From the NCBI GenBank assembly GCA_905233825.1, contig CAJOFE010000007.1, forward strand, positions 54,314 through 118,313: a stretch of 64,000 nt of DNA, in the 5' to 3' direction. Source of the stretch: an uncultured Prevotella sp. (lineage in GTDB: Bacteria > Bacteroidota > Bacteroidia > Bacteroidales > Bacteroidaceae). The position numbers were made by a program, and so were the translations under genes. Within the stretch, counting starts at the first letter, position 1, and every line of letters starts with the position of its first letter. The notes beneath the pieces were generated by a model. That model was not told where the DNA came from. It worked only from the letters and a program-made list of their open reading frames with translations, and made no database searches. Positions 1 through 64,000 of this stretch are shown here, one piece after another.

Positions 1-450
1 ACCCGCCTTGCCACCACTCCGACCAAACTGACCGGAGAGGGTGCTGCCATGGAGTATTCGGCCTATATCAAGGGCGACTCGCTCATCGTCATGGCTATCG
101 ACACCACCAAGACGGCCTACGACCTGAAACTCACGCTGCCCATGAAAGTGAGCAGCGGCGTGCACCTCCTTTCCACCGGCAATGAGACAGAGAACCTCTG
201 CCAGGAACAGCCCATCGTCATTGATGAGCCTACAGATAATCTGGTCCTCAACATGCCTGCACGCAGCCTGAACACCTATATCTTCATGATCGACCAGGGT
301 AGTGCAGCCATCAAGGACCAGCATCAGACCGTAGATGCAGGACCCGCCGTCTATTACGACCTGCACGGACGCCGGCTTGATACCCCTCACGGCCTTTGCA
401 TTGAGCGACATGCCGACGGATCTTCGAGGAAGGTCTATCTGAATGATTAG
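1..450 (+). CDS. C-terminal fragment of a secreted glycoside-hydrolase-like protein ending in a T9SS type-A C-terminal sorting domain (5' end outside the window)
   Basis: Frame 1 is open from the window edge to TAG at 448-450. The segment ...LNMPARSLNTYIF resembles the last beta-sandwich strand of GH30-type enzymes (weak call). The tail VYYDLHGRRL...GLCIERHADGSSRKVYL fits the T9SS CTD pattern. Confidence 0.55.
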   Translation, partial: TRLATTPTKLTGEGAAMEYSAYIKGDSLIVMAIDTTKTAYDLKLTLPMKVSSGVHLLSTGNETENLCQEQPIVIDEPTDNLVLNMPARSLNTYIFMIDQGSAAIKDQHQTVDAGPAVYYDLHGRRLDTPHGLCIERHADGSSRKVYLND

Positions 451-494
451 GAGAAAGGAGCTAGGAGTAAGAAGTAAGGAGAAAGGAGTAAGGA
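448..494. repeat. Purine-rich word-stutter tract (AGGAG / GTAAG words) between the upstream stop and the metF ATG
   Basis: The sequence taggagaaaggagctaggagtaagaagtaaggagaaaggagtaagga is read directly. AGGAG occurs 4 times. Confidence 0.6.
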
Positions 495-1460
495 ATGGCA
501 GTAGCAAAACTCATCAGTCAGCCTGAGCAGGAGCGGCAGTTCTCCTTCGAGGTGCTCCCCCCACTGAAGGGGACGGGAACCGACGGGTTGTTTCGTGACA
601 TTGAGAAGCTGTGCGAGCTGAAGCCCGCATTCATCAATATCACCACCCATCACTCTGAGTATATCTACCGCGAGTTGAGCGACGGGCGTTTCGAGCGTCT
701 GCGCCAGCGTCGCCGTCCAGGCACCATCGCCGTGGCTGCTGCCATCCAGCAACGCTTCGGCGTGACGGTGCAACCCCATGTCATCTGCAGTGGTGTCACC
801 GTAGAGGACATTGAATATGAGCTGCTCGACCTGCAGTTCCTGGGCATCACCGACCTGCTACTGCTACGTGGCGACAAGGCCAAGGACGACCGTACCTTCC
901 AGCCCACGCCAGGCGGGCATGCCCATACCACCGATCTCATCCGTCAGGTGCAGCGCTTCAACGAAGGCTTCTTCGCCGACGGCTCGCCCATCAAAAATCC
1001 TGGGCCGAAGTTCGACATTGGCGTGGCCTGCTATCCTGAGAAGCACGAGGAGGCCCCCAACATGGAGAGCGACATGCACTGGCTCTTGGAGAAGCAACGC
1101 TTAGGGGCGCAGTATGCTGTGACGCAGCTGTTCTTCGACAATCAGAAATACTTCGACTTCGTGGAGCGCGCCCGCGAGATGGGTATCACTATCCCTATCA
1201 TCCCTGGCATCAAGCCATTAGCCAAGCTCTCACAACTTAGCGTCGTTCCTCGCACGTTCCACTGTGACATTCCCCAGCCACTGGCCGAGGAGATTGCCAA
1301 GTGTAAGACAGATGACGATGCCTGTCGCTTAGGCATCGAGTGGACTACACAGCAGTGTCGCGAGCTCTATGCCCACGGCATCAACGATATCCACTTCTAT
1401 ACCATGGGCGCTGTTGATGCTGTCGTAGAAATCGTGAAGGAATTAAGAATTAAGAGTTAA
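495..1460 (+). CDS. metF: 5,10-methylenetetrahydrofolate reductase
   Basis: 321 aa with an ATG start. It shows MTHFR hallmarks (FSFEVLPPLKG..., LLLLRGD, YPEKHEEAP, QLFFD). Confidence 0.9.
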   Translation: MAVAKLISQPEQERQFSFEVLPPLKGTGTDGLFRDIEKLCELKPAFINITTHHSEYIYRELSDGRFERLRQRRRPGTIAVAAAIQQRFGVTVQPHVICSGVTVEDIEYELLDLQFLGITDLLLLRGDKAKDDRTFQPTPGGHAHTTDLIRQVQRFNEGFFADGSPIKNPGPKFDIGVACYPEKHEEAPNMESDMHWLLEKQRLGAQYAVTQLFFDNQKYFDFVERAREMGITIPIIPGIKPLAKLSQLSVVPRTFHCDIPQPLAEEIAKCKTDDDACRLGIEWTTQQCRELYAHGINDIHFYTMGAVDAVVEIVKELRIKS

Positions 1461-1471
1461 GAATTTAGAGG

Positions 1472-1550
1472 TATCGGCTATGCCGAGTAGAAAGGTTGAA
1501 GTAAAGAATTAAGAAGTATCGGCTTCACCGAGTAGGAAGGTTGAGGTAAG
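1472..1550. repeat. Two tandem ~45-bp units, each carrying a small hairpin (TATCGGCT..CCGAGTAG) followed by GAAGGTTGARGTAA
   Basis: Unit 1 starts at 1472 and unit 2 at 1517. The repeat lies in the metF-holB spacer. Confidence 0.7.
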
Positions 1551-1561
1551 ATGTCATTATT

Positions 1562-2662
1562 ATGCATTGGAATGAGGTCATAGGACAGGAGGAGGTGCGC
1601 GAGCGCCTGTTGCAGATGGTCAGCGAAGACCGTCTGCCTCATGCCATCATGCTCTGTGGCCCCAACGGCGTGGGTAAGCTGGCACTTGCCGTTGCCTTTG
1701 CCAGCCATCTGCTTGGCGAAGACAATGCGATGGTCAAGAACCTGCAGCATCCTGACCTGCATTTCACCTATCCCACCATCAAACTGCCATCGATGGGTGC
1801 CGACCACATGCCTGTCAGCGACGACTTTGCACGCGAGTGGCACGAGCTCATCATGCAGGGACCCTATTTCTCCATGGACGACTGGCTCACGGCCATCGGT
1901 GCCGAGAACCAGCAGGCCATCATCACTGCCGGCGAGAGCGACGAGCTGGTGCGCAAGCTCAGCCTGAAAAGCAGTCAGGGAGGCTATAAGGTGAGCATCA
2001 TCTGGCTGCCTGAACGCATGAATATCCCCTGTGCCAACAAGCTGCTGAAGCTCATCGAGGAACCACCACAGCAGACCGTCTTCCTGATGTGCTGCGAGGA
2101 CCCCGACAAACTATTGGAGACCATCCGTAGCCGTGTGCAGCGCATCGATGTGAAGCGTATTCCAGAAGACACCCTGCAACAGGCACTCATCGAGCGTCGA
2201 GGTATCGACGAGCAGCAGGCCCGTCGCGTGGCCCGTCTGGCAGGCGGTTCCTGGCTGCGAGCTATGGAGGAGCTACAGGCAGGCACCGAGAACGAGCAGT
2301 TCCTCGACCTCTTCATCCTCCTTATGCGACAGGCCTACAAGCGCGACGTGCGCAGTATGAAAGGATGGAGCGAGACGATGGCCGCTTTCGGACGTGAGAA
2401 GCAGAAGCGTTTCCTCAACTATTTCCTCCACATGGTGCGCGAGAGCTTCGTCTATAACTTCCACCAGCCGGAGCTTACCTATATGAGCCAGTCAGAGGAA
2501 AACTTCGCCCGTAACTTCGCCCGTTTCATCAACGAGGCCAACGTCCTGCCTATCACCGACCTCATCAACCTCGCCATCCGCGACATCGGCCAGAATGCCA
2601 ATGCCAAGATTGTCTTCTTCGACCTGGCTCTACAGATGATTGTCCTGCTTATCCAGAAATAA
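1562..2662 (+). CDS. holB: DNA polymerase III delta-prime subunit
   Basis: 366 aa. The N-terminus GQEEV...LPHAIMLCGPNGVGKLALAVAFA is an AAA+ clamp-loader Walker A context. An SRVQ sensor motif is present. Confidence 0.85.
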   Translation: MHWNEVIGQEEVRERLLQMVSEDRLPHAIMLCGPNGVGKLALAVAFASHLLGEDNAMVKNLQHPDLHFTYPTIKLPSMGADHMPVSDDFAREWHELIMQGPYFSMDDWLTAIGAENQQAIITAGESDELVRKLSLKSSQGGYKVSIIWLPERMNIPCANKLLKLIEEPPQQTVFLMCCEDPDKLLETIRSRVQRIDVKRIPEDTLQQALIERRGIDEQQARRVARLAGGSWLRAMEELQAGTENEQFLDLFILLMRQAYKRDVRSMKGWSETMAAFGREKQKRFLNYFLHMVRESFVYNFHQPELTYMSQSEENFARNFARFINEANVLPITDLINLAIRDIGQNANAKIVFFDLALQMIVLLIQK

Positions 2663-2705
2663 AAACGGCATCTTCAGGCTTTGAAGATGCCGTTTGTCTT
2701 TTTTC
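2663..2705. terminator. Bidirectional hairpin terminator made of one inverted pair of the GCCGTTT repeat unit
   Basis: A 14-bp perfect stem pairs aaacggcatcttca (2663-2676) with tgaagatgccgttt (2682-2695), followed by a T-run. It lies between convergent holB and the flotillin gene. Confidence 0.8.
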
Positions 2706-2711
2706 CTGCGC

Positions 2712-4196
2712 TTATGCGTCTTTACCCGTGAGATTATCGACGGCATCGCGAGCCTGGTCGTTCAGGTTCACGTTACGCGTGGTCTTAGCCTCGAAGGTGC
2801 CGGCACGCATGATGTCAGCCATATCAACTCCCGTAGCAGACTTCAGCACGTCGAAGGCCTGCTTGATGGCGACGGGCACATTGCCGCTCATGGCGCTGAT
2901 ACCTTGACCATCGCCGCTGTAGATGTTCACATCCTTGATGGCGCTAATGGGCTTGGCGACATTCTCGACGACCTGCGGCAACACCTCAATCATCATCTGC
3001 ATGACGGCAGCGTTGTTGTACTTCTTGTAAGCCTCAGCCTTCTTGTCCATAGCCAGAGCTTCGGCCTCACCCTTCTTTTGGATGGCGTAGGCCTCAGCCT
3101 CACCCTTGGCCTTGATACCGATGGCCTCTTGCTCCAAGCGGTAACGGGCAGCATCTGACTCGGCATTCTGTGCCAATGCGCGCTGCTCGGCCTCGTACTT
3201 CTGGGCCTCAGCCACACGCTTGCGCTGCTCGAGGTCGGCGGCAGCGTTCTTCTCAATCTTGTACTTGTCGGCATCGGCCTGCTTCTCAATCTCGGCTGCC
3301 AGCTGGTTCTGCTTGATCTCGATCTGCTCCTTCGAGAGGATCTGCTCGCGCTTGGTCTTCTCAATCTCGGCCTCGACAGTCTTGATGTTGATGGTCTTCT
3401 GCTGTTCCTGCTGCTGGATGGCATAAGCGGCATCGGCATCAGCCTGGACTGTGTCGGCCTCACGTTTCAGGGCAGCACGCTTCAGGGCCAGGTCGTTGTT
3501 CTTCACAGCGATGGCGGTGTCGGCATCGACACGAGCATCGTTGGCATCCTTGTCGGCCTTCGACACCTCAATCTTCACGTCGCGCTCGGCAACGGCACGG
3601 TTGATGGCAGCATCTTTCTTGATCTTTGCCGTATTGTCGGCACCGAGGTCTTTGATGAGTCCTTCGCGGTCGGTGACGTTCTGGATGTTACACGAGATAA
3701 TCTCAATACCCAGCTTGGCCATATCGGGCTGAGCCTTCTGCATCACCTGATCGGAGAAACCATCGCGGTCGGTGTTCAGCGAGCGCAGGTCGAGGGTGCC
3801 AATGATCTCACGCATGTTACCCTGCAGCGAGTCCTGCAACTGCTCGGCAATCTCGGAAGGTGCCATGTTCAGGAAGTTCTTCGCAGCCAGACGCGTGCCC
3901 TCGTTGTTGGGTGTGACGCGAATCTTGGCCACAGCATCGACATCAACGTTGATAAAGTCATTGGTAGGCACACTCTCCTCAGTCTTGATATCGACGGTAA
4001 TCTGTCCGAGATAGACCTTGTCGAGACGCTCAAGGAAGGGAATGCGGAAACCACCCTTACCAATGAGCACTCGGGGCTGCTTGGACAGACCAGAGATAAT
4101 GAAGGCGAACGAAGGGGGAGCCTTCACGTAGGAGATGAAGATAAAGAACGCGAGGGCTGCTGCCCCCAGGACAATCCAAAAATACATTTCTTCCAT
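2712..4196 (-). CDS. Flotillin-family (SPFH/band 7) membrane protein
   Basis: 494 aa. It has an N-terminal TM segment, an SPFH core (GGFRIPFLERLDKV...ITVDIKT), and then a long Ala/Glu/Lys-rich coiled-coil typical of bacterial flotillins. Confidence 0.85.
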   Translation of the reverse strand: MEEMYFWIVLGAAALAFFIFISYVKAPPSFAFIISGLSKQPRVLIGKGGFRIPFLERLDKVYLGQITVDIKTEESVPTNDFINVDVDAVAKIRVTPNNEGTRLAAKNFLNMAPSEIAEQLQDSLQGNMREIIGTLDLRSLNTDRDGFSDQVMQKAQPDMAKLGIEIISCNIQNVTDREGLIKDLGADNTAKIKKDAAINRAVAERDVKIEVSKADKDANDARVDADTAIAVKNNDLALKRAALKREADTVQADADAAYAIQQQEQQKTINIKTVEAEIEKTKREQILSKEQIEIKQNQLAAEIEKQADADKYKIEKNAAADLEQRKRVAEAQKYEAEQRALAQNAESDAARYRLEQEAIGIKAKGEAEAYAIQKKGEAEALAMDKKAEAYKKYNNAAVMQMMIEVLPQVVENVAKPISAIKDVNIYSGDGQGISAMSGNVPVAIKQAFDVLKSATGVDMADIMRAGTFEAKTTRNVNLNDQARDAVDNLTGKDA

Positions 4197-4233
4197 AATC
4201 GTACTAGTTTAAACCTTGTTGAGAATGAGAGAG

Positions 4234-4241
4234 CAAATGTA
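4234..4241 (-). promoter_or_regulatory. -7 box TACATTTG (Bacteroidota TAnnTTTG) upstream of the flotillin gene
   Basis: The plus-strand sequence is caaatgta, 38 nt from the ATG at 4196. Confidence 0.5.
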
Positions 4242-4244
4242 ATG

Positions 4245-4272
4245 CAAAAACCTGAAACGGCCAAAGCGTTTC
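4245..4272 (-). terminator. Probable sprA terminator hairpin with U-tract
   Basis: On the minus strand, GAAACG-ctttggc-CGTTTC is followed by aggttttt. Confidence 0.5.
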
Positions 4273-4323
4273 TGCTTTTTAACAATATATTAACGATGAG
4301 GGGAGGAAGGAGGAAGGAGGAAG

Positions 4324-7300
4324 TTATCGGGTGAGCGAGAACTTCAGAGAGAAGCCGAAGTCCTGCGTGGTGGTGGGATAGCTGCTGGAGGAGAGCAGCG
4401 GGTTGTTAGTCTGACGGTCGTAATAGGCCGTGAGGGTGAGGAATCGCGACAGGGTATAGTCGGCAGCAAACGATATCTTCAGTGCCGAGTTGCCACTGCT
4501 GGCTGAGCTGACGCCCGTAGCAATATCGCGAATGATGGCAGCCTCCTTGCGGAAGGAAACATCGAGGCGGGTGTTCAGGTCGTGATTCACGCCAGTTGAC
4601 CGGCGATTTGACGTTCTGCTATTCGACGATTGCTCTTCGTCGTTCTTGCTGCCCTTCTTGCTGCCTTTCACCTTGCGACTGCTGCCAGAGCCGAAGAGAT
4701 TGAGATTACTGATCTTATAGCCTAAGCCAACGACCCAGTCCTTGGAGCGTGTCTCGTTGAGCTGTACGCTGGTCATGGAGAGGTTGAGCACGCGGGTAGT
4801 CTTGTACTCCACCTTAAAGGTCATGTTGTTCTGTAGGGTGACATCCATTCCCAGCAGGGGTGAGAATTGCTCGTTGATGCTGACGGTGCTGATGTTGAAA
4901 CGGGAGGACGGTGCGTAGCTGCCGTCGGCTGCCTGTACATAGCCCAGGTCGCCCATATACTGCACCCAGGAGCTGTAGCTGGCGTAGGAGCCTACGCTGT
5001 AGACGCTCTTGTAGGAATGGTTCAAGTTGACGCTCTTGAAGTGGTCGGCCAGCCAGGGAATCTTCGACAGTCCTGCATACTTCACCGTCCAGTTGGGAAG
5101 CAGGCGGGAGAGGGCGGGGAAGATGGCGAGCGACTTGCCGGCTCCCATGGTGTAGGTGCTGAGGAAGGCGGGGATGAGTACATCGGCGGAGTAGGGGTCG
5201 ACGGATGCTCCTCCCGTGGCTCCCGTGGGTGCTTCGACCGTTCCGCCGTTCGAGGGGTCGGGGTATTGTGCCTGCACGCGGTTGCGGAACTCGGGGATGG
5301 CTTCACGGAAACGTTCGAAGGCGGAGGAGTGGTAGCCGTTGTTAGCATTGCCCATGCCTTCGAGGGCACTCTTGATAGAGATGGTGGTCATGTTGAAGGT
5401 GCCGCTATAAGTTGTGGGCTGTCCGGCATACATGAATTGCACACTGCGTGCACGGTTCTGCGTACGAGTGGCCGTGAGGTCGATCTTGAAGTCGCGGAAA
5501 GGCTCTACGGTGGCGCGCAGCTGGAAGTCCTCGTTCTGCTGACTGGTAGAAGGCGTGGCCACGCTTTCGTTGCAGAGCAGCCAGCCTTTGTCGAGTGCCT
5601 TATCAACATAATTATCACCCGTCAGTCCGAAGGCGAAGTCGAGGCCTGGCGTAAGGATATCACCTGTACGCTGTCCAAACATGTCGCCCACATTGGGCAT
5701 GAAGCCTGGCAGCATCATGGAGCGCTGGTTGCGATAGCTGAAGCTGACCGAGCGTACCATCATCAGCAGACGGGCAGCCTGCTGGGCTGGGTTATACCAC
5801 CACTGGTTGTCGAGCGGCTCCTTGGGGGTGACGGAGAGCATGATAGACAGAGACTCTCCTCCTTCCCCTACCTGTGAGGGAGGCGTGAGATCACGCTGCA
5901 CACTTAGACTATCAGTAGAAGAAGTGTCTTCTTCCTTCACTTCCAGAGAGGGGGCGGGGGTGGGTCTATTGGGGGCTTTATACCAAACCTTGATCTTATT
6001 CTCATCGACCACCTTCCACTTCACCTGCACAATCTTGCCGTCCTTGCCACGTGCACTGACGAGGAGACGCTTCGACTTCTTGCCATGCTGCACCTCGACA
6101 ACGGAGTCAGGCACCAGGACGATTTCCTTCTGGAAAGAGTTCTTGTTCTTGGGCAACACCTTTGCGTCCTTGCTGTCCTTATTATCCTTACCGTCTTTGT
6201 TGTCCTTACCGTCCTTGTCGCCAGCCTTGTTACTGGCTCCTTGCGTCCTGCTCCTTGTGGTTGGTTTCTTGTCGTTTTTCTTCTGCGGTGCCTTCTTGAA
6301 GTACTCGTTGGTCTTCTTCAGGAAGGGTATGTGATTATAGAGCGTCTCCATGTTGATGGTTCCGTTGACCGTCATGTTGCGGTTGTTCTGAATGGTGTTA
6401 CCCAGAGACGTGCCGTCGTCCATCTCGGTGCCACGCAGCCAGGAGTAGGAGGCATCATACTTACCATCGAGCTTCACCCAGTCAAAAATGGGCAGTTTGT
6501 CGATGGGCACCTGATAGCTGGCGGAGAACGACTGCCGGTAGTCGAGCGGTGTGCCCCAGTGGCTCACGCTCTGCCACACGCTGTCTTTCCAAGCCTGATA
6601 GTGGTCAGCATAGAGGTCTTTGTTGATAGGCGTGTAGGGTTCCTCAATTTCAGCGTGGGTAGCACTCTGGAAGTTCATGTGCAGGTTCTTCGTCAGATCC
6701 CAGCGCAGGGAGAAATCGCGGTTCCAAAGGAACTGCTCGCTGAAGGTCAGCGGCAGGTTGGGGTCTTCGGTGTTCTCTAAGTCACGTTCCTGTAACTCAT
6801 AGTAAGCACGTGTCAACTCGCTGTTGAACGAGATGCTCTGAGGCAGGTAGTTCAGTCCTAACGACATGGGCAGCTGCATCCACTTTGACTTGCTCTTCGA
6901 CTTCTTAAACGGCTCCCACGTCTTATAGACAGGCGTATAGCTGTAATTCAGCACGCCACGCCAATGATCCTCGTTCTCGAAGATTGTGGTCTCGCCCGAG
7001 GTGTTATGGTGGGAGTGACTATAGCTGAACGAGAAATTAGCAGGGTCGTAAGGCATGGGGTTCTTTTTGTTCTTGATGCCCACACGAACATTGGAGAGTG
7101 AGAAGTTACGTGAGATCTCCTTGGTCACAGCTATGCTCTCGATGCTGTCGCGCTCACGCTTGTCGAAGGCGCTCTCCAAGGCATCGTCCAATTCCATATC
7201 TGAGTCCAAGGGGTTATACTTCGGACTGATGCTCTCATTAGTATAGGAGTAATAGAGCGGTGCGCTGACCTGTGCCTTGTCAGGGAACAACTTACCCAAC

Positions 7301-10300
7301 TCCACATTGGCAGTAATGCTGTACAACTTCTCTGTCTCTTTTGAGCGCTGTATGACAGTCTCTTCCAGTCCGCCGAAGCCATCGGTAATGTAACGACCCG
7401 ACATGTTCACCATGCCCAAATCGCTCAGCTGCACGTTCATAGCTCCACTGGCTGCCCATCCGCCGTCGTTGTTGGCCTCGCGCAGGCGCAACTCATTAAC
7501 CCACACTTCGCCACTCTTCGGCGAGGAACTAAGGTTGCGCACGCCGATAATCATGGTCTTCACCTCGCCCAGCGACGGGTTACCCATGATGCTGATGCGG
7601 TTGTTGGGTTTGTCGGGGTCGTAGTCGCTGAACAGCTGGGTGAAGCTGGCCAGTCCCTCGGAACGGGCCTTGTTGCGGGCTTTCTTCAGTGCGGTGAAGA
7701 CGTGGAGGTTGATGTCGAGCATGTTCTCCTCGGGCCACACTATCGGACGGTCGCTGGGCACGTTCCAGTTATAGTGTCCTTCGGGAGTAACCTTCAGCGG
7801 GATGAGATACTCGTAGTAGTTGCTCTTGTAGTCGCTACCCAGACGGATGAAGACAGCCAACTGGTTATCTTCCAGATTCGTGGCGTTAGGAACGAGGTAG
7901 TTGGCGTGAACGAACATCTGCAGGCGCTTGTACTGGCGCAGGTCAAGGTTAGTATTCTTATAGACGGCCTTCGACTCGTTCTGCGACAGGTTCTTCACCG
8001 TCAGGCACATGGCCTGCTCGTTGTCTTCGGTTAGCTGCTGCTGGTTGGGGTCCTGCACACGGCTGATGCCTGGAGGCAGCACGTAGGCCACAGGCTGTCG
8101 CTCGGTGTTCTCCTCTACGTTCACGGCGCTCATCTCCAGCGTGCCTGTCTCAGCCCCTGCACCAGTCATCAGGTTCTGTTTGTACTGTCGCCACTCGCCA
8201 CGTACCAAATCGAGACTTCCAAAGCGCAAAGTGATGGGATGCTCGAAGCCCGTGAGGAACATGCGCATGAAACGTATGGAGGTGAAGTCGTTGATGGCTC
8301 CCACCTTCTTCTCCCACTCCTGCAAGGGGACGCGATACTGATACCAGCGCACCGTCTCCGTCTCACCATTGCGCAGTTTCGCACTATAGTCGCGATGATC
8401 CACGATGTATGAGTCCTCGCTTTTCATGCCGTTGTTATAGGCCTGCAGCTCGCTGTCACTGATGGGGATGCGGTACTGGTAGTAGCGCTCATATTCATTC
8501 AACGTAAAGTCCTGGTTGATATCCTCCACATCAGGACCTGTCTTATACGAGGTGTCGTAGCTCTCTGTCTGGTTGTCGCTACTGGGCGAGTTGCCCTGCG
8601 GATTGTTGATGCGACGATAGCGATCCAGAATGCTCTTACGCTCATCATCGAAGTCAGAACCACGATAGTAGTGATAGTCATCGCCGGCAGGATCCTGTCG
8701 CCAAGCCTGCAGCAGGGAGTCGTTGCTCACCACTGACCCAATCTTGCTCAGCCAGTCGGCATAGACGCCGAAGGTGCGCTCTTCCTCGTCGGTGAGTCCA
8801 TTCAGACCCACATCCTGCTTCTCTCGCGAGCCGCTACTGGTGGCGAAAGCGTAGTTCTCGGCAGACTGCACAGGAATCTTTCCCCACTGAGTGTCCACGA
8901 ATTTGCTGGTGCCATCGACAGGCATGTTGCTCTCATAGAACTTCTTGCCATCGCGCAGCACATCCTCACTCACTTCACCCAGGTTGATGTAGAGCTCGCC
9001 CGAATATTGTGAGGCCGTACCCTGCTGGCGTGTGTAGATGAAGGGGTCGAGCAACCAGAACTCAACATACTCGATGTTAGCCTGCTCGAAGTCAGTAGTG
9101 ATGTCCATACGGCGCATCATGCCGCCCCATCGCTGGGCAGGATTCTTCAGCGTACCGTCGGCATTATAGTCGAGGGTGAGGTTATAAGGACCGCGTTCTT
9201 GCGGATAGTAGGACAGGTTCAGCACGGGCAGCGTCGAGGTGGCACCGTTGTAGCTCGACTGATCGCGGTTGGGATAGAGCTCTCGCACATAGACCTCGCG
9301 AATGTAGTGATTCGACAGCTGCTCAAGGTCGCTCTTGATGTGACCTGGTGTCAGCGACGAAGAACGACGGGTGAAGATGGGATCGACGTTGTACCACGAT
9401 AGCAGGGCACGGTTGTAGCCACTGCTGACGCCCTCCTTGTCAGAAGCCTCCGGGAACATCGAGGGCACCGACGAGAGCACCCATGCCTTCGGGTCGCCGA
9501 CATCGAGCAGGCTCTTGGTATTCTCGAAATCGTCGATATAAGAGGCGTTGTCCTGCGTGCCATGTGCCTTGCCGGCAATAAGCTGGGCGAACTCACCCGT
9601 CAGCGTGATGTATGAGGGCTGTGTCAGGTGGAGTAGCGGCAGGCGGTCGAGCATCCTCGTCAGCCATTGGCTCTCCTGCTTCCAGTTCAAGTTCAATCCC
9701 CACAGCGTGTTGTTCAGGGGTTCCTCACCCATGCCTACTTTCGTAGTCAGCGCCTGTTCGCTTAGGTGCAACAGCGTACCACCTAACGAGAAATTCTTCG
9801 TGAAGTCGTACTCCCAGTTCACACCGAACATGGTCTTTCGCTGCATGCCGTAGTCGGTGTCCGACTCGAAGGTCGCCTGAATGGGAGTCTTGGCATCGGC
9901 GATGCTCTGGTTGATGATGGTCACCTCGCCAGCCGTGTAATCCACGGTATAATCGGTGCCTTCCTTGAGCTCCACGCCACCGGCTGTCACCCTTACCGAG
10001 CCTTGCGGAATATTGGTGCCGTTGAGCTGGATGACGTTAGCCGCCGTGCCCTTGTATTGGCCTGTCAGGATGAACTTATCCTTCTCGGCATTTTGCTTGG
10101 CAACGGTCTTCGTAGAGTCATAAAGCTGGTCGAAGCAATACTTGTCGGCCAACTCACCCATGCCCTTCTGGGTGAGATAATTGCGCAGGTAGTCGCCGAA
10201 GGGTTCAGCTGAGGGCAGAAATATACGACCATTGGAAATGGTATAGCCTGGAACAAAGTCGAACTGTCCGTTGGAGTGGGGTTTCATGTTCGCATCCAAG

Positions 10301-12033
10301 CGGTCGAGGCCCATCACCTTCAACAGCGTTGCACTCTTCAACTCCTTCTCAGGCAGATAAGAGAGGTAGGTGCCCGTTGTGTCGCTCTGGTATTTGATGT
10401 TCAGGCGGAACTTCTCTTTCTCCACCGACATGGCCAGATAGTACACGTTCTTCATCATCAGGTCCCAGTTACCCTGCGAAGGGTTGTTCGACGTATTCTT
10501 CAGCGCCTTCACGAACAGACAACGGTTGGTCTGCGTGATGTCGGTAGAGAACTCACCCACCTGATAGGTCTGTCCTCCGTAGGTATATTCAAAGGCTACG
10601 GCCAGCACCTGGTCGGTCTGCAGGCCTGTCTTCAGCGAGATATATCCCAGAGACGTGTTTAACGTGTATTCGCTTGGTGAGAGCAGGTATGCTGAGGCCA
10701 CCTTCTCATAATCCACGCCACCCGTCAGTCCGTTGATAGACTCTAACTGTACTGACACTTGGTCGATATCGCGAGAGTTAGCGTCGATGTTGGCCACCAG
10801 GGTTGAATAGACGTCGTTGGCCAGGTTGCCAGGCACCTGCATGCCCGTGGGGCTCCACATGGGATTCTTGATGACCTTGTTTTCGCCCAAGTCGGTGAAG
10901 GCCACGATGTTACGGGTGTTATTAGTGTTACTCGTCTTGTTGGTCACCCACACCTCCACGCGATTAATCTTGATGCCCGTCGTCAGGTTGGGCAACGTGC
11001 TCATGGCTCGGTCATACTGCTGACGGAAGAAGTGGCTTAGGAAAAAGTGACGGTTCTCCTCATAGTCGGCTGCGTCGATTTCGAATGGCGCTGTCGAGAC
11101 GCCATCCTTACTGGTCACGCTACCCGATGAGCTCTTCTTCTGCGACACTACTGTCTGCAGTTTCAGCTTGCCAAACTGCATGTCGGTATGAATGCCGAAG
11201 AGCGACGAGGCGCCGTGCACCAGCGAGTTATTCGAGGGAAACGACACGTTGCCGGCTTCCACCAGCTTGATGATCTCGTCTTCCTTGCCGTCGTACTTCA
11301 GCTTGATGTTCTTCGTGTCCCAATCGACGGTGGCATCGGTGTTGTAATTCAGGGTCATGTTCACCTTGTCGCCCACCTTGCCGGTAACATTCAGGTTGAT
11401 TTTCTCATCGAAATCGAAGCTCGTCGTCTTCCTGTTGCGGATGGGTAGCGAGGGGTTGTCGATGTCCTTCTTCGTAAGACCCATCTTCAGCTCGGCTGTT
11501 CCACGCGTCTGCACACGCACTCCACCCGGGCCAAAAATCTTCTCAGCCGGGCCGAGGTCGAAATGCATGTCGCTGAACGTGAACTTGTCCTCGCCCTTCG
11601 TCTTCACGTTTTCAGCATCCTTCTGACGGAAGAACTGCTGACGGGCGCGAATCTCGCTCCACTTCATATACTCCTCGGGCGTCATCATGATGGGCGTGTT
11701 CAGGTAGGAGTCGCCTATCTTCGAGCCGATATAATAGACGTTCAGCGAGTCATCATACTCCACCTTTTGCTTGATGTTATCAGGCATGCGCAGGTCGATG
11801 GCGCTAGAGTCGAGGTCAGCCACCTCCACAGGTGCCGTCGGCTGGATGCGCCAGCGAGCTGTGGGGATGGTGTCGGCAGTAGTAGTAAGTGATGAGTGGT
11901 AAGTGGTGAGTGGATTTCTCCTTTCACCCTTCACCACGCACCACTCACCTGTCAGCAAGATGCATAACAACAATAATATGTATGTGAACTGCTTCACGTT
12001 TCTTCTTTTCTCATGGCGACGAGCGCGTAGCAC
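4324..12033 (-). CDS. sprA: T9SS translocon / cell-surface protein SprA
   Basis: A 2,569-aa ORF with a signal-like segment KQFTYILLLLCILL. Size and composition (Asn/Tyr/Ser-rich beta-barrel) are typical of SprA. The start is GTG at 12033, or the in-frame GTG at 11997, which gives MKQFTYILL. Confidence 0.88.
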   Translation of the reverse strand: MLRARRHEKRRNVKQFTYILLLLCILLTGEWCVVKGERRNPLTTYHSSLTTTADTIPTARWRIQPTAPVEVADLDSSAIDLRMPDNIKQKVEYDDSLNVYYIGSKIGDSYLNTPIMMTPEEYMKWSEIRARQQFFRQKDAENVKTKGEDKFTFSDMHFDLGPAEKIFGPGGVRVQTRGTAELKMGLTKKDIDNPSLPIRNRKTTSFDFDEKINLNVTGKVGDKVNMTLNYNTDATVDWDTKNIKLKYDGKEDEIIKLVEAGNVSFPSNNSLVHGASSLFGIHTDMQFGKLKLQTVVSQKKSSSGSVTSKDGVSTAPFEIDAADYEENRHFFLSHFFRQQYDRAMSTLPNLTTGIKINRVEVWVTNKTSNTNNTRNIVAFTDLGENKVIKNPMWSPTGMQVPGNLANDVYSTLVANIDANSRDIDQVSVQLESINGLTGGVDYEKVASAYLLSPSEYTLNTSLGYISLKTGLQTDQVLAVAFEYTYGGQTYQVGEFSTDITQTNRCLFVKALKNTSNNPSQGNWDLMMKNVYYLAMSVEKEKFRLNIKYQSDTTGTYLSYLPEKELKSATLLKVMGLDRLDANMKPHSNGQFDFVPGYTISNGRIFLPSAEPFGDYLRNYLTQKGMGELADKYCFDQLYDSTKTVAKQNAEKDKFILTGQYKGTAANVIQLNGTNIPQGSVRVTAGGVELKEGTDYTVDYTAGEVTIINQSIADAKTPIQATFESDTDYGMQRKTMFGVNWEYDFTKNFSLGGTLLHLSEQALTTKVGMGEEPLNNTLWGLNLNWKQESQWLTRMLDRLPLLHLTQPSYITLTGEFAQLIAGKAHGTQDNASYIDDFENTKSLLDVGDPKAWVLSSVPSMFPEASDKEGVSSGYNRALLSWYNVDPIFTRRSSSLTPGHIKSDLEQLSNHYIREVYVRELYPNRDQSSYNGATSTLPVLNLSYYPQERGPYNLTLDYNADGTLKNPAQRWGGMMRRMDITTDFEQANIEYVEFWLLDPFIYTRQQGTASQYSGELYINLGEVSEDVLRDGKKFYESNMPVDGTSKFVDTQWGKIPVQSAENYAFATSSGSREKQDVGLNGLTDEEERTFGVYADWLSKIGSVVSNDSLLQAWRQDPAGDDYHYYRGSDFDDERKSILDRYRRINNPQGNSPSSDNQTESYDTSYKTGPDVEDINQDFTLNEYERYYQYRIPISDSELQAYNNGMKSEDSYIVDHRDYSAKLRNGETETVRWYQYRVPLQEWEKKVGAINDFTSIRFMRMFLTGFEHPITLRFGSLDLVRGEWRQYKQNLMTGAGAETGTLEMSAVNVEENTERQPVAYVLPPGISRVQDPNQQQLTEDNEQAMCLTVKNLSQNESKAVYKNTNLDLRQYKRLQMFVHANYLVPNATNLEDNQLAVFIRLGSDYKSNYYEYLIPLKVTPEGHYNWNVPSDRPIVWPEENMLDINLHVFTALKKARNKARSEGLASFTQLFSDYDPDKPNNRISIMGNPSLGEVKTMIIGVRNLSSSPKSGEVWVNELRLREANNDGGWAASGAMNVQLSDLGMVNMSGRYITDGFGGLEETVIQRSKETEKLYSITANVELGKLFPDKAQVSAPLYYSYTNESISPKYNPLDSDMELDDALESAFDKRERDSIESIAVTKEISRNFSLSNVRVGIKNKKNPMPYDPANFSFSYSHSHHNTSGETTIFENEDHWRGVLNYSYTPVYKTWEPFKKSKSKSKWMQLPMSLGLNYLPQSISFNSELTRAYYELQERDLENTEDPNLPLTFSEQFLWNRDFSLRWDLTKNLHMNFQSATHAEIEEPYTPINKDLYADHYQAWKDSVWQSVSHWGTPLDYRQSFSASYQVPIDKLPIFDWVKLDGKYDASYSWLRGTEMDDGTSLGNTIQNNRNMTVNGTINMETLYNHIPFLKKTNEYFKKAPQKKNDKKPTTRSRTQGASNKAGDKDGKDNKDGKDNKDSKDAKVLPKNKNSFQKEIVLVPDSVVEVQHGKKSKRLLVSARGKDGKIVQVKWKVVDENKIKVWYKAPNRPTPAPSLEVKEEDTSSTDSLSVQRDLTPPSQVGEGGESLSIMLSVTPKEPLDNQWWYNPAQQAARLLMMVRSVSFSYRNQRSMMLPGFMPNVGDMFGQRTGDILTPGLDFAFGLTGDNYVDKALDKGWLLCNESVATPSTSQQNEDFQLRATVEPFRDFKIDLTATRTQNRARSVQFMYAGQPTTYSGTFNMTTISIKSALEGMGNANNGYHSSAFERFREAIPEFRNRVQAQYPDPSNGGTVEAPTGATGGASVDPYSADVLIPAFLSTYTMGAGKSLAIFPALSRLLPNWTVKYAGLSKIPWLADHFKSVNLNHSYKSVYSVGSYASYSSWVQYMGDLGYVQAADGSYAPSSRFNISTVSINEQFSPLLGMDVTLQNNMTFKVEYKTTRVLNLSMTSVQLNETRSKDWVVGLGYKISNLNLFGSGSSRKVKGSKKGSKNDEEQSSNSRTSNRRSTGVNHDLNTRLDVSFRKEAAIIRDIATGVSSASSGNSALKISFAADYTLSRFLTLTAYYDRQTNNPLLSSSSYPTTTQDFGFSLKFSLTR

Positions 12034-12286
12034 GTCTTAATATTAACGCTATTTGCATATTATTATTGTGTAAAGGCCGATTATTCTGTCTAAGAAGAGG
12101 ATGAAGAAGGGAAAAAGGGAGAAAAGGAAGTAAAGTCACGCGATACGGAAGACACTCGCTTCCAAATGATGAAATTATTTGACACAAGCCCTCTCATATT
12201 TCGCTCAGAACTCATCAAGTACCCTTCTGCCCGAAAATAAGCGAGTTTTGGGCACTTTCGTACCTCGCTCATTCCCAACGGGTTAC

Positions 12287-12503
12287 AAAACAGCGCCGTT
12301 TTTTGCTCCAAACAAACGGCATCTTCAGGACTAGGAAACGGCATTTCCAAGCCCTGGAAATGGCATTTCGGAGGCTTCAAAACGGCATCTTGCACGCTCC
12401 TAAAACGATTTTGGACGCAGCAAAATGAATTTTCGAGCGTTCAAAGTGGCATTTTCCTCGTTTGAAGCTCCATTTCTCTCCTTCAAAAGTGCTCCTTTCC
12501 CTC
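12287..12503. repeat. Array of ~9 same-orientation, progressively degenerate ~22-bp units of the GGAAACGGCATTTCC family
   Basis: Units start at about 12311, 12333, 12355, 12377, 12399, 12422, 12441, 12462 and 12482. The array lies in the 650-bp gap between the ruvA stop and the sprA start. Confidence 0.8.
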
Positions 12504-12684
12504 TTCCGTTTTTCTATTTTGCCCTGTTCCGAGAGGTCTCTTTTTTGTCATTTTCCTCAACATCTTGCTTCTTCCTCCACAGCATCACGCGCATTATTTC
12601 CGCCATAAGTAATATAGATGACAGAAATTATGTGTAACTATGTACCCCAAATCGGAAAAAGGCAAGTAAGATTCTTCACCAAGC

Positions 12685-13287
12685 TTATTTGATCTGCTTC
12701 AAGGCCAGCTTTACCACCTGTTCGACAGGCAAAGCGGGCTGTTCCTGAAGGATGGCAACGACAACCTTCTGCGTGGGAGCAGGCGAGAAGCCAAGCATGG
12801 TGAGGGCAGCTACGGCCTCGTCGCGCACGGCATTATTAATGGGTGCTGCCACACTACCACCAGCAGGAATCTCATCGGCGATACCCAAAGCTACAATCTT
12901 GTCGCGCAGATCGACGATGATGCGCTGAGCCGTCATCTTGCCGATGCCTTTGATGCTCTGTATGAGACGAGCGTTGCCTGTGCTGATGGCATTGCATAAC
13001 TCGCTGACACTCATGCCGGAAAGCATCATACGCGCCGTGTTGGCACCTACGCCGCTGACGGTGATGAGCAGTTCGAACATCTCACGCTCTTTCTTCGAGG
13101 CAAAACCGTAGAGCACGTAGGCATCTTCGCGAATGGCCTCATAGACATAGAGCTTGGCCTCCTTCTTGGTTTGTATAGCTGTGTAGGTATTCAGCGAAAT
13201 GTTCAACCCATAGCCCACGCCGGCGGCTTCGATGGTTGCCAAAGCGGGCGTCAGCTCGGTAAGCTCGCCCTTGATGTATTCAATCAT
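12685..13287 (-). CDS. ruvA: Holliday junction branch-migration complex subunit RuvA
   Basis: 200 aa. It begins MIEYIKGEL...[13 protein letters not shown] and has HhH motifs ([25 protein letters not shown]). Confidence 0.93.
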
Positions 13288-13387
13288 ATCCGTTCCGTTG
13301 TTTGTATATATACATCTTTATTAACGAGGGGAAGGTTGGTTTATTGCCTTAAGCGTAATAAATCAGGCTTTTTCGCGTTAAGAAAAT

Positions 13388-16081
13388 ATGGAGAAATGTT
13401 TCAACGCTGAACAAAGGCGTGTCATCGAAGCAACGGGAGGCCACCACTTGGTGCTGGCTCCGCCTGGATGTGGCAAGACAGCCGTGCTGGCCGAGCGCAT
13501 AGCTTGGGCTCACGAGCAGGGCGTGCCGTTCAGCGAGATGGCCTGTCTGACCTTCACCAACCGTGCTGCCCGTGGTATGCGAGAAAGAGTGTTTTCGAGG
13601 TACGAGGGCGCGATGATGATGGACGAGCTGTTCATCGGCAACGTGCACCGTTTCTGTCTGCATTTCCTTTTCGACAACGGTCTTGTGCCTCAGCATGCCG
13701 CTGTCATCGATACCGACACGAGCATCAGCATCATTGCCGACTACATGGGCGAGGACGAGCTGCAAGTGCTGGACGACAACAAGAGCCGTCTGCGCTATTC
13801 GCAGATCATCAACCTGCAACACCTGATGCGGCAACTACGGGAGGGGCATCCCAACGACATTGCTATTCATGCCGACGCCGTGAATGCCAAAACGATGAAC
13901 GAGTTGTGCCGTGCCTTCTCATTGCCCTATCAACGGAAGGGCGTGGTACAGCTGTACCAACAATCTGCCGACTATCGTGAAGAGAACACCCTGCTGAGCA
14001 GCGAGGCCCGCCTGTTGCTGCAACAGCTGTATGCAGCCCATCAGTATGAGCAATACAAAGCGCAGAACGACTTGTTGGACTTCGAGGATCTGCTACTCGA
14101 CACGTATGATACGCTTCGAGAGTACGAGGTACAAGGTGCGAAGAACGAGAATAGTTCAGAAGTACGGAAATACAAGTGGCTACAGATAGACGAGGTGCAA
14201 GACCTGAACCCCTTGCAGCTGGCCATCATCGACAGCTTCACGGCTCCTGATGCCACCGTAGTCTATTTAGGCGATGCACAGCAGGCCATATTCTCGTTCA
14301 TGGGTGCCAAGACTGACACGCTGACCTTATTGCGACAACGCTGTGGCGACGACCACTTCTACAACTTCTACCAAAACTATCGCTCGCCGCAATATCTGTT
14401 AGACATCTTCAATAGCTTCGCCCAAAGGCAGTTGGGTATCGATGCCGCCCTGCTGCCCACCACGCAGAATCAGACACCACGACAGCCTGGCGACGTGCTA
14501 CTGATGGAGGCTCAGACGAACATCGACGAGGCGAACATGGTGGCACGCGAGGTGAAACGCCTCTACGAGCAATACCCCAATGAAACCATCGCCGTCGTAG
14601 TGGCCTTCAACAGCGATGCCGACGAGGTAAGCAACGCCTTAGGGAAGCTGCCCCACTTCAAGATCAGCGGCACCGACTTTTTCAGCACGCCGCCCATGCG
14701 TCTGCTGTTGGCCCATCTGGGCGTCAATCACATGGAACACGACTTCATCAGCTGGTCGCACATCTTCACCGGTCTGAATATCTATGCCTCGAACAGCGCT
14801 GCCCGCCAGACCGTGCGCGCTATGATGCAGTTGGCCATTACGCCTGCCGACCTGCTGCAATATGAGGATACCACCTACGTGGCTGAGTTCGTAAAGACCT
14901 ACGAGCAACAGGACATCGTGGTATTCGACACTGAGACGACAGGCCTCAGCGTCTTTGAAGATGATGTGGTGCAGATAGCGGCCATCCGTGTGCAGCAAGG
15001 TAAAGTCATCGATGAGCTGAATATCTTCATCGAAACTGCTCGTGAGATACCGCCCATGCTGGGTGACATCGTGAACCCGCTTGTAGAGGAGTATCGACAA
15101 CAGCCTCACCTGAGCCATCAGGAGGCTCTCGAGCGCTTCGTCACCTTCGCCCAAGGCTGCGCTATCTTAGGGCACAACGCCACCTACGATTATCAGATTA
15201 TGGAGCATAATATGCGGCGCTACGCCCCACACTTGTCGATGTACAACCTGTGGCCCAGCTATTTAGACACGCTGAAGCTAAGCCGACTGCTCCATCCGCG
15301 ACAGAAGAGCTATAAGCTGCGCGACCTGCTGGTGCAGTTGAACTTAGAGGGCACGAACTCGCACTTGGCCAACGATGACATCATGGCCACGCTGAGCCTG
15401 GCAACCCATTGCTACGAATGCGGACGCTCCATCACTGGGCGACAGCTGGAGTTCCTGAGCCGTCATCGTCGCATGGCCCAGCGCTTCCGCATGCTCTACT
15501 ATGAGTTGTACCAGCATACGCAGGAGCAGCTATACAAACTCCCCTCAACAGGAGAAGCGTTGGCCAGCGAGGTTCAATATACCTACGACTACCTACTGAA
15601 AAACAACTTCATTCCCTCCTTGCCCAAACTGCAATACATGCTGCGCTATATCGAAGCAGAATTAACTTCTCCCCTTACAGGGAAAGGCCGGGAAGAGGAC
15701 GGGAACCGAGAGGAATACTATGTCTCCCTTGCCGAACAGCTGAGCCGCCACTACTCCGACCTCTGTACGCTGAAGGAAGCCGATCTCTGCGGTTCGGCCA
15801 GTATGACAGAGCGTGTCTTCGTAAGCACCGTTCATAAGGCCAAGGGACTGGAGTTCGATTCCGTTATCGTCTATGACGCCATCGACGGCAAGTACCCAAG
15901 CGCCTACGCCACACGCGAAGACATCAACGGAGAGGAGGCGCGCAAGTTCTACGTGGCCATCTCACGTGCACGCAGGCGTCTCATCATCAGCTATTGCCAC
16001 AACACCGTCACCCGTTGGGGTTCGTGGTACGCCAAGGTGCTCACGCCCTACATGAACGCCATCAGCGGCTGTTTCCAATAA
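13388..16081 (+). CDS. UvrD/PcrA-like SF1 helicase with an internal DEDDh (DnaQ-like) 3'-5' exonuclease domain
   Basis: 897 aa. Motifs seen: Walker A APPGCGKT, motif II QIDEVQD, NYRS, then FDTETTGL / HNATYDYQIM / HLANDD (Exo I-III, about nt 14900-15420), then VHKAKGLEFD and ISRARRRL. Confidence 0.8.
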   Translation: MEKCFNAEQRRVIEATGGHHLVLAPPGCGKTAVLAERIAWAHEQGVPFSEMACLTFTNRAARGMRERVFSRYEGAMMMDELFIGNVHRFCLHFLFDNGLVPQHAAVIDTDTSISIIADYMGEDELQVLDDNKSRLRYSQIINLQHLMRQLREGHPNDIAIHADAVNAKTMNELCRAFSLPYQRKGVVQLYQQSADYREENTLLSSEARLLLQQLYAAHQYEQYKAQNDLLDFEDLLLDTYDTLREYEVQGAKNENSSEVRKYKWLQIDEVQDLNPLQLAIIDSFTAPDATVVYLGDAQQAIFSFMGAKTDTLTLLRQRCGDDHFYNFYQNYRSPQYLLDIFNSFAQRQLGIDAALLPTTQNQTPRQPGDVLLMEAQTNIDEANMVAREVKRLYEQYPNETIAVVVAFNSDADEVSNALGKLPHFKISGTDFFSTPPMRLLLAHLGVNHMEHDFISWSHIFTGLNIYASNSAARQTVRAMMQLAITPADLLQYEDTTYVAEFVKTYEQQDIVVFDTETTGLSVFEDDVVQIAAIRVQQGKVIDELNIFIETAREIPPMLGDIVNPLVEEYRQQPHLSHQEALERFVTFAQGCAILGHNATYDYQIMEHNMRRYAPHLSMYNLWPSYLDTLKLSRLLHPRQKSYKLRDLLVQLNLEGTNSHLANDDIMATLSLATHCYECGRSITGRQLEFLSRHRRMAQRFRMLYYELYQHTQEQLYKLPSTGEALASEVQYTYDYLLKNNFIPSLPKLQYMLRYIEAELTSPLTGKGREEDGNREEYYVSLAEQLSRHYSDLCTLKEADLCGSASMTERVFVSTVHKAKGLEFDSVIVYDAIDGKYPSAYATREDINGEEARKFYVAISRARRRLIISYCHNTVTRWGSWYAKVLTPYMNAISGCFQ

Positions 16082-16083
16082 GA

Positions 16084-16137
16084 TAAAAAAGGAGAAAAAA
16101 AGAATGCAGACCTTGGTTGTCACAACTGAGTCTGCAT
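16084..16137 (-). terminator. Strong hairpin with a U-tract only on the minus-strand side
   Basis: The stem pairs atgcagac (16104-16111) with gtctgcat (16130-16137), with an inner gttgt/acaac pairing. On the minus strand it is followed by tcttttttt ctcctttttt. Confidence 0.7.
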
Positions 16138-16298
16138 CTAAACGATATTAATAACTAAAAACCTTCTCTAAAAACATGTTACCTTTGAACAAATCTTTAT
16201 TACCTAAAAAACTAAAAACCTAATGAAACTAACAATTCTTAACTTACCTAATAACTAACAACTATTGAAGATCTCTTTTATCGTTTTTGTCTTTTGAC
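16090..16298 (-). ncRNA. Candidate ~205-nt small RNA (unknown family)
   Basis: It is bounded by a perfect -7 box TACCTTTG (16303-16310, minus) and the U-tract terminator at 16084-16137. The longest ATG ORF inside is 9 codons. It is AT-rich with about 8 TTAG(G/T)T words. Confidence 0.35.
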
Positions 16299-16302
16299 GA
16301 TG

Positions 16303-16310
16303 CAAAGGTA
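16303..16310 (-). promoter_or_regulatory. -7 box TACCTTTG with no CDS downstream
   Basis: The plus-strand sequence is caaaggta. It is identical to the boxes seen in front of several CDSs in this window. Confidence 0.5.
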
Positions 16311-16436
16311 CAACGAAAAACGAAACCACACATCATTTTTCTTTGCTTTTTGACGAAAAAAGCGTTGATTATTGACGCAGGTCAAGTAAGATGTGTGCGA
16401 GCACATGCGTTTTGTGCTCGGAAACAGCCCTAATGG

Positions 16437-17225
16437 TTAAGAATTCAATACAGCGGAAACCAAGTTAGTCAGCTCCACGAATTCAGAGATGCTGAGTTGC
16501 TCAGGGCGACGAGTAGCAAATTGAGAATTGAGGATTGAAATCTGATCGTTTGGCAATAACTGGCGAAGACTGACGCGCAGCATCTTACGACGCTGGCCGA
16601 ACGTGGTCTTCACGACACGCTTGAAGAGCTGCTCGTCGCATCCCAAGTTCATCACCTCGTTGCGCGTCATGCGGATGACGGCACTCTGTACTTTGGGAGG
16701 CGGATTGAACACGCCTGGCTCCACGGTAAAGAGATATTCCACATTATACCAAGCCTGGATGAGCACAGAGAGGATGCCATATTGCTTGTTGCCCGGAGGA
16801 GCGGCCATGCGCAAGGCCACCTCGCGCTGAATCATACCTGTGCAGCAGGGGATAAGGTCGCGATTATCGAGCATCTTGAAGAATATCTGCGAGGAAATAT
16901 CGTAAGGATAGTTTCCCGTCAGCACAAACTGTTGACCGTCGAAAAGCGTTCGAAGGTCCATACGCAGGAAATCCTCACCAATGATATGATCATGCAGGCG
17001 AGGGAAGTGCTCGTAGAGATACTCCACCGATTCTGCATCAATCTCCACTACCCGCAACGGGCGTGGCTTCTCAGCCAGATACTGTGTAAGCACTCCCATG
17101 CCTGGACCCACCTCTAATACGGGCAGATCAGGACAGGCATCGACGGTATCGGCAATGCGCTTGGCAATGGATAAGTCAGTCAGGAAGTGCTGACCTAAAT
17201 TCTTCTTTGGTCTAACTTGTTTCAT
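16437..17225 (-). CDS. rsmA: 16S rRNA (adenine1518/1519-N6)-dimethyltransferase
   Basis: 262 aa counted from the ATG at 17225 (MKQVRPKKNLGQHFL). An SAM motif VLEVGPGMG is present. The tracked ORF start at 17291 runs through the promoter and is rejected. Confidence 0.9.
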   Translation of the reverse strand: MKQVRPKKNLGQHFLTDLSIAKRIADTVDACPDLPVLEVGPGMGVLTQYLAEKPRPLRVVEIDAESVEYLYEHFPRLHDHIIGEDFLRMDLRTLFDGQQFVLTGNYPYDISSQIFFKMLDNRDLIPCCTGMIQREVALRMAAPPGNKQYGILSVLIQAWYNVEYLFTVEPGVFNPPPKVQSAVIRMTRNEVMNLGCDEQLFKRVVKTTFGQRRKMLRVSLRQLLPNDQISILNSQFATRRPEQLSISEFVELTNLVSAVLNS

Positions 17226-17233
17226 TCTGGATG

Positions 17234-17241
17234 CAAAGGTA
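17234..17241 (-). promoter_or_regulatory. -7 box TACCTTTG for rsmA, 8 nt from the ATG
   Basis: The plus-strand sequence is caaaggta. Confidence 0.6.
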
Positions 17242-17243
17242 CT

Positions 17244-17333
17244 AAAAAAGTAAAAAAGTAAAAAGGTAAAATGTAAAAAAGTAAAAGACATCTTTACTTT
17301 TTTCCCCTTTTTACTTTCTTACCTTTAAAAAAA
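17244..17333. repeat. Imperfect ~35-bp-arm palindrome built from GTAAAAAG words and their complement, between divergent promoters
   Basis: The sequence reads aaaaaagtaaaaaagtaaaaaggtaaaatgtaaaaaagtaaaag-acat-ctttacttttttcccctttttactttcttaccttt. Confidence 0.65.
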
Positions 17334-17337
17334 TTCG

Positions 17338-17345
17338 TATCTTTG
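17338..17345 (+). promoter_or_regulatory. -7 box TATCTTTG, 8 nt from the ATG at 17354
   Basis: Read directly from the sequence. Confidence 0.6.
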
Positions 17346-17353
17346 CATCTCGG

Positions 17354-18346
17354 ATGAAAGAAAAGGCAAAAAAAGCACTAAAGATTGCACTACCCTTGCT
17401 ATTGGGTGGAGCTATCTTGTACTGGATGTATCGCGGTTTCGACTTTGAGCGGGTACGTCAGGTGGTGCTGCATGAGATGGACTGGACGTGGATGCTGCTC
17501 AGCTTCCCCTTTGGCATTATGGCACAGGCGTTACGTGGCTGGCGTTGGCGACAGACGCTGGAGCCCGTCACAGGACAGCCGAGGAAAAGTGTCAGCGTGA
17601 ACGCCATCTTCCTAAGCTATGCCGCTTCGCTGGTAGTGCCACGCATCGGCGAGTTCACCCGTTGTGGCGTGCTGAAGCGATGGGAAGGCATCTCGTTCTC
17701 CAAAGCATTAGGCACAGTGGTCACTGAGCGTATCGTCGATATGTTGCTCATGCTGGCTATCGTTGGTGCGACGTTGCTACTGGAGATGAGCACCTTCGGC
17801 ACCTTCTTCCAGCAGACAGGCACGAACATCAGTGGCATCCTAAGCGGCTTCACCTGGGCTGGCTGGCTGGTGACAGCCATCTGTCTATTGGCTATGGGCA
17901 TCCTGCTCTACATTCTATTGCGCAACCTCTCTATATATAATAAGGTACGCACGACGGTAAGCGACATCTGGCAGGGAGTGATGTCACTACGCCACGTCCA
18001 TAGTCTTCCGCTGTTCTCACTGATGACGGTAGGTATTTGGCTGTGCTACTTCCTGCATTACTATCTCACCTTCTTCTGCTTCGACTTCACTGCCAACCTG
18101 GGAATCGGCTGTGCACTGGTGACCTTCGTCGTAGGCTCCATCGCCGTCATCGTGCCTACCCCCAACGGTGCCGGCCCTTGGCACTTCGCTGTGAAGACGA
18201 TGCTCATCCTTTATGGCGTGCAGGACGAACAGGCCCTCTACTTCGTTCTGATCGTCCACACCGTTCAGACACTCCTCGTCATCGCATTAGGCATCTATGC
18301 TTGGATGCGATTATCAATGATTCAACGTATAACCCTAAAAACATAA
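17354..18346 (+). CDS. Polytopic membrane protein of the lysylphosphatidylglycerol-synthase TM-region / flippase-like (UPF0104) family
   Basis: 330 aa. The N-terminus KKALKIALPLLLGGAILYWMYRGFDF is typical of this family. I count about 8 hydrophobic segments. Confidence 0.7.
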   Translation: MKEKAKKALKIALPLLLGGAILYWMYRGFDFERVRQVVLHEMDWTWMLLSFPFGIMAQALRGWRWRQTLEPVTGQPRKSVSVNAIFLSYAASLVVPRIGEFTRCGVLKRWEGISFSKALGTVVTERIVDMLLMLAIVGATLLLEMSTFGTFFQQTGTNISGILSGFTWAGWLVTAICLLAMGILLYILLRNLSIYNKVRTTVSDIWQGVMSLRHVHSLPLFSLMTVGIWLCYFLHYYLTFFCFDFTANLGIGCALVTFVVGSIAVIVPTPNGAGPWHFAVKTMLILYGVQDEQALYFVLIVHTVQTLLVIALGIYAWMRLSMIQRITLKT

Positions 18347-18351
18347 CAACT

Positions 18352-19812
18352 ATGAACGAGATTCAAAACCTTCAGCCAGCATGTATCTGGCGCAACTTCT
18401 ACAAACTGACACAGGTGCCTCGTCCCAGCGGACACTTAGAGAAAATTCAGCAGTTCCTGCTTGACTTCGGCAAGGAGTGTGGCGTTTATGCCGTCAAGGA
18501 CCCTGCAGGCAACATCCACATGCGCAAGCCTGCCACACCAGGCATGGAGGACCGCAAGGGCATCATCCTGCAGGCCCACATGGATATGGTGCCTCAGAAA
18601 ACCCCTGAGTCGAAGCACAACTTCGAGACTGACCCCATCGAGCCGTGGATTGACGGCGAGTGGGTGAAGGCCAAGGGCACCACGCTGGGTGCTGACAACG
18701 GTCTCGGCGTAGCCAGTATCATGGCCATCATGGAAGACAAGACATTGGTGCATGGACCCATCGATGCCCTCATCACTCGCGACGAGGAGACGGGCATGTT
18801 TGGTGCCAACGAACTGCCTGAAGGCCAGTTACAGGGCGACATCCTGCTGAACCTCGACTCTGAGCACTGGGGCAAGTTCGTCATCGGAAGCGCTGGTGGC
18901 ATCGACGTTACCGCTACCTTGGAATACAAAGAGGTGGAGACTGATGCCGAGGATGCTGCCGTACGTGTGACCATCAAGAACCTGCGTGGTGGACACAGCG
19001 GACTGGAGATTCACGAGGGTCGTGGCAATGCCAACAAGCTGATGGTACGCCTGGTGCGCGAGGCTATCGAAGAGCTCGATGCTCGTCTGGCCTCCTGGCA
19101 TGGTGGTAACATGCGCAACGCCATCCCCTTCAAGGCCGAAACGGTACTCACCTTGCCGAAGGAGAACGTTGCTGCCCTGAAAGAGCTCTGCGCCGACTGG
19201 CAGGACGACTTCAACGACGAGTACAAGATCATCGAGCCACAGGGCATCGAGGTCATCGCCGAAGAGGTAGAGACCCCGAAGACAGAACTGCCTGTGGAGA
19301 TTCAGGACAACATCGTCGATGCCATCTATGCCTGCCACGACGGTGTCATCCGCATGATTCCCTCCTACCCCAACGTTGTTGAGACCTCCAGCAACCTGGC
19401 TATTATTGACATCGAGGACGGCAAGGCCGGCATTAAGATTCTTGCCCGTAGTAGCCGTGAGGACATGAAAGATTACGTGGTGAAGATGCTCGAGAGCTGT
19501 TTCAACATGGCCGGCATGAAGGTGGAGACGGCTGGTTCGTATGGCGGCTGGGATCCCAACCCTGAGAGCGAGGTGCTGCATCTGTTGCTGAAGGAGTACA
19601 AGGAGCTGTTTGGCGAGGATGGCATCATCCAGGTCGATCACGCTGGTTTGGAGTGCTCTGTCATCCTGGGCAAGTACCCCTGGCTCGACGTCGTCAGCCT
19701 TGGACCTACCATGAAGTCGCCCCACACCACTACGGAACGTGCCCTCATCGCCACAGTTGAACCCTTCTGGCAACTACTGAAGAAGGCGCTGGCCGACGTG
19801 CCTGAGAAGTAA
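18352..19812 (+). CDS. pepD: Aminoacyl-histidine (Xaa-His) dipeptidase, M20 family
   Basis: 486 aa counted from the ATG at 18352 (MNEIQNLQPACIWRNFYKLTQVPRPSGH). It contains HMDMV, GADNGLG and DEETGMFGA. The tracked start at 18037 overlaps the upstream gene. Confidence 0.88.
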   Translation: MNEIQNLQPACIWRNFYKLTQVPRPSGHLEKIQQFLLDFGKECGVYAVKDPAGNIHMRKPATPGMEDRKGIILQAHMDMVPQKTPESKHNFETDPIEPWIDGEWVKAKGTTLGADNGLGVASIMAIMEDKTLVHGPIDALITRDEETGMFGANELPEGQLQGDILLNLDSEHWGKFVIGSAGGIDVTATLEYKEVETDAEDAAVRVTIKNLRGGHSGLEIHEGRGNANKLMVRLVREAIEELDARLASWHGGNMRNAIPFKAETVLTLPKENVAALKELCADWQDDFNDEYKIIEPQGIEVIAEEVETPKTELPVEIQDNIVDAIYACHDGVIRMIPSYPNVVETSSNLAIIDIEDGKAGIKILARSSREDMKDYVVKMLESCFNMAGMKVETAGSYGGWDPNPESEVLHLLLKEYKELFGEDGIIQVDHAGLECSVILGKYPWLDVVSLGPTMKSPHTTTERALIATVEPFWQLLKKALADVPEK

Positions 19813-19830
19813 GTTTCTGTTCGACGAAAA

Positions 19831-19915
19831 ACAAATGCCGTTTCTAGGGCTTGGAAATGCCGTTTCTGAAGCCTGAAGATGCCGTTTCCAGGCCTTGGAA
19901 ACGGCATTTGTTTTT
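19831..19915. repeat. Four-unit array of the GAAATGCCGTTTC family (three forward units, one inverted) acting as a terminator
   Basis: The sequence is caaatgccgtttctagggc / ttggaaatgccgtttctgaagc / ctgaagatgccgtttccaggc / cttggaaacggcatttg, followed by ttttt. Confidence 0.8.
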
Positions 19916-19976
19916 CTAACAACGGAAAAGAAGCAAACTTTTTAGGGAAAAATGTGGAGAAAAAGAAAAAAATGTG

Positions 19977-19984
19977 TACCTTTG
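19977..19984 (+). promoter_or_regulatory. -7 box TACCTTTG ahead of a ~155-nt corA leader
   Basis: Read directly from the sequence. Confidence 0.55.
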
Positions 19985-20143
19985 CACCCGATAAACCAAT
20001 TAATATACAAAATTATGGACGACTACCCGGCGGAAAATTTTAAACGTTAGGCGGGAGGACAAGGCGGCAAGACTGCTAATCCTCTTGCCAAGAGAATTAA
20101 TAATTGTTAATTAGCAATTAGTAATTAGAAAGGATTAGCACCA

Positions 20144-21070
20144 ATGAAGACATTCTGGAACTTCCAAGGTGGGCTTAACCAGCTCCAAGAGTGGCAGCCC
20201 AACAGCTGGATACAGGTGACCTGCCCTACGGAGGAGGATCAGCACCAGCTTGAAGAGCAGTTCGGCATTCCCGACTATTTCATCACCGACATCAGCGATA
20301 CCGATGAGAGAGCCCGTTATGAATATGATGACGGCTGGATGCTCATCATCCTGCGTATTCCCTACGTGAAAGAGATACGTTCGCGTACACCTTATACGAC
20401 GGTGCCTCTGGGCATCATCCACAAGCGCGACGTCACCATCACTGTGTGCTACTACGAGACGAACATGATGATTGACTTTGTCTCCTACCAGCAGAAGCGT
20501 GGTGTGGGCTTCACGGACTATGTGGATATGATCTTCCGTCTGTTCTACAGTTCGGCAGTATGGTATCTGAAGCGCCTGAAGCAGATCAACTCGCTCATCG
20601 ACAAGGCCAAGCGCAACCTGGATCGTGACGTGAACAATGAAAGCCTGATAGGCCTGAGCCGTCTGCAGGACTCGCTGACCTACTTCCAAACCTCGATCCG
20701 AGGTAACGAGACGTTACTGTCGAAGCTGAAGTTCAAGCTACAGATTGACGAGTTAGACGCTGACCTGATTGAAGACGTGAACATCGAGATGACGCAGGCT
20801 CGCGAGACGACGGCCATCTACTCGGACATTCTTGAATCGACGATGGACACCTACTCCAGCATCATCAACAACAACATGAACACAGTGATGCGTACGCTGA
20901 CCTCAGTCACCATTATCATGATGTTCCCCACGCTCATCGCCTCACTCTTCGGCATGAACCTTGTCAACGGTATGGAGGAAAAACCTTTCGGATTTATCCT
21001 CGCCCTCGTCATCTCCGTTGGCACCGCTGCTGCAGCCTGGTGGTTCTTCCGTCACAAGCGATTAGTATAA
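20144..21070 (+). CDS. corA: CorA-family magnesium/cobalt transporter
   Basis: 308 aa. It has a C-terminal two-TM region with a GMN motif (LFGMNLVNG). Confidence 0.85.
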   Translation: MKTFWNFQGGLNQLQEWQPNSWIQVTCPTEEDQHQLEEQFGIPDYFITDISDTDERARYEYDDGWMLIILRIPYVKEIRSRTPYTTVPLGIIHKRDVTITVCYYETNMMIDFVSYQQKRGVGFTDYVDMIFRLFYSSAVWYLKRLKQINSLIDKAKRNLDRDVNNESLIGLSRLQDSLTYFQTSIRGNETLLSKLKFKLQIDELDADLIEDVNIEMTQARETTAIYSDILESTMDTYSSIINNNMNTVMRTLTSVTIIMMFPTLIASLFGMNLVNGMEEKPFGFILALVISVGTAAAAWWFFRHKRLV

Positions 21071-21162
21071 GGTAAGAGAGAAAAGAGAAGAGGGGAAAGT
21101 TAAAAAAGTATAATGCAGGGCGAAAACTTCCAACTTTCCCCTTTCCTCTTTCAACTTTTTTG

Positions 21163-21170
21163 TACCTTTG
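21163..21170 (+). promoter_or_regulatory. -7 box TACCTTTG upstream of the DUF349 gene
   Basis: Read directly from the sequence. Confidence 0.55.
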
Positions 21171-21219
21171 CCCCATTATTGTGAACATACTTATCTAAAT
21201 CACTAACTAAAAAAGTTAA

Positions 21220-23190
21220 ATGATGGACTCTCAAGAAAACATCCTCGTCAGCGAAAACGCTGCTTCGCCAGTCGAAGAAAAGGAAACACAAGTGGAAGTA
21301 ACAGCAGAAGAGACGGTGCCCGCTGCACCCGAGGCTTCTGAAGTGGAAACAGCCGACAAAGAGCCGGAAGTGCCGACAGCAGAAGAAACACCGATAGCTG
21401 AGGAAGAACCCGCAGCTGAGGAGATGCCTGTAGTTGAGGACACGCCGGAAGAGCCGACAGCTGCTGCCGAAGAACGCAAGGCCTACGCCACTAAGGCTGA
21501 GGTACTGGAGCGCGTGAAGGAGATAGCTCACGGCGAGGAGAATCCACAGAAAGACGAGGTTGACTATCTGAAAACCGCTTTCTACAAACTGCACATCGCC
21601 GAGCGCGAGGCTAAGTTAAAGGACTATATCGACGGTGGTGGCGACCCCGAAGCCTACCAGATCACTCCCGATGAAGACGAGGAGGTGTTCAAGGCCGAGA
21701 TGGGTATTATCAAGGAACGCCGTCAGCAACTGTTCCGTGAGCAGGAAGCAGAGAAGGAAGAGAATCTGAAGAAGAAGCTCGCCATCATTGAGAAGATAAA
21801 GGCTATGGTCACTTCGCCCGAGGAAGCCAGCAAGACCTATCAGGAGTTCAAGGCCCTGCAGCAGGAGTGGCGCGAGATTAAGTCTGTTCCGGCAGAGAGA
21901 GCCAATGAGCTGTGGCGCAACTATCAGCTCTATGTGGAGCAGTTCTACGACCTGCTGAAACTGAACAGCGAGGCTCGTGAGCTGGACTTCAAGAAGAACT
22001 TAGAGGCCAAGACCCGCCTGTGCGAGACTGCAGAGAAGCTGGCCGAAGAGCCCGATGTCATCAGCGCTTTCCACCAGCTGCAGAAGCTGCATCAGGAATA
22101 TCGCGAGATAGGTCCCGTAAGCAAGGAGCTGCGCGAGGAAATCTGGCAACGCTTCAAGGCTGCATCGACCGTTATCAACAAGCGTCACCAGCAGCACTTC
22201 GAAGGCCTGCGTGCCCGTGAGGAGGAGAACTTAGAGAAAAAGACTGCCCTCTGCGAAAAGGTGGAAGCCATTGCTGCTGAGGAGAACAAGAGCAGCGCCG
22301 ACTGGGAACGCCATACGCAGGAAATCATTGGCATACAGTCGGAATGGAAGACCATCGGCTTCGCTCCGCAGAAGATGAACGTGAAGATCTTCGAGCGTTT
22401 CCGTGCTGCCTGCGACGGATTCTTCGCTAGCAAGGCTGAGCATTTCCGCTCGTTGAAAGACTCATACAAAGAGAATGCCGAGAAGAAGCGTGCCCTCATC
22501 GAGAAGGCCAAGGCCCTGCAGGACAGCACCGAATGGCGCTCTACCAGCGATAAGCTCATCGCCCTGCAGAAAGAGTGGAAGACCATCGGCGTGGTACCCA
22601 AGAAGCTGGGTGACCAGCTGTGGGAAGAGTTCCTCGGAGCCTGCAACAAGTTCTTCGAGGCCCGCAATGCCGCAGGTGCCGGTCAGCGTGGCGAGGAGCG
22701 TCAGAACCTGGAGAAGAAGCGCGACGTCATCAGCCGCATGAAGGCCGTAGCCGAAGATGCTGGCGACGATGTGCAGGCCAAGATACAGTCGCTCGTTGAG
22801 GAATACAACGCCATCGGCCACGTACCCTTCAAGGAGAAGGACAAGCTCTATGAGGAATACCATCAGGTGCTCGACAAACTCTATAAGGACCTGAATATCA
22901 GCGTGGCACGTCGCCGCCTGAACAAGTTCAAGGACAATCTGAGGCAGGTTGCCGAACGCGGAGAAGGAGCACTCGACAACGAGCGCCAGCGCTTGATGCG
23001 CCAGTATGAGCAGCTGAAGCAGGAGGCTCAGACCTATGAGAACAACCTCGGCTTCCTCAGCGCCAGCTCAAAGAAGGGCAACTCGCTCATCGACGAGATG
23101 AACCGCAAGGTGCAGAAGCTGAAGGACGACATGCAGCTCGTGAAGGAAAAGATCAAAGCCATCGATGCTGAGAATGCCGAGAAAGAATAA
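21220..23190 (+). CDS. DUF349 repeat protein with an acidic Pro/Glu-rich N-terminus
   Basis: 656 aa. At least five repeats of the form EW[KR]xIGxVPxxxxxxLWxxF are present. Confidence 0.8.
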   Translation: MMDSQENILVSENAASPVEEKETQVEVTAEETVPAAPEASEVETADKEPEVPTAEETPIAEEEPAAEEMPVVEDTPEEPTAAAEERKAYATKAEVLERVKEIAHGEENPQKDEVDYLKTAFYKLHIAEREAKLKDYIDGGGDPEAYQITPDEDEEVFKAEMGIIKERRQQLFREQEAEKEENLKKKLAIIEKIKAMVTSPEEASKTYQEFKALQQEWREIKSVPAERANELWRNYQLYVEQFYDLLKLNSEARELDFKKNLEAKTRLCETAEKLAEEPDVISAFHQLQKLHQEYREIGPVSKELREEIWQRFKAASTVINKRHQQHFEGLRAREEENLEKKTALCEKVEAIAAEENKSSADWERHTQEIIGIQSEWKTIGFAPQKMNVKIFERFRAACDGFFASKAEHFRSLKDSYKENAEKKRALIEKAKALQDSTEWRSTSDKLIALQKEWKTIGVVPKKLGDQLWEEFLGACNKFFEARNAAGAGQRGEERQNLEKKRDVISRMKAVAEDAGDDVQAKIQSLVEEYNAIGHVPFKEKDKLYEEYHQVLDKLYKDLNISVARRRLNKFKDNLRQVAERGEGALDNERQRLMRQYEQLKQEAQTYENNLGFLSASSKKGNSLIDEMNRKVQKLKDDMQLVKEKIKAIDAENAEKE

Positions 23191-23216
23191 CAATCACAAA
23201 CACAATACACAAAAAC

Positions 23217-24116
23217 ATGAAGAAGATTAGGGTTGCCGTAGTGGGCTACGGCAATATCGGACGCTATGCACTTCAGGCGTTGGAGACAGCTCCCGACTTT
23301 GAAGTTGCAGGCATCGTGCGCCGCAATGGAGCAGAGAACAAGCCAGCAGAACTGGCTGGTTACGAAGTAGTGAAGGACATCCGTGAACTGAAGGATGTTG
23401 ATGTGGCTATCCTGGCTACACCTACCCGTTCGTGTGAGGAATATGCCAAGCAGATTCTTCCTTTGGGCATCAACACCGTTGATTCATTCGACATTCACAC
23501 GCTCATCCGCGACTATCGCCGTACGCTGACAGAGCTGAACAAGCAGACAGGTACCGTGAGCATCATCGCCGCAGGATGGGATCCGGGCAGCGACAGCATC
23601 GTGCGCACCCTGATGCAGAGTCTTGCACCCAAAGGCTTGAGCTATACCAACTTCGGCCCAGGCATGTCGATGGGCCACTCGGTCTGCGTGCGCTCAAAAG
23701 CAGGCGTGAAGAACGCCCTCTCCATGACTATTCCTTTGGGCGAAGGCATCCACCGCCGCATGGTCTATGTAGAGCTGGAAGACGGCGCCAAGCTGGAAGA
23801 GGTGACTGCCGCCATCAAGGCCGATCCTTATTTCGCCAGCGACGAGACGCATGTATTCCAGGTGGAGAGCGTTGATGACGTGCGCGACATGGGTCATGGC
23901 GTACATCTGGTGCGCAAGGGTGTCAGCGGACAGACGCAGAACCAGCGCTTCGAGTTCAACATGAGCATCAACAACCCCGCCCTCACCGGACAGGTGCTGG
24001 TCAATGTGGCACGTGCCAGCATGCGCCAGCAGCCCGGCTGTTACACGATGATTGAGATTCCCGTCATCGACATGCTGCCTGGCGACCGCGAGGATCTCAT
24101 TGCCCACTTAGTCTGA
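23217..24116 (+). CDS. ddh: meso-diaminopimelate D-dehydrogenase
   Basis: 299 aa. The N-terminal Rossmann motif is KIRVAVVGYGNIGR, followed by WDPGSDS. Length and pattern match Ddh of Bacteroidota. Confidence 0.85.
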   Translation: MKKIRVAVVGYGNIGRYALQALETAPDFEVAGIVRRNGAENKPAELAGYEVVKDIRELKDVDVAILATPTRSCEEYAKQILPLGINTVDSFDIHTLIRDYRRTLTELNKQTGTVSIIAAGWDPGSDSIVRTLMQSLAPKGLSYTNFGPGMSMGHSVCVRSKAGVKNALSMTIPLGEGIHRRMVYVELEDGAKLEEVTAAIKADPYFASDETHVFQVESVDDVRDMGHGVHLVRKGVSGQTQNQRFEFNMSINNPALTGQVLVNVARASMRQQPGCYTMIEIPVIDMLPGDREDLIAHLV

Positions 24117-24132
24117 TTGATTATATTAAAAA

Positions 24133-24201
24133 GACAACCTGAACAACTAAAGGCAACGCTCTTTTTATGTTGTCCCCTGTTGTTCAGGTTGTCTTTTTTT
24201 T
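24133..24201. terminator. Bidirectional terminator between convergent ddh and nadB
   Basis: A 15-bp stem pairs gacaacctgaacaac (24133-24147) with gttgttcaggttgtc (24179-24193), followed by T8. Confidence 0.75.
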
Positions 24202-24209
24202 ATGTCCTT

Positions 24210-25796
24210 TTATTTGTCGTAGGCGTGCACAGGATAGTCGATTGTGAAGTGCAGACCACGACTTTCTTTGCGCTCTAAAGCGAAGCGGGTAATCAGATAG
24301 CCCACGTTGATCATATTACGCAGCTCGCAGATGTCACGGCTGGCCTTCACACGCTTGAAGAGGCGTTCCGTCTCTTCGTAAAGCATATCCAGACGATCCC
24401 AGGCACGATGCAGGCGCAGGTCACTACGCACGATGCCCACATAGTTCGACATAATCTGATTCACCTCCCTTACGCTTTGCGTGATGAGCACCTTCTCCTC
24501 GTTGGTCATCGTACCCTCATCGTTCCACTCAGGCACCTTGTCGTTGAAGTCATAGAGGTCAATATGCTTCAGCGAGTCCTTTGCAGCTGCATCGGCATAG
24601 ACCACAGCCTCGATGAGCGAGTTCGAAGCCAGACGGTTACCGCCATGCAGACCCGTGCATGAACACTCGCCCAGCGCATAGAGACGCTCTATGCTCGACT
24701 GCCCGTTCAAATCGACCTTGATGCCGCCGCACATATAGTGGGCCGCAGGACGCACGGGGATATAGTCCGTGGTGATATCAACACCCATGCTGAGGCACTT
24801 CTGATAGATATTGGGGAAGTGATGGCGCGTCTCGGCGGGGTCTTTATGCGTTACGTCGAGGCAGACATGATCCAAACCGTGAATCTTCATCTCCTTATCG
24901 ATGGCGCGAGCCACAATGTCACGCGGTGCCAGCGAGAGGCGTTCGTCGTATTTCTCCATGAACGTCTCGCCATTGGGCAGTTTCAGGATGCCACCATAGC
25001 CACGCATGGCTTCCGTGATGAGATAGGCAGGATGCGTCTCCGTCGGATTATGGAGCACGGTGGGATGGAACTGCACGAACTCCATATCCTGCACCGTTCC
25101 CTTGGCACGATAGACCATAGCGATGCCGTCGCCCGTGGCGATGACGGGGTTCGACGTGGTCAGATAGACGGCTCCACAGCCACCTGTGCACATCACCGTG
25201 ATCTTTGCCAGATAGGTATCCACCTTCTCGGTATCGGGATTCAGCACATAGGCACCATAGCATTGTATATGAGGCGAACGGCGTGTGACGCGAACGCCCA
25301 TGTGGTGCTGCGTGATGACCTCCACGGCGAAGTGGTTCTCCTTGATGCTGATACCCGGACAAGCCCTGACGGCTTCCATCAGTCCACGCTGTATCTCGGC
25401 GCCCGTGTCGTCGGCATGATGCAGGATGCGGAACTCCGAGTGTCCTCCCTCACGATGCAGGTCGAAGGTACCGTCATCCTTCCTGTCGAAGTTCACCCCC
25501 CATTGCACCAGCTCCTGTATCTGTGCAGGTGCGTTCTTCACCACCTGCTCTACGGCGGCACGGTCGCTGATATAGTCGCCTGCTATCATCGTGTCCTCGA
25601 TGTGCTTGTCGAAGTTATCGACAGCCAGGTTCGTGACCGAGGCCACGCCACCCTGTGCAAACGAGGTGTTGGCCTCGTCCAGACTGGTTTTACATATCAT
25701 GCACACCGAGCCTTTCTTCTCGCGTGCCACCTTGAGGGCATAGCTCATTCCGGCCACACCAGCTCCGATAATCAGGAAGTCGTACTTATAGACCAT
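24210..25796 (-). CDS. nadB: L-aspartate oxidase
   Basis: 528 aa counted from the ATG at 25796 (MVYKYDFLIIGAGVAGMS). It has a FAD-binding GxGxxG motif and succinate-dehydrogenase/fumarate-reductase flavoprotein-like blocks. Confidence 0.9.
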   Translation of the reverse strand: MVYKYDFLIIGAGVAGMSYALKVAREKKGSVCMICKTSLDEANTSFAQGGVASVTNLAVDNFDKHIEDTMIAGDYISDRAAVEQVVKNAPAQIQELVQWGVNFDRKDDGTFDLHREGGHSEFRILHHADDTGAEIQRGLMEAVRACPGISIKENHFAVEVITQHHMGVRVTRRSPHIQCYGAYVLNPDTEKVDTYLAKITVMCTGGCGAVYLTTSNPVIATGDGIAMVYRAKGTVQDMEFVQFHPTVLHNPTETHPAYLITEAMRGYGGILKLPNGETFMEKYDERLSLAPRDIVARAIDKEMKIHGLDHVCLDVTHKDPAETRHHFPNIYQKCLSMGVDITTDYIPVRPAAHYMCGGIKVDLNGQSSIERLYALGECSCTGLHGGNRLASNSLIEAVVYADAAAKDSLKHIDLYDFNDKVPEWNDEGTMTNEEKVLITQSVREVNQIMSNYVGIVRSDLRLHRAWDRLDMLYEETERLFKRVKASRDICELRNMINVGYLITRFALERKESRGLHFTIDYPVHAYDK

Positions 25797-25822
25797 AGTT
25801 CCATATTTTGATTTGTTGGGTA

Positions 25823-25830
25823 CAAAGGTA
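25823..25830 (-). promoter_or_regulatory. -7 box TACCTTTG for nadB
   Basis: The plus-strand sequence is caaaggta, 27 nt from the ATG. Confidence 0.6.
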
Positions 25831-25834
25831 CAGC

Positions 25835-25869
25835 AAAAAGAGCGAACTGCCAAACAATTCGCTCTTTTT
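25835..25869 (-). terminator. nrdG terminator abutting the nadB promoter
   Basis: The stem aaaaagagcgaa / ttcgctcttttt starts immediately after the nrdG stop at 25870. Confidence 0.7.
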
Positions 25870-26337
25870 TTATTTCCGCCAGAAGCGTTCGGTGATGTCC
25901 TGCTGGTCGCCATTGGGCAGGATATGATAGAGGCGCTGGTTGGTGGTGCGCTCTTTCAGGGGTCCGAGATGGCGGATGAAAGGTCCGATCTTGATGTAGT
26001 CGAAGTCGGGAATGTTCACGACGGCAGGAATACGGATGCGCCCGCTGTACCATGCTACATGGAACTGCGGGTGCTCCGTATGAATGTACTGCGCCAGCTG
26101 GTTGACTGCCTTCGGTTCGGCATCGCCGCCCATGAAGGCAATGCACGTAATGTCACTACCATACTCACCAACGAAGGCATCGATAGCATCCGTGTTCAAC
26201 GGCAGGCCGATGTCTTCCCACAGATAGTGGCTGTGACATCCCGGACAGCGACACGGGCAATTACTGATATTTATTGCCAGTGTCACTTCGTCCGGAATCT
26301 CCTGAAAAACAATCCCTGTGTTAACGTACTTCAACAT
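25870..26337 (-). CDS. nrdG: Anaerobic ribonucleoside-triphosphate reductase activating protein (radical SAM)
   Basis: 155 aa counted from the ATG at 26337 (MLKYVNTGIVFQEIPDEV). It has a Cys cluster CPCRCPGC. It lies 2 nt downstream of the nrdD stop. Confidence 0.85.
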   Translation of the reverse strand: MLKYVNTGIVFQEIPDEVTLAINISNCPCRCPGCHSHYLWEDIGLPLNTDAIDAFVGEYGSDITCIAFMGGDAEPKAVNQLAQYIHTEHPQFHVAWYSGRIRIPAVVNIPDFDYIKIGPFIRHLGPLKERTTNQRLYHILPNGDQQDITERFWRK

Positions 26338-26339
26338 AG

Positions 26340-28436
26340 CTACGCAGTAGCATAGTAGCGGCGAGCAGCCTCCTCCTGGCGGGCCTGTGAGAAGTTGCTG
26401 ACTCGCTTTAGATATCCGATGATGCGGGTCATGTAATCGACATTCTTCGAATGGCAGTGGGGGCACTCCTTCAGATAGCGCTTGTCGATATGTCCGCAGT
26501 CGTTGCAAACGGTGTTGGGGATGTTGAACGTGAAGTAGTTGCAGCCCTCCTTGGCGGCTACCTTCAGCAAGTGCAGGTACTGCTCCTTCGACAGGTGCTC
26601 CTCCAGGTTCATGTGCAGGGCCGAGCCACCTGTCAGGTGCTCGATATAGGGCGATCCGTGCAGTTTGAACTTGTCGATGACGCTCAGCGACTCGTCCTCC
26701 ACGACGTAGAAGTAGCTGTTGTAGCAGTCACGAGGCACGAAGTAACCATCCTCACGATCCCACTTCGCATGCTTCACGCCGACGTTCTCGGCAGGAATCA
26801 TCTCGCAGTTGAACATCACGTCCTTCGTGCGATACTGCTTGTTGTACTTCTCCACCAGTCCGAGGATGCCCTGCACGAAGTGCATGTAGTCGTCGTTAGG
26901 CGTGATCTTCAGGCCCATGAACTCAGCGGCCTCCACGAGTCCGTTGATGCCGATGGTGAGATACTGACGGCCGATGTTGATATAGCCGGCATCAAACAGC
27001 GGCAACATGCCGTGAGCCTGCAGTTCCTTCAGGTTCTCGTTGTAGGCCAGCTGCACCTTGTGGCAGAGGTCGATGATGGTGCCCAGATACTCCAGATAGT
27101 CCATCTTGTGATTGACGGCATACTGGATGCAACGGTTCAGGTTGATGGTGAGCACGCTCTTCGAGCCCGTTGAGACGCCACCAGCACCTAGCGTATAGCT
27201 GAAGCCGTTGTCAGTAATCTCGTTGCGCAGGCGGCAACAGCTGGAGAGCGAATCGGCATTGTCGCTCATGTAGGTGAAGAACGAATGTCCCTCAGCATAC
27301 ATCTCAGCCGTGAAGTCGCCCCACTCCTTGTCCTTGCACTCTCCGTTCTCGTCAGTCAGCAGGGCCATCGTCTCCACGGGGAAGGTGAGCAGGGTCTTCG
27401 TGCGCTCCTTGTTGAACCACTTCATGAATCGCTTCTGCAACCAGCTCAGGCCCTCCCAGTCGGGCTTCGAGCCATCGGGGAAGTAGAACTCGCCGAAGAT
27501 GCTCTCGAAATAGTACTTGTCGTAGTAGGCGATGTTCCAGAACACAGCCTGATAGTTACGTGCGCCTGTGGGCTGGTTCAGCGTATAGACGATCTGCTCG
27601 AAGTAGTCGGTGATGATCTTGTCCAGCGTGCGCTTCTTCAGGCTGAGGTCGGCCTGCTCGTTGGTGCGCTTGTAGTAGTCCTGTCCGTACTCCTTGCCCA
27701 GGAAATAGTTCATGTACATCAGGAACTCGGGCGTGGCGCAGGCGCCGCTCAGCATCGAGCTCACCATGAACACCATGTTCACAAAACCTCCGCAGAACGA
27801 CTTCAGGTTGGTGGGAGCAGTAGAGTTGCCGCCGATGGAGATAGTGCCTCCGATGAGCCAGGGGTACATCGTGATGGAGGCGCAGTAGTTGGCCAGCGAG
27901 GTCTCGTCGTTCTTATATATAAAGTGATGTGTCAGTTTGTCGATATACTCGTCGGCCAGCGGCTTGCCATACATCTTCTTGATACGGTCAGTCAGCAGAC
28001 GACGGTTTAGTCGGATGAAGTTCGACTTGGGCAACTCGCCAATCAGCGTGGCAATGTTCTTGTGTTCCACGTTGGCATTTGCGTCGTACTTCGATCCGGT
28101 AGCAGCGTTCATCGACTCCATGTACTCTGAGAGGAACAGCATCTTCTCCAGCGTCTCACGGTCTTCGCGATGTTCCTGACGATAAAGGATGAACGACTTT
28201 GCCACTTTGTAGAAGCCCTCACGCATTAGAGCCTCCTCCACCTGGTTCTGAATATCCTCCACCTTGATATCGTCGTGCATATCCAAGTGGCTGATAATCT
28301 TTGAGATAGTGCCCAGCTCAGCAGGTTCGTTCACACTCTCGAATGCTTTCACGATAGCATTCATAATCTTGTCCAGCGAGAAACGATCCTTCGTTCCGTC
28401 GCGTTTTGTAATTGTGAAGTTTTTGATCTCCATCAT
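26340..28436 (-). CDS. nrdD: Anaerobic ribonucleoside-triphosphate reductase (class III)
   Basis: 698 aa. It has an N-terminal ATP-cone (ITKRDGTKDRFSLDKI), a C-terminal Zn ribbon CNDCGH...CPHC, and a glycyl-radical tail RIIGYL. Confidence 0.92.
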   Translation of the reverse strand: MMEIKNFTITKRDGTKDRFSLDKIMNAIVKAFESVNEPAELGTISKIISHLDMHDDIKVEDIQNQVEEALMREGFYKVAKSFILYRQEHREDRETLEKMLFLSEYMESMNAATGSKYDANANVEHKNIATLIGELPKSNFIRLNRRLLTDRIKKMYGKPLADEYIDKLTHHFIYKNDETSLANYCASITMYPWLIGGTISIGGNSTAPTNLKSFCGGFVNMVFMVSSMLSGACATPEFLMYMNYFLGKEYGQDYYKRTNEQADLSLKKRTLDKIITDYFEQIVYTLNQPTGARNYQAVFWNIAYYDKYYFESIFGEFYFPDGSKPDWEGLSWLQKRFMKWFNKERTKTLLTFPVETMALLTDENGECKDKEWGDFTAEMYAEGHSFFTYMSDNADSLSSCCRLRNEITDNGFSYTLGAGGVSTGSKSVLTINLNRCIQYAVNHKMDYLEYLGTIIDLCHKVQLAYNENLKELQAHGMLPLFDAGYINIGRQYLTIGINGLVEAAEFMGLKITPNDDYMHFVQGILGLVEKYNKQYRTKDVMFNCEMIPAENVGVKHAKWDREDGYFVPRDCYNSYFYVVEDESLSVIDKFKLHGSPYIEHLTGGSALHMNLEEHLSKEQYLHLLKVAAKEGCNYFTFNIPNTVCNDCGHIDKRYLKECPHCHSKNVDYMTRIIGYLKRVSNFSQARQEEAARRYYATA

Positions 28437-28562
28437 AATGGTCTTTTATTATTTATAGTTTCTTTTTATCATTTCAAGATCTTCAATAGTTCTCCGTTTT
28501 GGAAAACTTTTTCTTTTTCGCGTTTCCAAAAGTTTCCCAATTCGGACAACGCTAATCGGTTG

Positions 28563-28570
28563 CAAAGTTA
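28563..28570 (-). promoter_or_regulatory. -7 box TAACTTTG ahead of a ~125-nt nrdD leader
   Basis: The plus-strand sequence is caaagtta. Confidence 0.55.
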
Positions 28571-28675
28571 CAAAAATTCTCCGATATGGCAACATTCCAA
28601 ATCTAAAAAAATATTAAAAGCGTAAAATAGTAAAAATTAAGAACAAGTTCGTTTGCACCTTCCGTGATTTTTTCG

Positions 28676-28683
28676 TACCTTTG
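28676..28683 (+). promoter_or_regulatory. -7 box TACCTTTG only 6 nt from the dacB ATG
   Basis: Read directly from the sequence. Confidence 0.6.
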
Positions 28684-28689
28684 CCATCG

Positions 28690-29943
28690 ATGAAGACAAT
28701 TAGACTCCTATTCGCTTTCCTGTTGCTGCCTTTCATGATGGCGGCACAGGTCATTGAGCCCTCAAGAAACGGCTCTATCAACGACTCCATGCTGACAAGC
28801 GTGCAGACGGCTGACGGCATGGTGCTCGTAGTGCCTTATCCTGAACTGGTGATGCAACGTCTGGATGCGCTGGTCGATGACTCGCTCATGGAGACCACAC
28901 AGCTGGGACTCCTCGTATGGGACCTGACTGACGACATGCCGCTCTATGCCCGTAATCCTCGCCACCTTTTGCGAACGGCCTCAACCATGAAACTGCTCAC
29001 AGCCATCACGGCGCTCGACCGTCTGGGCAAAGACTATAAGTACAACACCTCAATATACTACAAGGGCGATATCGTGCAAGGACAACTGCGTGGTGACATC
29101 ATCTGTCAGGGAGGCATGGACCCCATGTTCGATCGCAAGGACATGCAGGCCTTCGTGCAGGCGCTGAAAAGCAAAGGTGTGACCAGCCTGCGAGGGCGCA
29201 TCGTCACGGATAACACGATGAAGGTCCCTGACAAGTGGGGCGAGGGATGGTGCTGGGATGACGACAACCCTACGCTGGTGCCCTTGCTCATCGATGGCAA
29301 GCCCAACTTCTCCGAACAGCTGTTGAAGGAGTTGCAGAATGCACGCATCAACACGACGGGTGTAAGGGTGAGCGCTGGCACGCTACCCGCTGATGCCAAG
29401 CACCTCTGCACGCGCAGTCACTCCATCAGCGAGGTGATGAAGCAGATGATGAAGGAAAGCGACAATCTCTTCGCCGAATGCACCTACTATCAGGTGGCAG
29501 CAAGCTCAGGAAAACGGCCTGCGAAGGCGAAAGACGCCCAAGAGATAGAAAAGGACCTGCTCAACAAGATCGGACTGAATGCCGATGACTACAGTCTGGC
29601 CGATGGTAGTGGGCTCTCGCTCTACAACTATCTCTCGGCTGAGGCACAGGTGGCCCTGTTGCGCTACGCCTGGCAAACTCCCAACATTTTCCAGACGCTC
29701 TTTCCAACGCTTCCCATTGCAGGCGAGGACGGCACGCTGAAAAGGCGCATGCAGGACACGGCGGCCCAGGGCAGGGTATGGGCAAAGACGGGCACCGTAT
29801 CAGGCGTTTCTGCCCTCTCAGGCTATCTCGTAGCCCCCAACGGCCACTACATCGCCTTCAGCATCATCAATCAAGGTGTGAAACAGGGCTCTGCAGGTCG
29901 CCGTTTCCAGGATCGCGTATGTGCTGCCCTGTGCCAGCCATAG
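28690..29943 (+). CDS. dacB: D-alanyl-D-alanine carboxypeptidase/endopeptidase (PBP4, peptidase S13)
   Basis: 417 aa counted from the ATG at 28690. It has a signal peptide and the SxxK (STMK), SxN (SDN) and KTG (AKTGT) motifs. Confidence 0.8.
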   Translation: MKTIRLLFAFLLLPFMMAAQVIEPSRNGSINDSMLTSVQTADGMVLVVPYPELVMQRLDALVDDSLMETTQLGLLVWDLTDDMPLYARNPRHLLRTASTMKLLTAITALDRLGKDYKYNTSIYYKGDIVQGQLRGDIICQGGMDPMFDRKDMQAFVQALKSKGVTSLRGRIVTDNTMKVPDKWGEGWCWDDDNPTLVPLLIDGKPNFSEQLLKELQNARINTTGVRVSAGTLPADAKHLCTRSHSISEVMKQMMKESDNLFAECTYYQVAASSGKRPAKAKDAQEIEKDLLNKIGLNADDYSLADGSGLSLYNYLSAEAQVALLRYAWQTPNIFQTLFPTLPIAGEDGTLKRRMQDTAAQGRVWAKTGTVSGVSALSGYLVAPNGHYIAFSIINQGVKQGSAGRRFQDRVCAALCQP

Positions 29944-30150
29944 TTTTTTGCTGATTTTTTGAACTTTTTTCTCAGTTTTTCTTCAAAAAAATGCGCTTTT
30001 AAACGCCAAAAACACCCATATCTGTCACTATTGTCACCATATCTGCACCTATCTATCTCATTGTCAGACAGCAGTTTACAGCGAGTCGTAACAGAAGTGC
30101 AGATTTTTTTTGAAAAAACTTTTAGAGTGCGCGCGTGCGCGCGCGAGGGA

Positions 30151-30262
30151 AAACAGGTGCCTCTTCCAAGCCCCAGAGATGCCGTTTCCAAGCCCTGAAG
30201 GTGCCGTTTCCAAGACATAAAGAAGGCACCTTTTTGTCCAAAAGAAGGCATCTTTTTTGTTT
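30151..30262. repeat. Five-unit array of the GATGCCGTTTCCAAGCC family
   Basis: It contains the exact 22-mer ccagagatgccgtttccaagcc (30173-30194), which is also present at 52402-52423. Confidence 0.8.
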
Positions 30263-30264
30263 TT

Positions 30265-30327
30265 GGACGTAGCTAAATCATTTTAGGACGGCGCTAAATT
30301 GATTTAGCACGGCGCTAATTTGCCTCT
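30265..30327 (+). promoter_or_regulatory. Three 21-bp direct repeats (GGACGNNGCTAAAT...), a candidate activator-binding array upstream of the pilus operon
   Basis: R1 is 30265-30285, R2 is 30286-30306 and R3 is 30307-30327. The GCTAAAT/ATTTAGC half-site occurs 5 times between 30272 and 30367. Confidence 0.45.
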
Positions 30328-30393
30328 TTTTTCGCCTGTGCAACAATGCAAATGTTAAAATTTAGCGAACATTTATACTTTTTCGCCGAAAAA

Positions 30394-30425
30394 TTTGTGG
30401 GTTTCAGAAAAAACATTTATATTTG
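30394..30425 (+). promoter_or_regulatory. Bacteroidota promoter: -33 TTTG (30394-30397) and -7 TATATTTG (30418-30425), with a 20-nt spacer
   Basis: Read directly. It lies 80 nt upstream of the ATG at 30505. Confidence 0.6.
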
Positions 30426-30504
30426 GCGCGTCTAATATATTACTTTGTACACGTACAACCTATTAAGTGTGAAATCTACATACCGATATAGAACTATCGT
30501 CTTC

Positions 30505-31074
30505 ATGGCGCTTCTCTTCTTGGCGCTTAGCTCCAGGGCACAGCAGGTGGCCCTGAAGACCAACATGCTCTATGATGCAGCCCTGATTCCCAATATCGGT
30601 GTGGAAATAGACCTCGGAAAACAATGGACGGCCAGCGCCGACGGTTTCTATACCTGGCTCTCGTCAGACCACCGTCATCGTTACTGGCAAGGCTATGGTA
30701 GCTATCTCACGCTACGACACTACTTCGGCACCACCACTCCCTTCTACGGAAAGGGATCTGGAAAAGGCTCCCACCACATAGGCGCCTATGCCCTGGGGCT
30801 CACCTATGACGTGGAATGGGGAGGACGAGGCTACCAAGCCGCCCATTTCGGCTTTGGAGGAGGCGTGGAATATGGCTATGCCCTGCCCATAGGTAGCAGG
30901 CTGATGCTCGACTGCTCGATAGGTGTGGGCTTCCAGGACGGAGAATACAAGGAGTATCTGCCTATGGACGGCCATTACGTTTGGCAGGCCACTCGCAAGC
31001 GCCACTGGTTCGGACCTACGAAGGCCGAGGTGTCATTGAAGTGGCTCTTGGGAAAGAAAGGAGGTGGCCGATGA
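30505..31074 (+). CDS. DUF3575-type small outer-membrane beta-barrel protein (pilus-locus associated)
   Basis: 189 aa counted from the ATG at 30505. It has a signal peptide MALLFLALSSRAQQ. The blocks ALKTNMLYDAALIPNIGVEI...GPTKAEVSLKWL match my recollection of DUF3575. Confidence 0.72.
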   Translation: MALLFLALSSRAQQVALKTNMLYDAALIPNIGVEIDLGKQWTASADGFYTWLSSDHRHRYWQGYGSYLTLRHYFGTTTPFYGKGSGKGSHHIGAYALGLTYDVEWGGRGYQAAHFGFGGGVEYGYALPIGSRLMLDCSIGVGFQDGEYKEYLPMDGHYVWQATRKRHWFGPTKAEVSLKWLLGKKGGGR

Positions 31075-32057
31075 AGATGTTCTGCGCCATCTGCCTGCTC
31101 TGTGTCCTCTCAGCATCCTGCGAATACAAGGACCTGTGCTACGACCACAACCACTGGGCCAACGTGCGCATCGTCTTCGACTGGCAACATGCGCCAGAGG
31201 CGATGACGAAGGCAACAACGGAGACGACAGGCGCAGGCATGACTGTACTCTTCTACGACGACGAGACGGCCACCAGCCAAGAGCCTGTGCGCTACGACCT
31301 GCCAGGCCGAGAGGGAGGCAACGTGCGCCTGTTGCCAGGCACCTACCAGGCCCTGTCCTATAACTATGATACTGAGACCATCCTCTATCGAGGCATGGAA
31401 CTCGAGAATACCCTCGAGGCCTACACCCGTCTGTCGAGCATAGGCGAAGGCACCATGATGAGCCGTACGGACATGCCACGTGCCAACAATACCGAGCAAG
31501 AGCCAGTCATCCTGGAGCCAGACCCGCTATGGGCGGCCACCAGCGAGACCTTTACGGTGAACATTGGCGACGAGACACGTACCGTGACCATGCAGCCACA
31601 GACACGCGTCTGCGAGATCACCATCACCATCCACAACGTGCCCAACCTGCAATACTCCAGTCAGTTCGGAGGCGCCCTGTCAGGACTGGCACCCTCAGTA
31701 TGGATGGCATCAGGGCAGATAGGAGAAGGCACAGCCACGCAGGCATTCTCAGCCAGCGCCATAGACCAGAACACGCTGGAGATGCACTTCCGCACCTTCG
31801 GCCATTGTCCACGTAGAGGCGAGGGCATCACCAATCCCCATATACTGACCATCTACGCCATCCTTGCCGATGGCTCGAAATGGTACTACACATACGATGT
31901 GAGCCAGCAGATGCACAACCCCAAGCAGAACCCTGACGACCATCACGTCTATATTGAACTGGACGACCTGCCTGTGCCCAAGCCCATAGTCAACGGCTCC
32001 GGCTTCCAGCCCACCATCGACGGCTGGCAGGGAGTGGAGATAGAAGTAGATATGTAG
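31071..32057 (+). CDS. Lipoprotein of the type V pilus anchor / DUF5119-like class
   Basis: 328 aa with lipobox LSASC. It shares an ATGA start/stop overlap with the upstream gene. The family call rests on position and the N-terminal pattern C-x-YKDLCYD...VRIVFDW. Confidence 0.5.
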   Translation: MKMFCAICLLCVLSASCEYKDLCYDHNHWANVRIVFDWQHAPEAMTKATTETTGAGMTVLFYDDETATSQEPVRYDLPGREGGNVRLLPGTYQALSYNYDTETILYRGMELENTLEAYTRLSSIGEGTMMSRTDMPRANNTEQEPVILEPDPLWAATSETFTVNIGDETRTVTMQPQTRVCEITITIHNVPNLQYSSQFGGALSGLAPSVWMASGQIGEGTATQAFSASAIDQNTLEMHFRTFGHCPRRGEGITNPHILTIYAILADGSKWYYTYDVSQQMHNPKQNPDDHHVYIELDDLPVPKPIVNGSGFQPTIDGWQGVEIEVDM

Positions 32058-32135
32058 AAAAATCATAAAAAGCTAAACAGTTTATATGAGAACAAACAAA
32101 CTTTTTTATTCGCCTTTTTAAAAACATTTACAATT

Positions 32136-33335
32136 ATGAGAAAAAATCTATTTATTCTGGCTGCAGCATTAGCAGTATGCTATTCTTGCAGCAATGACGA
32201 GACCGTAGAGGTCAATCTGGGGAATGAAATCAGCTTCAGGCCCATGGTAGAGAGAACGACTCGTGCAGCAGATGTAACGGAAAACAACCTTCAGAGCTTT
32301 AATGTTACTGCTGAATTAGAAGGTGACACTCCTTCCGAATATTTTAGTGATGTGACATTTACTGCTTCTGGAACGGTAAGCGCACAGAACCCATCAACAG
32401 GTGAAACCTATACCTCTGCAACGAAGTATTACTGGCCTTCTTCAGGTAATTTAAGTTTTTACGCTTATTCGCCAATAGATGGTGCGTCAAACCAAGTGGC
32501 CATGACTGATTACAAAACGTTTGTTGTTACTCCATCAACAACCATTGCCAGCCAGGTGGACTTTGTTTACGCAGGCACAACTGGAAAAAACAAAGAGAAT
32601 AATTCTGCTGGCGTCGCACTCAATTTCCGTCATACAGGCGCTAAGATTGTATGTCAGGTAAAGAACTCCTCTACAGCACTTAAGTTTGCTGTCGATGGAT
32701 GGAAAGTGGGATACTTGTCTCCCTCTGGTAAATTCACTTATGCTGCTGAATCAACCGATACTAAGAATTCTGTAACCCTTGCTTATGGACAGTGGAGTGA
32801 TTGGGGTACGCGTTCAGTAGATACTAAGTATGAATCTGCACTTTCTCAGGCAGTAACAATCGATGCTAAAACCGTGGAAAATAATACGGATAACGAACAC
32901 GTAACGCTTTTGGCAGGTGAGATGATTCTGGTGCCACAGCGCATCACTGCAGCAACAGCTTATGCAAATAGTAGTACACCCGCTGCTAACGACCCATTGA
33001 ATGGTTCTTTCATCGCTGTTAAGCTGAAGATTATGAATAATGATGCTAGCAGTACTGTTATTGCAGCAGGTGCTTCAGATGCCACCATCTGGGCAATCTG
33101 GCCTATTGGTGATGCTGCTAATGCTCAGGCAGCAGACCAGTTTAAATGGGAGCCTGGCAAGAAGTACACCTACACCATCGACCTCGCTGGTGGTGGATAC
33201 TATGAGACCAATCAAAATGAGACGACAGTTGATGAAGATTTAGACAAAATTCTTGATGGTGCAGAGATTAAGTTTGTCAACGTGACTGTCGATGATTGGA
33301 CTGATGCTACAGGAATTGATGTTACAATGCCTTAA
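32136..33335 (+). CDS. Fimbrillin-family (Mfa-like) type V pilin lipoprotein
   Basis: 399 aa. It has a lipobox-like AVCYSC, then NEISFRPMVERTTR|A, which is the Arg-protease maturation site pattern. Confidence 0.62.
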   Translation: MRKNLFILAAALAVCYSCSNDETVEVNLGNEISFRPMVERTTRAADVTENNLQSFNVTAELEGDTPSEYFSDVTFTASGTVSAQNPSTGETYTSATKYYWPSSGNLSFYAYSPIDGASNQVAMTDYKTFVVTPSTTIASQVDFVYAGTTGKNKENNSAGVALNFRHTGAKIVCQVKNSSTALKFAVDGWKVGYLSPSGKFTYAAESTDTKNSVTLAYGQWSDWGTRSVDTKYESALSQAVTIDAKTVENNTDNEHVTLLAGEMILVPQRITAATAYANSSTPAANDPLNGSFIAVKLKIMNNDASSTVIAAGASDATIWAIWPIGDAANAQAADQFKWEPGKKYTYTIDLAGGGYYETNQNETTVDEDLDKILDGAEIKFVNVTVDDWTDATGIDVTMP

Positions 33336-33371
33336 TAATGTCAAAAGGTATTAAACAATAACCTGAAGATA

Positions 33372-33402
33372 AGCTGGCAGGGGTTCGACTCCCCTGCTGG
33401 CT
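33372..33402 (+). other. 12-bp hairpin with a tRNA T-loop-like loop (GGGG-TTCGACT-CCCC) between the two pilin genes
   Basis: The sequence agctggcagggg ttcgact cccctgctggct is read directly. No T-run follows. Confidence 0.6.
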
Positions 33403-33408
33403 ACAAAG

Positions 33409-34443
33409 ATGAAAAAGACGATGAAACAGGCGAATAACGGCTTATGGTTGTTGCTTCTGTTTGTAGCCGGGCTGCAGACGGGGTGTACTGGCGACAGCAA
33501 TAGCGACATCGCGCCCAACGACAACGAAATCATACTTAAAGCCGACGTATGGCAGATGATGGAAGGCACTCGTGCCACCTTCTACGATGCCAGTTCGCTG
33601 GCCAGTGGTGGCAGTTTCACAGCTGCAGCCTACGTGGCAGAATCCACCACCCCATATATCAACCCCACACAGGTAAACTGGAACAGCACAACAAGCAAGT
33701 GGGAGTTCGCCGACGGCAAGCACTACTGGCCAGCCTCGGGCTCGCTCGACTTCTTCGCCTATATGCCTGCCACTCCACCATCTTACATCTCAGGCCCTAC
33801 ATATACTACGGCTCGCAGTCCACAGTTCACCTGCACCTTGCCGATGACCTACGAGTCGGCTTATACAGATGAAGAGTCAGTAGCTCATGATGCATCAGGC
33901 CAGACAGATGATGTGCAGGAGTTCGTCTGGGGAATGGCTGTTGGCCAGAATAAGGCTGGGCAGGGCCAGGACGGCGTCACTATGACATTCAGGCATCCCT
34001 TTGCCCGCATCAAGTTCATGTTGTCAGCAGAACATCCTGATATCACCATCAACAGCATCACGTTTAAGGGATTGAAGAGTGGTGGCACCTGCACGTTTGA
34101 CGTCTCGAATTCCACTTCCACATGGACATCGCTGACCCCTTCGGACAATACTACCGATTTCGTGATGACCTTGCATGGCACAGAGGCTGAGTTCACGAAG
34201 AATACTGAGTCAGCAACGCCAGCCAGGCCAATAGGCCCAGAAATCATCATGGTTCCCCAGACCTTTGCTGGCGACATCGAGGTAAACGCCACCTGGATAG
34301 ACTGGGGCGAACAGTTCGCACATAACGTCAGCACCAAGCTGTCTTCCGTCACCTGGCAGGCAGGCAACAGCTATACCTATACCTTCACCATCACAGAGAC
34401 AGACCTGAGGGTAGATACTGAAAAATTCACAGAGCAATGGTAA
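33409..34443 (+). CDS. Fimbrillin-family (Mfa-like) type V pilin lipoprotein, second paralog
   Basis: 344 aa with lipobox LQTGC, then IILKADVWQMMEGTR|A. Confidence 0.58.
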   Translation: MKKTMKQANNGLWLLLLFVAGLQTGCTGDSNSDIAPNDNEIILKADVWQMMEGTRATFYDASSLASGGSFTAAAYVAESTTPYINPTQVNWNSTTSKWEFADGKHYWPASGSLDFFAYMPATPPSYISGPTYTTARSPQFTCTLPMTYESAYTDEESVAHDASGQTDDVQEFVWGMAVGQNKAGQGQDGVTMTFRHPFARIKFMLSAEHPDITINSITFKGLKSGGTCTFDVSNSTSTWTSLTPSDNTTDFVMTLHGTEAEFTKNTESATPARPIGPEIIMVPQTFAGDIEVNATWIDWGEQFAHNVSTKLSSVTWQAGNSYTYTFTITETDLRVDTEKFTEQW

Positions 34444-37400
34444 CTATAAAACGAAACATATACATATCATTCCTAACAATGCTCCTGCTGATGGTGGGAG
34501 GCGCAAATCAGGCGTGGGCATACAAGGTGACATACCATATACTGACGATGCCGTTCACGACAGAAGACAAAAACGGAGAACAGGGTTACAAACCCACCAC
34601 CAACCCCAATCGACAGAACATCCGTGTGGAAGCTTTCTACGTTGAAGTCGAAGAGACTTCGCCAACCGTTGGACTTCCCTCGCAATACATCAGTCCACTG
34701 GCCCACAAGTTCAGATATTATGAAGGTACTACTACAAGCGAAAGTGGCAAGGTTTCTACGAGTGCGTCAAGAGTGCAGATTTATGAATACAATAATACCA
34801 CCTACTACACCTATACGATCAATGGCACAACTAATAATGCTAACGTTTCTGGTGCTGACGACTATCCTACTGGCTATCAGGAGGATCCTACACTCTTGGA
34901 CTCATATACAGGTCCCTTGTTGAAACCTGGTAGTGCCATTACAGAGGATTGCCATATCTACGTCACTTACGAATATAATGCTGCGAACACCGTTCTCGAC
35001 CTGACAGGTAACAAAAGCTACAACATCAGGTTAGGTGACCGTTTTCTTGCTTTTAACAAAACACGTGCCAATCGTCCTGCTGCCATTCTTGAAAACAATG
35101 TAACGGAAGAAAACCTCAATAGCAATGACTTCACTTATGTAGCTACTCCTGGATTCAATAGCAACCAGCACCACTGGTTCCATTTCCGTTTCAAGTTTAA
35201 AGGTCCCGAGCCTAATACACACGACCCTTACAACATCACCATCCTCACAGCCTACGAGGGCGATGAAACATTTTTCTCGGACACTAATAAGAATTTGGGT
35301 GAAAAGACGATTGTGCGGAAAACGTACAAAGACAGTCATCTCTTCTGTAAGGGCCATGATAAAGGTAGCAATAACATGTGGTTGTCGAGTGATTACGACA
35401 TGCAGTTCACCCAAACTAACAAAGATGGTCCAGTGACCTGGATATCTCAACCTGGCTATTATCGTGGCGGTGTAAACAATACTAGCGAGATGAGCCCCAT
35501 CTGGAACTCGTTTGCCATCCTGCCTGCTGCTGGTGGTGGTAGTGGCTACGTATTTATGGGCACAAAAATCAACGGCAACGGCAACAACTGGCAGCCAAAA
35601 AATGGTCAGTATTTCTTCCTGACAGGAAACGTCGAAAATGGTAACAACCCGAAATTACAATTAAAGACGCACAGCGGTGCTGAGTCAACCCCTGAAGAGC
35701 CCTACGAAGTGCGCACATACACCTATAAGGTAAAAACGCCACTATCGGACACCCCATTAGAGGCCACCATCGATATGACAGAATTTAAAGGTTCTGCCAC
35801 GTTGCTTACTCACGTTCCCGACAAACTAAAGCGCAAATATGTTACATTTACGGGAGCTTATAAATCAGAGTTATATACAGATGCAAATGCCATCACTACG
35901 TTTGATGATGCCGAAGCCAGTGGACGCGTAATCTGGCTAACGTATGAGTCGTCGGAAATGCCTTTCGAGACGCTTCCTAAAGACGGCAGTTATGAGGATG
36001 CCCGCTGGTACACCATACGTATGAATGGTGGTACGGAGAACAAGAATTTAGCCTATCACAATACAAACAACTTCATTACGGCAAATGGCAGTGGCACGCC
36101 CAAAGGCAGTAATAGTGATTTGCATCAGGGCGAGAACTCGGCTGAAGCAATGGTTGCCTTTATCGGCGACCCCTTCGAACTGAAGATTATCAGTCGTAAA
36201 GCCAGTGAGACAGACAATGCCAACCGCTATATCGGTTGTGCCACAGATGCAGCTAACAATACAACGCTTAATACCAACAAGACTGGTTCTTCCGACATCA
36301 GTAGTTGGGAGATTGTAGCTGATAATGAAGATGGCTCAATGGTACTGCGCCAAATGGGTACATACGATTCGCCTAAGTATATTGGCTGGAACTCTGGCGC
36401 TACCAACAAGCCTGTTGTCTATAGCACAAGTGCCTACACTACTGCCAACCGTATCAAGGTGGTGGCGTTGGACCAGAAAAAGTATCTCTATCATATTGTT
36501 CGGAGCGATGGTTCTATTGCAGTAGAGGCCAGCACCATGCAGGATGTAGGTCAGCCCCTGAACAAATACACCCATATTCCGGAAATCATACGTACGCCGT
36601 TCCTCAATCCGGCTCTTGGCTATTTACCCACCATCTCCTTCTATTATACAAAAACAAATGCTGATGCGTCATCCTCTGCTCAAAACCATGCACCGTATGA
36701 GCAGGAAGCTGGTACTTCTGATGGGGTTTTTGCTAATATCTACGTGCGATATAGTTTTGGCAGAGCCTTACCATCAAAAAACTATAATGTCCGACTGAAC
36801 CGTGAGTACATCTATTATGATTCCTCAAATGAAGATGCTTCGAAAATCAGTTCTCAGACTTCAGACCCCCCATCATCTGAAAGTGATGATCCAAATAAGG
36901 ACAATTACTCATGGTATCTGGACTTGTCTGATCCTTATGCCATGACTATCAAGAATGTGGGATACGACGTAAACGGCAAATATGTGAATGTATCATCATG
37001 GACAGATGGGGCTGTATTAGATTGGAGTGATGACACACCGTCTAAGTTCGTTGTAAAAAGCAGTACATCGCCAGGCGTATATGAAGTGATGGCTGCAACA
37101 GGAGAGGGTGTGAATGCCGCCACTACCTACTATAACATCGGACGCAATACGGCCAACACCGTAAGAATGTACAGCAACAGCACATACCATCATGGTGATG
37201 ACCAATTGCGCTTTGTGCTTACTGAAACAAATGCCACACCAGTTGATTACCACTTGATAGACAAAGAGAATCATGAACTGATGGTGGTAAGGAGCCGACG
37301 AAGCGACTTGACCTTCCCTGCCGACTATCACAGCCCGTTGGTAGAGACGTATCACTACTGGACAGACCGTGCTTGCAGTGTGGCAGTGAGTAACTGGGGA

Positions 37401-40400
37401 GATCAAGAACATGAAAATTTAACTCCTATAGAAGGTGTCAAACATATTTACGTTACTTATGACACCAGCAATCGTATAAATCTGAGAAAGGGCGCTTTGT
37501 ATCTACTCAAATTTAGGAATGGCGACAGCTTCCGTCAGGAGAACGGTGCTGACGGACTGACGACTAATGCCGTGCCAGCCGTTTATCCCTATTGCAACGG
37601 TGACTGCAACTTCTTTATCTATGGCGAAGACGAGTATGAACTGCAACAACATGGTGCTGCCAGTACCCGTACCCGCTGGGCATGGTATTTAGAGAGTACC
37701 AACAACGATCCCTACCACGTGAAGATATGTTCACGACAAGAGGAAACCTACAATACCTATCAGCGCCAAGCCTACTTCTATACCTTTGTTAAAGACTGGG
37801 GAGAGGGCGACAAGGTGGTTACGAGTTTAGCATGGCCAGGCATTACTGGCGTGCAGGGAACAGAGTATATGGTATTGGGGTCTGTAGGACAATACCAGTT
37901 GGTAACTTCTCCCGTTGATAAGAATGGCGATGGCGATTACGATGATGCTGATGAACGAGTGTACCATACGGTAAAGTCGTTCGAGCAATATTGGAAGACC
38001 TACGACACTATCAAAAATAAACTGCTGAAAGACATTCTGGAGGATGATGATAAGGGGACCAATCCTGAGGGTTCCTCGACAGTTCCTACTGATCCTGTAG
38101 CTTACAGAGAATTGCTGACAGACACGTACGGTTTCCATAGCTATCCCTACTATGCTTACGCCAAACGTTTCAACGGCTATAATAGTGAAGGTAAGGCCAG
38201 CAAAGGATGGGAAGAAATAGAACACTGGTATCAGACCGTTAACATGGGCGAGGGATACTTCGACTTCGTGCCAACTGTTATCGCTCCCGTGCTCATCCTG
38301 CTCGACCAGCATGGCTGGGAGATCATGCGTAAGCCTCTGCCCAGCGGGCCAGATGATAAGGAGAAGACTCAAAAGTATAAAGCTATTATGCAATATAACA
38401 GCCCGATGGTGAAGGAATATTCCTTCTGGGCTGGTGCGAAGAAGCGTACTGGCTTCCATCAGTATTACGATTTGAGCAAGCGTGTGGGTGGCGATGATTT
38501 CACGTCAAGTAGTTTGGACAATCTACCACCGTATGGTTCTGCCAACGTGCTCGATGCAAAGGGGAACCTGCAAGACCAGTATGTCACCTACACCGTGAAG
38601 GAAGAGTATGTACAGAGTTACAGCTACGATGCCACTACAGGTATTGGTACTGGCCAGCCGTTCCTCATCCAGCAAGGCGAGAGTTTTGCCTTTACGGGTG
38701 GTTCTGCAATTGCTACCTATACCGTGCCATCATCCGGCGGCATGTCAAAATGGATTGTTGAAAATATCAGTGCCCCGATAGATAACGGCTATCTCTGGTA
38801 TCTGAAGCCAAATGTCAACATTGACACTGAAATGGGTTATGGCGGCTATGCCCATGACTGGGTCAACGACTATGATGACAAAGACAAGGTCAAGACCTCG
38901 GGTTTCAACTCATGGGCTTTTGACCCCTATAACATCCAGATATCGAGTGCTGCAGATCCTTCCAGGTATTTTGTTACTAATGCTACTGGGGCCACTTTGG
39001 AAGAAGGAGATGGAGCCATCTTGGGCACGTATGCGAATGATGACAATCCAGCAATATCATTAGGAGCACAAAGAACAAATGTAAGGGGCACATGGTATGA
39101 CAGTCGTACGCTCTATGTCACTAATGCAACCTTCATGGCAGTGCAGGATGCAGATGGCAACATGCAACTAATGCCACGCTTTGACCAGTCGCGACGTATC
39201 AGGAGTTTTAGTACGTTGGTCACACCGACGGCTGATGCTGGCGACCCCACCAAACTGACGCAAACACATACGAAAATTTATCGTCCGATTGTCTATAACT
39301 ACCACATCATCGACAATGCTGGTAATGAGTCATTGCGCTACAAGAGTGGTGGTGACCTCGTACCACAGACCCCAGATCACTTCAAGAGCCCACTGGCGAA
39401 AGACTTCACCTATTACAAGACGCTGACAGATGGAGTCGTTTCTGACGAAATAACTGAGTCTCTCGCAGGTGTTGGGTTAAACTCTACAGCTGCCGCTGGC
39501 AACGATGTCTATGTGCGCTATGCCTACGATGAACATGCAGATGTCATGGACATTCTGAAAGGCAAGTGGTTTACCATGAAGTTGAACACAAAGGATACCA
39601 AGTACGACGACGGCATCAAACAGGGAACCAGCAAGCCAGCTGTAATCGACGGTGATGATAAGGAGTGGCAGTGGAAGTTTTTAGAGACGCCGCTGAGCGA
39701 CCCTGACCCTTATGCTGTTCAATTGTTCAACCGCGATTATAACGAGACGAGACAAAACGAGCCCTTACTAAATACCCGCTTTGCCTTGCTGTCGCATGCC
39801 AGCGATGGCTATGCCTTGGCAAAAGCAGGAAGGGGCGATTATACCTATCAGTTCCTTAACGGCAGTGGAATGAACGCCTCTACGCCTGCCACTATAGCAG
39901 AAGACAAAGATGGCAGTAACGCTTCTGGTTTTACGAGCACTTCATGCACTTTCCATGGTACAGACTCGCAAATAGAACTGTTCGACGATGTGCTTCACAC
40001 CTATATTTATAAGGTATATACTTACGACAATGTTCCAGCCATAGAGGCCGAGCAGTCACAGGGTGAAGCCTTAGACAATGAACTTATCCCCGTACTGCCT
40101 GATGCCGCAAAGTCACCGCTACTAAACATGGAAGACTTCCGTTATTATTATAATAACGATATGTTTACCAGCGGAGCTATTGTGACTGTGACAGAACCAA
40201 TACATGAACAGTTCCCTGAATTGGCAGTAGGTCAGGTCATTCCCGACACGATAGGCAAGCAACTTAAATATATATATGGCCTGTACGATGACGTGATTCA
40301 CGTACACTACATGCCCTATAATCCCAATAACTCCAGCTATCTTGTACCCAATGTCAAGGGTATAGAAGATGGGCATGTAGCTCGTGGCTCTGGCTCACAC

Positions 40401-43400
40401 GATGCAGCATTAGGACTTGATGGCAACCTGCTTTATAACATCATTTGGTATAATGACAACATGATGTTTAAGGATGGAAATGACGTCAAAGGAAAGCAGG
40501 GACAGGTCTTGACAGCCACACCAACCTCATACGTGTGGACATTAGAAGGCAACGACCCCTACGCCATCAAGATTAAAAACTATGATGGCACTAACGATTA
40601 CATTAACAGTAGTGGTGGAATATCATCTGAAGCCCAGACGTTCATGCTGATTCCTTGGGAAGGCTATGGATATGGCGTATTGGCTAAGACTGGAGATAAA
40701 ACCAAAAAGCTGACGATGGATACTGATGATAGCGTCTCTACAACAGATGAGTCGGTCAGCGTTGCAACAACTAATAGCCCTACGAAGTTTATCTTCTTCG
40801 GATTGGCTACCCATAAGTTGATTTATCACTTGGTGATTGCAAAGACCTATTATGATGATGCCGAGAGTCACGGAGCAGACGAGACAGAAACTATTCCTTA
40901 TTGGAATGGAACTGAAATCACAAACATACCCATCAAGGGTTCTACCCAGCGCGATCTGACATCGGATAATGGCGGTGAGGGGGCACTGCCTGGTGAGAAG
41001 TACCAACTTGGTTCTACTATTAACGGCCAGACCTACTCCTACGATGCCGGAATCATCAGTTTGGGTGACAAGTTAGAAGTTCCTTCGGTATTCTATCGTC
41101 CTAACGTTGTCTATCAATACTTCGTGGAGGGGGTATATGACGATGAAACCTGTACATCACGCACCATAGACATGAATACCAAGTATAAAGGACGTGAAGT
41201 GACGAATTTGGGTGATGACCCTGGCTTGCTAAATAAGACTGTGCGCATTAACATCGTTTACAGTTTCAATGGTAGTCTTGAAACGAATGCTGGTGCAGAC
41301 TTCGTGAGAAGCGTGGATCAAAACAAATGGTACACCTTTGAGGCGAAAAAGGCTGATGGCACACCGCAACTGATGCAATTCACCAATGCGTGGGGCATGG
41401 AGGTAAAGGAAGGACGAGGTACCCACTATACCAACGACTACCTGTGGACTCCCCTCGGCGACCCCTACGGCTTCGTGATGTATCACCGCTATACTTGTGT
41501 GAATAGTGGTACTGATAATACAGGTGAGCCAGATCGAGTGATGACAACAGCTGGTTTTTCGGAAGGGCGAGAGGTTTGGATGGATGATGGCTCCGGGACT
41601 GGTGCTAATAGGGTTTCTAATGCAACAGATGCTAAAACCGCAGCTGCTAATTCTATCTATGAACTGCTTGCTGATGAAGGAACCGAGCCTGGTTACTTCA
41701 AGATTCATCCTGTTGCTAACAATTCGGGCACACAGTATTATTTGAAGATTGTTCATGATAAAGAATCCCCTTCTTCGGAAGTATGGCATGACTATGTGAG
41801 GCTCAGTGCAACGGGGCATACTGAATTTACATATGGACTGACAGAGGAACTGTTGAAACCCTACTACGACCGTGCTGGTTATGTGGGCGGACTGACGGCG
41901 GCAGGCAAGACGGCCTATGAAGCTGCCAATGGTAACCTGATGACCCTACAGAGCGTAGTCTACGACCCTCGCAATATCGTCAAGTATGAGCCTGGCTACT
42001 ACCGTCTACACTCACCAGAGGACATTGAGGTTGACGGAACACCTCTCTTGCCCGTGCGCTATGCCAGCGGCTATACGCACAAGATTGAGCTTGATCCCGA
42101 TGGGAACGGAGACAATGTCGATGCCCTCCCCATGCACTTCTATGAGGTAGAGGGAGCATCGTCGGCCTTCAACTTGTTGAAGAGCAAAGACGGCGTAAGT
42201 AGAGATGTGGGCTATACTCCGTCACATGCAACACAAGGCGACATACCCATCCCGGCCGTGGAATACGACCCCGCGAGCATCTTCTATTTCTATGAGGGTT
42301 CCGCTGATTATCCAATATCACGAATCCAGACACAAGGACTCTATCTCAAAGGAAGCAAGGGGCCAGGTGCCACAGAGGATGTCGATGAGAGAGCAAAAGT
42401 CATCATGATAGATACGGAGAATCCAGCAACTAACGCTACTCCTTTGTATGTGATGGATATCGGTGGCGCTATCCTGTTGATACACGACAATCAAACCGAC
42501 AATAGTCGAGTAAATCTGAAATATCTTAGTTACGACCAGAATGATCCCGACCATATCTACGACCTCAAGTTGACGCATAATACCCATACAGACCACGCGA
42601 AGTGGCTGATGCAGCCTGCTAATCACTTAGGACTGCGTGTCACCACCCACAGTGGCGGCGACGGCGGCACGTATGGTGGTACCACTTACAACTATACCAC
42701 ATTCTATGCACCGTTTGATGCCTTGCTGCCTGACACAGTTATGAAGGATGGACAAATTGAAACAATATACCATGCAGTTGTTCTTGAAACAGCGAACTCG
42801 CCATGGAGTCCACCAAATGACTTGCATCCCAAGTCTATCGGACGTTATAACATTGCAGACAATGGTTTAACCTCACTTAAAGATGGTGAACGTGAACTCT
42901 GTCTCACCAACGACAGGTTCATACCTGCAGGAACGCCAGTACTCATTGCTATGCATGATAATGCCGGATACGTCAAGTTAACACTACCCAACTCATCGCC
43001 ACATCCCATGCATTCAACTTTCACAGCAGACACACGACGGAAACCTGGCGATGAAAATAAGGATACTAAAGGAGAACGTACCAACATCCTCACCGGTCAA
43101 TACCTGGAGCAGAAGTTGTCTCTCAGTTCAACAGAGAGAATTTATGCATTCGGACTGCCATATAGTGGCACTATGACGCTTGACAAATCAACGGGCTATA
43201 TCACAGCAACACTGCCGTTGCAGGACAATTCTGGTATGGGATTCTACCTTAATGCCAACCCTGATAAAGAATTAGGTCTATCACGTGGCGACTGGTTGCG
43301 TAACAACTGGTACGTATATAATAATAAGGCATACTACCATGCCACAGGAGTCAACCCATCTCGTGAAAAACCTGGTATTGACTTTATTCCCGTCATCTTC

Positions 43401-43580
43401 GATGATGAAGATGAAGAACCTGGTATAGAGGAGAATGGTGGAACAGCCGACTATCCAACGGGCATCTACGACCTGCTGGGCCGCAAGGTAGCGACGGAGC
43501 AGCAGGTGAAGGACGGGACGTGGCACGAACGGCTGGCTCCTGGCATCTATATCATGAACGGGAAGAAGTTCAGCTGGTAA
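34437..43580 (+). CDS. Giant (3,047 aa) secreted repeat protein with a T9SS type-A C-terminal sorting domain; candidate pilus-associated adhesin
   Basis: An uninterrupted 9.1-kb ORF overlapping the upstream stop (ATGGTAA). It has a Sec signal ...GGANQAWA|Y, about 8 two-part repeats, and the C-terminus GIYDLLGRKV...LAPGIYIMNGKKFSW. Confidence 0.85.
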   Translation: MVTIKRNIYISFLTMLLLMVGGANQAWAYKVTYHILTMPFTTEDKNGEQGYKPTTNPNRQNIRVEAFYVEVEETSPTVGLPSQYISPLAHKFRYYEGTTTSESGKVSTSASRVQIYEYNNTTYYTYTINGTTNNANVSGADDYPTGYQEDPTLLDSYTGPLLKPGSAITEDCHIYVTYEYNAANTVLDLTGNKSYNIRLGDRFLAFNKTRANRPAAILENNVTEENLNSNDFTYVATPGFNSNQHHWFHFRFKFKGPEPNTHDPYNITILTAYEGDETFFSDTNKNLGEKTIVRKTYKDSHLFCKGHDKGSNNMWLSSDYDMQFTQTNKDGPVTWISQPGYYRGGVNNTSEMSPIWNSFAILPAAGGGSGYVFMGTKINGNGNNWQPKNGQYFFLTGNVENGNNPKLQLKTHSGAESTPEEPYEVRTYTYKVKTPLSDTPLEATIDMTEFKGSATLLTHVPDKLKRKYVTFTGAYKSELYTDANAITTFDDAEASGRVIWLTYESSEMPFETLPKDGSYEDARWYTIRMNGGTENKNLAYHNTNNFITANGSGTPKGSNSDLHQGENSAEAMVAFIGDPFELKIISRKASETDNANRYIGCATDAANNTTLNTNKTGSSDISSWEIVADNEDGSMVLRQMGTYDSPKYIGWNSGATNKPVVYSTSAYTTANRIKVVALDQKKYLYHIVRSDGSIAVEASTMQDVGQPLNKYTHIPEIIRTPFLNPALGYLPTISFYYTKTNADASSSAQNHAPYEQEAGTSDGVFANIYVRYSFGRALPSKNYNVRLNREYIYYDSSNEDASKISSQTSDPPSSESDDPNKDNYSWYLDLSDPYAMTIKNVGYDVNGKYVNVSSWTDGAVLDWSDDTPSKFVVKSSTSPGVYEVMAATGEGVNAATTYYNIGRNTANTVRMYSNSTYHHGDDQLRFVLTETNATPVDYHLIDKENHELMVVRSRRSDLTFPADYHSPLVETYHYWTDRACSVAVSNWGDQEHENLTPIEGVKHIYVTYDTSNRINLRKGALYLLKFRNGDSFRQENGADGLTTNAVPAVYPYCNGDCNFFIYGEDEYELQQHGAASTRTRWAWYLESTNNDPYHVKICSRQEETYNTYQRQAYFYTFVKDWGEGDKVVTSLAWPGITGVQGTEYMVLGSVGQYQLVTSPVDKNGDGDYDDADERVYHTVKSFEQYWKTYDTIKNKLLKDILEDDDKGTNPEGSSTVPTDPVAYRELLTDTYGFHSYPYYAYAKRFNGYNSEGKASKGWEEIEHWYQTVNMGEGYFDFVPTVIAPVLILLDQHGWEIMRKPLPSGPDDKEKTQKYKAIMQYNSPMVKEYSFWAGAKKRTGFHQYYDLSKRVGGDDFTSSSLDNLPPYGSANVLDAKGNLQDQYVTYTVKEEYVQSYSYDATTGIGTGQPFLIQQGESFAFTGGSAIATYTVPSSGGMSKWIVENISAPIDNGYLWYLKPNVNIDTEMGYGGYAHDWVNDYDDKDKVKTSGFNSWAFDPYNIQISSAADPSRYFVTNATGATLEEGDGAILGTYANDDNPAISLGAQRTNVRGTWYDSRTLYVTNATFMAVQDADGNMQLMPRFDQSRRIRSFSTLVTPTADAGDPTKLTQTHTKIYRPIVYNYHIIDNAGNESLRYKSGGDLVPQTPDHFKSPLAKDFTYYKTLTDGVVSDEITESLAGVGLNSTAAAGNDVYVRYAYDEHADVMDILKGKWFTMKLNTKDTKYDDGIKQGTSKPAVIDGDDKEWQWKFLETPLSDPDPYAVQLFNRDYNETRQNEPLLNTRFALLSHASDGYALAKAGRGDYTYQFLNGSGMNASTPATIAEDKDGSNASGFTSTSCTFHGTDSQIELFDDVLHTYIYKVYTYDNVPAIEAEQSQGEALDNELIPVLPDAAKSPLLNMEDFRYYYNNDMFTSGAIVTVTEPIHEQFPELAVGQVIPDTIGKQLKYIYGLYDDVIHVHYMPYNPNNSSYLVPNVKGIEDGHVARGSGSHDAALGLDGNLLYNIIWYNDNMMFKDGNDVKGKQGQVLTATPTSYVWTLEGNDPYAIKIKNYDGTNDYINSSGGISSEAQTFMLIPWEGYGYGVLAKTGDKTKKLTMDTDDSVSTTDESVSVATTNSPTKFIFFGLATHKLIYHLVIAKTYYDDAESHGADETETIPYWNGTEITNIPIKGSTQRDLTSDNGGEGALPGEKYQLGSTINGQTYSYDAGIISLGDKLEVPSVFYRPNVVYQYFVEGVYDDETCTSRTIDMNTKYKGREVTNLGDDPGLLNKTVRINIVYSFNGSLETNAGADFVRSVDQNKWYTFEAKKADGTPQLMQFTNAWGMEVKEGRGTHYTNDYLWTPLGDPYGFVMYHRYTCVNSGTDNTGEPDRVMTTAGFSEGREVWMDDGSGTGANRVSNATDAKTAAANSIYELLADEGTEPGYFKIHPVANNSGTQYYLKIVHDKESPSSEVWHDYVRLSATGHTEFTYGLTEELLKPYYDRAGYVGGLTAAGKTAYEAANGNLMTLQSVVYDPRNIVKYEPGYYRLHSPEDIEVDGTPLLPVRYASGYTHKIELDPDGNGDNVDALPMHFYEVEGASSAFNLLKSKDGVSRDVGYTPSHATQGDIPIPAVEYDPASIFYFYEGSADYPISRIQTQGLYLKGSKGPGATEDVDERAKVIMIDTENPATNATPLYVMDIGGAILLIHDNQTDNSRVNLKYLSYDQNDPDHIYDLKLTHNTHTDHAKWLMQPANHLGLRVTTHSGGDGGTYGGTTYNYTTFYAPFDALLPDTVMKDGQIETIYHAVVLETANSPWSPPNDLHPKSIGRYNIADNGLTSLKDGERELCLTNDRFIPAGTPVLIAMHDNAGYVKLTLPNSSPHPMHSTFTADTRRKPGDENKDTKGERTNILTGQYLEQKLSLSSTERIYAFGLPYSGTMTLDKSTGYITATLPLQDNSGMGFYLNANPDKELGLSRGDWLRNNWYVYNNKAYYHATGVNPSREKPGIDFIPVIFDDEDEEPGIEENGGTADYPTGIYDLLGRKVATEQQVKDGTWHERLAPGIYIMNGKKFSW

Positions 43581-43610
43581 GCCGCTGCCCCTGATATAAC
43601 GTAAGCATAG

Positions 43611-43648
43611 AAGAAGCCCCGATGACCGCTAAATCATCGGGGCTTCTT
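43611..43648. terminator. Bidirectional terminator between the giant gene and acd
   Basis: A 15-bp perfect stem pairs aagaagccccgatga with tcatcggggcttctt. Confidence 0.8.
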
Positions 43649-43668
43649 GATTAATTGCTTCAGCATTA

Positions 43669-45396
43669 TTACTCTGCGGCGACCTCAGGCTCAGCAGCAC
43701 GGAAGCTGGCGAGATTCTCTACCTGGAACAATTTGATGTAGGACATCTTGCCAATGATGTTCTCCTCGGCCATGCGGACATAGACGTTGGCGCTCTTCTC
43801 GAAGAGTTCAGGAGCCTTGGTAGCATCGCGGAGGATGAGCAATGACATCACGAGTTCGGCAGTCATGTCATACAGACGACGGGCAAGGAAGTCCTGAGCT
43901 TCCTGATTCTCGAGAGCCTTTACGTAGGCGAGCGTCTCCTCGTAAACAGGAATCAGCAAACCAATACGGTTCTTCAGTCCCTGCAGACTGTCCTTCACCT
44001 CCAGACCTTCGTACATGTCCTTGATGTTCTGCAACATTGTGCCGTTGGTAATGTAACGAATAGCAGCTACTACCTGCAGCTGGGTGGTACCCTCGTAGAT
44101 AGAGAAGATACGGGCATCGCGGAACAGACGCTGGCTCTTGTACTCCATGATGAAGCCAGAGCCACCGTGGATAGAGATGGCGTCGTAGGCGTTCTGGTTG
44201 GCGTACTCGGAGTTCATACCCTTGGCGAGCGGTGTGAAGGCATCAGCCAGACGCTGATACTTCTTCAGTTCCTGCTTCTCCTCGGGCGTGAGTTTGCGGT
44301 CGCGCTCGATATCTTCCAGACACTTGTAGATATCGACGTAGCAAGCGGTTTCATAAAGAAGTGCACGACCGGCATCGAGCTTGGCCTTCATGCGAGAGAG
44401 CATATCATAGACAGCGGGGAAGTTGATAATCTTATCGCCAAACTGCTGACGCTCCTTGGCATAAGCCAATCCCTCGTTGTAAGCCTCCTGCTCCACACCA
44501 ACGCTCTGTGCGGCGATACCCAGACGGGCACCGTTCATCAGGGCCATCACGTACTTGATCAGACCAAGACGGGTGCTGCCACAGAGTTCTGCCTTGGCGT
44601 TCTTATAGGTGAGCTCACAAGTGGGTGAACCGTGGATACCCAGTTTGTGCTCGATGTGACGTACATCAACACCTCCTTGGCGCTTATCGTAGATGAACAT
44701 CGACAGACCACGGCCGTCCTTGGTGCCCTCCTCAGAGCGGGCCAGCACGAGGTGGATGTCGCTATCACCATTGGTGATGAAGCGCTTCACACCATTCAGG
44801 CGCCAGCAGTTCTCCTTCTCATCGAAGGTGGCCTTCAGCATTACGCGCTGCAGGTCAGAGCCAGCATCAGGCTCAGTCAGGTCCATACTCATACCCTCGC
44901 CAGCACAAACGCGAGGGATATACTTCTGGCGCTGCTCCTCAGAACCGAACTCATAGAGGGTGTCGATACAACTCTGCAGGCTCCAGATGTTCTGGAAACC
45001 GGCATCGGCAGCCGAAATCATCTCAGACAACATAGAGAACACAGCGTTAGGCAGGTTCAGGCCACCGTAACGACGGGGCATAGAAACACCCCACAGGCCA
45101 GCCTTACGGGTGGCATCGAGGTTCTCGTAGGTCTTTGAGGCGTAGATCATACGGCCGTTCTCGAGGTGCGGACCTTCCAGATCGACGCTCTCAGAGTTTG
45201 GCTCGATGATATTGGCAGCCACGTCGCCGGTGATGTCGAGAATCTGCTTGTAGTTCTCGATGGCATCGCCCAGATCGACAGGGGCGTAGTCATATTCTTT
45301 CGCATCAGCGAAACCCTTTTCTTTCAGCTCAACGATACGAGCCATCAGGGGGTGGTTCAAGTAGAACCCGATCTCAGGATATCCAAGTTTATCCAT
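43669..45396 (-). CDS. Acyl-CoA dehydrogenase (long form, ~575 aa)
   Basis: It shows ACAD blocks (MDLTEPDAGSD, RFITNG, GIHGSPTCEL, YEGTTQLQ) and lies downstream of etfBA. Confidence 0.88.
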   Translation of the reverse strand: MDKLGYPEIGFYLNHPLMARIVELKEKGFADAKEYDYAPVDLGDAIENYKQILDITGDVAANIIEPNSESVDLEGPHLENGRMIYASKTYENLDATRKAGLWGVSMPRRYGGLNLPNAVFSMLSEMISAADAGFQNIWSLQSCIDTLYEFGSEEQRQKYIPRVCAGEGMSMDLTEPDAGSDLQRVMLKATFDEKENCWRLNGVKRFITNGDSDIHLVLARSEEGTKDGRGLSMFIYDKRQGGVDVRHIEHKLGIHGSPTCELTYKNAKAELCGSTRLGLIKYVMALMNGARLGIAAQSVGVEQEAYNEGLAYAKERQQFGDKIINFPAVYDMLSRMKAKLDAGRALLYETACYVDIYKCLEDIERDRKLTPEEKQELKKYQRLADAFTPLAKGMNSEYANQNAYDAISIHGGSGFIMEYKSQRLFRDARIFSIYEGTTQLQVVAAIRYITNGTMLQNIKDMYEGLEVKDSLQGLKNRIGLLIPVYEETLAYVKALENQEAQDFLARRLYDMTAELVMSLLILRDATKAPELFEKSANVYVRMAEENIIGKMSYIKLFQVENLASFRAAEPEVAAE

Positions 45397-45542
45397 ACCC
45401 TGTAGAAAGCAATGGAGAAATAGATTGCAATCACCTCATTGAGGACTCTTCTCCATGTTGCCTTATTCGGGTCGAGCGACAGCCAAACGGACGCGACGAC
45501 GAGAGCTGCATACAGAAGTAGGAATAGAACTTGTTTCTTCAT
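45357..45542 (-). CDS. Candidate small membrane protein (61 aa) filling the etfA-acd spacer
   Basis: The ATG is 3 nt after the etfA stop. The N-terminus is hydrophobic (MKKQVLFLLLYAALVVASVWL). The region has coding-like GC content, unlike other spacers. It overlaps the acd start by 40 nt. Confidence 0.3.
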   Translation of the reverse strand: MKKQVLFLLLYAALVVASVWLSLDPNKATWRRVLNEVIAIYFSIAFYRVWINLDILRSGST

Positions 45543-45544
45543 TT

Positions 45545-46567
45545 TTACTTCGAGTTCTGCTTATAATACTTGATCAGTTTCGGCACGACTTCTTCAACGG
45601 TGCCAACGATGACGTAGTCAGCGATACGGTTGATAGGTGCATCGGAATCGCTGTTCACAGAGATGATGATACCAGAGTCCTGCATACCAGCGATGTGTTG
45701 AATCTGGCCAGAGATACCGCAGGCGATATACACCTTGGGGTGAACGGTGACACCCGTCTGACCAATCTGACGGTCATGGTCGAGCCAGCCTGCATCGACG
45801 GCAGCGCGGCTTCCACCAACCTCACCATGAAGCACCTTTGCCAACTGGAACAGCATGTCGAAGTTCTCCTTCGAACCCATACCGTAACCACCGGCAACCA
45901 CGATAGGCGCACCCTTCAGGTTATGCTTGGCAGCCTCCACGTGGTGGTCGAGCACCTTCACGACGAAAGCCTCGGGGCTGACATACTTGCTGACCTCGGG
46001 ATAAACCACCTCCTTACGGCACTCACCCTCGTAGATAGCCTTCTGCATCACGCCAGAGCGGACGGTAGCCATCTGGGGACGGTGGTCGGGGTTCACGATG
46101 GTAGCAACGATGTTACCACCGAAGGCGGGACGAATCTGATAGAGCAGATTGTCGTAGTGCTTACCGCTTTTGTTATCGTCATAGGGACCAATCTCCAACT
46201 CTGTACAGTCAGCAGTCAGACCAGAGGTCAGAGATGACGATACACGTGGACCGAGGTCGCGACCAATGACGGTAGCACCCATCAGACAGATCTGAGGTTG
46301 CTCTTCCTTGAAGAGGTTCACGAGGATATCGGTGTGGGGAGCGGAAGTGTAAGGGAACAGGTCCTTGCCGTCGAACACAAACAGCTTGTCAACACCGTAG
46401 GGTAGAATCTGATCCTCCACCTTGCCCTTGATGCCTGTACCAGCAACAACGGCGTGGAGCTCCACACCTAATGTATTGGCGAGTTTGCGACCCTTGGTCA
46501 GGAGTTCCTGGGAAACTTCTTGCACTTGTGTGCCTTCTATTTCGCAATATACAAATACATTGTTCAT
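45545..46567 (-). CDS. etfA: Electron transfer flavoprotein alpha subunit
   Basis: 340 aa counted from the ATG at 46567 (MNNVFVYCEIEG). The tracked TTG start at 46579 is an alternative. An FAD-binding C-terminus is present (YIACGISGQIQH). Confidence 0.9.
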   Translation of the reverse strand: MNNVFVYCEIEGTQVQEVSQELLTKGRKLANTLGVELHAVVAGTGIKGKVEDQILPYGVDKLFVFDGKDLFPYTSAPHTDILVNLFKEEQPQICLMGATVIGRDLGPRVSSSLTSGLTADCTELEIGPYDDNKSGKHYDNLLYQIRPAFGGNIVATIVNPDHRPQMATVRSGVMQKAIYEGECRKEVVYPEVSKYVSPEAFVVKVLDHHVEAAKHNLKGAPIVVAGGYGMGSKENFDMLFQLAKVLHGEVGGSRAAVDAGWLDHDRQIGQTGVTVHPKVYIACGISGQIQHIAGMQDSGIIISVNSDSDAPINRIADYVIVGTVEEVVPKLIKYYKQNSK

Positions 46568-46571
46568 AATC

Positions 46572-47444
46572 TTATCCAATAATCTTTTCTTCCAGTAACT
46601 CTTTGATCATTCCCTCGATATCAGCATCAGAAGCCGTCAAAGTCTTCGACTCCTTAGCCTGGAACACGATGTTCTTGATAGCTTTCACCTTTGTGGGCGA
46701 ACCGGCCAGACCACACTGGTTCACGTCGCCGTTCACATCAGCTACGCTCCACTGATTCAGGTTCAGCTCAGGGCGCTCGTCGTACAGATAGTCGTAGGGC
46801 GTGCCTTCGGCAGGACGCTCCATCGGGCAGGTAGCGCGCTTGTACTTCATCACCAGCTTGGCGTTCTGGGGGCGACAAGGAGCAGCACTTCCATTAACGG
46901 TAATCACTACTGGAAGCGGAGCCTCAACCGTCTCCACACCACCGTCGATGACACGCTTGATGGTAGCCTTGCCGTCCTTGACGTCAAGTACTTCCTCAGC
47001 GTAAGTCACCTGATTAAGACCTAACTTCTGAGCTACCTGAGGACCTACCTGAGCGGTATCACCATCGATAGCCTGACGACCACCGATTACGATATCGACA
47101 TCGCCAATCTTCTTGATGGCAGTAGCCAATGCGTAAGAAGTAGCGAGGGTATCAGCACCAGCGAAGAGACGGTCAGTAAGCAACCAGCCTGTATCAGCAC
47201 CACGATAAAGTCCCTGACGGATAATCTCACCTGCACGTGGAGGACCCATCGTGAGGATTCCTACTGTAGAGCCCGGATTCTGCTCCTTCAAACGAAGGGC
47301 CTGCTCCAAGGCGTTCAAATCTTCTGGATTGAAGATAGCGGGTAGGGCAGCACGGTTCACAGTGCCTTCGGCAGTCATAGCATCCTTACCCACATTTCTG
47401 GTGTCTGGCACTTGCTTGGCCAGCACAACAATTTTTAATGCCAT
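46572..47444 (-). CDS. etfB: Electron transfer flavoprotein beta subunit
   Basis: 290 aa. It begins MALKIVVLAKQVPDT, a typical EtfB N-terminus. Confidence 0.9.
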   Translation of the reverse strand: MALKIVVLAKQVPDTRNVGKDAMTAEGTVNRAALPAIFNPEDLNALEQALRLKEQNPGSTVGILTMGPPRAGEIIRQGLYRGADTGWLLTDRLFAGADTLATSYALATAIKKIGDVDIVIGGRQAIDGDTAQVGPQVAQKLGLNQVTYAEEVLDVKDGKATIKRVIDGGVETVEAPLPVVITVNGSAAPCRPQNAKLVMKYKRATCPMERPAEGTPYDYLYDERPELNLNQWSVADVNGDVNQCGLAGSPTKVKAIKNIVFQAKESKTLTASDADIEGMIKELLEEKIIG

Positions 47445-47509
47445 AAATAATTAAATATGTTATTCTGTTATTCTGTCTTAAAAATGATACTCTGTCTCAA
47501 AAGCGGCTG

Positions 47510-47517
47510 CAAAGGTA
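47510..47517 (-). promoter_or_regulatory. -7 box TACCTTTG for etfB-etfA-acd
   Basis: The plus-strand sequence is caaaggta. Confidence 0.6.
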
Positions 47518-47544
47518 CTACTTTTCGCGCACACAGCCAAATAA

Positions 47545-47594
47545 ATTGCACAAAATCGAGTCATTTGCGCACATATTGGGGTGTTTTGTGCAAT
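47545..47594. promoter_or_regulatory. Perfect 11-bp inverted repeat ATTGCACAAAA-N28-TTTTGTGCAAT between divergent promoters (candidate operator)
   Basis: The arms are 47545-47555 and 47584-47594. Related TTGCGCACA and TTGCACA words occur at 47566-47574 and 47639-47645. Confidence 0.45.
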
Positions 47595-47633
47595 CTTTTC
47601 TGCCTTTTCTTTTGTTATCTGCCAAAAATATGT

Positions 47634-47641
47634 TATCTTTG
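47634..47641 (+). promoter_or_regulatory. -7 box TATCTTTG for the M60-like gene
   Basis: Read directly from the sequence. Confidence 0.6.
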
Positions 47642-47662
47642 CACATCTAAAACAGCTACAAT

Positions 47663-50600
47663 ATGAAACGACTATTACTCTATCTCTCGCTTTTCATCTT
47701 TCATCTTTCATTTTGCCCCATAGGGGCACTGGCTCAGGACTTCGACACGGGCCTTGTACGTCTGAAGAGTAAACGCACAACGTGGTATCTCTCTACAGAG
47801 ACCAGTGAAGCCGCCACAACGACAGCCAAGAACGTGGCGAAGCTGGGGCAGGTATGGATTCTCGAGGTATATGGCGATGGCTACTACCTGCGCAGTGCCA
47901 ACACGGGCGAGTACCTGCAAACTGACTATACCAAGACTGGCACAGGCAAGACACGGCTCTATATCCGTAAAAGCCCGAATGCTACAGGTACAGCTAAGTT
48001 TTGGAATATCTCGTCGAAAAGCGATTTCTCTGGTTCCAGTTTTCTGAATACCAACACAAGCCACGCCCTCTTCAGCTATTCTATGGACGAGGGCTGCGAC
48101 TGGTATATTGAGGCCGAGACCAATTTCACCGAAGAAGAAATAATGGCACGGCTACAGGAACTTAGTCCTTTCACGAACGAACTGAAAGACGGAGCCTACT
48201 ATCGACTACACAGTATCTACAGCCGAGTGCTCACCGAAGGTAGTGACCTCTCGACGAAGGAGCCTGATGACACGAACTATAGCCAATACTGGCAGCTGCA
48301 TCATTCCGACAGGGGATGGAGCCTGCAGACGGTCATCACCCAGAAATATATCCTGCGCCAGACGCAGACCAGCACCCCCTATCACTTGGGAGCTACACAA
48401 GTATTCTTCAATGTCAATGCCACAGGCGACAAGTGGGACACCTGCTGGACTATCAGCTATGGTACTGACTGGGGAGGTCTGCACGACGCACAGTCACAGG
48501 GGCACAATGTGGTTTATTGGGATTATACTGCCGAGGCCAGCGCATGGCATCTGGAGGAGGTGGAACTGGATGAAGCCATGCTGGAGCAGATGCGCCAGCA
48601 GCAGGCCGATTACGACGCATTAGTGAAGGACAAGGCCACCTTTCAGCAGCACCTAAACAATCTGTTCGAAGACCAAGCCTGCACCACGCTGAAAGCTGAC
48701 ATCCAGACACTCAGCGATGATGCTCTGGCCCAGAACGAAGACTTCGTAGCCCTGACCACCGACATGCAGGCTATGGTACTGAAAGTAAAGAATGACACTT
48801 GGCAACAGTTCACCAACCAGACAACTGGTTACAGCGCCTGCTACGAGCGCTTCTTCCGCATTGCTGACTACCAGTCATATAGCAATCATCAAACGATGGC
48901 TAATGCCAGTAACTTCACCATGAGTACCTCCTTCGGCCGTCTGTCGAACCCTACAGGCATCGTGGCTAATCCTGGCGACATCGTCTATGTCTATGTAGAT
49001 GCTTCCCCCAAGACTGGTGCCACGCTGATGATGGAAGCCGTAAGCACCGATGGTGTTGCTGGCGACCACCCCACAGGCGAAACCACCACGCTGAAGGCTG
49101 GCTTGAACTTGCTGCGCTACTCTGAGCAGAAGATGCTCTATGTTTTCTATCAGGTAACCGATCCCAAGAAAAAGCTCGATGCTTATCCTGACATCACCAT
49201 TCATATCGAAGGCGGACAGTTGCAGGGCTACTGGGATGCCACTCGCAACATGACCAACGCCGACTGGAAGTTGTTGCAACAGGACTTGCTCAAAGCATGT
49301 CCTGTGCTCAACCTGAAAACACCACATTTGGTATTCTGTATGGATGCTGACCTGGTGAAAAAAGCCGAGCCTAACGAGATGGAGGGTCTGATGCGTATCT
49401 GGGATCGCATCGTGGAGAACGAGGAACGCTATATGGGCGTAGAGGACTTCGAGGGACGCTACCGTAACGTGTGGAACGCATTCAGCGGCGCCAGCAGTTA
49501 TATGCACTCCACCACCTACGGCACTTGGTACGACGAATCGACTATCCCCACCATTATGAATTACAAGAAGATGACACAGCCAGGTAACCTCTGGGGACCC
49601 AGCCATGAGATAGGTCACAACCACCAGGGCAGCATCAATGTCATCGGCACCACCGAGAGCTCAAACAACATGTTCTCGAACATCAATACCTTCGAACAGG
49701 GCATCATCACCAGTCGTCGCCAATTGCCTGTCGATGTCTTCTATGAGTTGGCCAAGGGTACTCGCTGGTTAGAGCGAAACATCTGGCAGACCACAGGGCT
49801 GTTCTATCAGCTATACCTCTATTTCCACGTGCAGAAACACGACGAGCAGTTCCTGCCAAACCTATTCCGTGCCTTGCGTAAGAGTCCCATCAACAAGAGC
49901 AGTGGCAAAGGCAGTACCGACTATCTACACCTAGCCAAGAAAATATGTGATGTGGCACAAGCAGATCTCTCCGAATTGTTCGAAGCCTACGGCATGTTCG
50001 TGCCAGGAAACAACATCTACGTCAGCGACTATGCTGAATATAATGTCACCACCACACAGGCCGACATTGACGCAGCCCGAAAATACATGCAGCAATACGA
50101 CCACAAGCTGGGTAACATCATGTTCATCGATGACCATATAGAACCCATGAAGCCTGCCGATCCCAACAACATCTTCGAGGGAGTTCCTGCCATCACCAAC
50201 GGACTGAAGAAAAACAACCTCGACCAGCACAACGAGGTGGCTGAATACAAGAACCTTCCCATCGGCGAGGCTGGCGACTACGAACTTTTCACTGATGATG
50301 CCCCCGATGTCGTCGATGACTATTATTCGCTATCGGCCAACGGACGTAGCATCACCTTCCACGGCACCAATTATGCCGGTCATAAGTTCTATGATGCAGA
50401 GGGTAACCTTGTCTGGGCTACCAATGCCCGCAATGTCAGTCTGCCACAGGCCGTGCTTAATATGGGTATAAATACTATCACCATCATGACTGCCATGTAC
50501 AATATGAAGGATGTCCTGTGCACCGATCAGGAACCCGACGGCATTGACAATCTCACCCCCTCTCCAACTGGTGAGGGAAGTATATACTCCATCAGCGGTC

Positions 50601-50668
50601 AACGTACCATGTTAAAACATGCCAAGCCTGGTTTATATATCATCAACGGAAAGAAAATCATTAAATAA
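47663..50668 (+). CDS. Secreted M60-like (enhancin-like gluzincin) peptidase with N-terminal lectin-like region and T9SS C-terminal sorting domain
   Basis: 1,001 aa with a signal peptide. HEIGHNHQG...E is at nt 49604-49618 and following. The C-terminus is GSIYSISGQRT...PGLYIINGKKIIK. Confidence 0.78.
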   Translation: MKRLLLYLSLFIFHLSFCPIGALAQDFDTGLVRLKSKRTTWYLSTETSEAATTTAKNVAKLGQVWILEVYGDGYYLRSANTGEYLQTDYTKTGTGKTRLYIRKSPNATGTAKFWNISSKSDFSGSSFLNTNTSHALFSYSMDEGCDWYIEAETNFTEEEIMARLQELSPFTNELKDGAYYRLHSIYSRVLTEGSDLSTKEPDDTNYSQYWQLHHSDRGWSLQTVITQKYILRQTQTSTPYHLGATQVFFNVNATGDKWDTCWTISYGTDWGGLHDAQSQGHNVVYWDYTAEASAWHLEEVELDEAMLEQMRQQQADYDALVKDKATFQQHLNNLFEDQACTTLKADIQTLSDDALAQNEDFVALTTDMQAMVLKVKNDTWQQFTNQTTGYSACYERFFRIADYQSYSNHQTMANASNFTMSTSFGRLSNPTGIVANPGDIVYVYVDASPKTGATLMMEAVSTDGVAGDHPTGETTTLKAGLNLLRYSEQKMLYVFYQVTDPKKKLDAYPDITIHIEGGQLQGYWDATRNMTNADWKLLQQDLLKACPVLNLKTPHLVFCMDADLVKKAEPNEMEGLMRIWDRIVENEERYMGVEDFEGRYRNVWNAFSGASSYMHSTTYGTWYDESTIPTIMNYKKMTQPGNLWGPSHEIGHNHQGSINVIGTTESSNNMFSNINTFEQGIITSRRQLPVDVFYELAKGTRWLERNIWQTTGLFYQLYLYFHVQKHDEQFLPNLFRALRKSPINKSSGKGSTDYLHLAKKICDVAQADLSELFEAYGMFVPGNNIYVSDYAEYNVTTTQADIDAARKYMQQYDHKLGNIMFIDDHIEPMKPADPNNIFEGVPAITNGLKKNNLDQHNEVAEYKNLPIGEAGDYELFTDDAPDVVDDYYSLSANGRSITFHGTNYAGHKFYDAEGNLVWATNARNVSLPQAVLNMGINTITIMTAMYNMKDVLCTDQEPDGIDNLTPSPTGEGSIYSISGQRTMLKHAKPGLYIINGKKIIK

Positions 50669-50677
50669 CAATAAACG

Positions 50678-52360
50678 ATGAAACGTACTCTCCTCATCTT
50701 CTTATATATTATTTGTTCTGTATTCTATAACCGCATAGTGGCGCAGGACTTTGACAACCTGCCCACACCAGGCGAGGAGAAAGTCATCGACAATACGCCT
50801 GACTCAATAGCCAAGGCACTGATGGCGCGACCTGCCCCTGGTTCTACCCGTGTGGGTACGAATCCTGTGCTTTTCCTCATCGGCAACTCAACGATGCGTA
50901 ACGGTACGCTGGGCAACGGCAACAACGGCCAGTGGGGCTGGGGGTATTTCTTTCCGAAGTATTTCAATGCCAACAAGATAACGGTGGAGAACCAGGCACT
51001 GGGCGGCATGAGTACTCGCACCTTCTATACTGACCTGTGGCCAGCTATCCGTCAGGCCTTGAAGCCTGGCGACTGGGTGATTGTCTCTATAGGTCATAAC
51101 GACAGCGCCGACTTTTTCGACCAGCGCAGAGCCCGTGGCGTCATCCCTGGCGTTGATATGGACACCATGATAGTTGGCTTCAACCAACGCATACAGAAAC
51201 AGGATACCGTTTATAGCTACGGCAACTACCTGCGCAAATATGTCTATGAGATACGCGAAAAAGGTGCCAACCCCATCCTCATGTCACTGACACCTCGCGA
51301 CGCCCTCGACGACAGGGGCAAGATCGTGCGCAAGCCCCAGACAGAATGGGCGGCCTACATTGCTGCAACAGAGAGCGTGCCATTTATTGACCTCAACGAG
51401 ATCTCTGGCCAAAAGCTCGATCGTTTTAGTCGCTGGAAGCAGTTGTATCACTTCCTGGGTGACCACATCCATACTTCGAAGTTTGGTGCCGAGCTGAACG
51501 CCAACAGTGTCGCTATGGGCATCTTCAACAGTAACAACCCACAGTTAAAATCCCTAAAAGCCATGATGAAGGTCGATATTCCGTTTAGATATATCACCAC
51601 AAGTGGCAAGCCCCGTCTCTTCTTCACGGGCGACTCGACGGTGAAGAATGCCGACAAGGAGGATGACGGTATGTGGGGCTGGGCCTCGCAAGCATCGACC
51701 ATCTTCGACGAATCGAAGATTACCCTCATCAATGCTGGTCGAGCCGGTCGTAGTACGCGCACCTTTATAAAAGAAGGACTTTGGGAACGTGTCTATGACT
51801 CGCTACAGCCCGGCGACTTCGTTACCATACAGTTCGGACATAATGACATCTGTCCCATCACCGATGCCAAGGGACGTGGTGTCATTCCTGGCACAAAGGA
51901 CACATTGCACGTCTATCACATGGATGACGGTTCCTACGAAGTGGTCTATTCCTTCGGCTGGTATCTGAAGAAGATGATTGACGACACACGAGAAAAGGGT
52001 GCTACGCCCATCCTCGTCTCGTTGACCCCACGCAACGAGTGGCCTGGTGGCAAGATAGAGCGTCGCGACGACACGTATGGCAAGTGGTATCGCGAGGTAG
52101 TGGAAGAGACTGGTGTGGAGTTTATTGACATGCACAACATCAGTGCCGACTTCCTCGACAAGAAGTTCGCCGTGCGCCGTCTCTCCGATGACAAGGAAAA
52201 AGCTCGCGAACAGATTGCTAAAATCAAGGAACGTGCAGGTATCTATTTCAAGCAGGACCATACCCATGCCTCGAAGCTCGGGGCCCAGATGAATGCCCAG
52301 TCCTTTGCCAAAGGCCTGAGAGCCAGCGGTTCTGAACTGGCAAAGTACCTGAAGAAATAA
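50678..52360 (+). CDS. Tandem double SGNH/GDSL hydrolase (rhamnogalacturonan-acetylesterase-like, CE12-like)
   Basis: 560 aa with a signal peptide. It has two copies of block I (LIGNSTM / FTGDSTV), GWG, and block V DHIHTS / DHTHAS. Confidence 0.72.
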   Translation: MKRTLLIFLYIICSVFYNRIVAQDFDNLPTPGEEKVIDNTPDSIAKALMARPAPGSTRVGTNPVLFLIGNSTMRNGTLGNGNNGQWGWGYFFPKYFNANKITVENQALGGMSTRTFYTDLWPAIRQALKPGDWVIVSIGHNDSADFFDQRRARGVIPGVDMDTMIVGFNQRIQKQDTVYSYGNYLRKYVYEIREKGANPILMSLTPRDALDDRGKIVRKPQTEWAAYIAATESVPFIDLNEISGQKLDRFSRWKQLYHFLGDHIHTSKFGAELNANSVAMGIFNSNNPQLKSLKAMMKVDIPFRYITTSGKPRLFFTGDSTVKNADKEDDGMWGWASQASTIFDESKITLINAGRAGRSTRTFIKEGLWERVYDSLQPGDFVTIQFGHNDICPITDAKGRGVIPGTKDTLHVYHMDDGSYEVVYSFGWYLKKMIDDTREKGATPILVSLTPRNEWPGGKIERRDDTYGKWYREVVEETGVEFIDMHNISADFLDKKFAVRRLSDDKEKAREQIAKIKERAGIYFKQDHTHASKLGAQMNAQSFAKGLRASGSELAKYLKK

Positions 52361-52378
52361 GAAGAAATCTGTCGTGCC

Positions 52379-52468
52379 AAAACAAACGGCATTTCCATAC
52401 CCCAGAGATGCCGTTTCCAAGCCTTAGAAATGCCATTTCCGAACCTTTGAAACGGCATTTCTTTTTTT
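52379..52468. repeat. Four-unit array of the GAAATGCCGTTTCC family forming alternative terminator hairpins
   Basis: The sequence is aaacaaacggcatttccatacc / ccagagatgccgtttccaagcc / ttagaaatgccatttccgaacc / tttgaaacggcatttc, followed by T7. Confidence 0.8.
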
Positions 52469-52473
52469 AATGC

Positions 52474-53493
52474 TCATGCTGCACGCCTTCTACGGAAGAG
52501 GATGGCAGCAATGACAGGGGCTCCAACAAGGGCTGTGACACTGTTCACGGGCAAGGCGCCTTCGAAACCTGGCATACGGGCGATGAGGTTGCAGAGCAGA
52601 GCGAGCACGGAACCACAAAGGGCAGTGGCTGGCATCAGCACACGATGGTCGCTGGTGCGGAAAAGGGCACGAGTCAGGTGAGGCACGGCCAGACCAATGA
52701 ACATGATGGGACCGCAATAGGCTGTGACGATAGCCACAAGCAAAGAGCTGCTGACAATAACCAACGAGCGTGCCCTACGGATGTTTAGGCCCAAGTTAGC
52801 AGCATAGCGGTCGCCTAAAAGCAGCAGGTTCATGGGTTTTACTAAGAGGCAGGCCAAAGGCAACAGAATGCACATGAGCACTACGAAAAGTACCATATCG
52901 CCACCACTGACCCGCGAAAAGGAACCCAGTCCCCAGACAACGAAAGCCTTCACATCTTCCTCGGGCGAGAGGAACTTCATCACGCCGATGATGGCAGTTG
53001 CCAGATAACCTATCATCACGCCAATGATGAGCAACGTGCCACGACCCTCCACACGGTTGGAAATCCAGATGATAAGCATCATCACCAACAGGGCGCCAAC
53101 AATGGCGGCCACGCTGATAGCGGCATCGCCCAGATAGCCCAGTCGGCTCAGCGCCACACCTCCTATCTGTCCGCTGAGCAGCACCACAAAGGCTACGCCC
53201 AGAGCAGCACCGTTGCTAATACCTAATACCGAGGGACCTGCCAACGGATTGCGAAAGACGGTCTGCATCTGCAAGCCACTGACCGCCAAGCCTGCTCCTG
53301 CCACCAGCGCCGTCAGCGTCTGTGGCAGACGGCTCTGCAACACAATGTTCGTCCATACCTCGGAGACCTCTGTACTGCCCGTCAGAATGCTAACCACGCT
53401 GTCCACAGGTATCTTCACCGTGCCGATGAGCAGGTTTACAACTACCAACACCACGATGGAAACGAGGAGAACGATGAACTTTGAAACTCTCAT
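52474..53493 (-). CDS. FecCD/BtuC-family ABC importer permease (iron-siderophore / cobalamin type)
   Basis: 339 aa, polytopic. It has typical Gly/Ala-rich TM segments and shares an ATGA overlap with the upstream SBP gene. Confidence 0.85.
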   Translation of the reverse strand: MRVSKFIVLLVSIVVLVVVNLLIGTVKIPVDSVVSILTGSTEVSEVWTNIVLQSRLPQTLTALVAGAGLAVSGLQMQTVFRNPLAGPSVLGISNGAALGVAFVVLLSGQIGGVALSRLGYLGDAAISVAAIVGALLVMMLIIWISNRVEGRGTLLIIGVMIGYLATAIIGVMKFLSPEEDVKAFVVWGLGSFSRVSGGDMVLFVVLMCILLPLACLLVKPMNLLLLGDRYAANLGLNIRRARSLVIVSSSLLVAIVTAYCGPIMFIGLAVPHLTRALFRTSDHRVLMPATALCGSVLALLCNLIARMPGFEGALPVNSVTALVGAPVIAAILFRRRRAA

Positions 53494-54617
53494 TTCAGCA
53501 ATCGGTAGTAACGGGGCTGGTAGTCAGGCTCTACAAGTTCGGGGTGGAAGATGGCGACGAAGTCTTTCAGCAGGACATCGGGCTCTACGGGAGTAATCTC
53601 GTAATAGGGCTGCTGCTTCATGTTGCAATAGATGACCTTGTGCTCTTTGAAGGATCGCAACAGCTCGTTACGGGGTTCGCTGGCACGCAGGTCCTCGTAG
53701 GTGAAGTCGCCATCGAAGCTATTCAGAATGCGCCAATAGTCAGCATTGGCGGAGAGGGCGTACATCTTCTCGAACTCGATGTCCTCGCCAGCCTCCTCCT
53801 CGTCGTGCACCACATAGTCGGCACCAGCATCGCGGAAGATCTGTGCCAGATAGTTCTTACCACCCACAGCATGCCACATGCCGTAGTGCATCTCGCCACT
53901 GGTGACAGAAGGAATATTAGAGGTGAGAGATGAGGGGTGAGAGATGAGGGAATCGACACGAGCTTTCAGGTCGTTGTAGCGCTGCTCTATACCTGCAAAG
54001 ACATCGTTGGCCTGTGGTTCCTTACCAATGAACATGCCAATGAACTTCACCCATTCGGCCTGTCCCAAGGGTGATAGTTCCTTATAACCCAGATGGGGAA
54101 CGAGGGTGATGCCGCTCTCCTTGATGGCATCATAGCCGCCACGCTTGAAAGGTGAGATGAAAATGACGTCGGGCTGGGCAGCCATCACCAGCTCAGGGTC
54201 GAAGTTGCCCTCCATACCTATCTTTACGATACGTCCATCATCGACACGTTGCAGAATGTCCTCATTGAAGAGGTTTTTCGTGCCCGTAATACCCGTCACG
54301 AAGTTGTGAGCATCGAGCGCGGTGAAGTTCGACAATTGCAGAGCCGTCATGCAGATGCATCGACGAATGGGCACCACCACCTTCACATAGTCCTGCGGCA
54401 CGCTAACCGTGTCACTGCCTACCAAGGCGAACTGCTCGCCCGTATAGACCGTGACCAGCCGTATCTGTGCCGAGTCCCTGACAGTAAAGCCAGTGGCGTA
54501 CTTCGTCTCAATCTTCACGTCAGTGACATCACCACCACCTTCTGCCTGCTGTGTCTTCGGCTGGCGTGCACATGCTGCGACCAACAGCACCAAGGCCAAT
54601 AAGAAATAATTCTTCAT
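53490..54617 (-). CDS. Periplasmic-binding-protein (BtuF/FhuD-like, cluster A) substrate-binding lipoprotein
   Basis: 375 aa with lipobox LVAAC. It is translationally coupled to the FecCD permease. Confidence 0.78.
   Translation of the reverse strand: MKNYFLLALVLLVAACARQPKTQQAEGGGDVTDVKIETKYATGFTVRDSAQIRLVTVYTGEQFALVGSDTVSVPQDYVKVVVPIRRCICMTALQLSNFTALDAHNFVTGITGTKNLFNEDILQRVDDGRIVKIGMEGNFDPELVMAAQPDVIFISPFKRGGYDAIKESGITLVPHLGYKELSPLGQAEWVKFIGMFIGKEPQANDVFAGIEQRYNDLKARVDSLISHPSSLTSNIPSVTSGEMHYGMWHAVGGKNYLAQIFRDAGADYVVHDEEEAGEDIEFEKMYALSANADYWRILNSFDGDFTYEDLRASEPRNELLRSFKEHKVIYCNMKQQPYYEITPVEPDVLLKDFVAIFHPELVEPDYQPRYYRLLK
53922..53949. repeat. Perfect tandem duplication of a 14-bp unit (ggtgagagatgagg x2) inside the SBP CDS
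   Basis: Read directly. On the minus strand it encodes ...LISHPSSLT..., with the two copies read in different frames. Confidence 0.9.
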
Positions 54618-54654
54618 CCTTAAATCTTACTTTTCTTTTTCATTATTCAGCCTG

Positions 54655-54662
54655 CAAAGGTA
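54655..54662 (-). promoter_or_regulatory. -7 box TACCTTTG for the SBP-permease operon
   Basis: The plus-strand sequence is caaaggta. Confidence 0.6.
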
Positions 54663-54702
54663 CAAATTAACAGGCAAAACACCAAATATATTTGTAGTAT
54701 TT

Positions 54703-55590
54703 TCAATACTCCACATAGGGCAGGAGACGCTGGATAGCCTCTTCGGGGAAGTCCGGTAGTAAATGCAGGTCATGGAGGTCGCTGATGGGACCATACTGGC
54801 GCCGATAGTCTATGATTGCACGGGCCTGATAGTAGTTCATGTATGGATGGCGCTTCAGTTCGTTGAGTGAAAGGGTGTTGATGTTTATCTTACGCGTAGT
54901 TGTAGGACTCAACGTAATATATTGCTTTGCTTCTTGCGGAAAATCGTCGATTTCATCGAGTTGTGCTACACTGACGTAGCCCCCTAATCGCTGACCATAG
55001 TCAATGATGCGACGGGCAAAATAGGAGCCGATGCCTGGGACGCGACGTAGTGTAGTCGTGTCGGCAGTAGCGAGATCAATGGTCTCGCCCTCAGCCAGTT
55101 TCACTGGATAACGAGGTATAAAAGTTGTGGTATCATGGGGCTGAACGGCAGGAATTTCGTGCGAGCGACGGGGGAAGAGGGTGGATGCTGGCAGGTAGTC
55201 AGAAGAGATGGCGATGTAAGGTTCCAGTTCACGATACTGCTTCACGGTGAGCCCATAGAGACGGGCAAAGTCGGCCTTCTCGCGGAAAATGCCTCCTGCA
55301 GCACGGTACTTATAGATATTCTGCACAATAAAAGATGACAACCCTAAGCTACGTAATTGAGCAGAGTCGGCAGTGTTTGGGTCGAAGGGGGAAAGCACTT
55401 TCTGACTATCTGAAAAAGGATGTAAAGTCCCATGATGAAGAGAATCAGCCACATTTGTCGATGAAATAGGCGTTTTTTGCGTCTTTCCTCCCACCAAGAA
55501 GATGACCACAAAGGCTACTGCCGCCACACTAAGCAGGGCGAGAAGAACACGACGGTCGCTCTTATGCAGGTAGAAAAACTCCTTGAACAT
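54703..55590 (-). CDS. ComEA-like membrane-anchored protein with three helix-hairpin-helix DNA-binding repeats
   Basis: 295 aa with an N-terminal TM segment. There are three ~65-aa repeats (DPNTADSAQLRSLGL..., DLATADTTTLRRVPGIG..., NINTLSLNELKRHPYM...). Confidence 0.72.
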   Translation of the reverse strand: MFKEFFYLHKSDRRVLLALLSVAAVAFVVIFLVGGKTQKTPISSTNVADSLHHGTLHPFSDSQKVLSPFDPNTADSAQLRSLGLSSFIVQNIYKYRAAGGIFREKADFARLYGLTVKQYRELEPYIAISSDYLPASTLFPRRSHEIPAVQPHDTTTFIPRYPVKLAEGETIDLATADTTTLRRVPGIGSYFARRIIDYGQRLGGYVSVAQLDEIDDFPQEAKQYITLSPTTTRKININTLSLNELKRHPYMNYYQARAIIDYRRQYGPISDLHDLHLLPDFPEEAIQRLLPYVEY

Positions 55591-55649
55591 TGTCTCTCAT
55601 CTATAGTCTGTAGTCTATAATCTGTAGTCTTATAGTTCTCTCCTAAGTC

Positions 55650-57002
55650 TTAAACCAGACCGAACTGATGGAGGAAGATAAGGAGAATGCAAGTAGGACA
55701 GATGAAGCGCACGCAGAATAGATAGATGCTGAAGAATCGGCCACGAAGCGTACCCTGATTAGTGAATTCCTCACGTACAATGCGCTTGGGTACATACCAT
55801 CCTAAGAACAAACAGGTGAGGAAGCCACCCAAAGGCAGGAATATCTGGCCTGTGGTGAAGTCGAACAGGTCGAAGAGCGATAGTCCAAACAACGACAGGT
55901 CAGCATTATAGAACGACAGCGAGCAGAACACGCCAATGATACTACATGTAACGGTGACGATTGTGGCCGCCTTCGTGCGCGACAAGTTGAACTCCTCGTG
56001 GAAGAAAGCCGTGCTAACCTCATGTAGGGAGATAAGCGATGTCAGTGCTGCCACCGATAGCAACAGGTAGAACAGCAGGGCGATGATATGCCCTACGAAC
56101 GGTACGGCCGAGAATGCTTGGTTGAAAACGTTGGGCAATGTGATGAACACCAACGACGGGCCGGCACCCACATCGCCGCCCACACTGAACACGGCGGGGA
56201 AAATCATCAGGCCAGCCAAAATGGCAATTATTGAGTCGATGCTTACGATCTGTACCGCAGACTTCGTCAGATGGATGTTGCGGCTGAAGTAGCTAGCGTA
56301 AGTACACAGGCAACCCATGCCTAAGGACAGCGAGTAAAAGGCCTGCCCTAAAGCGCTGAGCAGCACATTACTGTCCATCTTCGAGAAATCGGGACTAAAC
56401 AGGAAACTGATGCCCTTACTCGCATTCGGTAGCAAACACGAGGCTACAGCAATAGTAACAAGTAGGACGAAAAGCAGAGGCATCATCAGCTTGGAAGCCT
56501 TCTCGATGCCTTTCTCCACGCCACGCACAATGACAAAGTGAGTGATGAGAAAGAATACAACTAACCAAATGATAGGTTGCCAGGGATTAGAGGAAAAATC
56601 GGCAAAATATTGTTGCACGGCTGCCGGGTCGCCATCGAGTCCGCCCGTTACGGAAGAAAAAACATATTGTAAGCACCAACCGCTGACCACACAATAGTAG
56701 CCACTGATAAGGAAGCCTGTGAACACTCCAAAGTAGCCAATGAAGCGCCAAGGTGTGCCATTGGCCAGTTTGGCATAAGCCCGAGCCGTATTGGCTTGAG
56801 CTCGGCGGCCGATGATAAACTCGTTGAGCATACAGGGAACGCCCAATAATAGCACACATATTACATAAACTAAGATGAAGGCTGCGCCACCATTTTCACC
56901 CGTCATCGTAGGGAAACGCCACACGTTGCCCAGACCTACAGCCGACCCTGCCGTGGCCAGCACAATGCCTAAGCGGCTACCAAAATTCGCTCTCTTATCC
57001 AT
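55650..57002 (-). CDS. Sodium-dependent transporter of the neurotransmitter:sodium symporter (SNF) family
   Basis: 450 aa counted from the ATG at 57002. It contains SRLGIVLATAGSAVGLGNVWRFP. Confidence 0.88.
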   Translation of the reverse strand: MDKRANFGSRLGIVLATAGSAVGLGNVWRFPTMTGENGGAAFILVYVICVLLLGVPCMLNEFIIGRRAQANTARAYAKLANGTPWRFIGYFGVFTGFLISGYYCVVSGWCLQYVFSSVTGGLDGDPAAVQQYFADFSSNPWQPIIWLVVFFLITHFVIVRGVEKGIEKASKLMMPLLFVLLVTIAVASCLLPNASKGISFLFSPDFSKMDSNVLLSALGQAFYSLSLGMGCLCTYASYFSRNIHLTKSAVQIVSIDSIIAILAGLMIFPAVFSVGGDVGAGPSLVFITLPNVFNQAFSAVPFVGHIIALLFYLLLSVAALTSLISLHEVSTAFFHEEFNLSRTKAATIVTVTCSIIGVFCSLSFYNADLSLFGLSLFDLFDFTTGQIFLPLGGFLTCLFLGWYVPKRIVREEFTNQGTLRGRFFSIYLFCVRFICPTCILLIFLHQFGLV

Positions 57003-57093
57003 ATTGTTTTGTATTAAAACAACCTTCACAACTTGTGACGACTCCTTCCCTTGTTGTCTTTTGTTGTCTTTGTTGTTGTGTAATAAACCGCTG

Positions 57094-57101
57094 CAAAATT
57101 A
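57094..57101 (-). promoter_or_regulatory. -7 box TAATTTTG for the SNF transporter gene
   Basis: The plus-strand sequence is caaaatta. Confidence 0.55.
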
Positions 57102-57175
57102 CAACTTTTTTTTTATTTAGTGTTAAAAGTACGCAAAAAAATGAGCAAACCTGAGGCTGGACGGATTATTTTTCG

Positions 57176-57183
57176 TAACTTTG
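57176..57183 (+). promoter_or_regulatory. -7 box TAACTTTG for the M23 peptidase gene
   Basis: Read directly from the sequence. Confidence 0.55.
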
Positions 57184-57236
57184 CACCGTATTTCTGCCTA
57201 GGAAGTACCTAATAACAATAAATAACAGAATAACAA

Positions 57237-58211
57237 ATGCTGAAAAGTATCAAGAAAATTGCCCTTGTGGCATTGTCGCTGACGGCAGTGATGCCCGCAG
57301 CAGCACAGGATCTATTGGCTAACCAAGCACCCATCGACCGTAAGATGCGTGCCATTGATTCTATCCAGCTGAACCAGATGTTGGAGAGCGAGGTGGCCCA
57401 GCAGTCGCCTGCAACACAACTCTACGAAGAGTGGAGTAACATGTATGTTCACCATCAGACTGTCCTCCCCGATAGTTTCCTCATAGACCTTCGCGACTTT
57501 GCAATGCCCTCGCCCAGCCGCCTTATTACCTCGAACTTCGGTGCCCGCTGGGGACGACAGCATAAGGGTCTCGACATCAAGTTGCAAACGGGCGATACTA
57601 TCGTGGCTGCGTTCAGCGGTAAGGTTCGCATTGTGCGCTTCGAACCGAAAGGCTATGGTAATTATGTAGTAATCCGTCATCCCAATGGTCTGGAGACCAT
57701 CTACGGACACATGTCGAAGCAGTTAGTTAAAGAGAATCAGGACGTACGTGCTGGCGAGCCCATCGGACTGGGTGGCTCGACAGGTCGTAGCACAGGTTCT
57801 CACCTGCATTTCGAGACACGCCTTTGCGGTACGGCACTGAATCCCGCCCTGATGTTCGACTTCTATAATCAGGACGTGGTGGGTGACTACTATATGTTCC
57901 GTAAGAGTACCTATAATCAGGAGAGTATTGTAGCAACACGCTTGCGCGGTGTGGGTGGTCATGGTGGAGAAGACAATACCGACTATGCACAGCTGGCACA
58001 GCAGCAGTCGCAAAAGCAGGCCAAACAGCCTGCACGTGCTACACGCACTCAGCAGCAGGCACAGACTGGTGGCTACCATAAGGTACAGCGCGGTGAAACA
58101 CTCTATGCCATTGCTCGCAAGCATGGCACTACTGTCGATGCCATCTGCCGTCTGAACCGCATCACACAACGCACCGTACTTCGTCCTGGACAAATTTTGA
58201 AGTACAACTAA
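57237..58211 (+). CDS. M23-family metallopeptidase with a C-terminal LysM domain
   Basis: 324 aa. It has HKGLDI, GNYVVIRHPNGLETIYGHMS and GSHLHFE, then a Gln-rich linker, then LysM (YHKVQRGETLYAIARKHG). Confidence 0.88.
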   Translation: MLKSIKKIALVALSLTAVMPAAAQDLLANQAPIDRKMRAIDSIQLNQMLESEVAQQSPATQLYEEWSNMYVHHQTVLPDSFLIDLRDFAMPSPSRLITSNFGARWGRQHKGLDIKLQTGDTIVAAFSGKVRIVRFEPKGYGNYVVIRHPNGLETIYGHMSKQLVKENQDVRAGEPIGLGGSTGRSTGSHLHFETRLCGTALNPALMFDFYNQDVVGDYYMFRKSTYNQESIVATRLRGVGGHGGEDNTDYAQLAQQQSQKQAKQPARATRTQQQAQTGGYHKVQRGETLYAIARKHGTTVDAICRLNRITQRTVLRPGQILKYN

Positions 58212-58248
58212 ACAAGGAGCTTATACTCATTAAATACTTTTTCGTTTT

Positions 58249-58279
58249 GCAGGCCGTCGAAGTGGTTTCGATGGCCTGC
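58249..58279 (+). terminator. Terminator hairpin after the M23 gene
   Basis: The stem pairs gcaggccgtcgaa with ttcgatggcctgc (13 bp with one G-T pair), followed by gtttgttg. Confidence 0.65.
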
Positions 58280-58404
58280 GTTTGTTGACGCATTATCGGC
58301 CAGATTGTTAATAAAAACATATGAAAACCTTTCTCCATCATCAAAAAATGAGGGGGAAACATTACTTTTTAACAGAAATCTTTGGTGTTTTAATATTTAT
58401 TGAT

Positions 58405-58412
58405 TATTTTTG
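58405..58412 (+). promoter_or_regulatory. -7 box TATTTTTG ahead of a ~125-nt susC-like leader
   Basis: Read directly from the sequence. Confidence 0.5.
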
Positions 58413-58542
58413 CAAGCTGTAACAAATAGAAGCACTCCGTAAAGAGTGAAAACCAAATATATATTATTGTACACGTACATAAAACATATATAGAAAGCAA
58501 AATAAATAAATTAACATTATTCATTAAAACGAGAGAGATTTT

Positions 58543-61500
58543 ATGGAAAAAAGAATCATGACATTGCTGGCAGTGCTTTTCCTATTCATAGGAGGAGCAA
58601 TGGCACAGACTAAAGTCAATGGTACCGTGGTGTCTCAGGACGATGGGCAGCCCGTCATAGGTGCGACCATCCAAGTTGTAGGCACCAATGTCGGTACAGT
58701 GACCAACTCGAACGGTCAGTTCTCGCTGACCTGCCCTGCGGGGAAGAGCACTCTGAGAATCACTTATGTGGGCATGGAACCCTTGGAAGTAAGCGCACGT
58801 CCCAACATGCGCATTTTGCTGACGAGTGACCGTCAAGCCCTGGACGAGGTGATTGTCATCGGTTATGGTACGGCCAAAAAGTCAGCTTTTACTGGCTCGG
58901 CCACGGAGGTAAACTCCAGCGAGATAACAAGCCACGTCACTTCGAGTGCTACTAGCGCACTGGTGGGTAAGGTAGCTGGTGTCATCGCTACAACGGGAGG
59001 CAATGCCGGTCCTGGCTCAGCTCCTACCATCCGCATCCGTGGTATCGGTTCCTATGCCGCCAGCGACACCCCACTCTACATTGTGGACGGTGTACCCATG
59101 GAGCAGGGAGTGAACACCATCAACCCCGAGGACATCGAGTCGATGTCGGTTCTGAAGGATGCTTCAGCAGCTGCTATCTATGGTAACCGCGGTGCCAACG
59201 GTGTGGTCATCATCACTACGAAGAAGGCCAAGGGTGCTGCTCAGGATGCAGAAATCAAGTTCGATGCCAAGTGGGGTTCGAACTCGCGCTTAGTACCACA
59301 GTACGACGTCATCAAGAATCCCGCTGAGTACTATGAGACCGTTTATCGCGCCCTCTACAACAGCCAGTACTATCATGGCGCCAGCGATGAGGAGGCTCAT
59401 GCTTACGCACAGCGCAACCTGCTCACCAGCAGCAATCATGGTGTGGGCGTTCAGGTTTACACCGTACCCGAGGGACAGAACCTTATAGGTCGCAACTTCA
59501 AGTTGAACCCCAATGCTACACTGGGTTACTATGATGGCAACTATCTATTCATGCCCGATGACTGGTATGATGAGCTCTACCACAATTCTTTCCGTCAAGA
59601 GTATAACGTCTCAGCCAGCGGCAACAGTGGCAAGATGGCCTATTATGCCAGCGCTGGCTATCTGAACGACGGCGGTATGGTGGACAACTCCAACTTCGAG
59701 CGCTACACTGGTCGTCTGAACGTAGACTATCAGGCCAAGAAGTGGCTCAAGTTGACCACTAACATGTCGTTCACCCACCGCGATACCGAGAACCCTGCCT
59801 ATAGCAGCGACACCTATGGCTCGAGTGGCAACCTGTTCTATTATGCCAACTCCATGGGTGCCATCTATCCGCTCTACCTGCGTGATAAGGACGGCAACAT
59901 CATCGAGGAGAATGGCCGCAAACTCTACATGACCCATAACAACAGCAGCCAGACGCGTCCAGGCTTCCAGAACAACGCTGCACGCGACAACGATTTCAAC
60001 CGCAAGCAGATGTTTAGCGACATCTTCACCGGACAGTGGGCTGCCGTCTTCACTCCTATTGAAGGACTTAGCCTCACGGCACAGCTCAGTGCTACGAGCA
60101 TCAACAACCGCTACAGCTATCTCTACAGTGCCTTTGCCTCCTACGGTTCGCAAGACGGTATCGCTGAAGTGGAGCACGACCGCACTTTTGCTGTTAACCA
60201 ACAGTATCTGGCCAACTACACCCGTACCTTCGCCGAAAAGCACAACCTCAACGCTCTGTTGGGCTACGAACAGTATAAGCTGAAGTCTCAGATGCTGAAC
60301 GGTTCGAACGACCACCTCTACGACCCCTTCATCGGTGAGCTTGGCAATGCCAACGGTACTGAACAGAAGTCGTTGAACTCTTACACTGACAACTATATGC
60401 TCGAGGGCTATTTCACCCGTCTGGGCTATGATTACGACAACAAGTACTATGTCAATGGAACCTTCCGCCGCGACGCCAGTTCAAAGTTTGCTCCCGGCCA
60501 CCGCTGGGGTACCTTCTGGAGTATCGGCGGTGCCTGGCAGATCAACAAAGAAGCCTTTATGCAGGACGTGACGTGGGTGGACCAGTTGAAGCTGAAGCTC
60601 TCCTATGGTGAGAACGGTAACGACCAGGGTATGAACTACTATGCCTACGCTGACCAGTTCAGCACTTCCTACAACAGCACCAGTAAGGAATACAGCATTA
60701 CCATGTACCGCATGGGTAATAAGGATCTGACTTGGGAGACGAAGAAGTCGTGGAACGCCGGTCTGGAGTTTACCCTCTTCAAAAACCGCCTCTCTGGTAG
60801 CATCGACGTTTATAGCGGTACCACCAGTGACCTGTTGTGGCCCAAGACATTGCCTGCTTCGGCTGGTAAGACCGTCAACTCGTACTATACTAATATCGGT
60901 ACACTGAAGAACAGCGGTATTGAGTTAGCCCTCGACGGAACCATCCTGCGCCAGAAAGACATTCAGTGGAGTGTCAACCTCGCCTTGGCTCACAATCATA
61001 ATGAGTTCACCGAGCTGGATCCCGGTATCGCCGAGACTGGTCAGCGCTATTCGAACAGCATCATTCGCAAGGGTGGTTCCTCCGCTCAGGCCTACATGGT
61101 GCAGTATGTCGGCGTGAATGAGAAAGGTGAAGCCCTCTACCGTGCACAGTTCGTGAAGGATGAAAACGGCAACCGTGTGGGGCAAGAGAAAAACGCTGAT
61201 GGCTCGCTGAACATCTATACTGGCGACACTCGCGTGAATAGCTACGGTAACAAGGAGAGCGACTATCCCTACGGTGTAGAAGAAGGTGTGGTCACCGATA
61301 TCTCGAAGGCTACCCGCTACGACTGTGGCGATATTCTGGCTAAGATCCAGGGTGGTTTCGGTACCAATCTCACAGTTTATGGTGTAGAGCTTTCGGCACA
61401 GTTCAGCTTCCAGCTGGGTGGCAAGTACTACGATGGCGGCTACATGCAGCTGATGCACAATGGTCTGGAAGATGGCCATGCCCTGCATCGTGACCTGCTC

Positions 61501-61860
61501 GACGCATGGAGCGAAACGAACAAGGGTTCTGACATTCCCCGTCTGAGCGCCGCAGCCGTCGATGACCCTGGCGTGAGTTCACAGACCGCGCAAGACCGCT
61601 TCCTCACTAACAGCAACTACCTCTGCCTGAACAACCTCTCTATGGGTTATCAGCTGCCCACCAGCTGGGTAAGTCCGCTCACACTGCGCAGCGTGCGCGT
61701 CTATGTGGCAGGCGAGAACCTCTTCCTGCTCACCGCCCGTAAGGGTATGGATCCCCGCTATTCACTTGGCGTAGGTTCGATGACGAGTGGCAGTGGACTT
61801 CAGTCGGGTGCCTATGCTGCCATGCGCTCCATCACAGCCGGACTCTCGATTACTTTCTAA
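58543..61860 (+). CDS. SusC/RagA-family TonB-dependent outer-membrane transporter
   Basis: 1,105 aa. It has a carboxypeptidase-regulatory-like N-domain (VNGTVVSQDDGQPVIGATIQVVG), a TonB box DEVIVIGYGT, and a C-terminal F residue. Confidence 0.9.
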   Translation: MEKRIMTLLAVLFLFIGGAMAQTKVNGTVVSQDDGQPVIGATIQVVGTNVGTVTNSNGQFSLTCPAGKSTLRITYVGMEPLEVSARPNMRILLTSDRQALDEVIVIGYGTAKKSAFTGSATEVNSSEITSHVTSSATSALVGKVAGVIATTGGNAGPGSAPTIRIRGIGSYAASDTPLYIVDGVPMEQGVNTINPEDIESMSVLKDASAAAIYGNRGANGVVIITTKKAKGAAQDAEIKFDAKWGSNSRLVPQYDVIKNPAEYYETVYRALYNSQYYHGASDEEAHAYAQRNLLTSSNHGVGVQVYTVPEGQNLIGRNFKLNPNATLGYYDGNYLFMPDDWYDELYHNSFRQEYNVSASGNSGKMAYYASAGYLNDGGMVDNSNFERYTGRLNVDYQAKKWLKLTTNMSFTHRDTENPAYSSDTYGSSGNLFYYANSMGAIYPLYLRDKDGNIIEENGRKLYMTHNNSSQTRPGFQNNAARDNDFNRKQMFSDIFTGQWAAVFTPIEGLSLTAQLSATSINNRYSYLYSAFASYGSQDGIAEVEHDRTFAVNQQYLANYTRTFAEKHNLNALLGYEQYKLKSQMLNGSNDHLYDPFIGELGNANGTEQKSLNSYTDNYMLEGYFTRLGYDYDNKYYVNGTFRRDASSKFAPGHRWGTFWSIGGAWQINKEAFMQDVTWVDQLKLKLSYGENGNDQGMNYYAYADQFSTSYNSTSKEYSITMYRMGNKDLTWETKKSWNAGLEFTLFKNRLSGSIDVYSGTTSDLLWPKTLPASAGKTVNSYYTNIGTLKNSGIELALDGTILRQKDIQWSVNLALAHNHNEFTELDPGIAETGQRYSNSIIRKGGSSAQAYMVQYVGVNEKGEALYRAQFVKDENGNRVGQEKNADGSLNIYTGDTRVNSYGNKESDYPYGVEEGVVTDISKATRYDCGDILAKIQGGFGTNLTVYGVELSAQFSFQLGGKYYDGGYMQLMHNGLEDGHALHRDLLDAWSETNKGSDIPRLSAAAVDDPGVSSQTAQDRFLTNSNYLCLNNLSMGYQLPTSWVSPLTLRSVRVYVAGENLFLLTARKGMDPRYSLGVGSMTSGSGLQSGAYAAMRSITAGLSITF

Positions 61861-61899
61861 AAGGTAAAAAGTTAAAAAGTAAAAGGTAAATAAACAGAA

Positions 61900-63570
61900 A
61901 TGAATATGAAACTATATAAGATTTCCTTCCTGATGGCCGGCGCCGCCCTGCTTACTGTGGGCTGTAACGACATCGACGAGCAGCTGCCTGAGGGCCATTA
62001 TCTGCACGCCGACCAGGTGACCGAGACCAACATGGCATTGCCTGCACGTATGCAGGCCAGCTTCGCCGGTGTGTTCAACATCATGGCAAAGCCCTACGCA
62101 GGATACCCCACCAGTAGCCGTGCCGATGACTTTGGCTTCGTGATGGCTGCCCTCTCGCTCGACTTGGAGGGTGCCGACGCCTTTGGCGGCAACAATAACT
62201 ACAACTGGTTCTCTACTGCCAGCGAGTACTCTAACCGCAACCCTAACTATGCCAACCCCTTCATTCGCTACAAGGTGCCCTACACCCAGATTGGTCTGGC
62301 CAACGAGTTCATCGCCTCGCTGCCCGAAGGCTCTGAGGACCCGAATGTCATCAACCAAATGGCACAGTGCCGTGTGGTGCGCGCATTCGACTACATGGCC
62401 CTGGCACCCTACTTCCAGTTTGGCTACGCCACAGCTGCCGACCAGCCCTGCGTGCCCCTGCTGAAGGATGGTGTGGACTTCACCGACAACCCTCGTGCTT
62501 CCGTGAAGGAGGTGTACGAGTATGTTATCGAGGAACTGACAGAGGCCATCGACCAGTTTAAGAAGGCCGGCATTGAGCGCACTAACCGCGCATACGTTGA
62601 CGAGCATGTGGCCTACGGCCTGCGTGCACGCGCCAACTTGGCCATCGGCAAGTATGCCGAAGCTGCTGCCGATGCCGCAGAGGCTGCCAAGGGCTTCAAG
62701 CCCGCCAGCATGGCAGACGTGAGCGAACCCGCCTTCTGCGACATCTCGAAAGAGGAGAACTGGATTTGGGGCATCAACGTAAGCAAGGCACTCATAGAGG
62801 GCAAGGAGTACTCCACATCTTCGTCGTGGATCTCAGCTTTCACGGGCGACGGCTACGGCCCTGCCACCGACAATGTTCCCCATATCAACACCCTGCTCTA
62901 CAACAAAATTCCCGATACCGACGTGCGCAAGGGATGGTGGCTTGACAAGGACAAGCACTCCCCCAACTGGGCTAAACTCACTTGGACAGACCCAGGTGAT
63001 AACACTGTGAAGGCTACAGGCGACGAGATTGCCGACTTTGAGACCAGCGACGGTGGCAAGGTGGCTTTCGAACCCTACACCAACATCAAGTTCGGTATGA
63101 AGAGCGGAGTTGGCTCTACCGTGAATGACAACGACTGGCCCCTGATGCGCGTGGAGGAGATGATTCTTATCCAGGCCGAGGGTCTGGCCAAGAGCGGACA
63201 GGAAGCTCAGGCCCGCCAGATACTTGAGGACTTCGTGCGCACCTATCGCGATCCTGAATACAGCAGCACAGGCCGTGGCCTGTCACTGACCGACGAGATA
63301 TGGTTCCAGCGCCGCGTAGAGCTGTGGTGCGAGGGTTTCTTCATGAGCGATGTCAAACGTCTGGGCAAGCCCATCGTGCGCTTCCATGGAGCAGGCACCA
63401 CCAACTTCCCCGAGGCATGGCAGTTCAACGTGGCTGCTGACAATGCCTATCTGAATATGCGCTTCCCCACTACCGAAATGAACAACAACCGCGGCATCAT
63501 CGACAACCAAGGTGGCAATCAACCTGTACAGGGCGACAACCCCACGCTGCGTGACGGCGTAACCGATTGA
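61900..63570 (+). CDS. SusD/RagB-family nutrient-binding outer-membrane lipoprotein
   Basis: 556 aa with lipobox LTVGC. It lies immediately downstream of the SusC-like gene, and its C-terminal block RVELWCEGFF is typical of SusD. Confidence 0.88.
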   Translation: MNMKLYKISFLMAGAALLTVGCNDIDEQLPEGHYLHADQVTETNMALPARMQASFAGVFNIMAKPYAGYPTSSRADDFGFVMAALSLDLEGADAFGGNNNYNWFSTASEYSNRNPNYANPFIRYKVPYTQIGLANEFIASLPEGSEDPNVINQMAQCRVVRAFDYMALAPYFQFGYATAADQPCVPLLKDGVDFTDNPRASVKEVYEYVIEELTEAIDQFKKAGIERTNRAYVDEHVAYGLRARANLAIGKYAEAAADAAEAAKGFKPASMADVSEPAFCDISKEENWIWGINVSKALIEGKEYSTSSSWISAFTGDGYGPATDNVPHINTLLYNKIPDTDVRKGWWLDKDKHSPNWAKLTWTDPGDNTVKATGDEIADFETSDGGKVAFEPYTNIKFGMKSGVGSTVNDNDWPLMRVEEMILIQAEGLAKSGQEAQARQILEDFVRTYRDPEYSSTGRGLSLTDEIWFQRRVELWCEGFFMSDVKRLGKPIVRFHGAGTTNFPEAWQFNVAADNAYLNMRFPTTEMNNNRGIIDNQGGNQPVQGDNPTLRDGVTD

Positions 63571-63622
63571 ACATTGAGTATTGAACATTGAATAATATTG
63601 ATAATTGAAAATTATTTGCACT

Positions 63623-64000
63623 ATGAAGATAAATAAGATATTCCTGTTCGCTACACTGGCTTCGGCTGCCCTGTTCACGGCATGTAGCGACAACGATGAT
63701 GACTATGCCGGCCCAGGCGAATGGAACGCCACTGCCGACTATGCCAACATCTACTTCAAGCAGACCAGTTTCTCAGAGAGCGTGGATCCTACGGCTCCCA
63801 CAGAGGCCAGCTTCCAGGTTTACCGCCGCGTGCAGCATGAGTACACTTGGGGCAAGGACTCCGAGGGCAACGACTCTATTACGGGCGACAGAATTCTCAC
63901 CTCACTACCCGCACGCACCGTGAAACTCGACATCGTCGAGAACACCAACAACGTGTTCAAGATCTCTGATGCCGCCTTCGCTGAAGGCGACACCGTGGCC
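63623..64000 (+). CDS. PUL-associated surface lipoprotein, N-terminal fragment (continues beyond the window)
   Basis: The ATG is at 63623 and the lipobox is LFTACSDNDDD. The frame stays open to the window end. It is absent from the ORF track because no stop is reached. Confidence 0.6.
   Translation, partial: MKINKIFLFATLASAALFTACSDNDDDYAGPGEWNATADYANIYFKQTSFSESVDPTAPTEASFQVYRRVQHEYTWGKDSEGNDSITGDRILTSLPARTVKLDIVENTNNVFKISDAAFAEGDTVA

Follow-up and report, generated by a model that had tools for sequence, protein, structure and literature searches.

A 3,047-residue protein with a putative short T9SS signal and an apparently dedicated type V fimbrillin partner in an uncultured Prevotella

The window analyzed here is a 64,000-nucleotide stretch of a contig from an uncultured rumen Prevotella sp. 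It contains five tightly packed genes on one strand, the last of which encodes a giant protein.

29944..30468, + strand: intergenic region upstream of the cluster, probably regulatory (direct-repeat arrays and a palindrome)
30469..31074, + strand: DUF3575 gene (open reading frame 30445/30505-31074); PF12099, 3.8e-36
31071..32057, + strand: DUF5119 lipoprotein gene; PF17145, 2.4e-49
32136..33335, + strand: fimbrillin-like lipoprotein A, 399 aa; PF13149 (Mfa_like_1), 3.2e-20
33372..33402, + strand: GC-rich hairpin, 12 bp (fold of 33333-33412)
33409..34443, + strand: fimbrillin-like lipoprotein B, 344 aa; PF13149 (Mfa_like_1), 1.3e-20
34437..43580, + strand: giant open reading frame, 3,047 aa

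All five open reading frames proposed in the initial annotation are present at these positions, and Pfam searches returned the families it had named, DUF3575, DUF5119, and two Mfa_like_1 fimbrillins, with all four matches in the upstream genes above gathering scores. By these profiles, the genes preceding the giant are members of type V pilus families. The ATGA overlap at 31071-31074, where the DUF5119 start overlaps the DUF3575 stop, can be seen directly in the sequence, and the 7-nt ATGGTAA overlap at 34437-34443 was deduced from the reading frame coordinates. The giant frame is not a chance occurrence, since the probability of 3,047 open codons is (61/64)^3047, or ~1e-64.

The DUF3575 protein carries a Sec signal and is predicted to form a small outer-membrane beta-barrel; in many loci, an ortholog precedes the cluster. 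Translation probably begins at GTG 30469 or TTG 30445 rather than at the ATG at 30505 assigned earlier, since only the longer forms have a charged n-region (MKSTYRYRTIVF...) and the orthologs are 216-218 aa long. The DUF5119 lipoprotein sits at the anchor position of the cluster and has lipobox Cys17 and no TRA-type Arg site. It matches structure 5CAG, itself uncharacterized, weakly (3.9e-6) and gave no Mfa2 or NCBIfam match; Pfam and NCBIfam searches detected no Mfa2/FimB-family anchor in the five-gene cluster. Both fimbrillins have the lipobox Cys followed by TR↓A some 25-30 aa later that had been described for them: Cys18 then TR43↓A, 25 aa on, in fimbrillin A, and Cys26 then TR55↓A, 29 aa on, in fimbrillin B. 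The two match each other at 99.9% (hhalign). Fimbrillin A, which has a C-terminal extension of 46 aa beyond the last shared strand, is a candidate stalk pilin.

The giant protein can be divided as follows.

34437..34520, + strand: SPI-type Sec signal peptide, aa 1-28, ...GGANQAWA↓YKV (sequence, family conservation)
34527..41642, + strand: ~8 very divergent modules of 260-400 aa each, aa 31-2402 (hhalign, motif list)
37554..38636, + strand: conserved core, aa ~1040-1400 (conservation profile)
41643..43382, + strand: C-terminal region, aa 2403-2982, with a beta-trefoil-like fold and a last beta-rich domain (AF2, Foldseek)
43383..43460, + strand: strand FIPVIF (aa 2983-2988) and acidic disordered linker (aa 2989-3008) (family C-termini, AF2)
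43461..43580, + strand: putative short T9SS-type C-terminal signal, aa 3009-3047 plus stop (sub-threshold Por_Secre_tail match, motifs)

The Sec-type signal (ANQAWA↓Y, no lipobox) was assigned correctly and is conserved among homologs, with the family-wide form ...NEAWA↓(Y)KVTYHILT. Every module carries a W.W....DPY..I motif (aa 263, 578, 832, 1091, 1496, 1757, 2040, and 2342). The repeat units noted earlier are recovered by profile-profile comparison, with probabilities of up to 99.1% between module profiles (hhalign), but are so divergent that self-BLAST detected none. At least 328 close homologs are known, full-length at 41-69% identity and all unnamed. The giant has no sequence match in Pfam, NCBIfam, or PDB, and its family profile matches no PDB chain. 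It belongs to no named family, as had been supposed, contains no known enzyme or adhesin domain, and is unrelated to Mfa5. Pfam found no vWA domain, but the accompanying statement that there is no DxSxS motif needs correction, since three D.S.S strings occur (aa 743, 2097, and 2104) but lie in unconserved or gappy columns.

The core is the most conserved part of the giant, with column identity of 0.85-0.88 at its peak, signature strings CNGDCNFF, STRTRWAW, SFEQYWKT, and LLDQHGWE.MRKPLP, and invariant D, E, H, C, W, and R residues (e.g., in DQHGWE, CNGDCNFF, and STRTRW). It defines a superfamily of 171 representative clusters from rumen and gut Bacteroidales, all unnamed proteins of 2.4-8 kaa, and is single-copy in each of them. 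Its AF2 model (pLDDT 77) has no PDB or viral structural neighbor by Foldseek. Column identity up to 0.88 is unusual in an adhesin, so the core might be an enzyme. The giant would then be chiefly an enzyme or toxin-like effector with a new catalytic domain acting, for instance, on other cells or on plant or host glycans, its modules and beta-trefoil-like region binding substrate and its pilin partner merely positioning it. The single-copy core without structural neighbors fits such a role, as does the hydrolase-like (M60) character of other T9SS-tailed proteins in the window. We nevertheless regard it as unlikely: Pfam, NCBIfam, PDB profile, and Foldseek searches gave no catalytic family, and a docking surface for the equally conserved partner could explain the conservation of the core as well.

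The C-terminal region is modeled with moderate confidence only (AF2 pLDDT 67). Its beta-trefoil-like part matches botulinum HA17 (Foldseek probability 1.0, target TM 0.62-0.65), with further matches to fascin, agglutinin, clitocypin, FGF, and MIR. A faint RicinB_lectin_2 match was also obtained for P0178; these matches suggest a lectin-type region. The last beta-rich domain carries ...GFY.NAN...NK.YY. Type V tip pilins of Bacteroides have C-terminal lectin or ligand-binding domains on a pilin scaffold (PMC12632263). The giant would similarly bring an adhesive or lectin-type module to a type V pilin, but as a separate 3,047-aa polypeptide with its own proposed export route, whereas in Bacteroides the module is fused to the lipoprotein pilin.

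The tail had been described as a canonical type-A CTD, a description that does not survive comparison with the curated models: it scores 18.3 bits against TIGR04183 (cut-off 23) and 14-15 bits against PF18962 (cut-off 27), with matches confined to model positions ~19-61. It resembles instead a short CTD of ~39 aa. It follows the hydrophobic, conserved FIPVIF strand, in which P2985 and F2988 are invariant, and a linker that ends a disordered stretch with pLDDT of 26-34 over most of its length. The tail motifs are B (IYDLLGRKV), D (PGIYI), and E (NGKKFSW), and their key residues are nearly invariant across the family (Y, G, and R in 61/61; G, Y, and I in 60/61; K in 57/61). AF2 models three short strands plus helices with low-to-moderate confidence. 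Experiments in Prevotella intermedia have established that short CTDs undergo cleavage and glycosylation, and PT/GI is a CTD-cleavage motif (Ye et al. 2025, PMC11969387). The giant shares with that cargo a ~40-aa signal, motifs B (Y..G plus basic), D (GxYI), and E (basic), a predicted three-stranded sheet whose first loop may include a helix, and a flexible linker ahead, in which PGI and PTGI resemble the cleavage motif. It differs in its B-to-D spacing of ~16 aa, which is within the long-CTD range and is occupied by the conserved insert EQV.DG(S/T)W.

Because motifs B, D, and E are conserved and the tail matches the short-CTD class, sorting of the giant by the T9SS is plausible. The window also contains the translocon gene, as reported:

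4324..12033, - strand: sprA/sov, T9SS translocon gene (SprA_N, 7.9e-228)

Since sprA is present, the genome has a T9SS. Two further CTD cargos had been proposed (1-450 and 47663-50668); both have similar short tails that no HMM matched, and the second is an M60-like peptidase. Given that the M60 and ORF1 tails match nothing, that the giant's own HMM matches are partial and sub-threshold, and that its tail is modeled without high confidence, the likeness might reflect a Bacteroidales motif with another role, leaving the giant periplasmic or brought to the surface by another route. We think this very improbable, since the motifs lie at the extreme C-terminus behind a disordered linker and fit an experimentally validated class (PMC11969387), and the superfamily retains tails of differing CTD subtypes (54 distant members have CTD-like tails of several subtypes).

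Homologs of the giant are encoded beside pilin genes, not away from them. All 13 distinct genome or contig loci of the ~3-kaa giants, and 47 of 48 informative metagenome loci, have fimbrillin B just upstream and on the same strand; in 35 of those 47, it is adjacent to or overlaps the giant gene. Flanking genes vary from locus to locus, which marks the pair as the conserved unit. Fimbrillin B ends in ...EKFTEQW-COOH (nt 34426-34440), and its counterparts in these loci end in T/A/V-E-Q-W/M without exception; R or K occupies the cleavage position in 13/14 orthologs, which also have the lipobox. When 784 reading frames of at least 150 aa were examined, those ending in [ED]Q[WM] were the fimbrillin B partner in 20/20 cases, suggesting that fimbrillin B is a dedicated partner of the giant. 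The DUF3575, DUF5119, and fimbrillin A genes, searched for in the upstream 7 kb, are absent there in L010, L011, and L013 and in ~8 of the 28 metagenome loci whose upstream DNA spans at least 5 kb; the block, though common, is not required in cis. Calling the giant the last gene of a pilus operon was therefore too strong: fimbrillin B does adjoin it, but is its sole invariant partner, and the rest are missing in a sizeable minority. Around distant giants (4.9-6.4 kaa, 39-50% identity limited to the core), DUF3575, DUF5119, and Mfa_like_1 genes also occur, and a lipoprotein of 566-661 aa ending in T-E/D-Q-W lies just downstream in 4/7 informative loci.

On these gene families, linkage, conserved motifs, and the lack of known enzyme or adhesin domains, we base the reading toward which we lean: the giant would be an adhesin exported by the T9SS and docked on a type V pilin dedicated to it, with two export routes in one apparatus. 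The DUF5119 protein and both fimbrillins would reach the surface as lipoproteins by the type V pilus route, the fimbrillins being matured by a cut after the conserved Arg/Lys. The giant, its gene presumably translationally coupled to that of fimbrillin B, would be exported by Sec, after which its short CTD, which we expect to be removed, would direct it to the T9SS for passage across the outer membrane. Fimbrillin B would hold it at the surface, displaying ~8 divergent beta-rich modules, the core, and the lectin-type region. In loci that have DUF3575, DUF5119, and fimbrillin A, a short Mfa-like fimbria would carry the giant, with fimbrillin B as its adaptor or tip pilin; elsewhere, fimbrillin B alone would tether the giant.

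Mfa5 of Porphyromonas gingivalis is a precedent, since it needs its CTD and PorU for incorporation into type V fimbriae and has no donor strand (PMC8512630; PMC13655056). Both systems have lipoprotein pilins with Arg-type maturation sites, and in both the product of the last gene is not a lipoprotein but has a Sec signal and, putatively in the giant, a T9SS signal at its C-terminus; fimbrillin B as adaptor or tip pilin would parallel Mfa3/Mfa4-Mfa5. However, the giant is ~2.5 times larger than Mfa5, lacks a vWA domain or conserved MIDAS motif, has a CTD of the short class instead of a full one, and is paired with one dedicated pilin ending in T-E-Q-W, and the cluster adds DUF3575 and DUF5119 and has no recognizable Mfa2. 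The giant is best read as analogous, not homologous, to Mfa5. The linkage, the [ED]Q[WM] ends, the R/K site with lipobox, the CTD motifs, SprA, and the beta-trefoil-like fold also support this overall reading, which is weakened by the sub-threshold tail, the undetected Mfa2/FimB anchor, the loci lacking the upstream block, the very strong conservation of the core, the usual LPS or glycan anchoring of T9SS cargo, the C-terminal model's pLDDT, and three distant giants with no pilin gene nearby.

A less likely but still appreciable alternative is that the giant belongs with ordinary T9SS surface fibrils or adhesins and, like other CTD cargo, is held on LPS or glycan through the PorU sortase pathway. 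No polymeric pilus would then be involved, and fimbrillin B would be a dedicated accessory at the outer membrane or surface for export, folding, or release, as SprF/PorP-like proteins are for SprB. T9SS cargo is usually anchored to LPS or glycan, so a pilin tether would be superfluous. SprB and RemA of Flavobacterium johnsoniae are huge, repetitive surface proteins exported by Sec and the T9SS and encoded beside dedicated accessory genes, so giant adhesins of this kind exist. Like them, the giant is very large and repetitive, with a dedicated neighbor and predicted export; unlike them, it has a short, type-A-like tail and an apparent pilin-fold lipoprotein partner, whereas theirs are type-B CTDs, PorP/SprF-like partners, and a role in gliding motility. 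Pfam searches of the neighboring genes found no PorP/SprF gene adjoining the giant. This alternative also draws on the minimal conserved unit of only two genes, on the C-terminal glycan linkage of P. intermedia short-CTD cargo (PMC11969387), and on the existence of pilin-fold lipoproteins reported to have non-pilus roles (PG1881, PMC11225709). Against it, fimbrillin B retains the maturation features of a pilin and clear homology to fimbrillin A, and DUF3575, DUF5119, and Mfa-like genes recur near close and distant giants. Under the docking model, the ~60 loci suggest an undescribed, widespread way to mount huge adhesins on Bacteroidales cells.

The region upstream of the cluster contains direct-repeat arrays at 21-22-bp spacing (families D1, D4, D5, and D7) and a palindrome (inverted repeats I1 and I5). 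The string TATATTTG at ~30417-30424, ahead of the DUF3575 gene, fits the Bacteroides -7 promoter motif, TAnnTTTG, and is a candidate promoter element. Between the fimbrillin genes, the hairpin at 33372..33402 resembles a tRNA T-arm in sequence; no tRNA gene was found there, nor was conservation of the hairpin in other loci. Its 3' end lies 6 nt ahead of the fimbrillin B start codon, without a T-run, and the surrounding 80 nt fold at -28.2 kcal/mol (z = -4.84), a value equaled by 0/200 shuffles.

The five same-strand open reading frames (ORFs) of the cluster lie where the initial annotation had placed them, and the features are as follows.

30445, 30469 or 30505 to 31074, (+): DUF3575 gene, with three candidate starts
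31071-32057, (+): DUF5119 gene, in the anchor position
32136-33335, (+): fimbrillin A, the candidate stalk pilin
33409-34443, (+): fimbrillin B, the partner of the giant
34437-43580, (+): the giant, a protein of 3,047 aa

The stop of ORF 1 overlaps the start of ORF 2 in an ATGA read in the sequence at 31071-31074, and ORFs 4 and 5 share 7 nt (34437-34443). The ATG at 30505, first proposed as the start of the DUF3575 gene, is less probable than the GTG at 30469 or the TTG at 30445, since a protein begun at that ATG lacks the charged n-region of the longer forms, and the orthologues are 216-218 aa long. The first two gene products match Pfam DUF3575 (3.8e-36) and DUF5119 (2.4e-49) far over the gathering thresholds, and both fimbrillins belong to PF13149, Mfa_like_1 (3.2e-20 for A and 1.3e-20 for B), scoring 73.7 and 74.9 bits where 27 would suffice. 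An ORF of 3,047 codons, as found for the giant, is impossible by chance. The rest of the window is ordinary chromosome, with genes for MTHFR, holB, flotillin, sprA, ruvA, a UvrD-like helicase, ksgA and nrdD, and also for a PBP4-type peptidase, an acyl-CoA dehydrogenase with ETF, and a SusC/D pair. The G+C content is 0.46-0.49 over 32-44 kb, the part that holds both fimbrillin genes and the giant, compared to mostly 0.50-0.56 elsewhere in the window; it is 0.53 in the DUF3575/DUF5119 part. The low value over 32000-44000 could reflect either a foreign origin or a protein composition rich in T, N, Y and D.

The initial annotation had described these genes as a pilus operon with the giant as its last gene, a view that homologues of the giant located away from pilin genes would have refuted, and it survives that check. 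An orthologue of fimbrillin B is found directly upstream of the giant at all 13 distinct genome or contig loci that include upstream DNA, and the outer flanking genes vary among these loci. Of 80 metagenome loci, 59 fall in the ~3-kaa class, and at 48 of these the sequence extends upstream for 1 kb or more; the partner is upstream on the same strand at 47 of the 48, adjacent or overlapping at 35 and 0.95-3.2 kb away at 12. The partner's C-terminus is always T/A/V-E-Q-W/M, and among the 784 ORFs of at least 150 aa in a subset of the loci and in the window, the 20 that end in [ED]Q[WM] are all the partner. Among the 28 loci where the sequence extends upstream for 5 kb or more, about 18 have the DUF3575, DUF5119 and fimbrillin A genes in that stretch, and the loci without this block have housekeeping genes or an ECF sigma factor there instead. 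Because the first three genes are missing at some loci, the invariant unit is the partner pilin plus the giant; what stands of the operon is this pair, to which the other three genes are a frequent addition, dispensable in cis.

Where the inserts between partner and giant were scanned, they were mostly AAA-ATPase_like/PDDEXK_9 genes (at the homologous loci L005, 8374-9945; L046, 5401-6969; L053, 5744-7018; L060, 3791-7028, two copies; and L062, 4987-6582), and the use of the same insertion place in several lineages suggests a recurrent site for a selfish or accessory gene. In the clade with the two-gene module alone, as seen at L011 (5565-6668), the partner is immediately preceded by a gene for an ECF sigma factor and by an unannotated ORF of 159 aa, possibly a dedicated regulator pair. 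Directly downstream of distant giants of 4.9-6.4 kaa is a lipoprotein of 566-661 aa with the C-terminus ...T-[ED]-Q-W, and these giants are surrounded by DUF3575, DUF5119 and more Mfa_like_1 genes with TRA(G/A) sites and by a gene for a ~1,100-aa lipoprotein; three other distant giants had no pilin genes nearby, and one more locus is cut off. The DUF3575 proteins at distant-giant loci (L018, 192-1754; L025, 326-1954; L002, 1-1528) are called at 508-542 aa, compared to 189-218 aa here, and as called they would carry a large extra region.

Both fimbrillins have the lipobox and arginine site that had been read in them. Cys18 is followed after 25 aa by TR43|A, and Cys26 after 29 aa by TR55|A, compared with the type V pilin criterion of an Arg or Lys site after the N-terminal strand, about 20-50 aa past the Cys. 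Each site is at the start of the Pfam domain, and each cysteine is preceded by a hydrophobic signal sequence. The lipobox L-[AT]-[GAS]-C is conserved in the orthologues, the window's own being slightly atypical (YSC and TGC), and R or K occupies the predicted cleavage position in 13 of 14 partner orthologues. The two fimbrillins are homologous to each other (hhalign, 99.9%); beyond the final strand that they share, fimbrillin A continues for 46 aa and fimbrillin B for 13 aa. The DUF5119 product in the anchor position gave no Mfa2 match in Pfam and no NCBIfam match, and in the PDB it is related to 5CAG alone, a structure that is itself uncharacterised. When both fimbrillins and the DUF3575 product were compared with the PDB as single sequences, nothing meaningful was returned. 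Judged from their sequences, the fimbrillins show each of the type V pilin features tested, namely superfamily, lipobox and Arg/Lys site.

The giant, the repeat unit of which had at first been seen to fit no named family, gave no Pfam or NCBIfam match as a whole protein or in 500-aa slices, and a family profile of 66 sequences retrieved nothing from the PDB at E <= 1. The W.W....DPY..I motif occurs eight times, at intervals of 250-400 aa, and profile-profile comparison detected divergent repeat modules with probabilities up to 99.1%; self-BLAST gave no repeats at E < 1. Conservation is lowest at the N-terminus and peaks around aa ~1040-1400, with column identities of 0.85-0.88, a region referred to here as the core. 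Structural models were built with AF2 on shallow, 26-row alignments. The core model (aa 1001-1500, pLDDT 77) had no Foldseek neighbor in the PDB or in BFVD (viral), although a 500-aa multi-domain query lowers sensitivity. Of the three rival explanations that we considered, the second in weight is that the giant is a new enzyme, in which the conserved core would be catalytic. The model of the C-terminal region matched botulinum HA17 with a Foldseek probability of 1.0 and a target TM of 0.62-0.65. Other beta-trefoil matches of this region were fascin, Amaranthus agglutinin, clitocypin, FGF and MIR, and the C-terminal region as modeled carries a lectin-type, beta-trefoil-like fold. The initial annotation saw no MIDAS-like DxSxS in the giant; three D.S.S strings are in fact present, but none is conserved, and so there is no MIDAS motif.

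Close homologues of the giant number at least 328, are full-length at 2.7-3.2 kaa and 41-69% identical, and belong to MAGs of Prevotella sp., Prevotellaceae and Paludibacteraceae that were mostly obtained from the rumen; every named one is a "hypothetical protein." When 1.84 billion representative proteins were searched with the core, 171 clusters matched, 133 of them at E <= 1e-30. The matching proteins are mostly 2.4-7.95 kaa long, usually with one matched core stretch (shorter hits may be fragments), and 54 of the long hits have CTD-like tails, of several subtypes, CTD being the C-terminal signal for type IX secretion (T9SS). From these 171 clusters of large proteins and their CTD-like tails, we infer that the core marks a superfamily of giant proteins that are probably exported by the T9SS. 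Members reach 7,954 aa and tandem giants occur, with 4,076+ aa followed by 7,954 aa at L019 (1-31865) and 3,785 aa followed by 3,875+ aa at L021 (3363-22720). Some members end in GNVYGGGN-type beta-helix-like repeats, with no CTD-like tail. Precomputed matches to PF26689.1 are on record for the homologous proteins P0018, P0059, P0067, P0074 and P0094; a local copy of Pfam returned no PF26689 match to P0018, P0059 or P0074 even at E <= 10.

The N-terminus of the giant has a Sec-type signal, ...ANQAWA|YKV, that is kept in the homologues. Its last ~39 aa, the tail, had been called a canonical type-A CTD, which the scores do not bear out: TIGR04183 gave 18.3 bits against a cut-off of 23 and PF18962 gave 14.4-15.2 bits against 27, both matches being partial and confined to the middle of the model. 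The tail is the best-defined motif of the giant, with the consensus [VI]-Y-D-[LIM]-x-G-R-[KC]-V-A ... D-G-[ST]-W ... P-G-[IV]-Y-I-x-N-G-[KR]-K in 61 aligned homologues, in which Y, G and R are found in 61/61, G, Y and I in 60/61, and K in 57/61. In the AF2 model of aa 2403-3047 (pLDDT 67), a long disordered stretch at about aa 2940-3006 ends in an acidic linker, and after it there is a mini-domain whose three strands and two helices are all short; the linker has a pLDDT of 26-34 and contains PGI and PTGI.

Short-CTD tails are found in 48 of 80 predicted cargo proteins of Prevotella intermedia, where they form a 3-stranded sheet, sometimes with a helix in the first loop, and have motifs B, D and E and a PT/GI cleavage motif; cleavage and glycosylation of such cargo have been shown by mass spectrometry (PMC11969387). 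As in this class, the giant carries motifs B, D and E at its very C-terminal end, past a flexible linker, and has the small 3-stranded fold. It also has the Sec signal, and the genome has a T9SS, with SprA encoded in the same window as initially noted. By sequence, then, the giant is a fit to the Prevotella short-CTD class and falls short of the curated type-A thresholds. Since the tail fits that class, the linker contains PGI and PTGI, and SprA is encoded in the window, it is reasonable to suppose that the giant would be sorted by the T9SS. The least weighty of the three rivals is that the tail is not a secretion signal. The protein at 47663-50668, first listed as a further CTD cargo, is a 1,001-aa M60-like (enhancin-type) peptidase that has a short CTD-like tail of the giant's kind (...IYSISGQRTMLKHAKPGLYIINGKKIIK); this tail matches no HMM, and standard CTD models therefore probably under-count short-tail cargo. 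It is followed at 50678-52360 by a protein with two GDSL-lipase domains.

Before the acidic linker is a hydrophobic strand, FIPVIF (43383-43400, giant aa 2983-2988), with invariant P and F, which is modeled as disordered. We considered it as a donor strand for the pilin groove and downgraded it, since its equivalent across the superfamily, an x-F-x-F-D/E strand followed by a T/P-G-I-like motif, lies directly past the last folded domain. FIPVIF probably completes the domain before it as a final strand and leads into the CTD cleavage region, although it may bind the partner.

In the mechanism that we propose, the lipoproteins would take the type V route, with the fimbrillins matured at the conserved R or K, and the giant would pass through Sec and then the T9SS by way of its short CTD. 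On the surface, the giant would be held by its dedicated partner pilin, and where stalk and anchor genes are present the partner itself would belong to a short Mfa-like fimbria. Across the superfamily, the ~500-aa core is conserved together with the CTD tail and with a partner that ends in TEQW, and we therefore suspect the core as the docking site for the partner's C-terminal strand. Put most broadly, and as a tentative reading on the doubtful side, there would be a widespread, unrecognised class of hybrid organelle in rumen and gut Bacteroidales, in which T9SS-exported giants of 2.7-8 kaa with the ~500-aa core are captured by a partner of their own, a type V pilin with an invariant C-terminal strand, ...F/Y-T-E/D-Q-W, that inserts by strand complementation, most likely into the core. 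If so, the protease-driven strand-exchange chemistry of type V pili mounts cargo from another secretion system, and the core is a new pilin-acceptor fold. The weightiest rival is an LPS- or glycan-anchored T9SS adhesin, for which the pilin-fold protein would be an accessory factor.

The proposed mechanism mirrors that of Mfa5, a protein of the Mfa1-5 system of P. gingivalis, for which the CTD and PorU are required, which has no donor strand, and which is thought to be in the tip complex (PMC8512630, PMC13655056). The giant is not of the Mfa5 family: it lacks a vWA domain and a MIDAS motif and has no detectable similarity to it, the last on the assumption that the Mfa5 structure, reported from crystals (PMC7835359), was among the PDB chains searched. 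It differs from the SprB-type system in that the tail is type-A-like, not a type-B CTD, and there is no PorP/SprF among the scanned flanking genes of the window. A literature search found no paper describing the giant family or its pairing with a pilin.

The main surface appendages of the Bacteroidales include type V pili, and studies of their ligands or of how they recruit non-pilin components are few. To our knowledge, Mfa5 is the sole pilus component delivered by the T9SS to have been studied. The pairing of a type V pilin with predicted T9SS cargo extends beyond P. gingivalis and recurs in a large unannotated superfamily of giants in rumen Prevotellaceae, Bacteroidaceae and Paludibacteraceae. 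Its sequence signature combines the TEQW end of the partner pilin with the conserved core and a short CTD, and offers a handle on the coupling of T9SS and type V pilus export. Among the adhesins of dominant rumen bacteria the giants are probably the largest, and such adhesins bear on attachment to plant fiber or host surfaces.

Among the non-coding elements is a perfect 12-bp GC-rich hairpin at 33372-33402, between the fimbrillin genes and 6 nt before the start of fimbrillin B, with no T-run; the 80-nt stretch around it has a folding z of -4.84. A conserved attenuator was rejected, since related loci do not conserve the hairpin, as was a tRNA remnant, since ARAGORN found no tRNA gene, even though the sequence is like a tRNA T-arm and acceptor end (GGGGTTCGACTCCCC...). 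A scan for sigma-70 promoters, the consensus of which differs from that of Bacteroidetes promoters, and for terminators gave counts near the shuffled expectation. The 560 bp located 5' of the cluster (29944-30504) have dense direct repeats at 21-22 bp spacing, with three copies of AGGTGCC(G/T)(T/C)TTCCAAG and two of GGACG.(C/A)GCTAAAT, the latter with a 15-nt palindrome, as well as an alternating GCGCGCGTGCGCGCGCG run, and this region looks like an array of regulator-binding sites.

Follow-up and report, generated by a model that had tools for sequence, protein, structure and literature searches.

What kind of protein is encoded by the giant open reading frame (3047 aa; 34437..43580, plus strand) in the window, a 64,000-nucleotide stretch of DNA from an uncultured Prevotella sp., and what might it do for the cell? 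A preliminary description, made from the letters alone, had proposed eight copies of a two-part unit carrying four ordered motifs. The nucleotide coordinate formula given there is correct, and each motif instance lies at its assigned residue. Compared with 500 shuffles of the protein, the motif DP[YF]-x-[hyd]-x-[hyd] is found 8 times (0.09 expected), [IV][YHW][VL][TRH]Y 6 times (0.05 expected), SP[LMF] 5 times (1.2 expected) and Y-x-Y-[HK]-[ILV] 4 times (0.16 expected). Across 43 full-length homologs (47–69% identity), no variation occurs in any of the eight DP[YF] triplets, nor in S86-P87-L88, S966-P967-L968, S1322-P1323 or S1651.

BLAST of single-sequence 250-aa tiles produced only weak internal matches (best E about 1e-3), so the repeat is very old, in agreement with the preliminary description. 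Using hhalign on 120-aa alignment slices, a probability of at least 50% was obtained for 65 of 1128 tile pairs (best E 4e-13); all 65 join segments of one module type, and none involves the C-terminal 640 aa. Profile–profile alignment of units U3 and U7 reached 99% (E 7.5e-18, 185 columns), followed by U1-U6 (98%), U3-U6 (97.5%), U4-U6 (97%), U6-U7 (96.8%), U2-U3 (95.4%), U2-U8 (81%) and U4-U5 (61%). An iterated HMM seeded with unit-6 orthologs alone converged on exactly eight copies of the second part of the unit, module B (iE 3e-9 to 1e-39), and six copies of the first part, module A, were significant. The proposed eight-fold architecture is therefore solid for module B. Since module A of unit 2 is detected by profile–profile comparison only (57–95%), making it probable, and that of unit 8 is very diverged, with only partial matches (the U2-U8 alignment; tile 867-943 versus 2065-2135) and conserved a and c strands in its favor, a count of eight is slightly generous for module A.

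The protein begins with a signal peptide read from the sequence (aa 1-28, ending GGANQAWA before YKV; 34437..34520). Unit 1 (34515..35426) has a module A with a long insert at aa 27-182 (aa 61-182 in the HMM) and a module B at aa 188-330 with DPY at 263; all module B boundaries given here are those of the HMM. Unit 2 (35715..36449) has a diverged module A without the SPL motif at aa 427-504 and module B at aa 518-671 (DPF 578). It is followed by unit 3 (36477..37214; A, aa 681-773; B, aa 780-926; DPY 832), unit 4 (37242..38024; A, aa 936-1011; B, aa 1053-1196; DPY 1091) and an extra, highly conserved segment at aa 1197-1282, running on to ~1309 (38025..38282), in which no match to module A or B was found. 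Unit 5 (38283..39101) has a module A with a weak first strand at aa 1283/1310-1390 (aa 1310-1390 in the HMM) and module B at aa 1449-1555 (DPY 1496). Unit 6 (39285..39992; A, aa 1617-1699; B, aa 1701-1852; DPY 1757), unit 7 (39996..40769; A, aa 1854-1962; B, aa 1989-2111; DPY 2040) and unit 8 (40815..41657; A region, aa 2127-2279; B, aa 2291-2407; DPY 2342) complete the array.

No tandem repeat was found at the DNA level, and the sole dispersed repeat is a 21-nt stretch coding the DPY motif (six copies, 76–81% identity). The eight units are kept position-for-position in the 43 orthologs and each is far closer to its own ortholog than to its paralogs, which, with the lack of a DNA-level repeat, supports an old internal amplification and not an assembly artefact. 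Unit 4 lies within the part of the protein that is best conserved; among orthologs this stretch is aa 1001-1400, from module B of unit 4 to module A of unit 5, inside the array.

An AlphaFold2 model of unit 6 (pLDDT 89.9, pTM 0.88) has two domains, matching the two-part unit of the preliminary description. Neither domain is present in current domain databases. Pfam and NCBIfam searches of the whole protein, 8 homologs scanned whole and 45 isolated A modules returned no match, the Listeria-Bacteroides repeat and ricin B included, with nothing from Ricin_B_lectin / RicinB_lectin_2 beyond one faint match (E 1.2) in one homolog. PDB sequence models likewise matched neither module.

Module A is predicted to be a nearly helix-free beta-grasp whose core is ~80 aa long. 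Foldseek matches to the N-terminal domain of unit 6 in the PDB are ubiquitin-like (NLE1-UBL, LC3, axin DIX) and weak (E>1), and ubiquitin is also among the matches in the viral library. The InlB B-repeat, or Listeria-Bacteroides repeat (Flg_new, PF09479), is a beta-grasp without the usual beta2-beta3 helix (PMC8900821). It and module A are both small beta-grasps of 70–90 aa that lack this helix, module A having only a 3-residue turn between beta2 and beta3 in the AlphaFold2 model. The two also share tandem arrays in surface proteins and, by eye, a pattern of first strand, P...aromatic hairpin and closing x-Y-[AV]-x-[WY] strand. However, Flg_new matched none of the 45 module-A sequences even at E<=10, a pooled module-A profile matched no PDB chain and the Foldseek matches are weak, so we treat the resemblance as a lead and not as membership.

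Module B is predicted to be a lectin-type beta-trefoil of about 120–150 aa with the signature W-x-W...DP[YF]-x-h-x-h, in keeping with the "lectin / beta-trefoil flavour" first ascribed to it. Its top Foldseek matches in the PDB are all beta-trefoils (HA17, HA33, the MPL ricin-B-like lectin, FGF7 and clitocypin), with FGFs and ricin B in the viral library. For the unit 6 model, E-values are weak (0.02–0.1) and HA17 (2e4m_C/3win_C/4lo8) gives a TM of 0.55–0.59 normalised to the target; the MPL lectin is 4ion. When unit 8 is modelled together with the C-terminus, the result matches HA17 at TM 0.65–0.70 and, at E 1e-6, the double-trefoil HA33. The predicted fold is thus common to botulinum HA17 and HA33, ricin-B-type lectins (CBM13, MPL, SSA) and FGF (TM 0.55–0.70 normalised to target), but sequence identity to known trefoils is 7–14%, no ricin-type (QxW)3 or other three-fold sequence symmetry was found in module B, and no lectin Pfam family matched it. 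Tandem trefoils occur elsewhere (two in HA33, four in fascin and MTX holotoxin); the giant protein differs in having a beta-grasp domain between successive trefoils.

Behind the array lies a non-repeat region (aa 2408-2985, ~580 aa; 41658..43391), possibly containing one or more further trefoil-like domains; the structure model of the C-terminal 640 aa has a pLDDT of 58. After an acidic linker, the tail (aa 3010-3047; 43464..43577) resembles a T9SS type A sorting domain. TIGR04183 scores 17.2–20.5 bits against aa 3010-3041, depending on the fragment scanned, which is below the cut-off of 23 and spans model positions 25-57 of 72 only. The same model matches 25 of 26 homolog C-termini (best E 2.9e-5), and almost every complete member of the family keeps this tail at its very C-terminal end. 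The same contig carries SprA/Sov, the T9SS outer-membrane translocon (4324..12033, minus strand; E 8e-228), and therefore the organism has a T9SS. It should also be noted that the non-repeat C-terminal 640 aa, the T9SS-like tail and the operon context go beyond the preliminary description.

The giant gene is translationally coupled and closes a cluster of type V (Mfa-like) pilus genes. On the same strand, a DUF3575 gene that opens the cluster (30445..31074), a DUF5119 lipoprotein gene (31071..32057; best solved relative 5cag_A, an uncharacterized protein, E 4e-6) and two genes for Mfa_like_1 fimbrillin-like lipoproteins (32136..33335 and 33409..34443) precede it, the giant ATG overlapping the stop of the last (ATGGTAA). 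Among the 27 related loci with upstream sequence, 23 have an Mfa-like ortholog no more than about 1.7 kb upstream, mostly directly adjacent, and in four none was detected upstream. DUF3575 and/or DUF5119 are present at the 11 loci where enough upstream sequence is available. Relatives of 5.9–6.5 kaa likewise have Mfa_like_1-type genes as neighbours.

When 1.84 billion proteins were searched exhaustively, only 129 relatives came up. Most are giant (2.7–6.7 kaa), and almost all of the 28 genome loci recovered come from ruminant-gut Prevotellaceae/Bacteroidales. The number of B modules rises from 8 in the 3-kaa class to as many as 15 in larger relatives, a variation that fits a stalk or adhesin array able to be lengthened.

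A close known parallel is Mfa5 of Porphyromonas gingivalis. It is an ancillary protein at the tip of the Mfa1 fimbria, which is of type V, and it carries a signal peptide at its N-terminus and a T9SS CTD (PMC7835359). Like the giant protein, Mfa5 (PDB 6tnj/6to1) is large and encoded by the final gene of a type V pilus cluster, has an N-terminal Sec signal that lacks the pilin lipobox, ends in a T9SS-type sorting signal (sub-threshold in the giant), and is presumed to be an adhesive accessory and not a polymerising pilin. In contrast, the von Willebrand factor A domain, IgG-like domains and isopeptide bond of Mfa5 are absent from the giant (no Pfam match), which is ~2.5 times longer and has eight beta-grasp plus beta-trefoil units. 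We favor, with a probability of about 0.6, the reading that the giant is a secreted surface protein of a rumen Prevotellaceae bacterium, exported by the T9SS and serving, like Mfa5, as a multivalent adhesin associated with the pilus. Points against this reading are that module B has neither (QxW)3 symmetry nor a lectin Pfam match, that its best structural match, botulinum HA17, is a protein adaptor in the HA complex and not a sugar binder, that the Foldseek E-values for the unit 6 model are weak, that the tail scores below the cut-off, that the model of the C-terminal 640 aa has a low pLDDT, and that four of the 27 loci have no Mfa-like gene detected upstream.

A serious but doubtful alternative is that the protein is T9SS cargo outside the pilus, the operon linkage reflecting co-regulation or a dedicated anchor or chaperone and not a filament tip. 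Unlike DUF5119 and both Mfa-like proteins, whose signal peptides are of the lipoprotein kind, the giant lacks a lipobox cysteine, so its Sec signal is of the signal-peptidase-I type and it cannot be a canonical type V pilin. The CTD-like tail and SprA also fit non-pilus cargo, as does the finding that the Mfa-like genes of the larger relatives are downstream, not upstream, so gene order is not fixed. However, every element of the type V layout is present in the cluster (DUF3575, DUF5119, two fimbrillin-like lipoproteins), adjacency is kept across otherwise unrelated neighbourhoods, and Mfa5 is itself T9SS cargo that is a pilus component. SprB uses a type B CTD and the gliding machinery. SprB/RemA of Flavobacterium and the giant are alike as multi-thousand-residue repetitive Bacteroidota surface proteins with T9SS export (probable for the giant) whose repeat number differs among relatives, but their repeat folds differ, and the giant has a tail that is type A-like and a gene linked to those of type V pilin-like proteins. 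An adhesin role for SprB/RemA-type proteins is described in PMC8986121.

We also consider it unlikely, if credible, that the units are mainly a passive, rigid beads-on-a-string stalk whose trefoils bind nothing, projecting the C-terminal region or the highly conserved aa 1001-1400, as the functional part, outward from the cell. Copy number varies (8 to 15) while the C-terminal tail is conserved, units vary more between orthologs than aa 1001-1400, and module B has no lectin sequence signature, all consistent with a stalk. Yet the most conserved stretch is inside the array and not at its end, and each unit has its own surface residues, invariant across orthologs, which is more than a spacer needs.

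Protein-binding or inhibitory trefoils (HA17-like adaptors or Kunitz/clitocypin-like protease inhibitors), forming a scaffold or multi-headed inhibitor in place of a glycan adhesin, are improbable: HA17, clitocypin, cocaprin, macrocypin and Kunitz inhibitors are among the top Foldseek matches, but these share only the fold (7–14% identity, E 0.02–1), the lectin trefoils MPL, HA33, SSA, RSA and PPL score equally well, and 3047 aa in a pilus operon is an odd inhibitor format.

By analogy with P. gingivalis Mfa5, under the favored adhesin reading the protein would be exported via Sec followed by the T9SS and be displayed on or beside the Mfa-like pilus or anchor. Because its gene ends a pilus operon, the protein most likely forms a long, sticky fibre on the cell surface. 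Eight lectin-type trefoils in a string would make it a long multivalent adhesin, whose targets may be plant or microbial glycans, or partner proteins.

The giant open reading frame (window 34437..43580, plus strand; 3047 aa) contains the whole of the repeat set out in the preliminary description, in which four motifs were said to recur in a fixed order: three (a, b and c) in a first module, here module A, and one (d) in a second, module B, the A-B pairs being numbered as units 1 to 8 (U1-U8). The formula used there to convert residues to nucleotides is correct, and each motif instance quoted was found at its stated residue. All the motifs counted exceed expectation from 500 shuffles of the protein, with 8 occurrences of DP[YF]-x-h-x-h against 0.09 expected, 6 of the closing strand [IV][YHW][VL][TRH]Y against 0.05, and 5 of SP[LMF] against 1.2. 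DP[YF] occurs once per module B. In an alignment of 43 full-length homologs, all eight DP[YF] triplets are invariant, as are most of the SP[LM] motifs.

Whole-protein self-BLAST returned the diagonal only, so tiles and then profiles were used instead. Tile-to-tile BLAST was weak (best E about 1e-3) and, because direct self-comparison gave so little, homologs were brought in. The 43-homolog alignment was sliced into 120-aa pieces and all 1128 non-adjacent pairs were compared by hhalign. Sixty-five pairs scored at a probability of at least 50% and 19 at 90% or more (best E 4e-13); all 65 match like to like (each of the motifs b, c and d with its own kind), and the last 640 residues of the protein appear in none of them. 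Profiles of whole units also align with one another, most strongly U3-U7 (99%, E 7.5e-18, 185 columns), followed by U1-U6 (98%), U3-U6 (97.5%), U4-U6 (97%), U6-U7 (96.8%), U2-U3 (95.4%), U1-U4 and U1-U7 (both 95.3%), U2-U8 (81%) and U4-U5 (61%). An HMM seeded with unit 6 orthologs alone and iterated on the 43 proteins converged on exactly eight module B copies and six significant module A copies in the giant protein; the A region of unit 2 was recovered by profile-profile comparison only, and that of unit 8 only in part. The original count of eight copies holds firmly for module B and is a little generous for module A, and the observation as a whole is confirmed.

The repeat is not an assembly artefact or a recent duplication, since the sole nucleotide-level repeat in the 9.1-kb gene is a 21-nt stretch encoding D-P-[YF]-x-h-x-h (window 35222-41479; six of eight copies, 76-81% identity) and the architecture is kept in 43 orthologs. 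No tandem repeats were found at the DNA level. These data agree with the old internal amplification proposed at the outset, and the fact that the DPY-coding stretch is the only DNA repeat shows that this motif is under strong constraint. We conclude that the super-repeat in the giant protein, two domains repeated eight-fold, is real and ancient.

AlphaFold2 modelling of unit 6, from 24 orthologous sequences over aa 1612-1856, produced a two-domain structure with high confidence (pLDDT 89.9, pTM 0.88), in which module B is the C-terminal domain, with about twelve strands. When this model was compared to the PDB with Foldseek, beta-trefoils came first, led by several entries of botulinum HA17 (TM to target 0.55-0.59) and including a Macrolepiota ricin-B-like lectin, FGF7, clitocypin, cocaprin and HA33, with modest E-values of 0.02-0.1. 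A viral structure library returned baculovirus FGFs and a ricin B domain for the trefoil part and ubiquitin for the other domain. With the model spanning unit 8 and the C-terminus included, every top match for module B is a trefoil (TM to target 0.55-0.70). Module B is thus predicted to adopt a beta-trefoil fold, which typically has 12 strands in three leaves, and these matches support, at the level of predicted fold, the earlier guess that module (d) had a trefoil flavour.

Module B is not, judging from its sequence, a classical (QxW)3 lectin, because both three-fold sequence symmetry and a ricin-type Pfam match are absent. As a check for a three-fold repeat with QxW-type motifs, the unit 6 leaves were compared with each other by hhalign, which gave a probability below 1%. 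Ricin_B_lectin (PF00652) and RicinB_lectin_2 (PF14200) matched neither the giant protein (E<=1) nor five homologs (E<=0.01-0.1), and in three further homologs searched at E<=10 the only ricin-type match scored 10.3 bits (E 1.2) against a cut-off of 25.6. One rival to a glycan-binding role is that the trefoils would be protein-binding or inhibitor modules.

Module A forms the N-terminal domain of the unit 6 model. It has five strands, and the only helical element between beta2 and beta3 is a 3-residue turn. Foldseek matches to this part are ubiquitin-like beta-grasp domains (NLE1-UBL, LC3 and axin DIX), all at E>1. The InlB B-repeat, one of the Listeria-Bacteroides repeats of about 70 aa, has a helix-less beta-grasp (PMC8900821), and module A resembles it in its model and also in sequence pattern. 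However, membership in the corresponding Flg_new family is unsupported: PF09479 matched none of 45 isolated module A sequences at E<=10, nor the whole giant protein. InlB B-repeat structures were absent among the 50 Foldseek matches listed. No Pfam family matched the 45 modules consistently at E<=10, and the pooled A profile found no relative among PDB chains.

Searches with larger parts of the protein were similarly negative. Scanning the whole giant protein against Pfam-A and NCBIfam at E<=1 yielded two sub-threshold matches and nothing else; these, to DUF3575 (E 0.021) and Pur_DNA_glyco, we take as noise. Extending the Pfam/NCBIfam search to eight whole homologs and the 45 A modules gave nothing usable, and PF26689, a precomputed assignment in a few homologs, did not reappear in scans as permissive as E<=10. 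Sequence searches of the PDB with the unit 6 and pooled A profiles, with aa 1001-1388 and with the C-terminal 640 aa returned chance matches only. Literature searches on the giant-protein family, and on DUF3575 or DUF5119 in pilus biology, found nothing relevant. The folds are familiar; the sequence families and their alternating A-B architecture are absent from current databases.

Conservation among the 43 homologs is highest at aa 1001-1400 (window 37437-38636; mean top-residue frequency 0.7-0.8). This stretch includes an extra W/Y/H-rich segment (aa 1197-1309, window 38025-38363; GFHSY...WAYAKR.NGYN...KGWE.IEHWYQTVNMGEGYFDF) that lies between the unit 4 trefoil and the unit 5 module A and matches neither module. 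It may be the functional or docking core. A second rival explanation is that the repeat array would be a passive stalk presenting another functional part.

The region after unit 8 is less clear. An AlphaFold2 model of aa 2126-3047 (unit 8 and the C-terminus; 12 sequences) was poor (pLDDT 58), which makes it unusable for assigning a fold to the unit 8 A region or the C-terminal region, and its Foldseek matches are a hint only: HA17 at TM 0.65-0.70, and the double or quadruple trefoils of HA33, MTX holotoxin, the IP3 receptor N-terminus and fascin at E 1e-6 to 8e-4. From this model, extra trefoil-like domains may follow unit 8 at aa 2408-2985 (window 41658-43391); sequence profiles detected none in the C-terminal region. 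An EYDPASIF motif is invariant at aa 2609-2616, and a ninth B module around its D2611-P2612 was considered and set aside as lacking profile support.

The N-terminus reads as a Sec signal peptide, MVTIKRNIYISFLTMLLLMVGGANQAWA followed by Y (read from the sequence, without a predictor); it is hydrophobic, ends in AWA before that Y, and has no Cys and hence no lipobox. At the other end, a tail resembling a C-terminal sorting domain (CTD) is set off from the rest of the protein by an acidic linker of low complexity (FDDEDEEPGIEENGG...; window 43392-43463, about aa 2986-3009), which differs from homolog to homolog in both length and sequence. This tail (aa 3010-3041) matches TIGR04183, the T9SS type A sorting domain, over model positions 25-57 of 72; its score is 17.2-20.5 bits, varying with the fragment used, and the cut-off is 23. 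The signal is sub-threshold in the giant protein itself but consistent, with 25 of 26 homolog tails matching the same model (best E 2.9e-5). The host genome encodes a T9SS: the gene for its outer-membrane translocon, SprA/Sov (2569 aa; PF14349, E 8e-228), lies on the same contig about 22 kb upstream of the giant gene (window 4324-12033, minus strand).

Four genes on the same strand directly precede the giant gene: one for a DUF3575 protein, one for a DUF5119 protein and two of the Mfa_like_1 (fimbrillin-like) type. The start codon of the giant gene overlaps the second Mfa-like gene's stop (ATGGTAA). NCBIfam supplied no names for these four genes or for the M60 peptidase described below. Type V pilins carry lipoprotein signal peptides, and such peptides are present in the DUF5119 protein and both Mfa-like proteins but not in the giant protein, which also has no Mfa_like or FimA Pfam match. 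By sequence, then, the giant protein lacks the lipobox Cys and fimbrillin fold of a canonical type V pilin, both of which its neighbours have. Its clustering with fimbrillin-like lipoproteins and an anchor-like gene is that expected of a type V pilus accessory. The rival reading here is that it is surface cargo outside any pilus.

The linkage recurs in related genomes. Among 27 related loci with upstream sequence, 23 have an ortholog of the second Mfa-like gene upstream of the giant gene, at a distance of about 1.7 kb or less and mostly adjacent; DUF3575 and/or DUF5119 are present in 11 loci, which are those with long enough upstream sequence. The wider neighbourhoods are unrelated to one another. 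For relatives of 5.9-6.5 kaa, Mfa_like_1-type genes also adjoin, but downstream. In locus L034 a 6517-aa gene is followed by three such genes, and in locus L005 a 670-aa gene that matches Mfa_like_1 faintly comes after the giant gene, so that gene order is inverted relative to the window. In a Paludibacteraceae MAG, the cluster's Mfa-like genes have between them an inserted 247-aa gene, which weakly matches 23S_rRNA_IVP and Zn_ribbon_Top1 (L003 6175-6918, L004 3944-4687).

Downstream, acyl-CoA dehydrogenase and electron-transfer flavoprotein alpha/beta genes (a butyryl-CoA dehydrogenase/Etf-type cluster; window 43669-47444, minus strand) follow directly on the opposite strand and mark the end of the pilus-like operon. 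A few kb downstream of the giant gene are genes for a peptidase M60 (enhancin-like; 1001 aa; window 47663-50668, plus strand) and, after it, a protein with two GDSL esterase domains (window 50678-52360, plus strand), which are candidate glycoprotein- or plant-polymer-degrading enzymes. A SusC-like TonB-dependent receptor and SusD-like gene pair, the core of a polysaccharide utilisation locus, lies near the window end (58543-63570, plus strand).

A protein search found 328 relatives of the giant protein. The best 120 of these are nearly all full length (2700-3180 aa), share 41-99% identity and are all unnamed. Exhaustive hmmsearch of 1.84 billion representative proteins with the unit 6 profile returned only 129 at E<=1e-3, the shorter of which are probably fragments. 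Relatives of the 3-kaa class consistently have 8 B modules, with 6 A modules visible to the HMM; a second class (4100-6707 aa, among related proteins P0129-P0208; loci L005, L034 and L035) has 8-15 trefoil modules and 3-13 A copies. A C-terminal tail of about 100 aa is common to nearly all complete members of both size classes. Species-representative genomes gave 28 loci, nearly all in ruminant-gut MAGs assigned to Prevotellaceae, Prevotella, Paludibacteraceae or Bacteroidales, with a single isolate, Prevotella sp. tc2-28.

The closest functional precedent is Mfa5 of P. gingivalis, which sits at the tip of a type V fimbria as an ancillary protein and has, in place of the pilin lipoprotein route, a Sec signal peptide and a T9SS CTD (PMC7835359). 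Mfa5 has vWA and IgG-like domains. No vWA or Ig-like Pfam domain was found in the giant protein, and the PDB sequence searches described above likewise showed no homology to Mfa5. On this precedent we propose a pilus-linked adhesin model, in which the giant protein would be exported by Sec and then by the T9SS, would be displayed on or beside an Mfa-like structure, and would act as a long multivalent adhesin with trefoils as putative binding sites and beta-grasp domains as spacers. The repeat architecture, the predicted folds, the gene linkage and the host's T9SS are established here, and how the protein is exported, its attachment to a pilus and its binding of ligands are inferred. We rate it with the giant repetitive surface adhesins and Mfa5-like pilus accessories, as a member of an uncharacterised family from rumen Bacteroidales. 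A more specific reading, which we hold only tentatively at a probability of 0.3, is that the A-B unit comprises two database-undescribed domain families and that these define a new class of 'lectin chain', associated with type V pili and exported by the T9SS. Such a chain would be tens of nanometres in length, a fibre with 8-15 individually specialised beta-trefoil binding sites on beta-grasp spacers, specific to ruminant-gut Prevotellaceae/Bacteroidales and serving attachment to plant cell-wall polysaccharides or partner microbes.

Modules A and B are without sequence relatives in Pfam, NCBIfam or the PDB, and defining them would annotate about 130 giant-protein clusters, all currently 'hypothetical'. 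The giant protein would also be, next to Mfa5 and structurally unrelated to it, a second case of a type V pilus cluster that encodes a T9SS-type cargo, and a second example bears on the open question of how T9SS-type cargos join pili. Prevotellaceae dominate the rumen, yet little is understood of their attachment to feed particles and other microbes. The giant family, at least 330 kDa in size, conserved, linked to a pilus operon, predicted to have lectin-type folds and found almost only in ruminant-gut Bacteroidales, is a concrete and testable candidate for this attachment.
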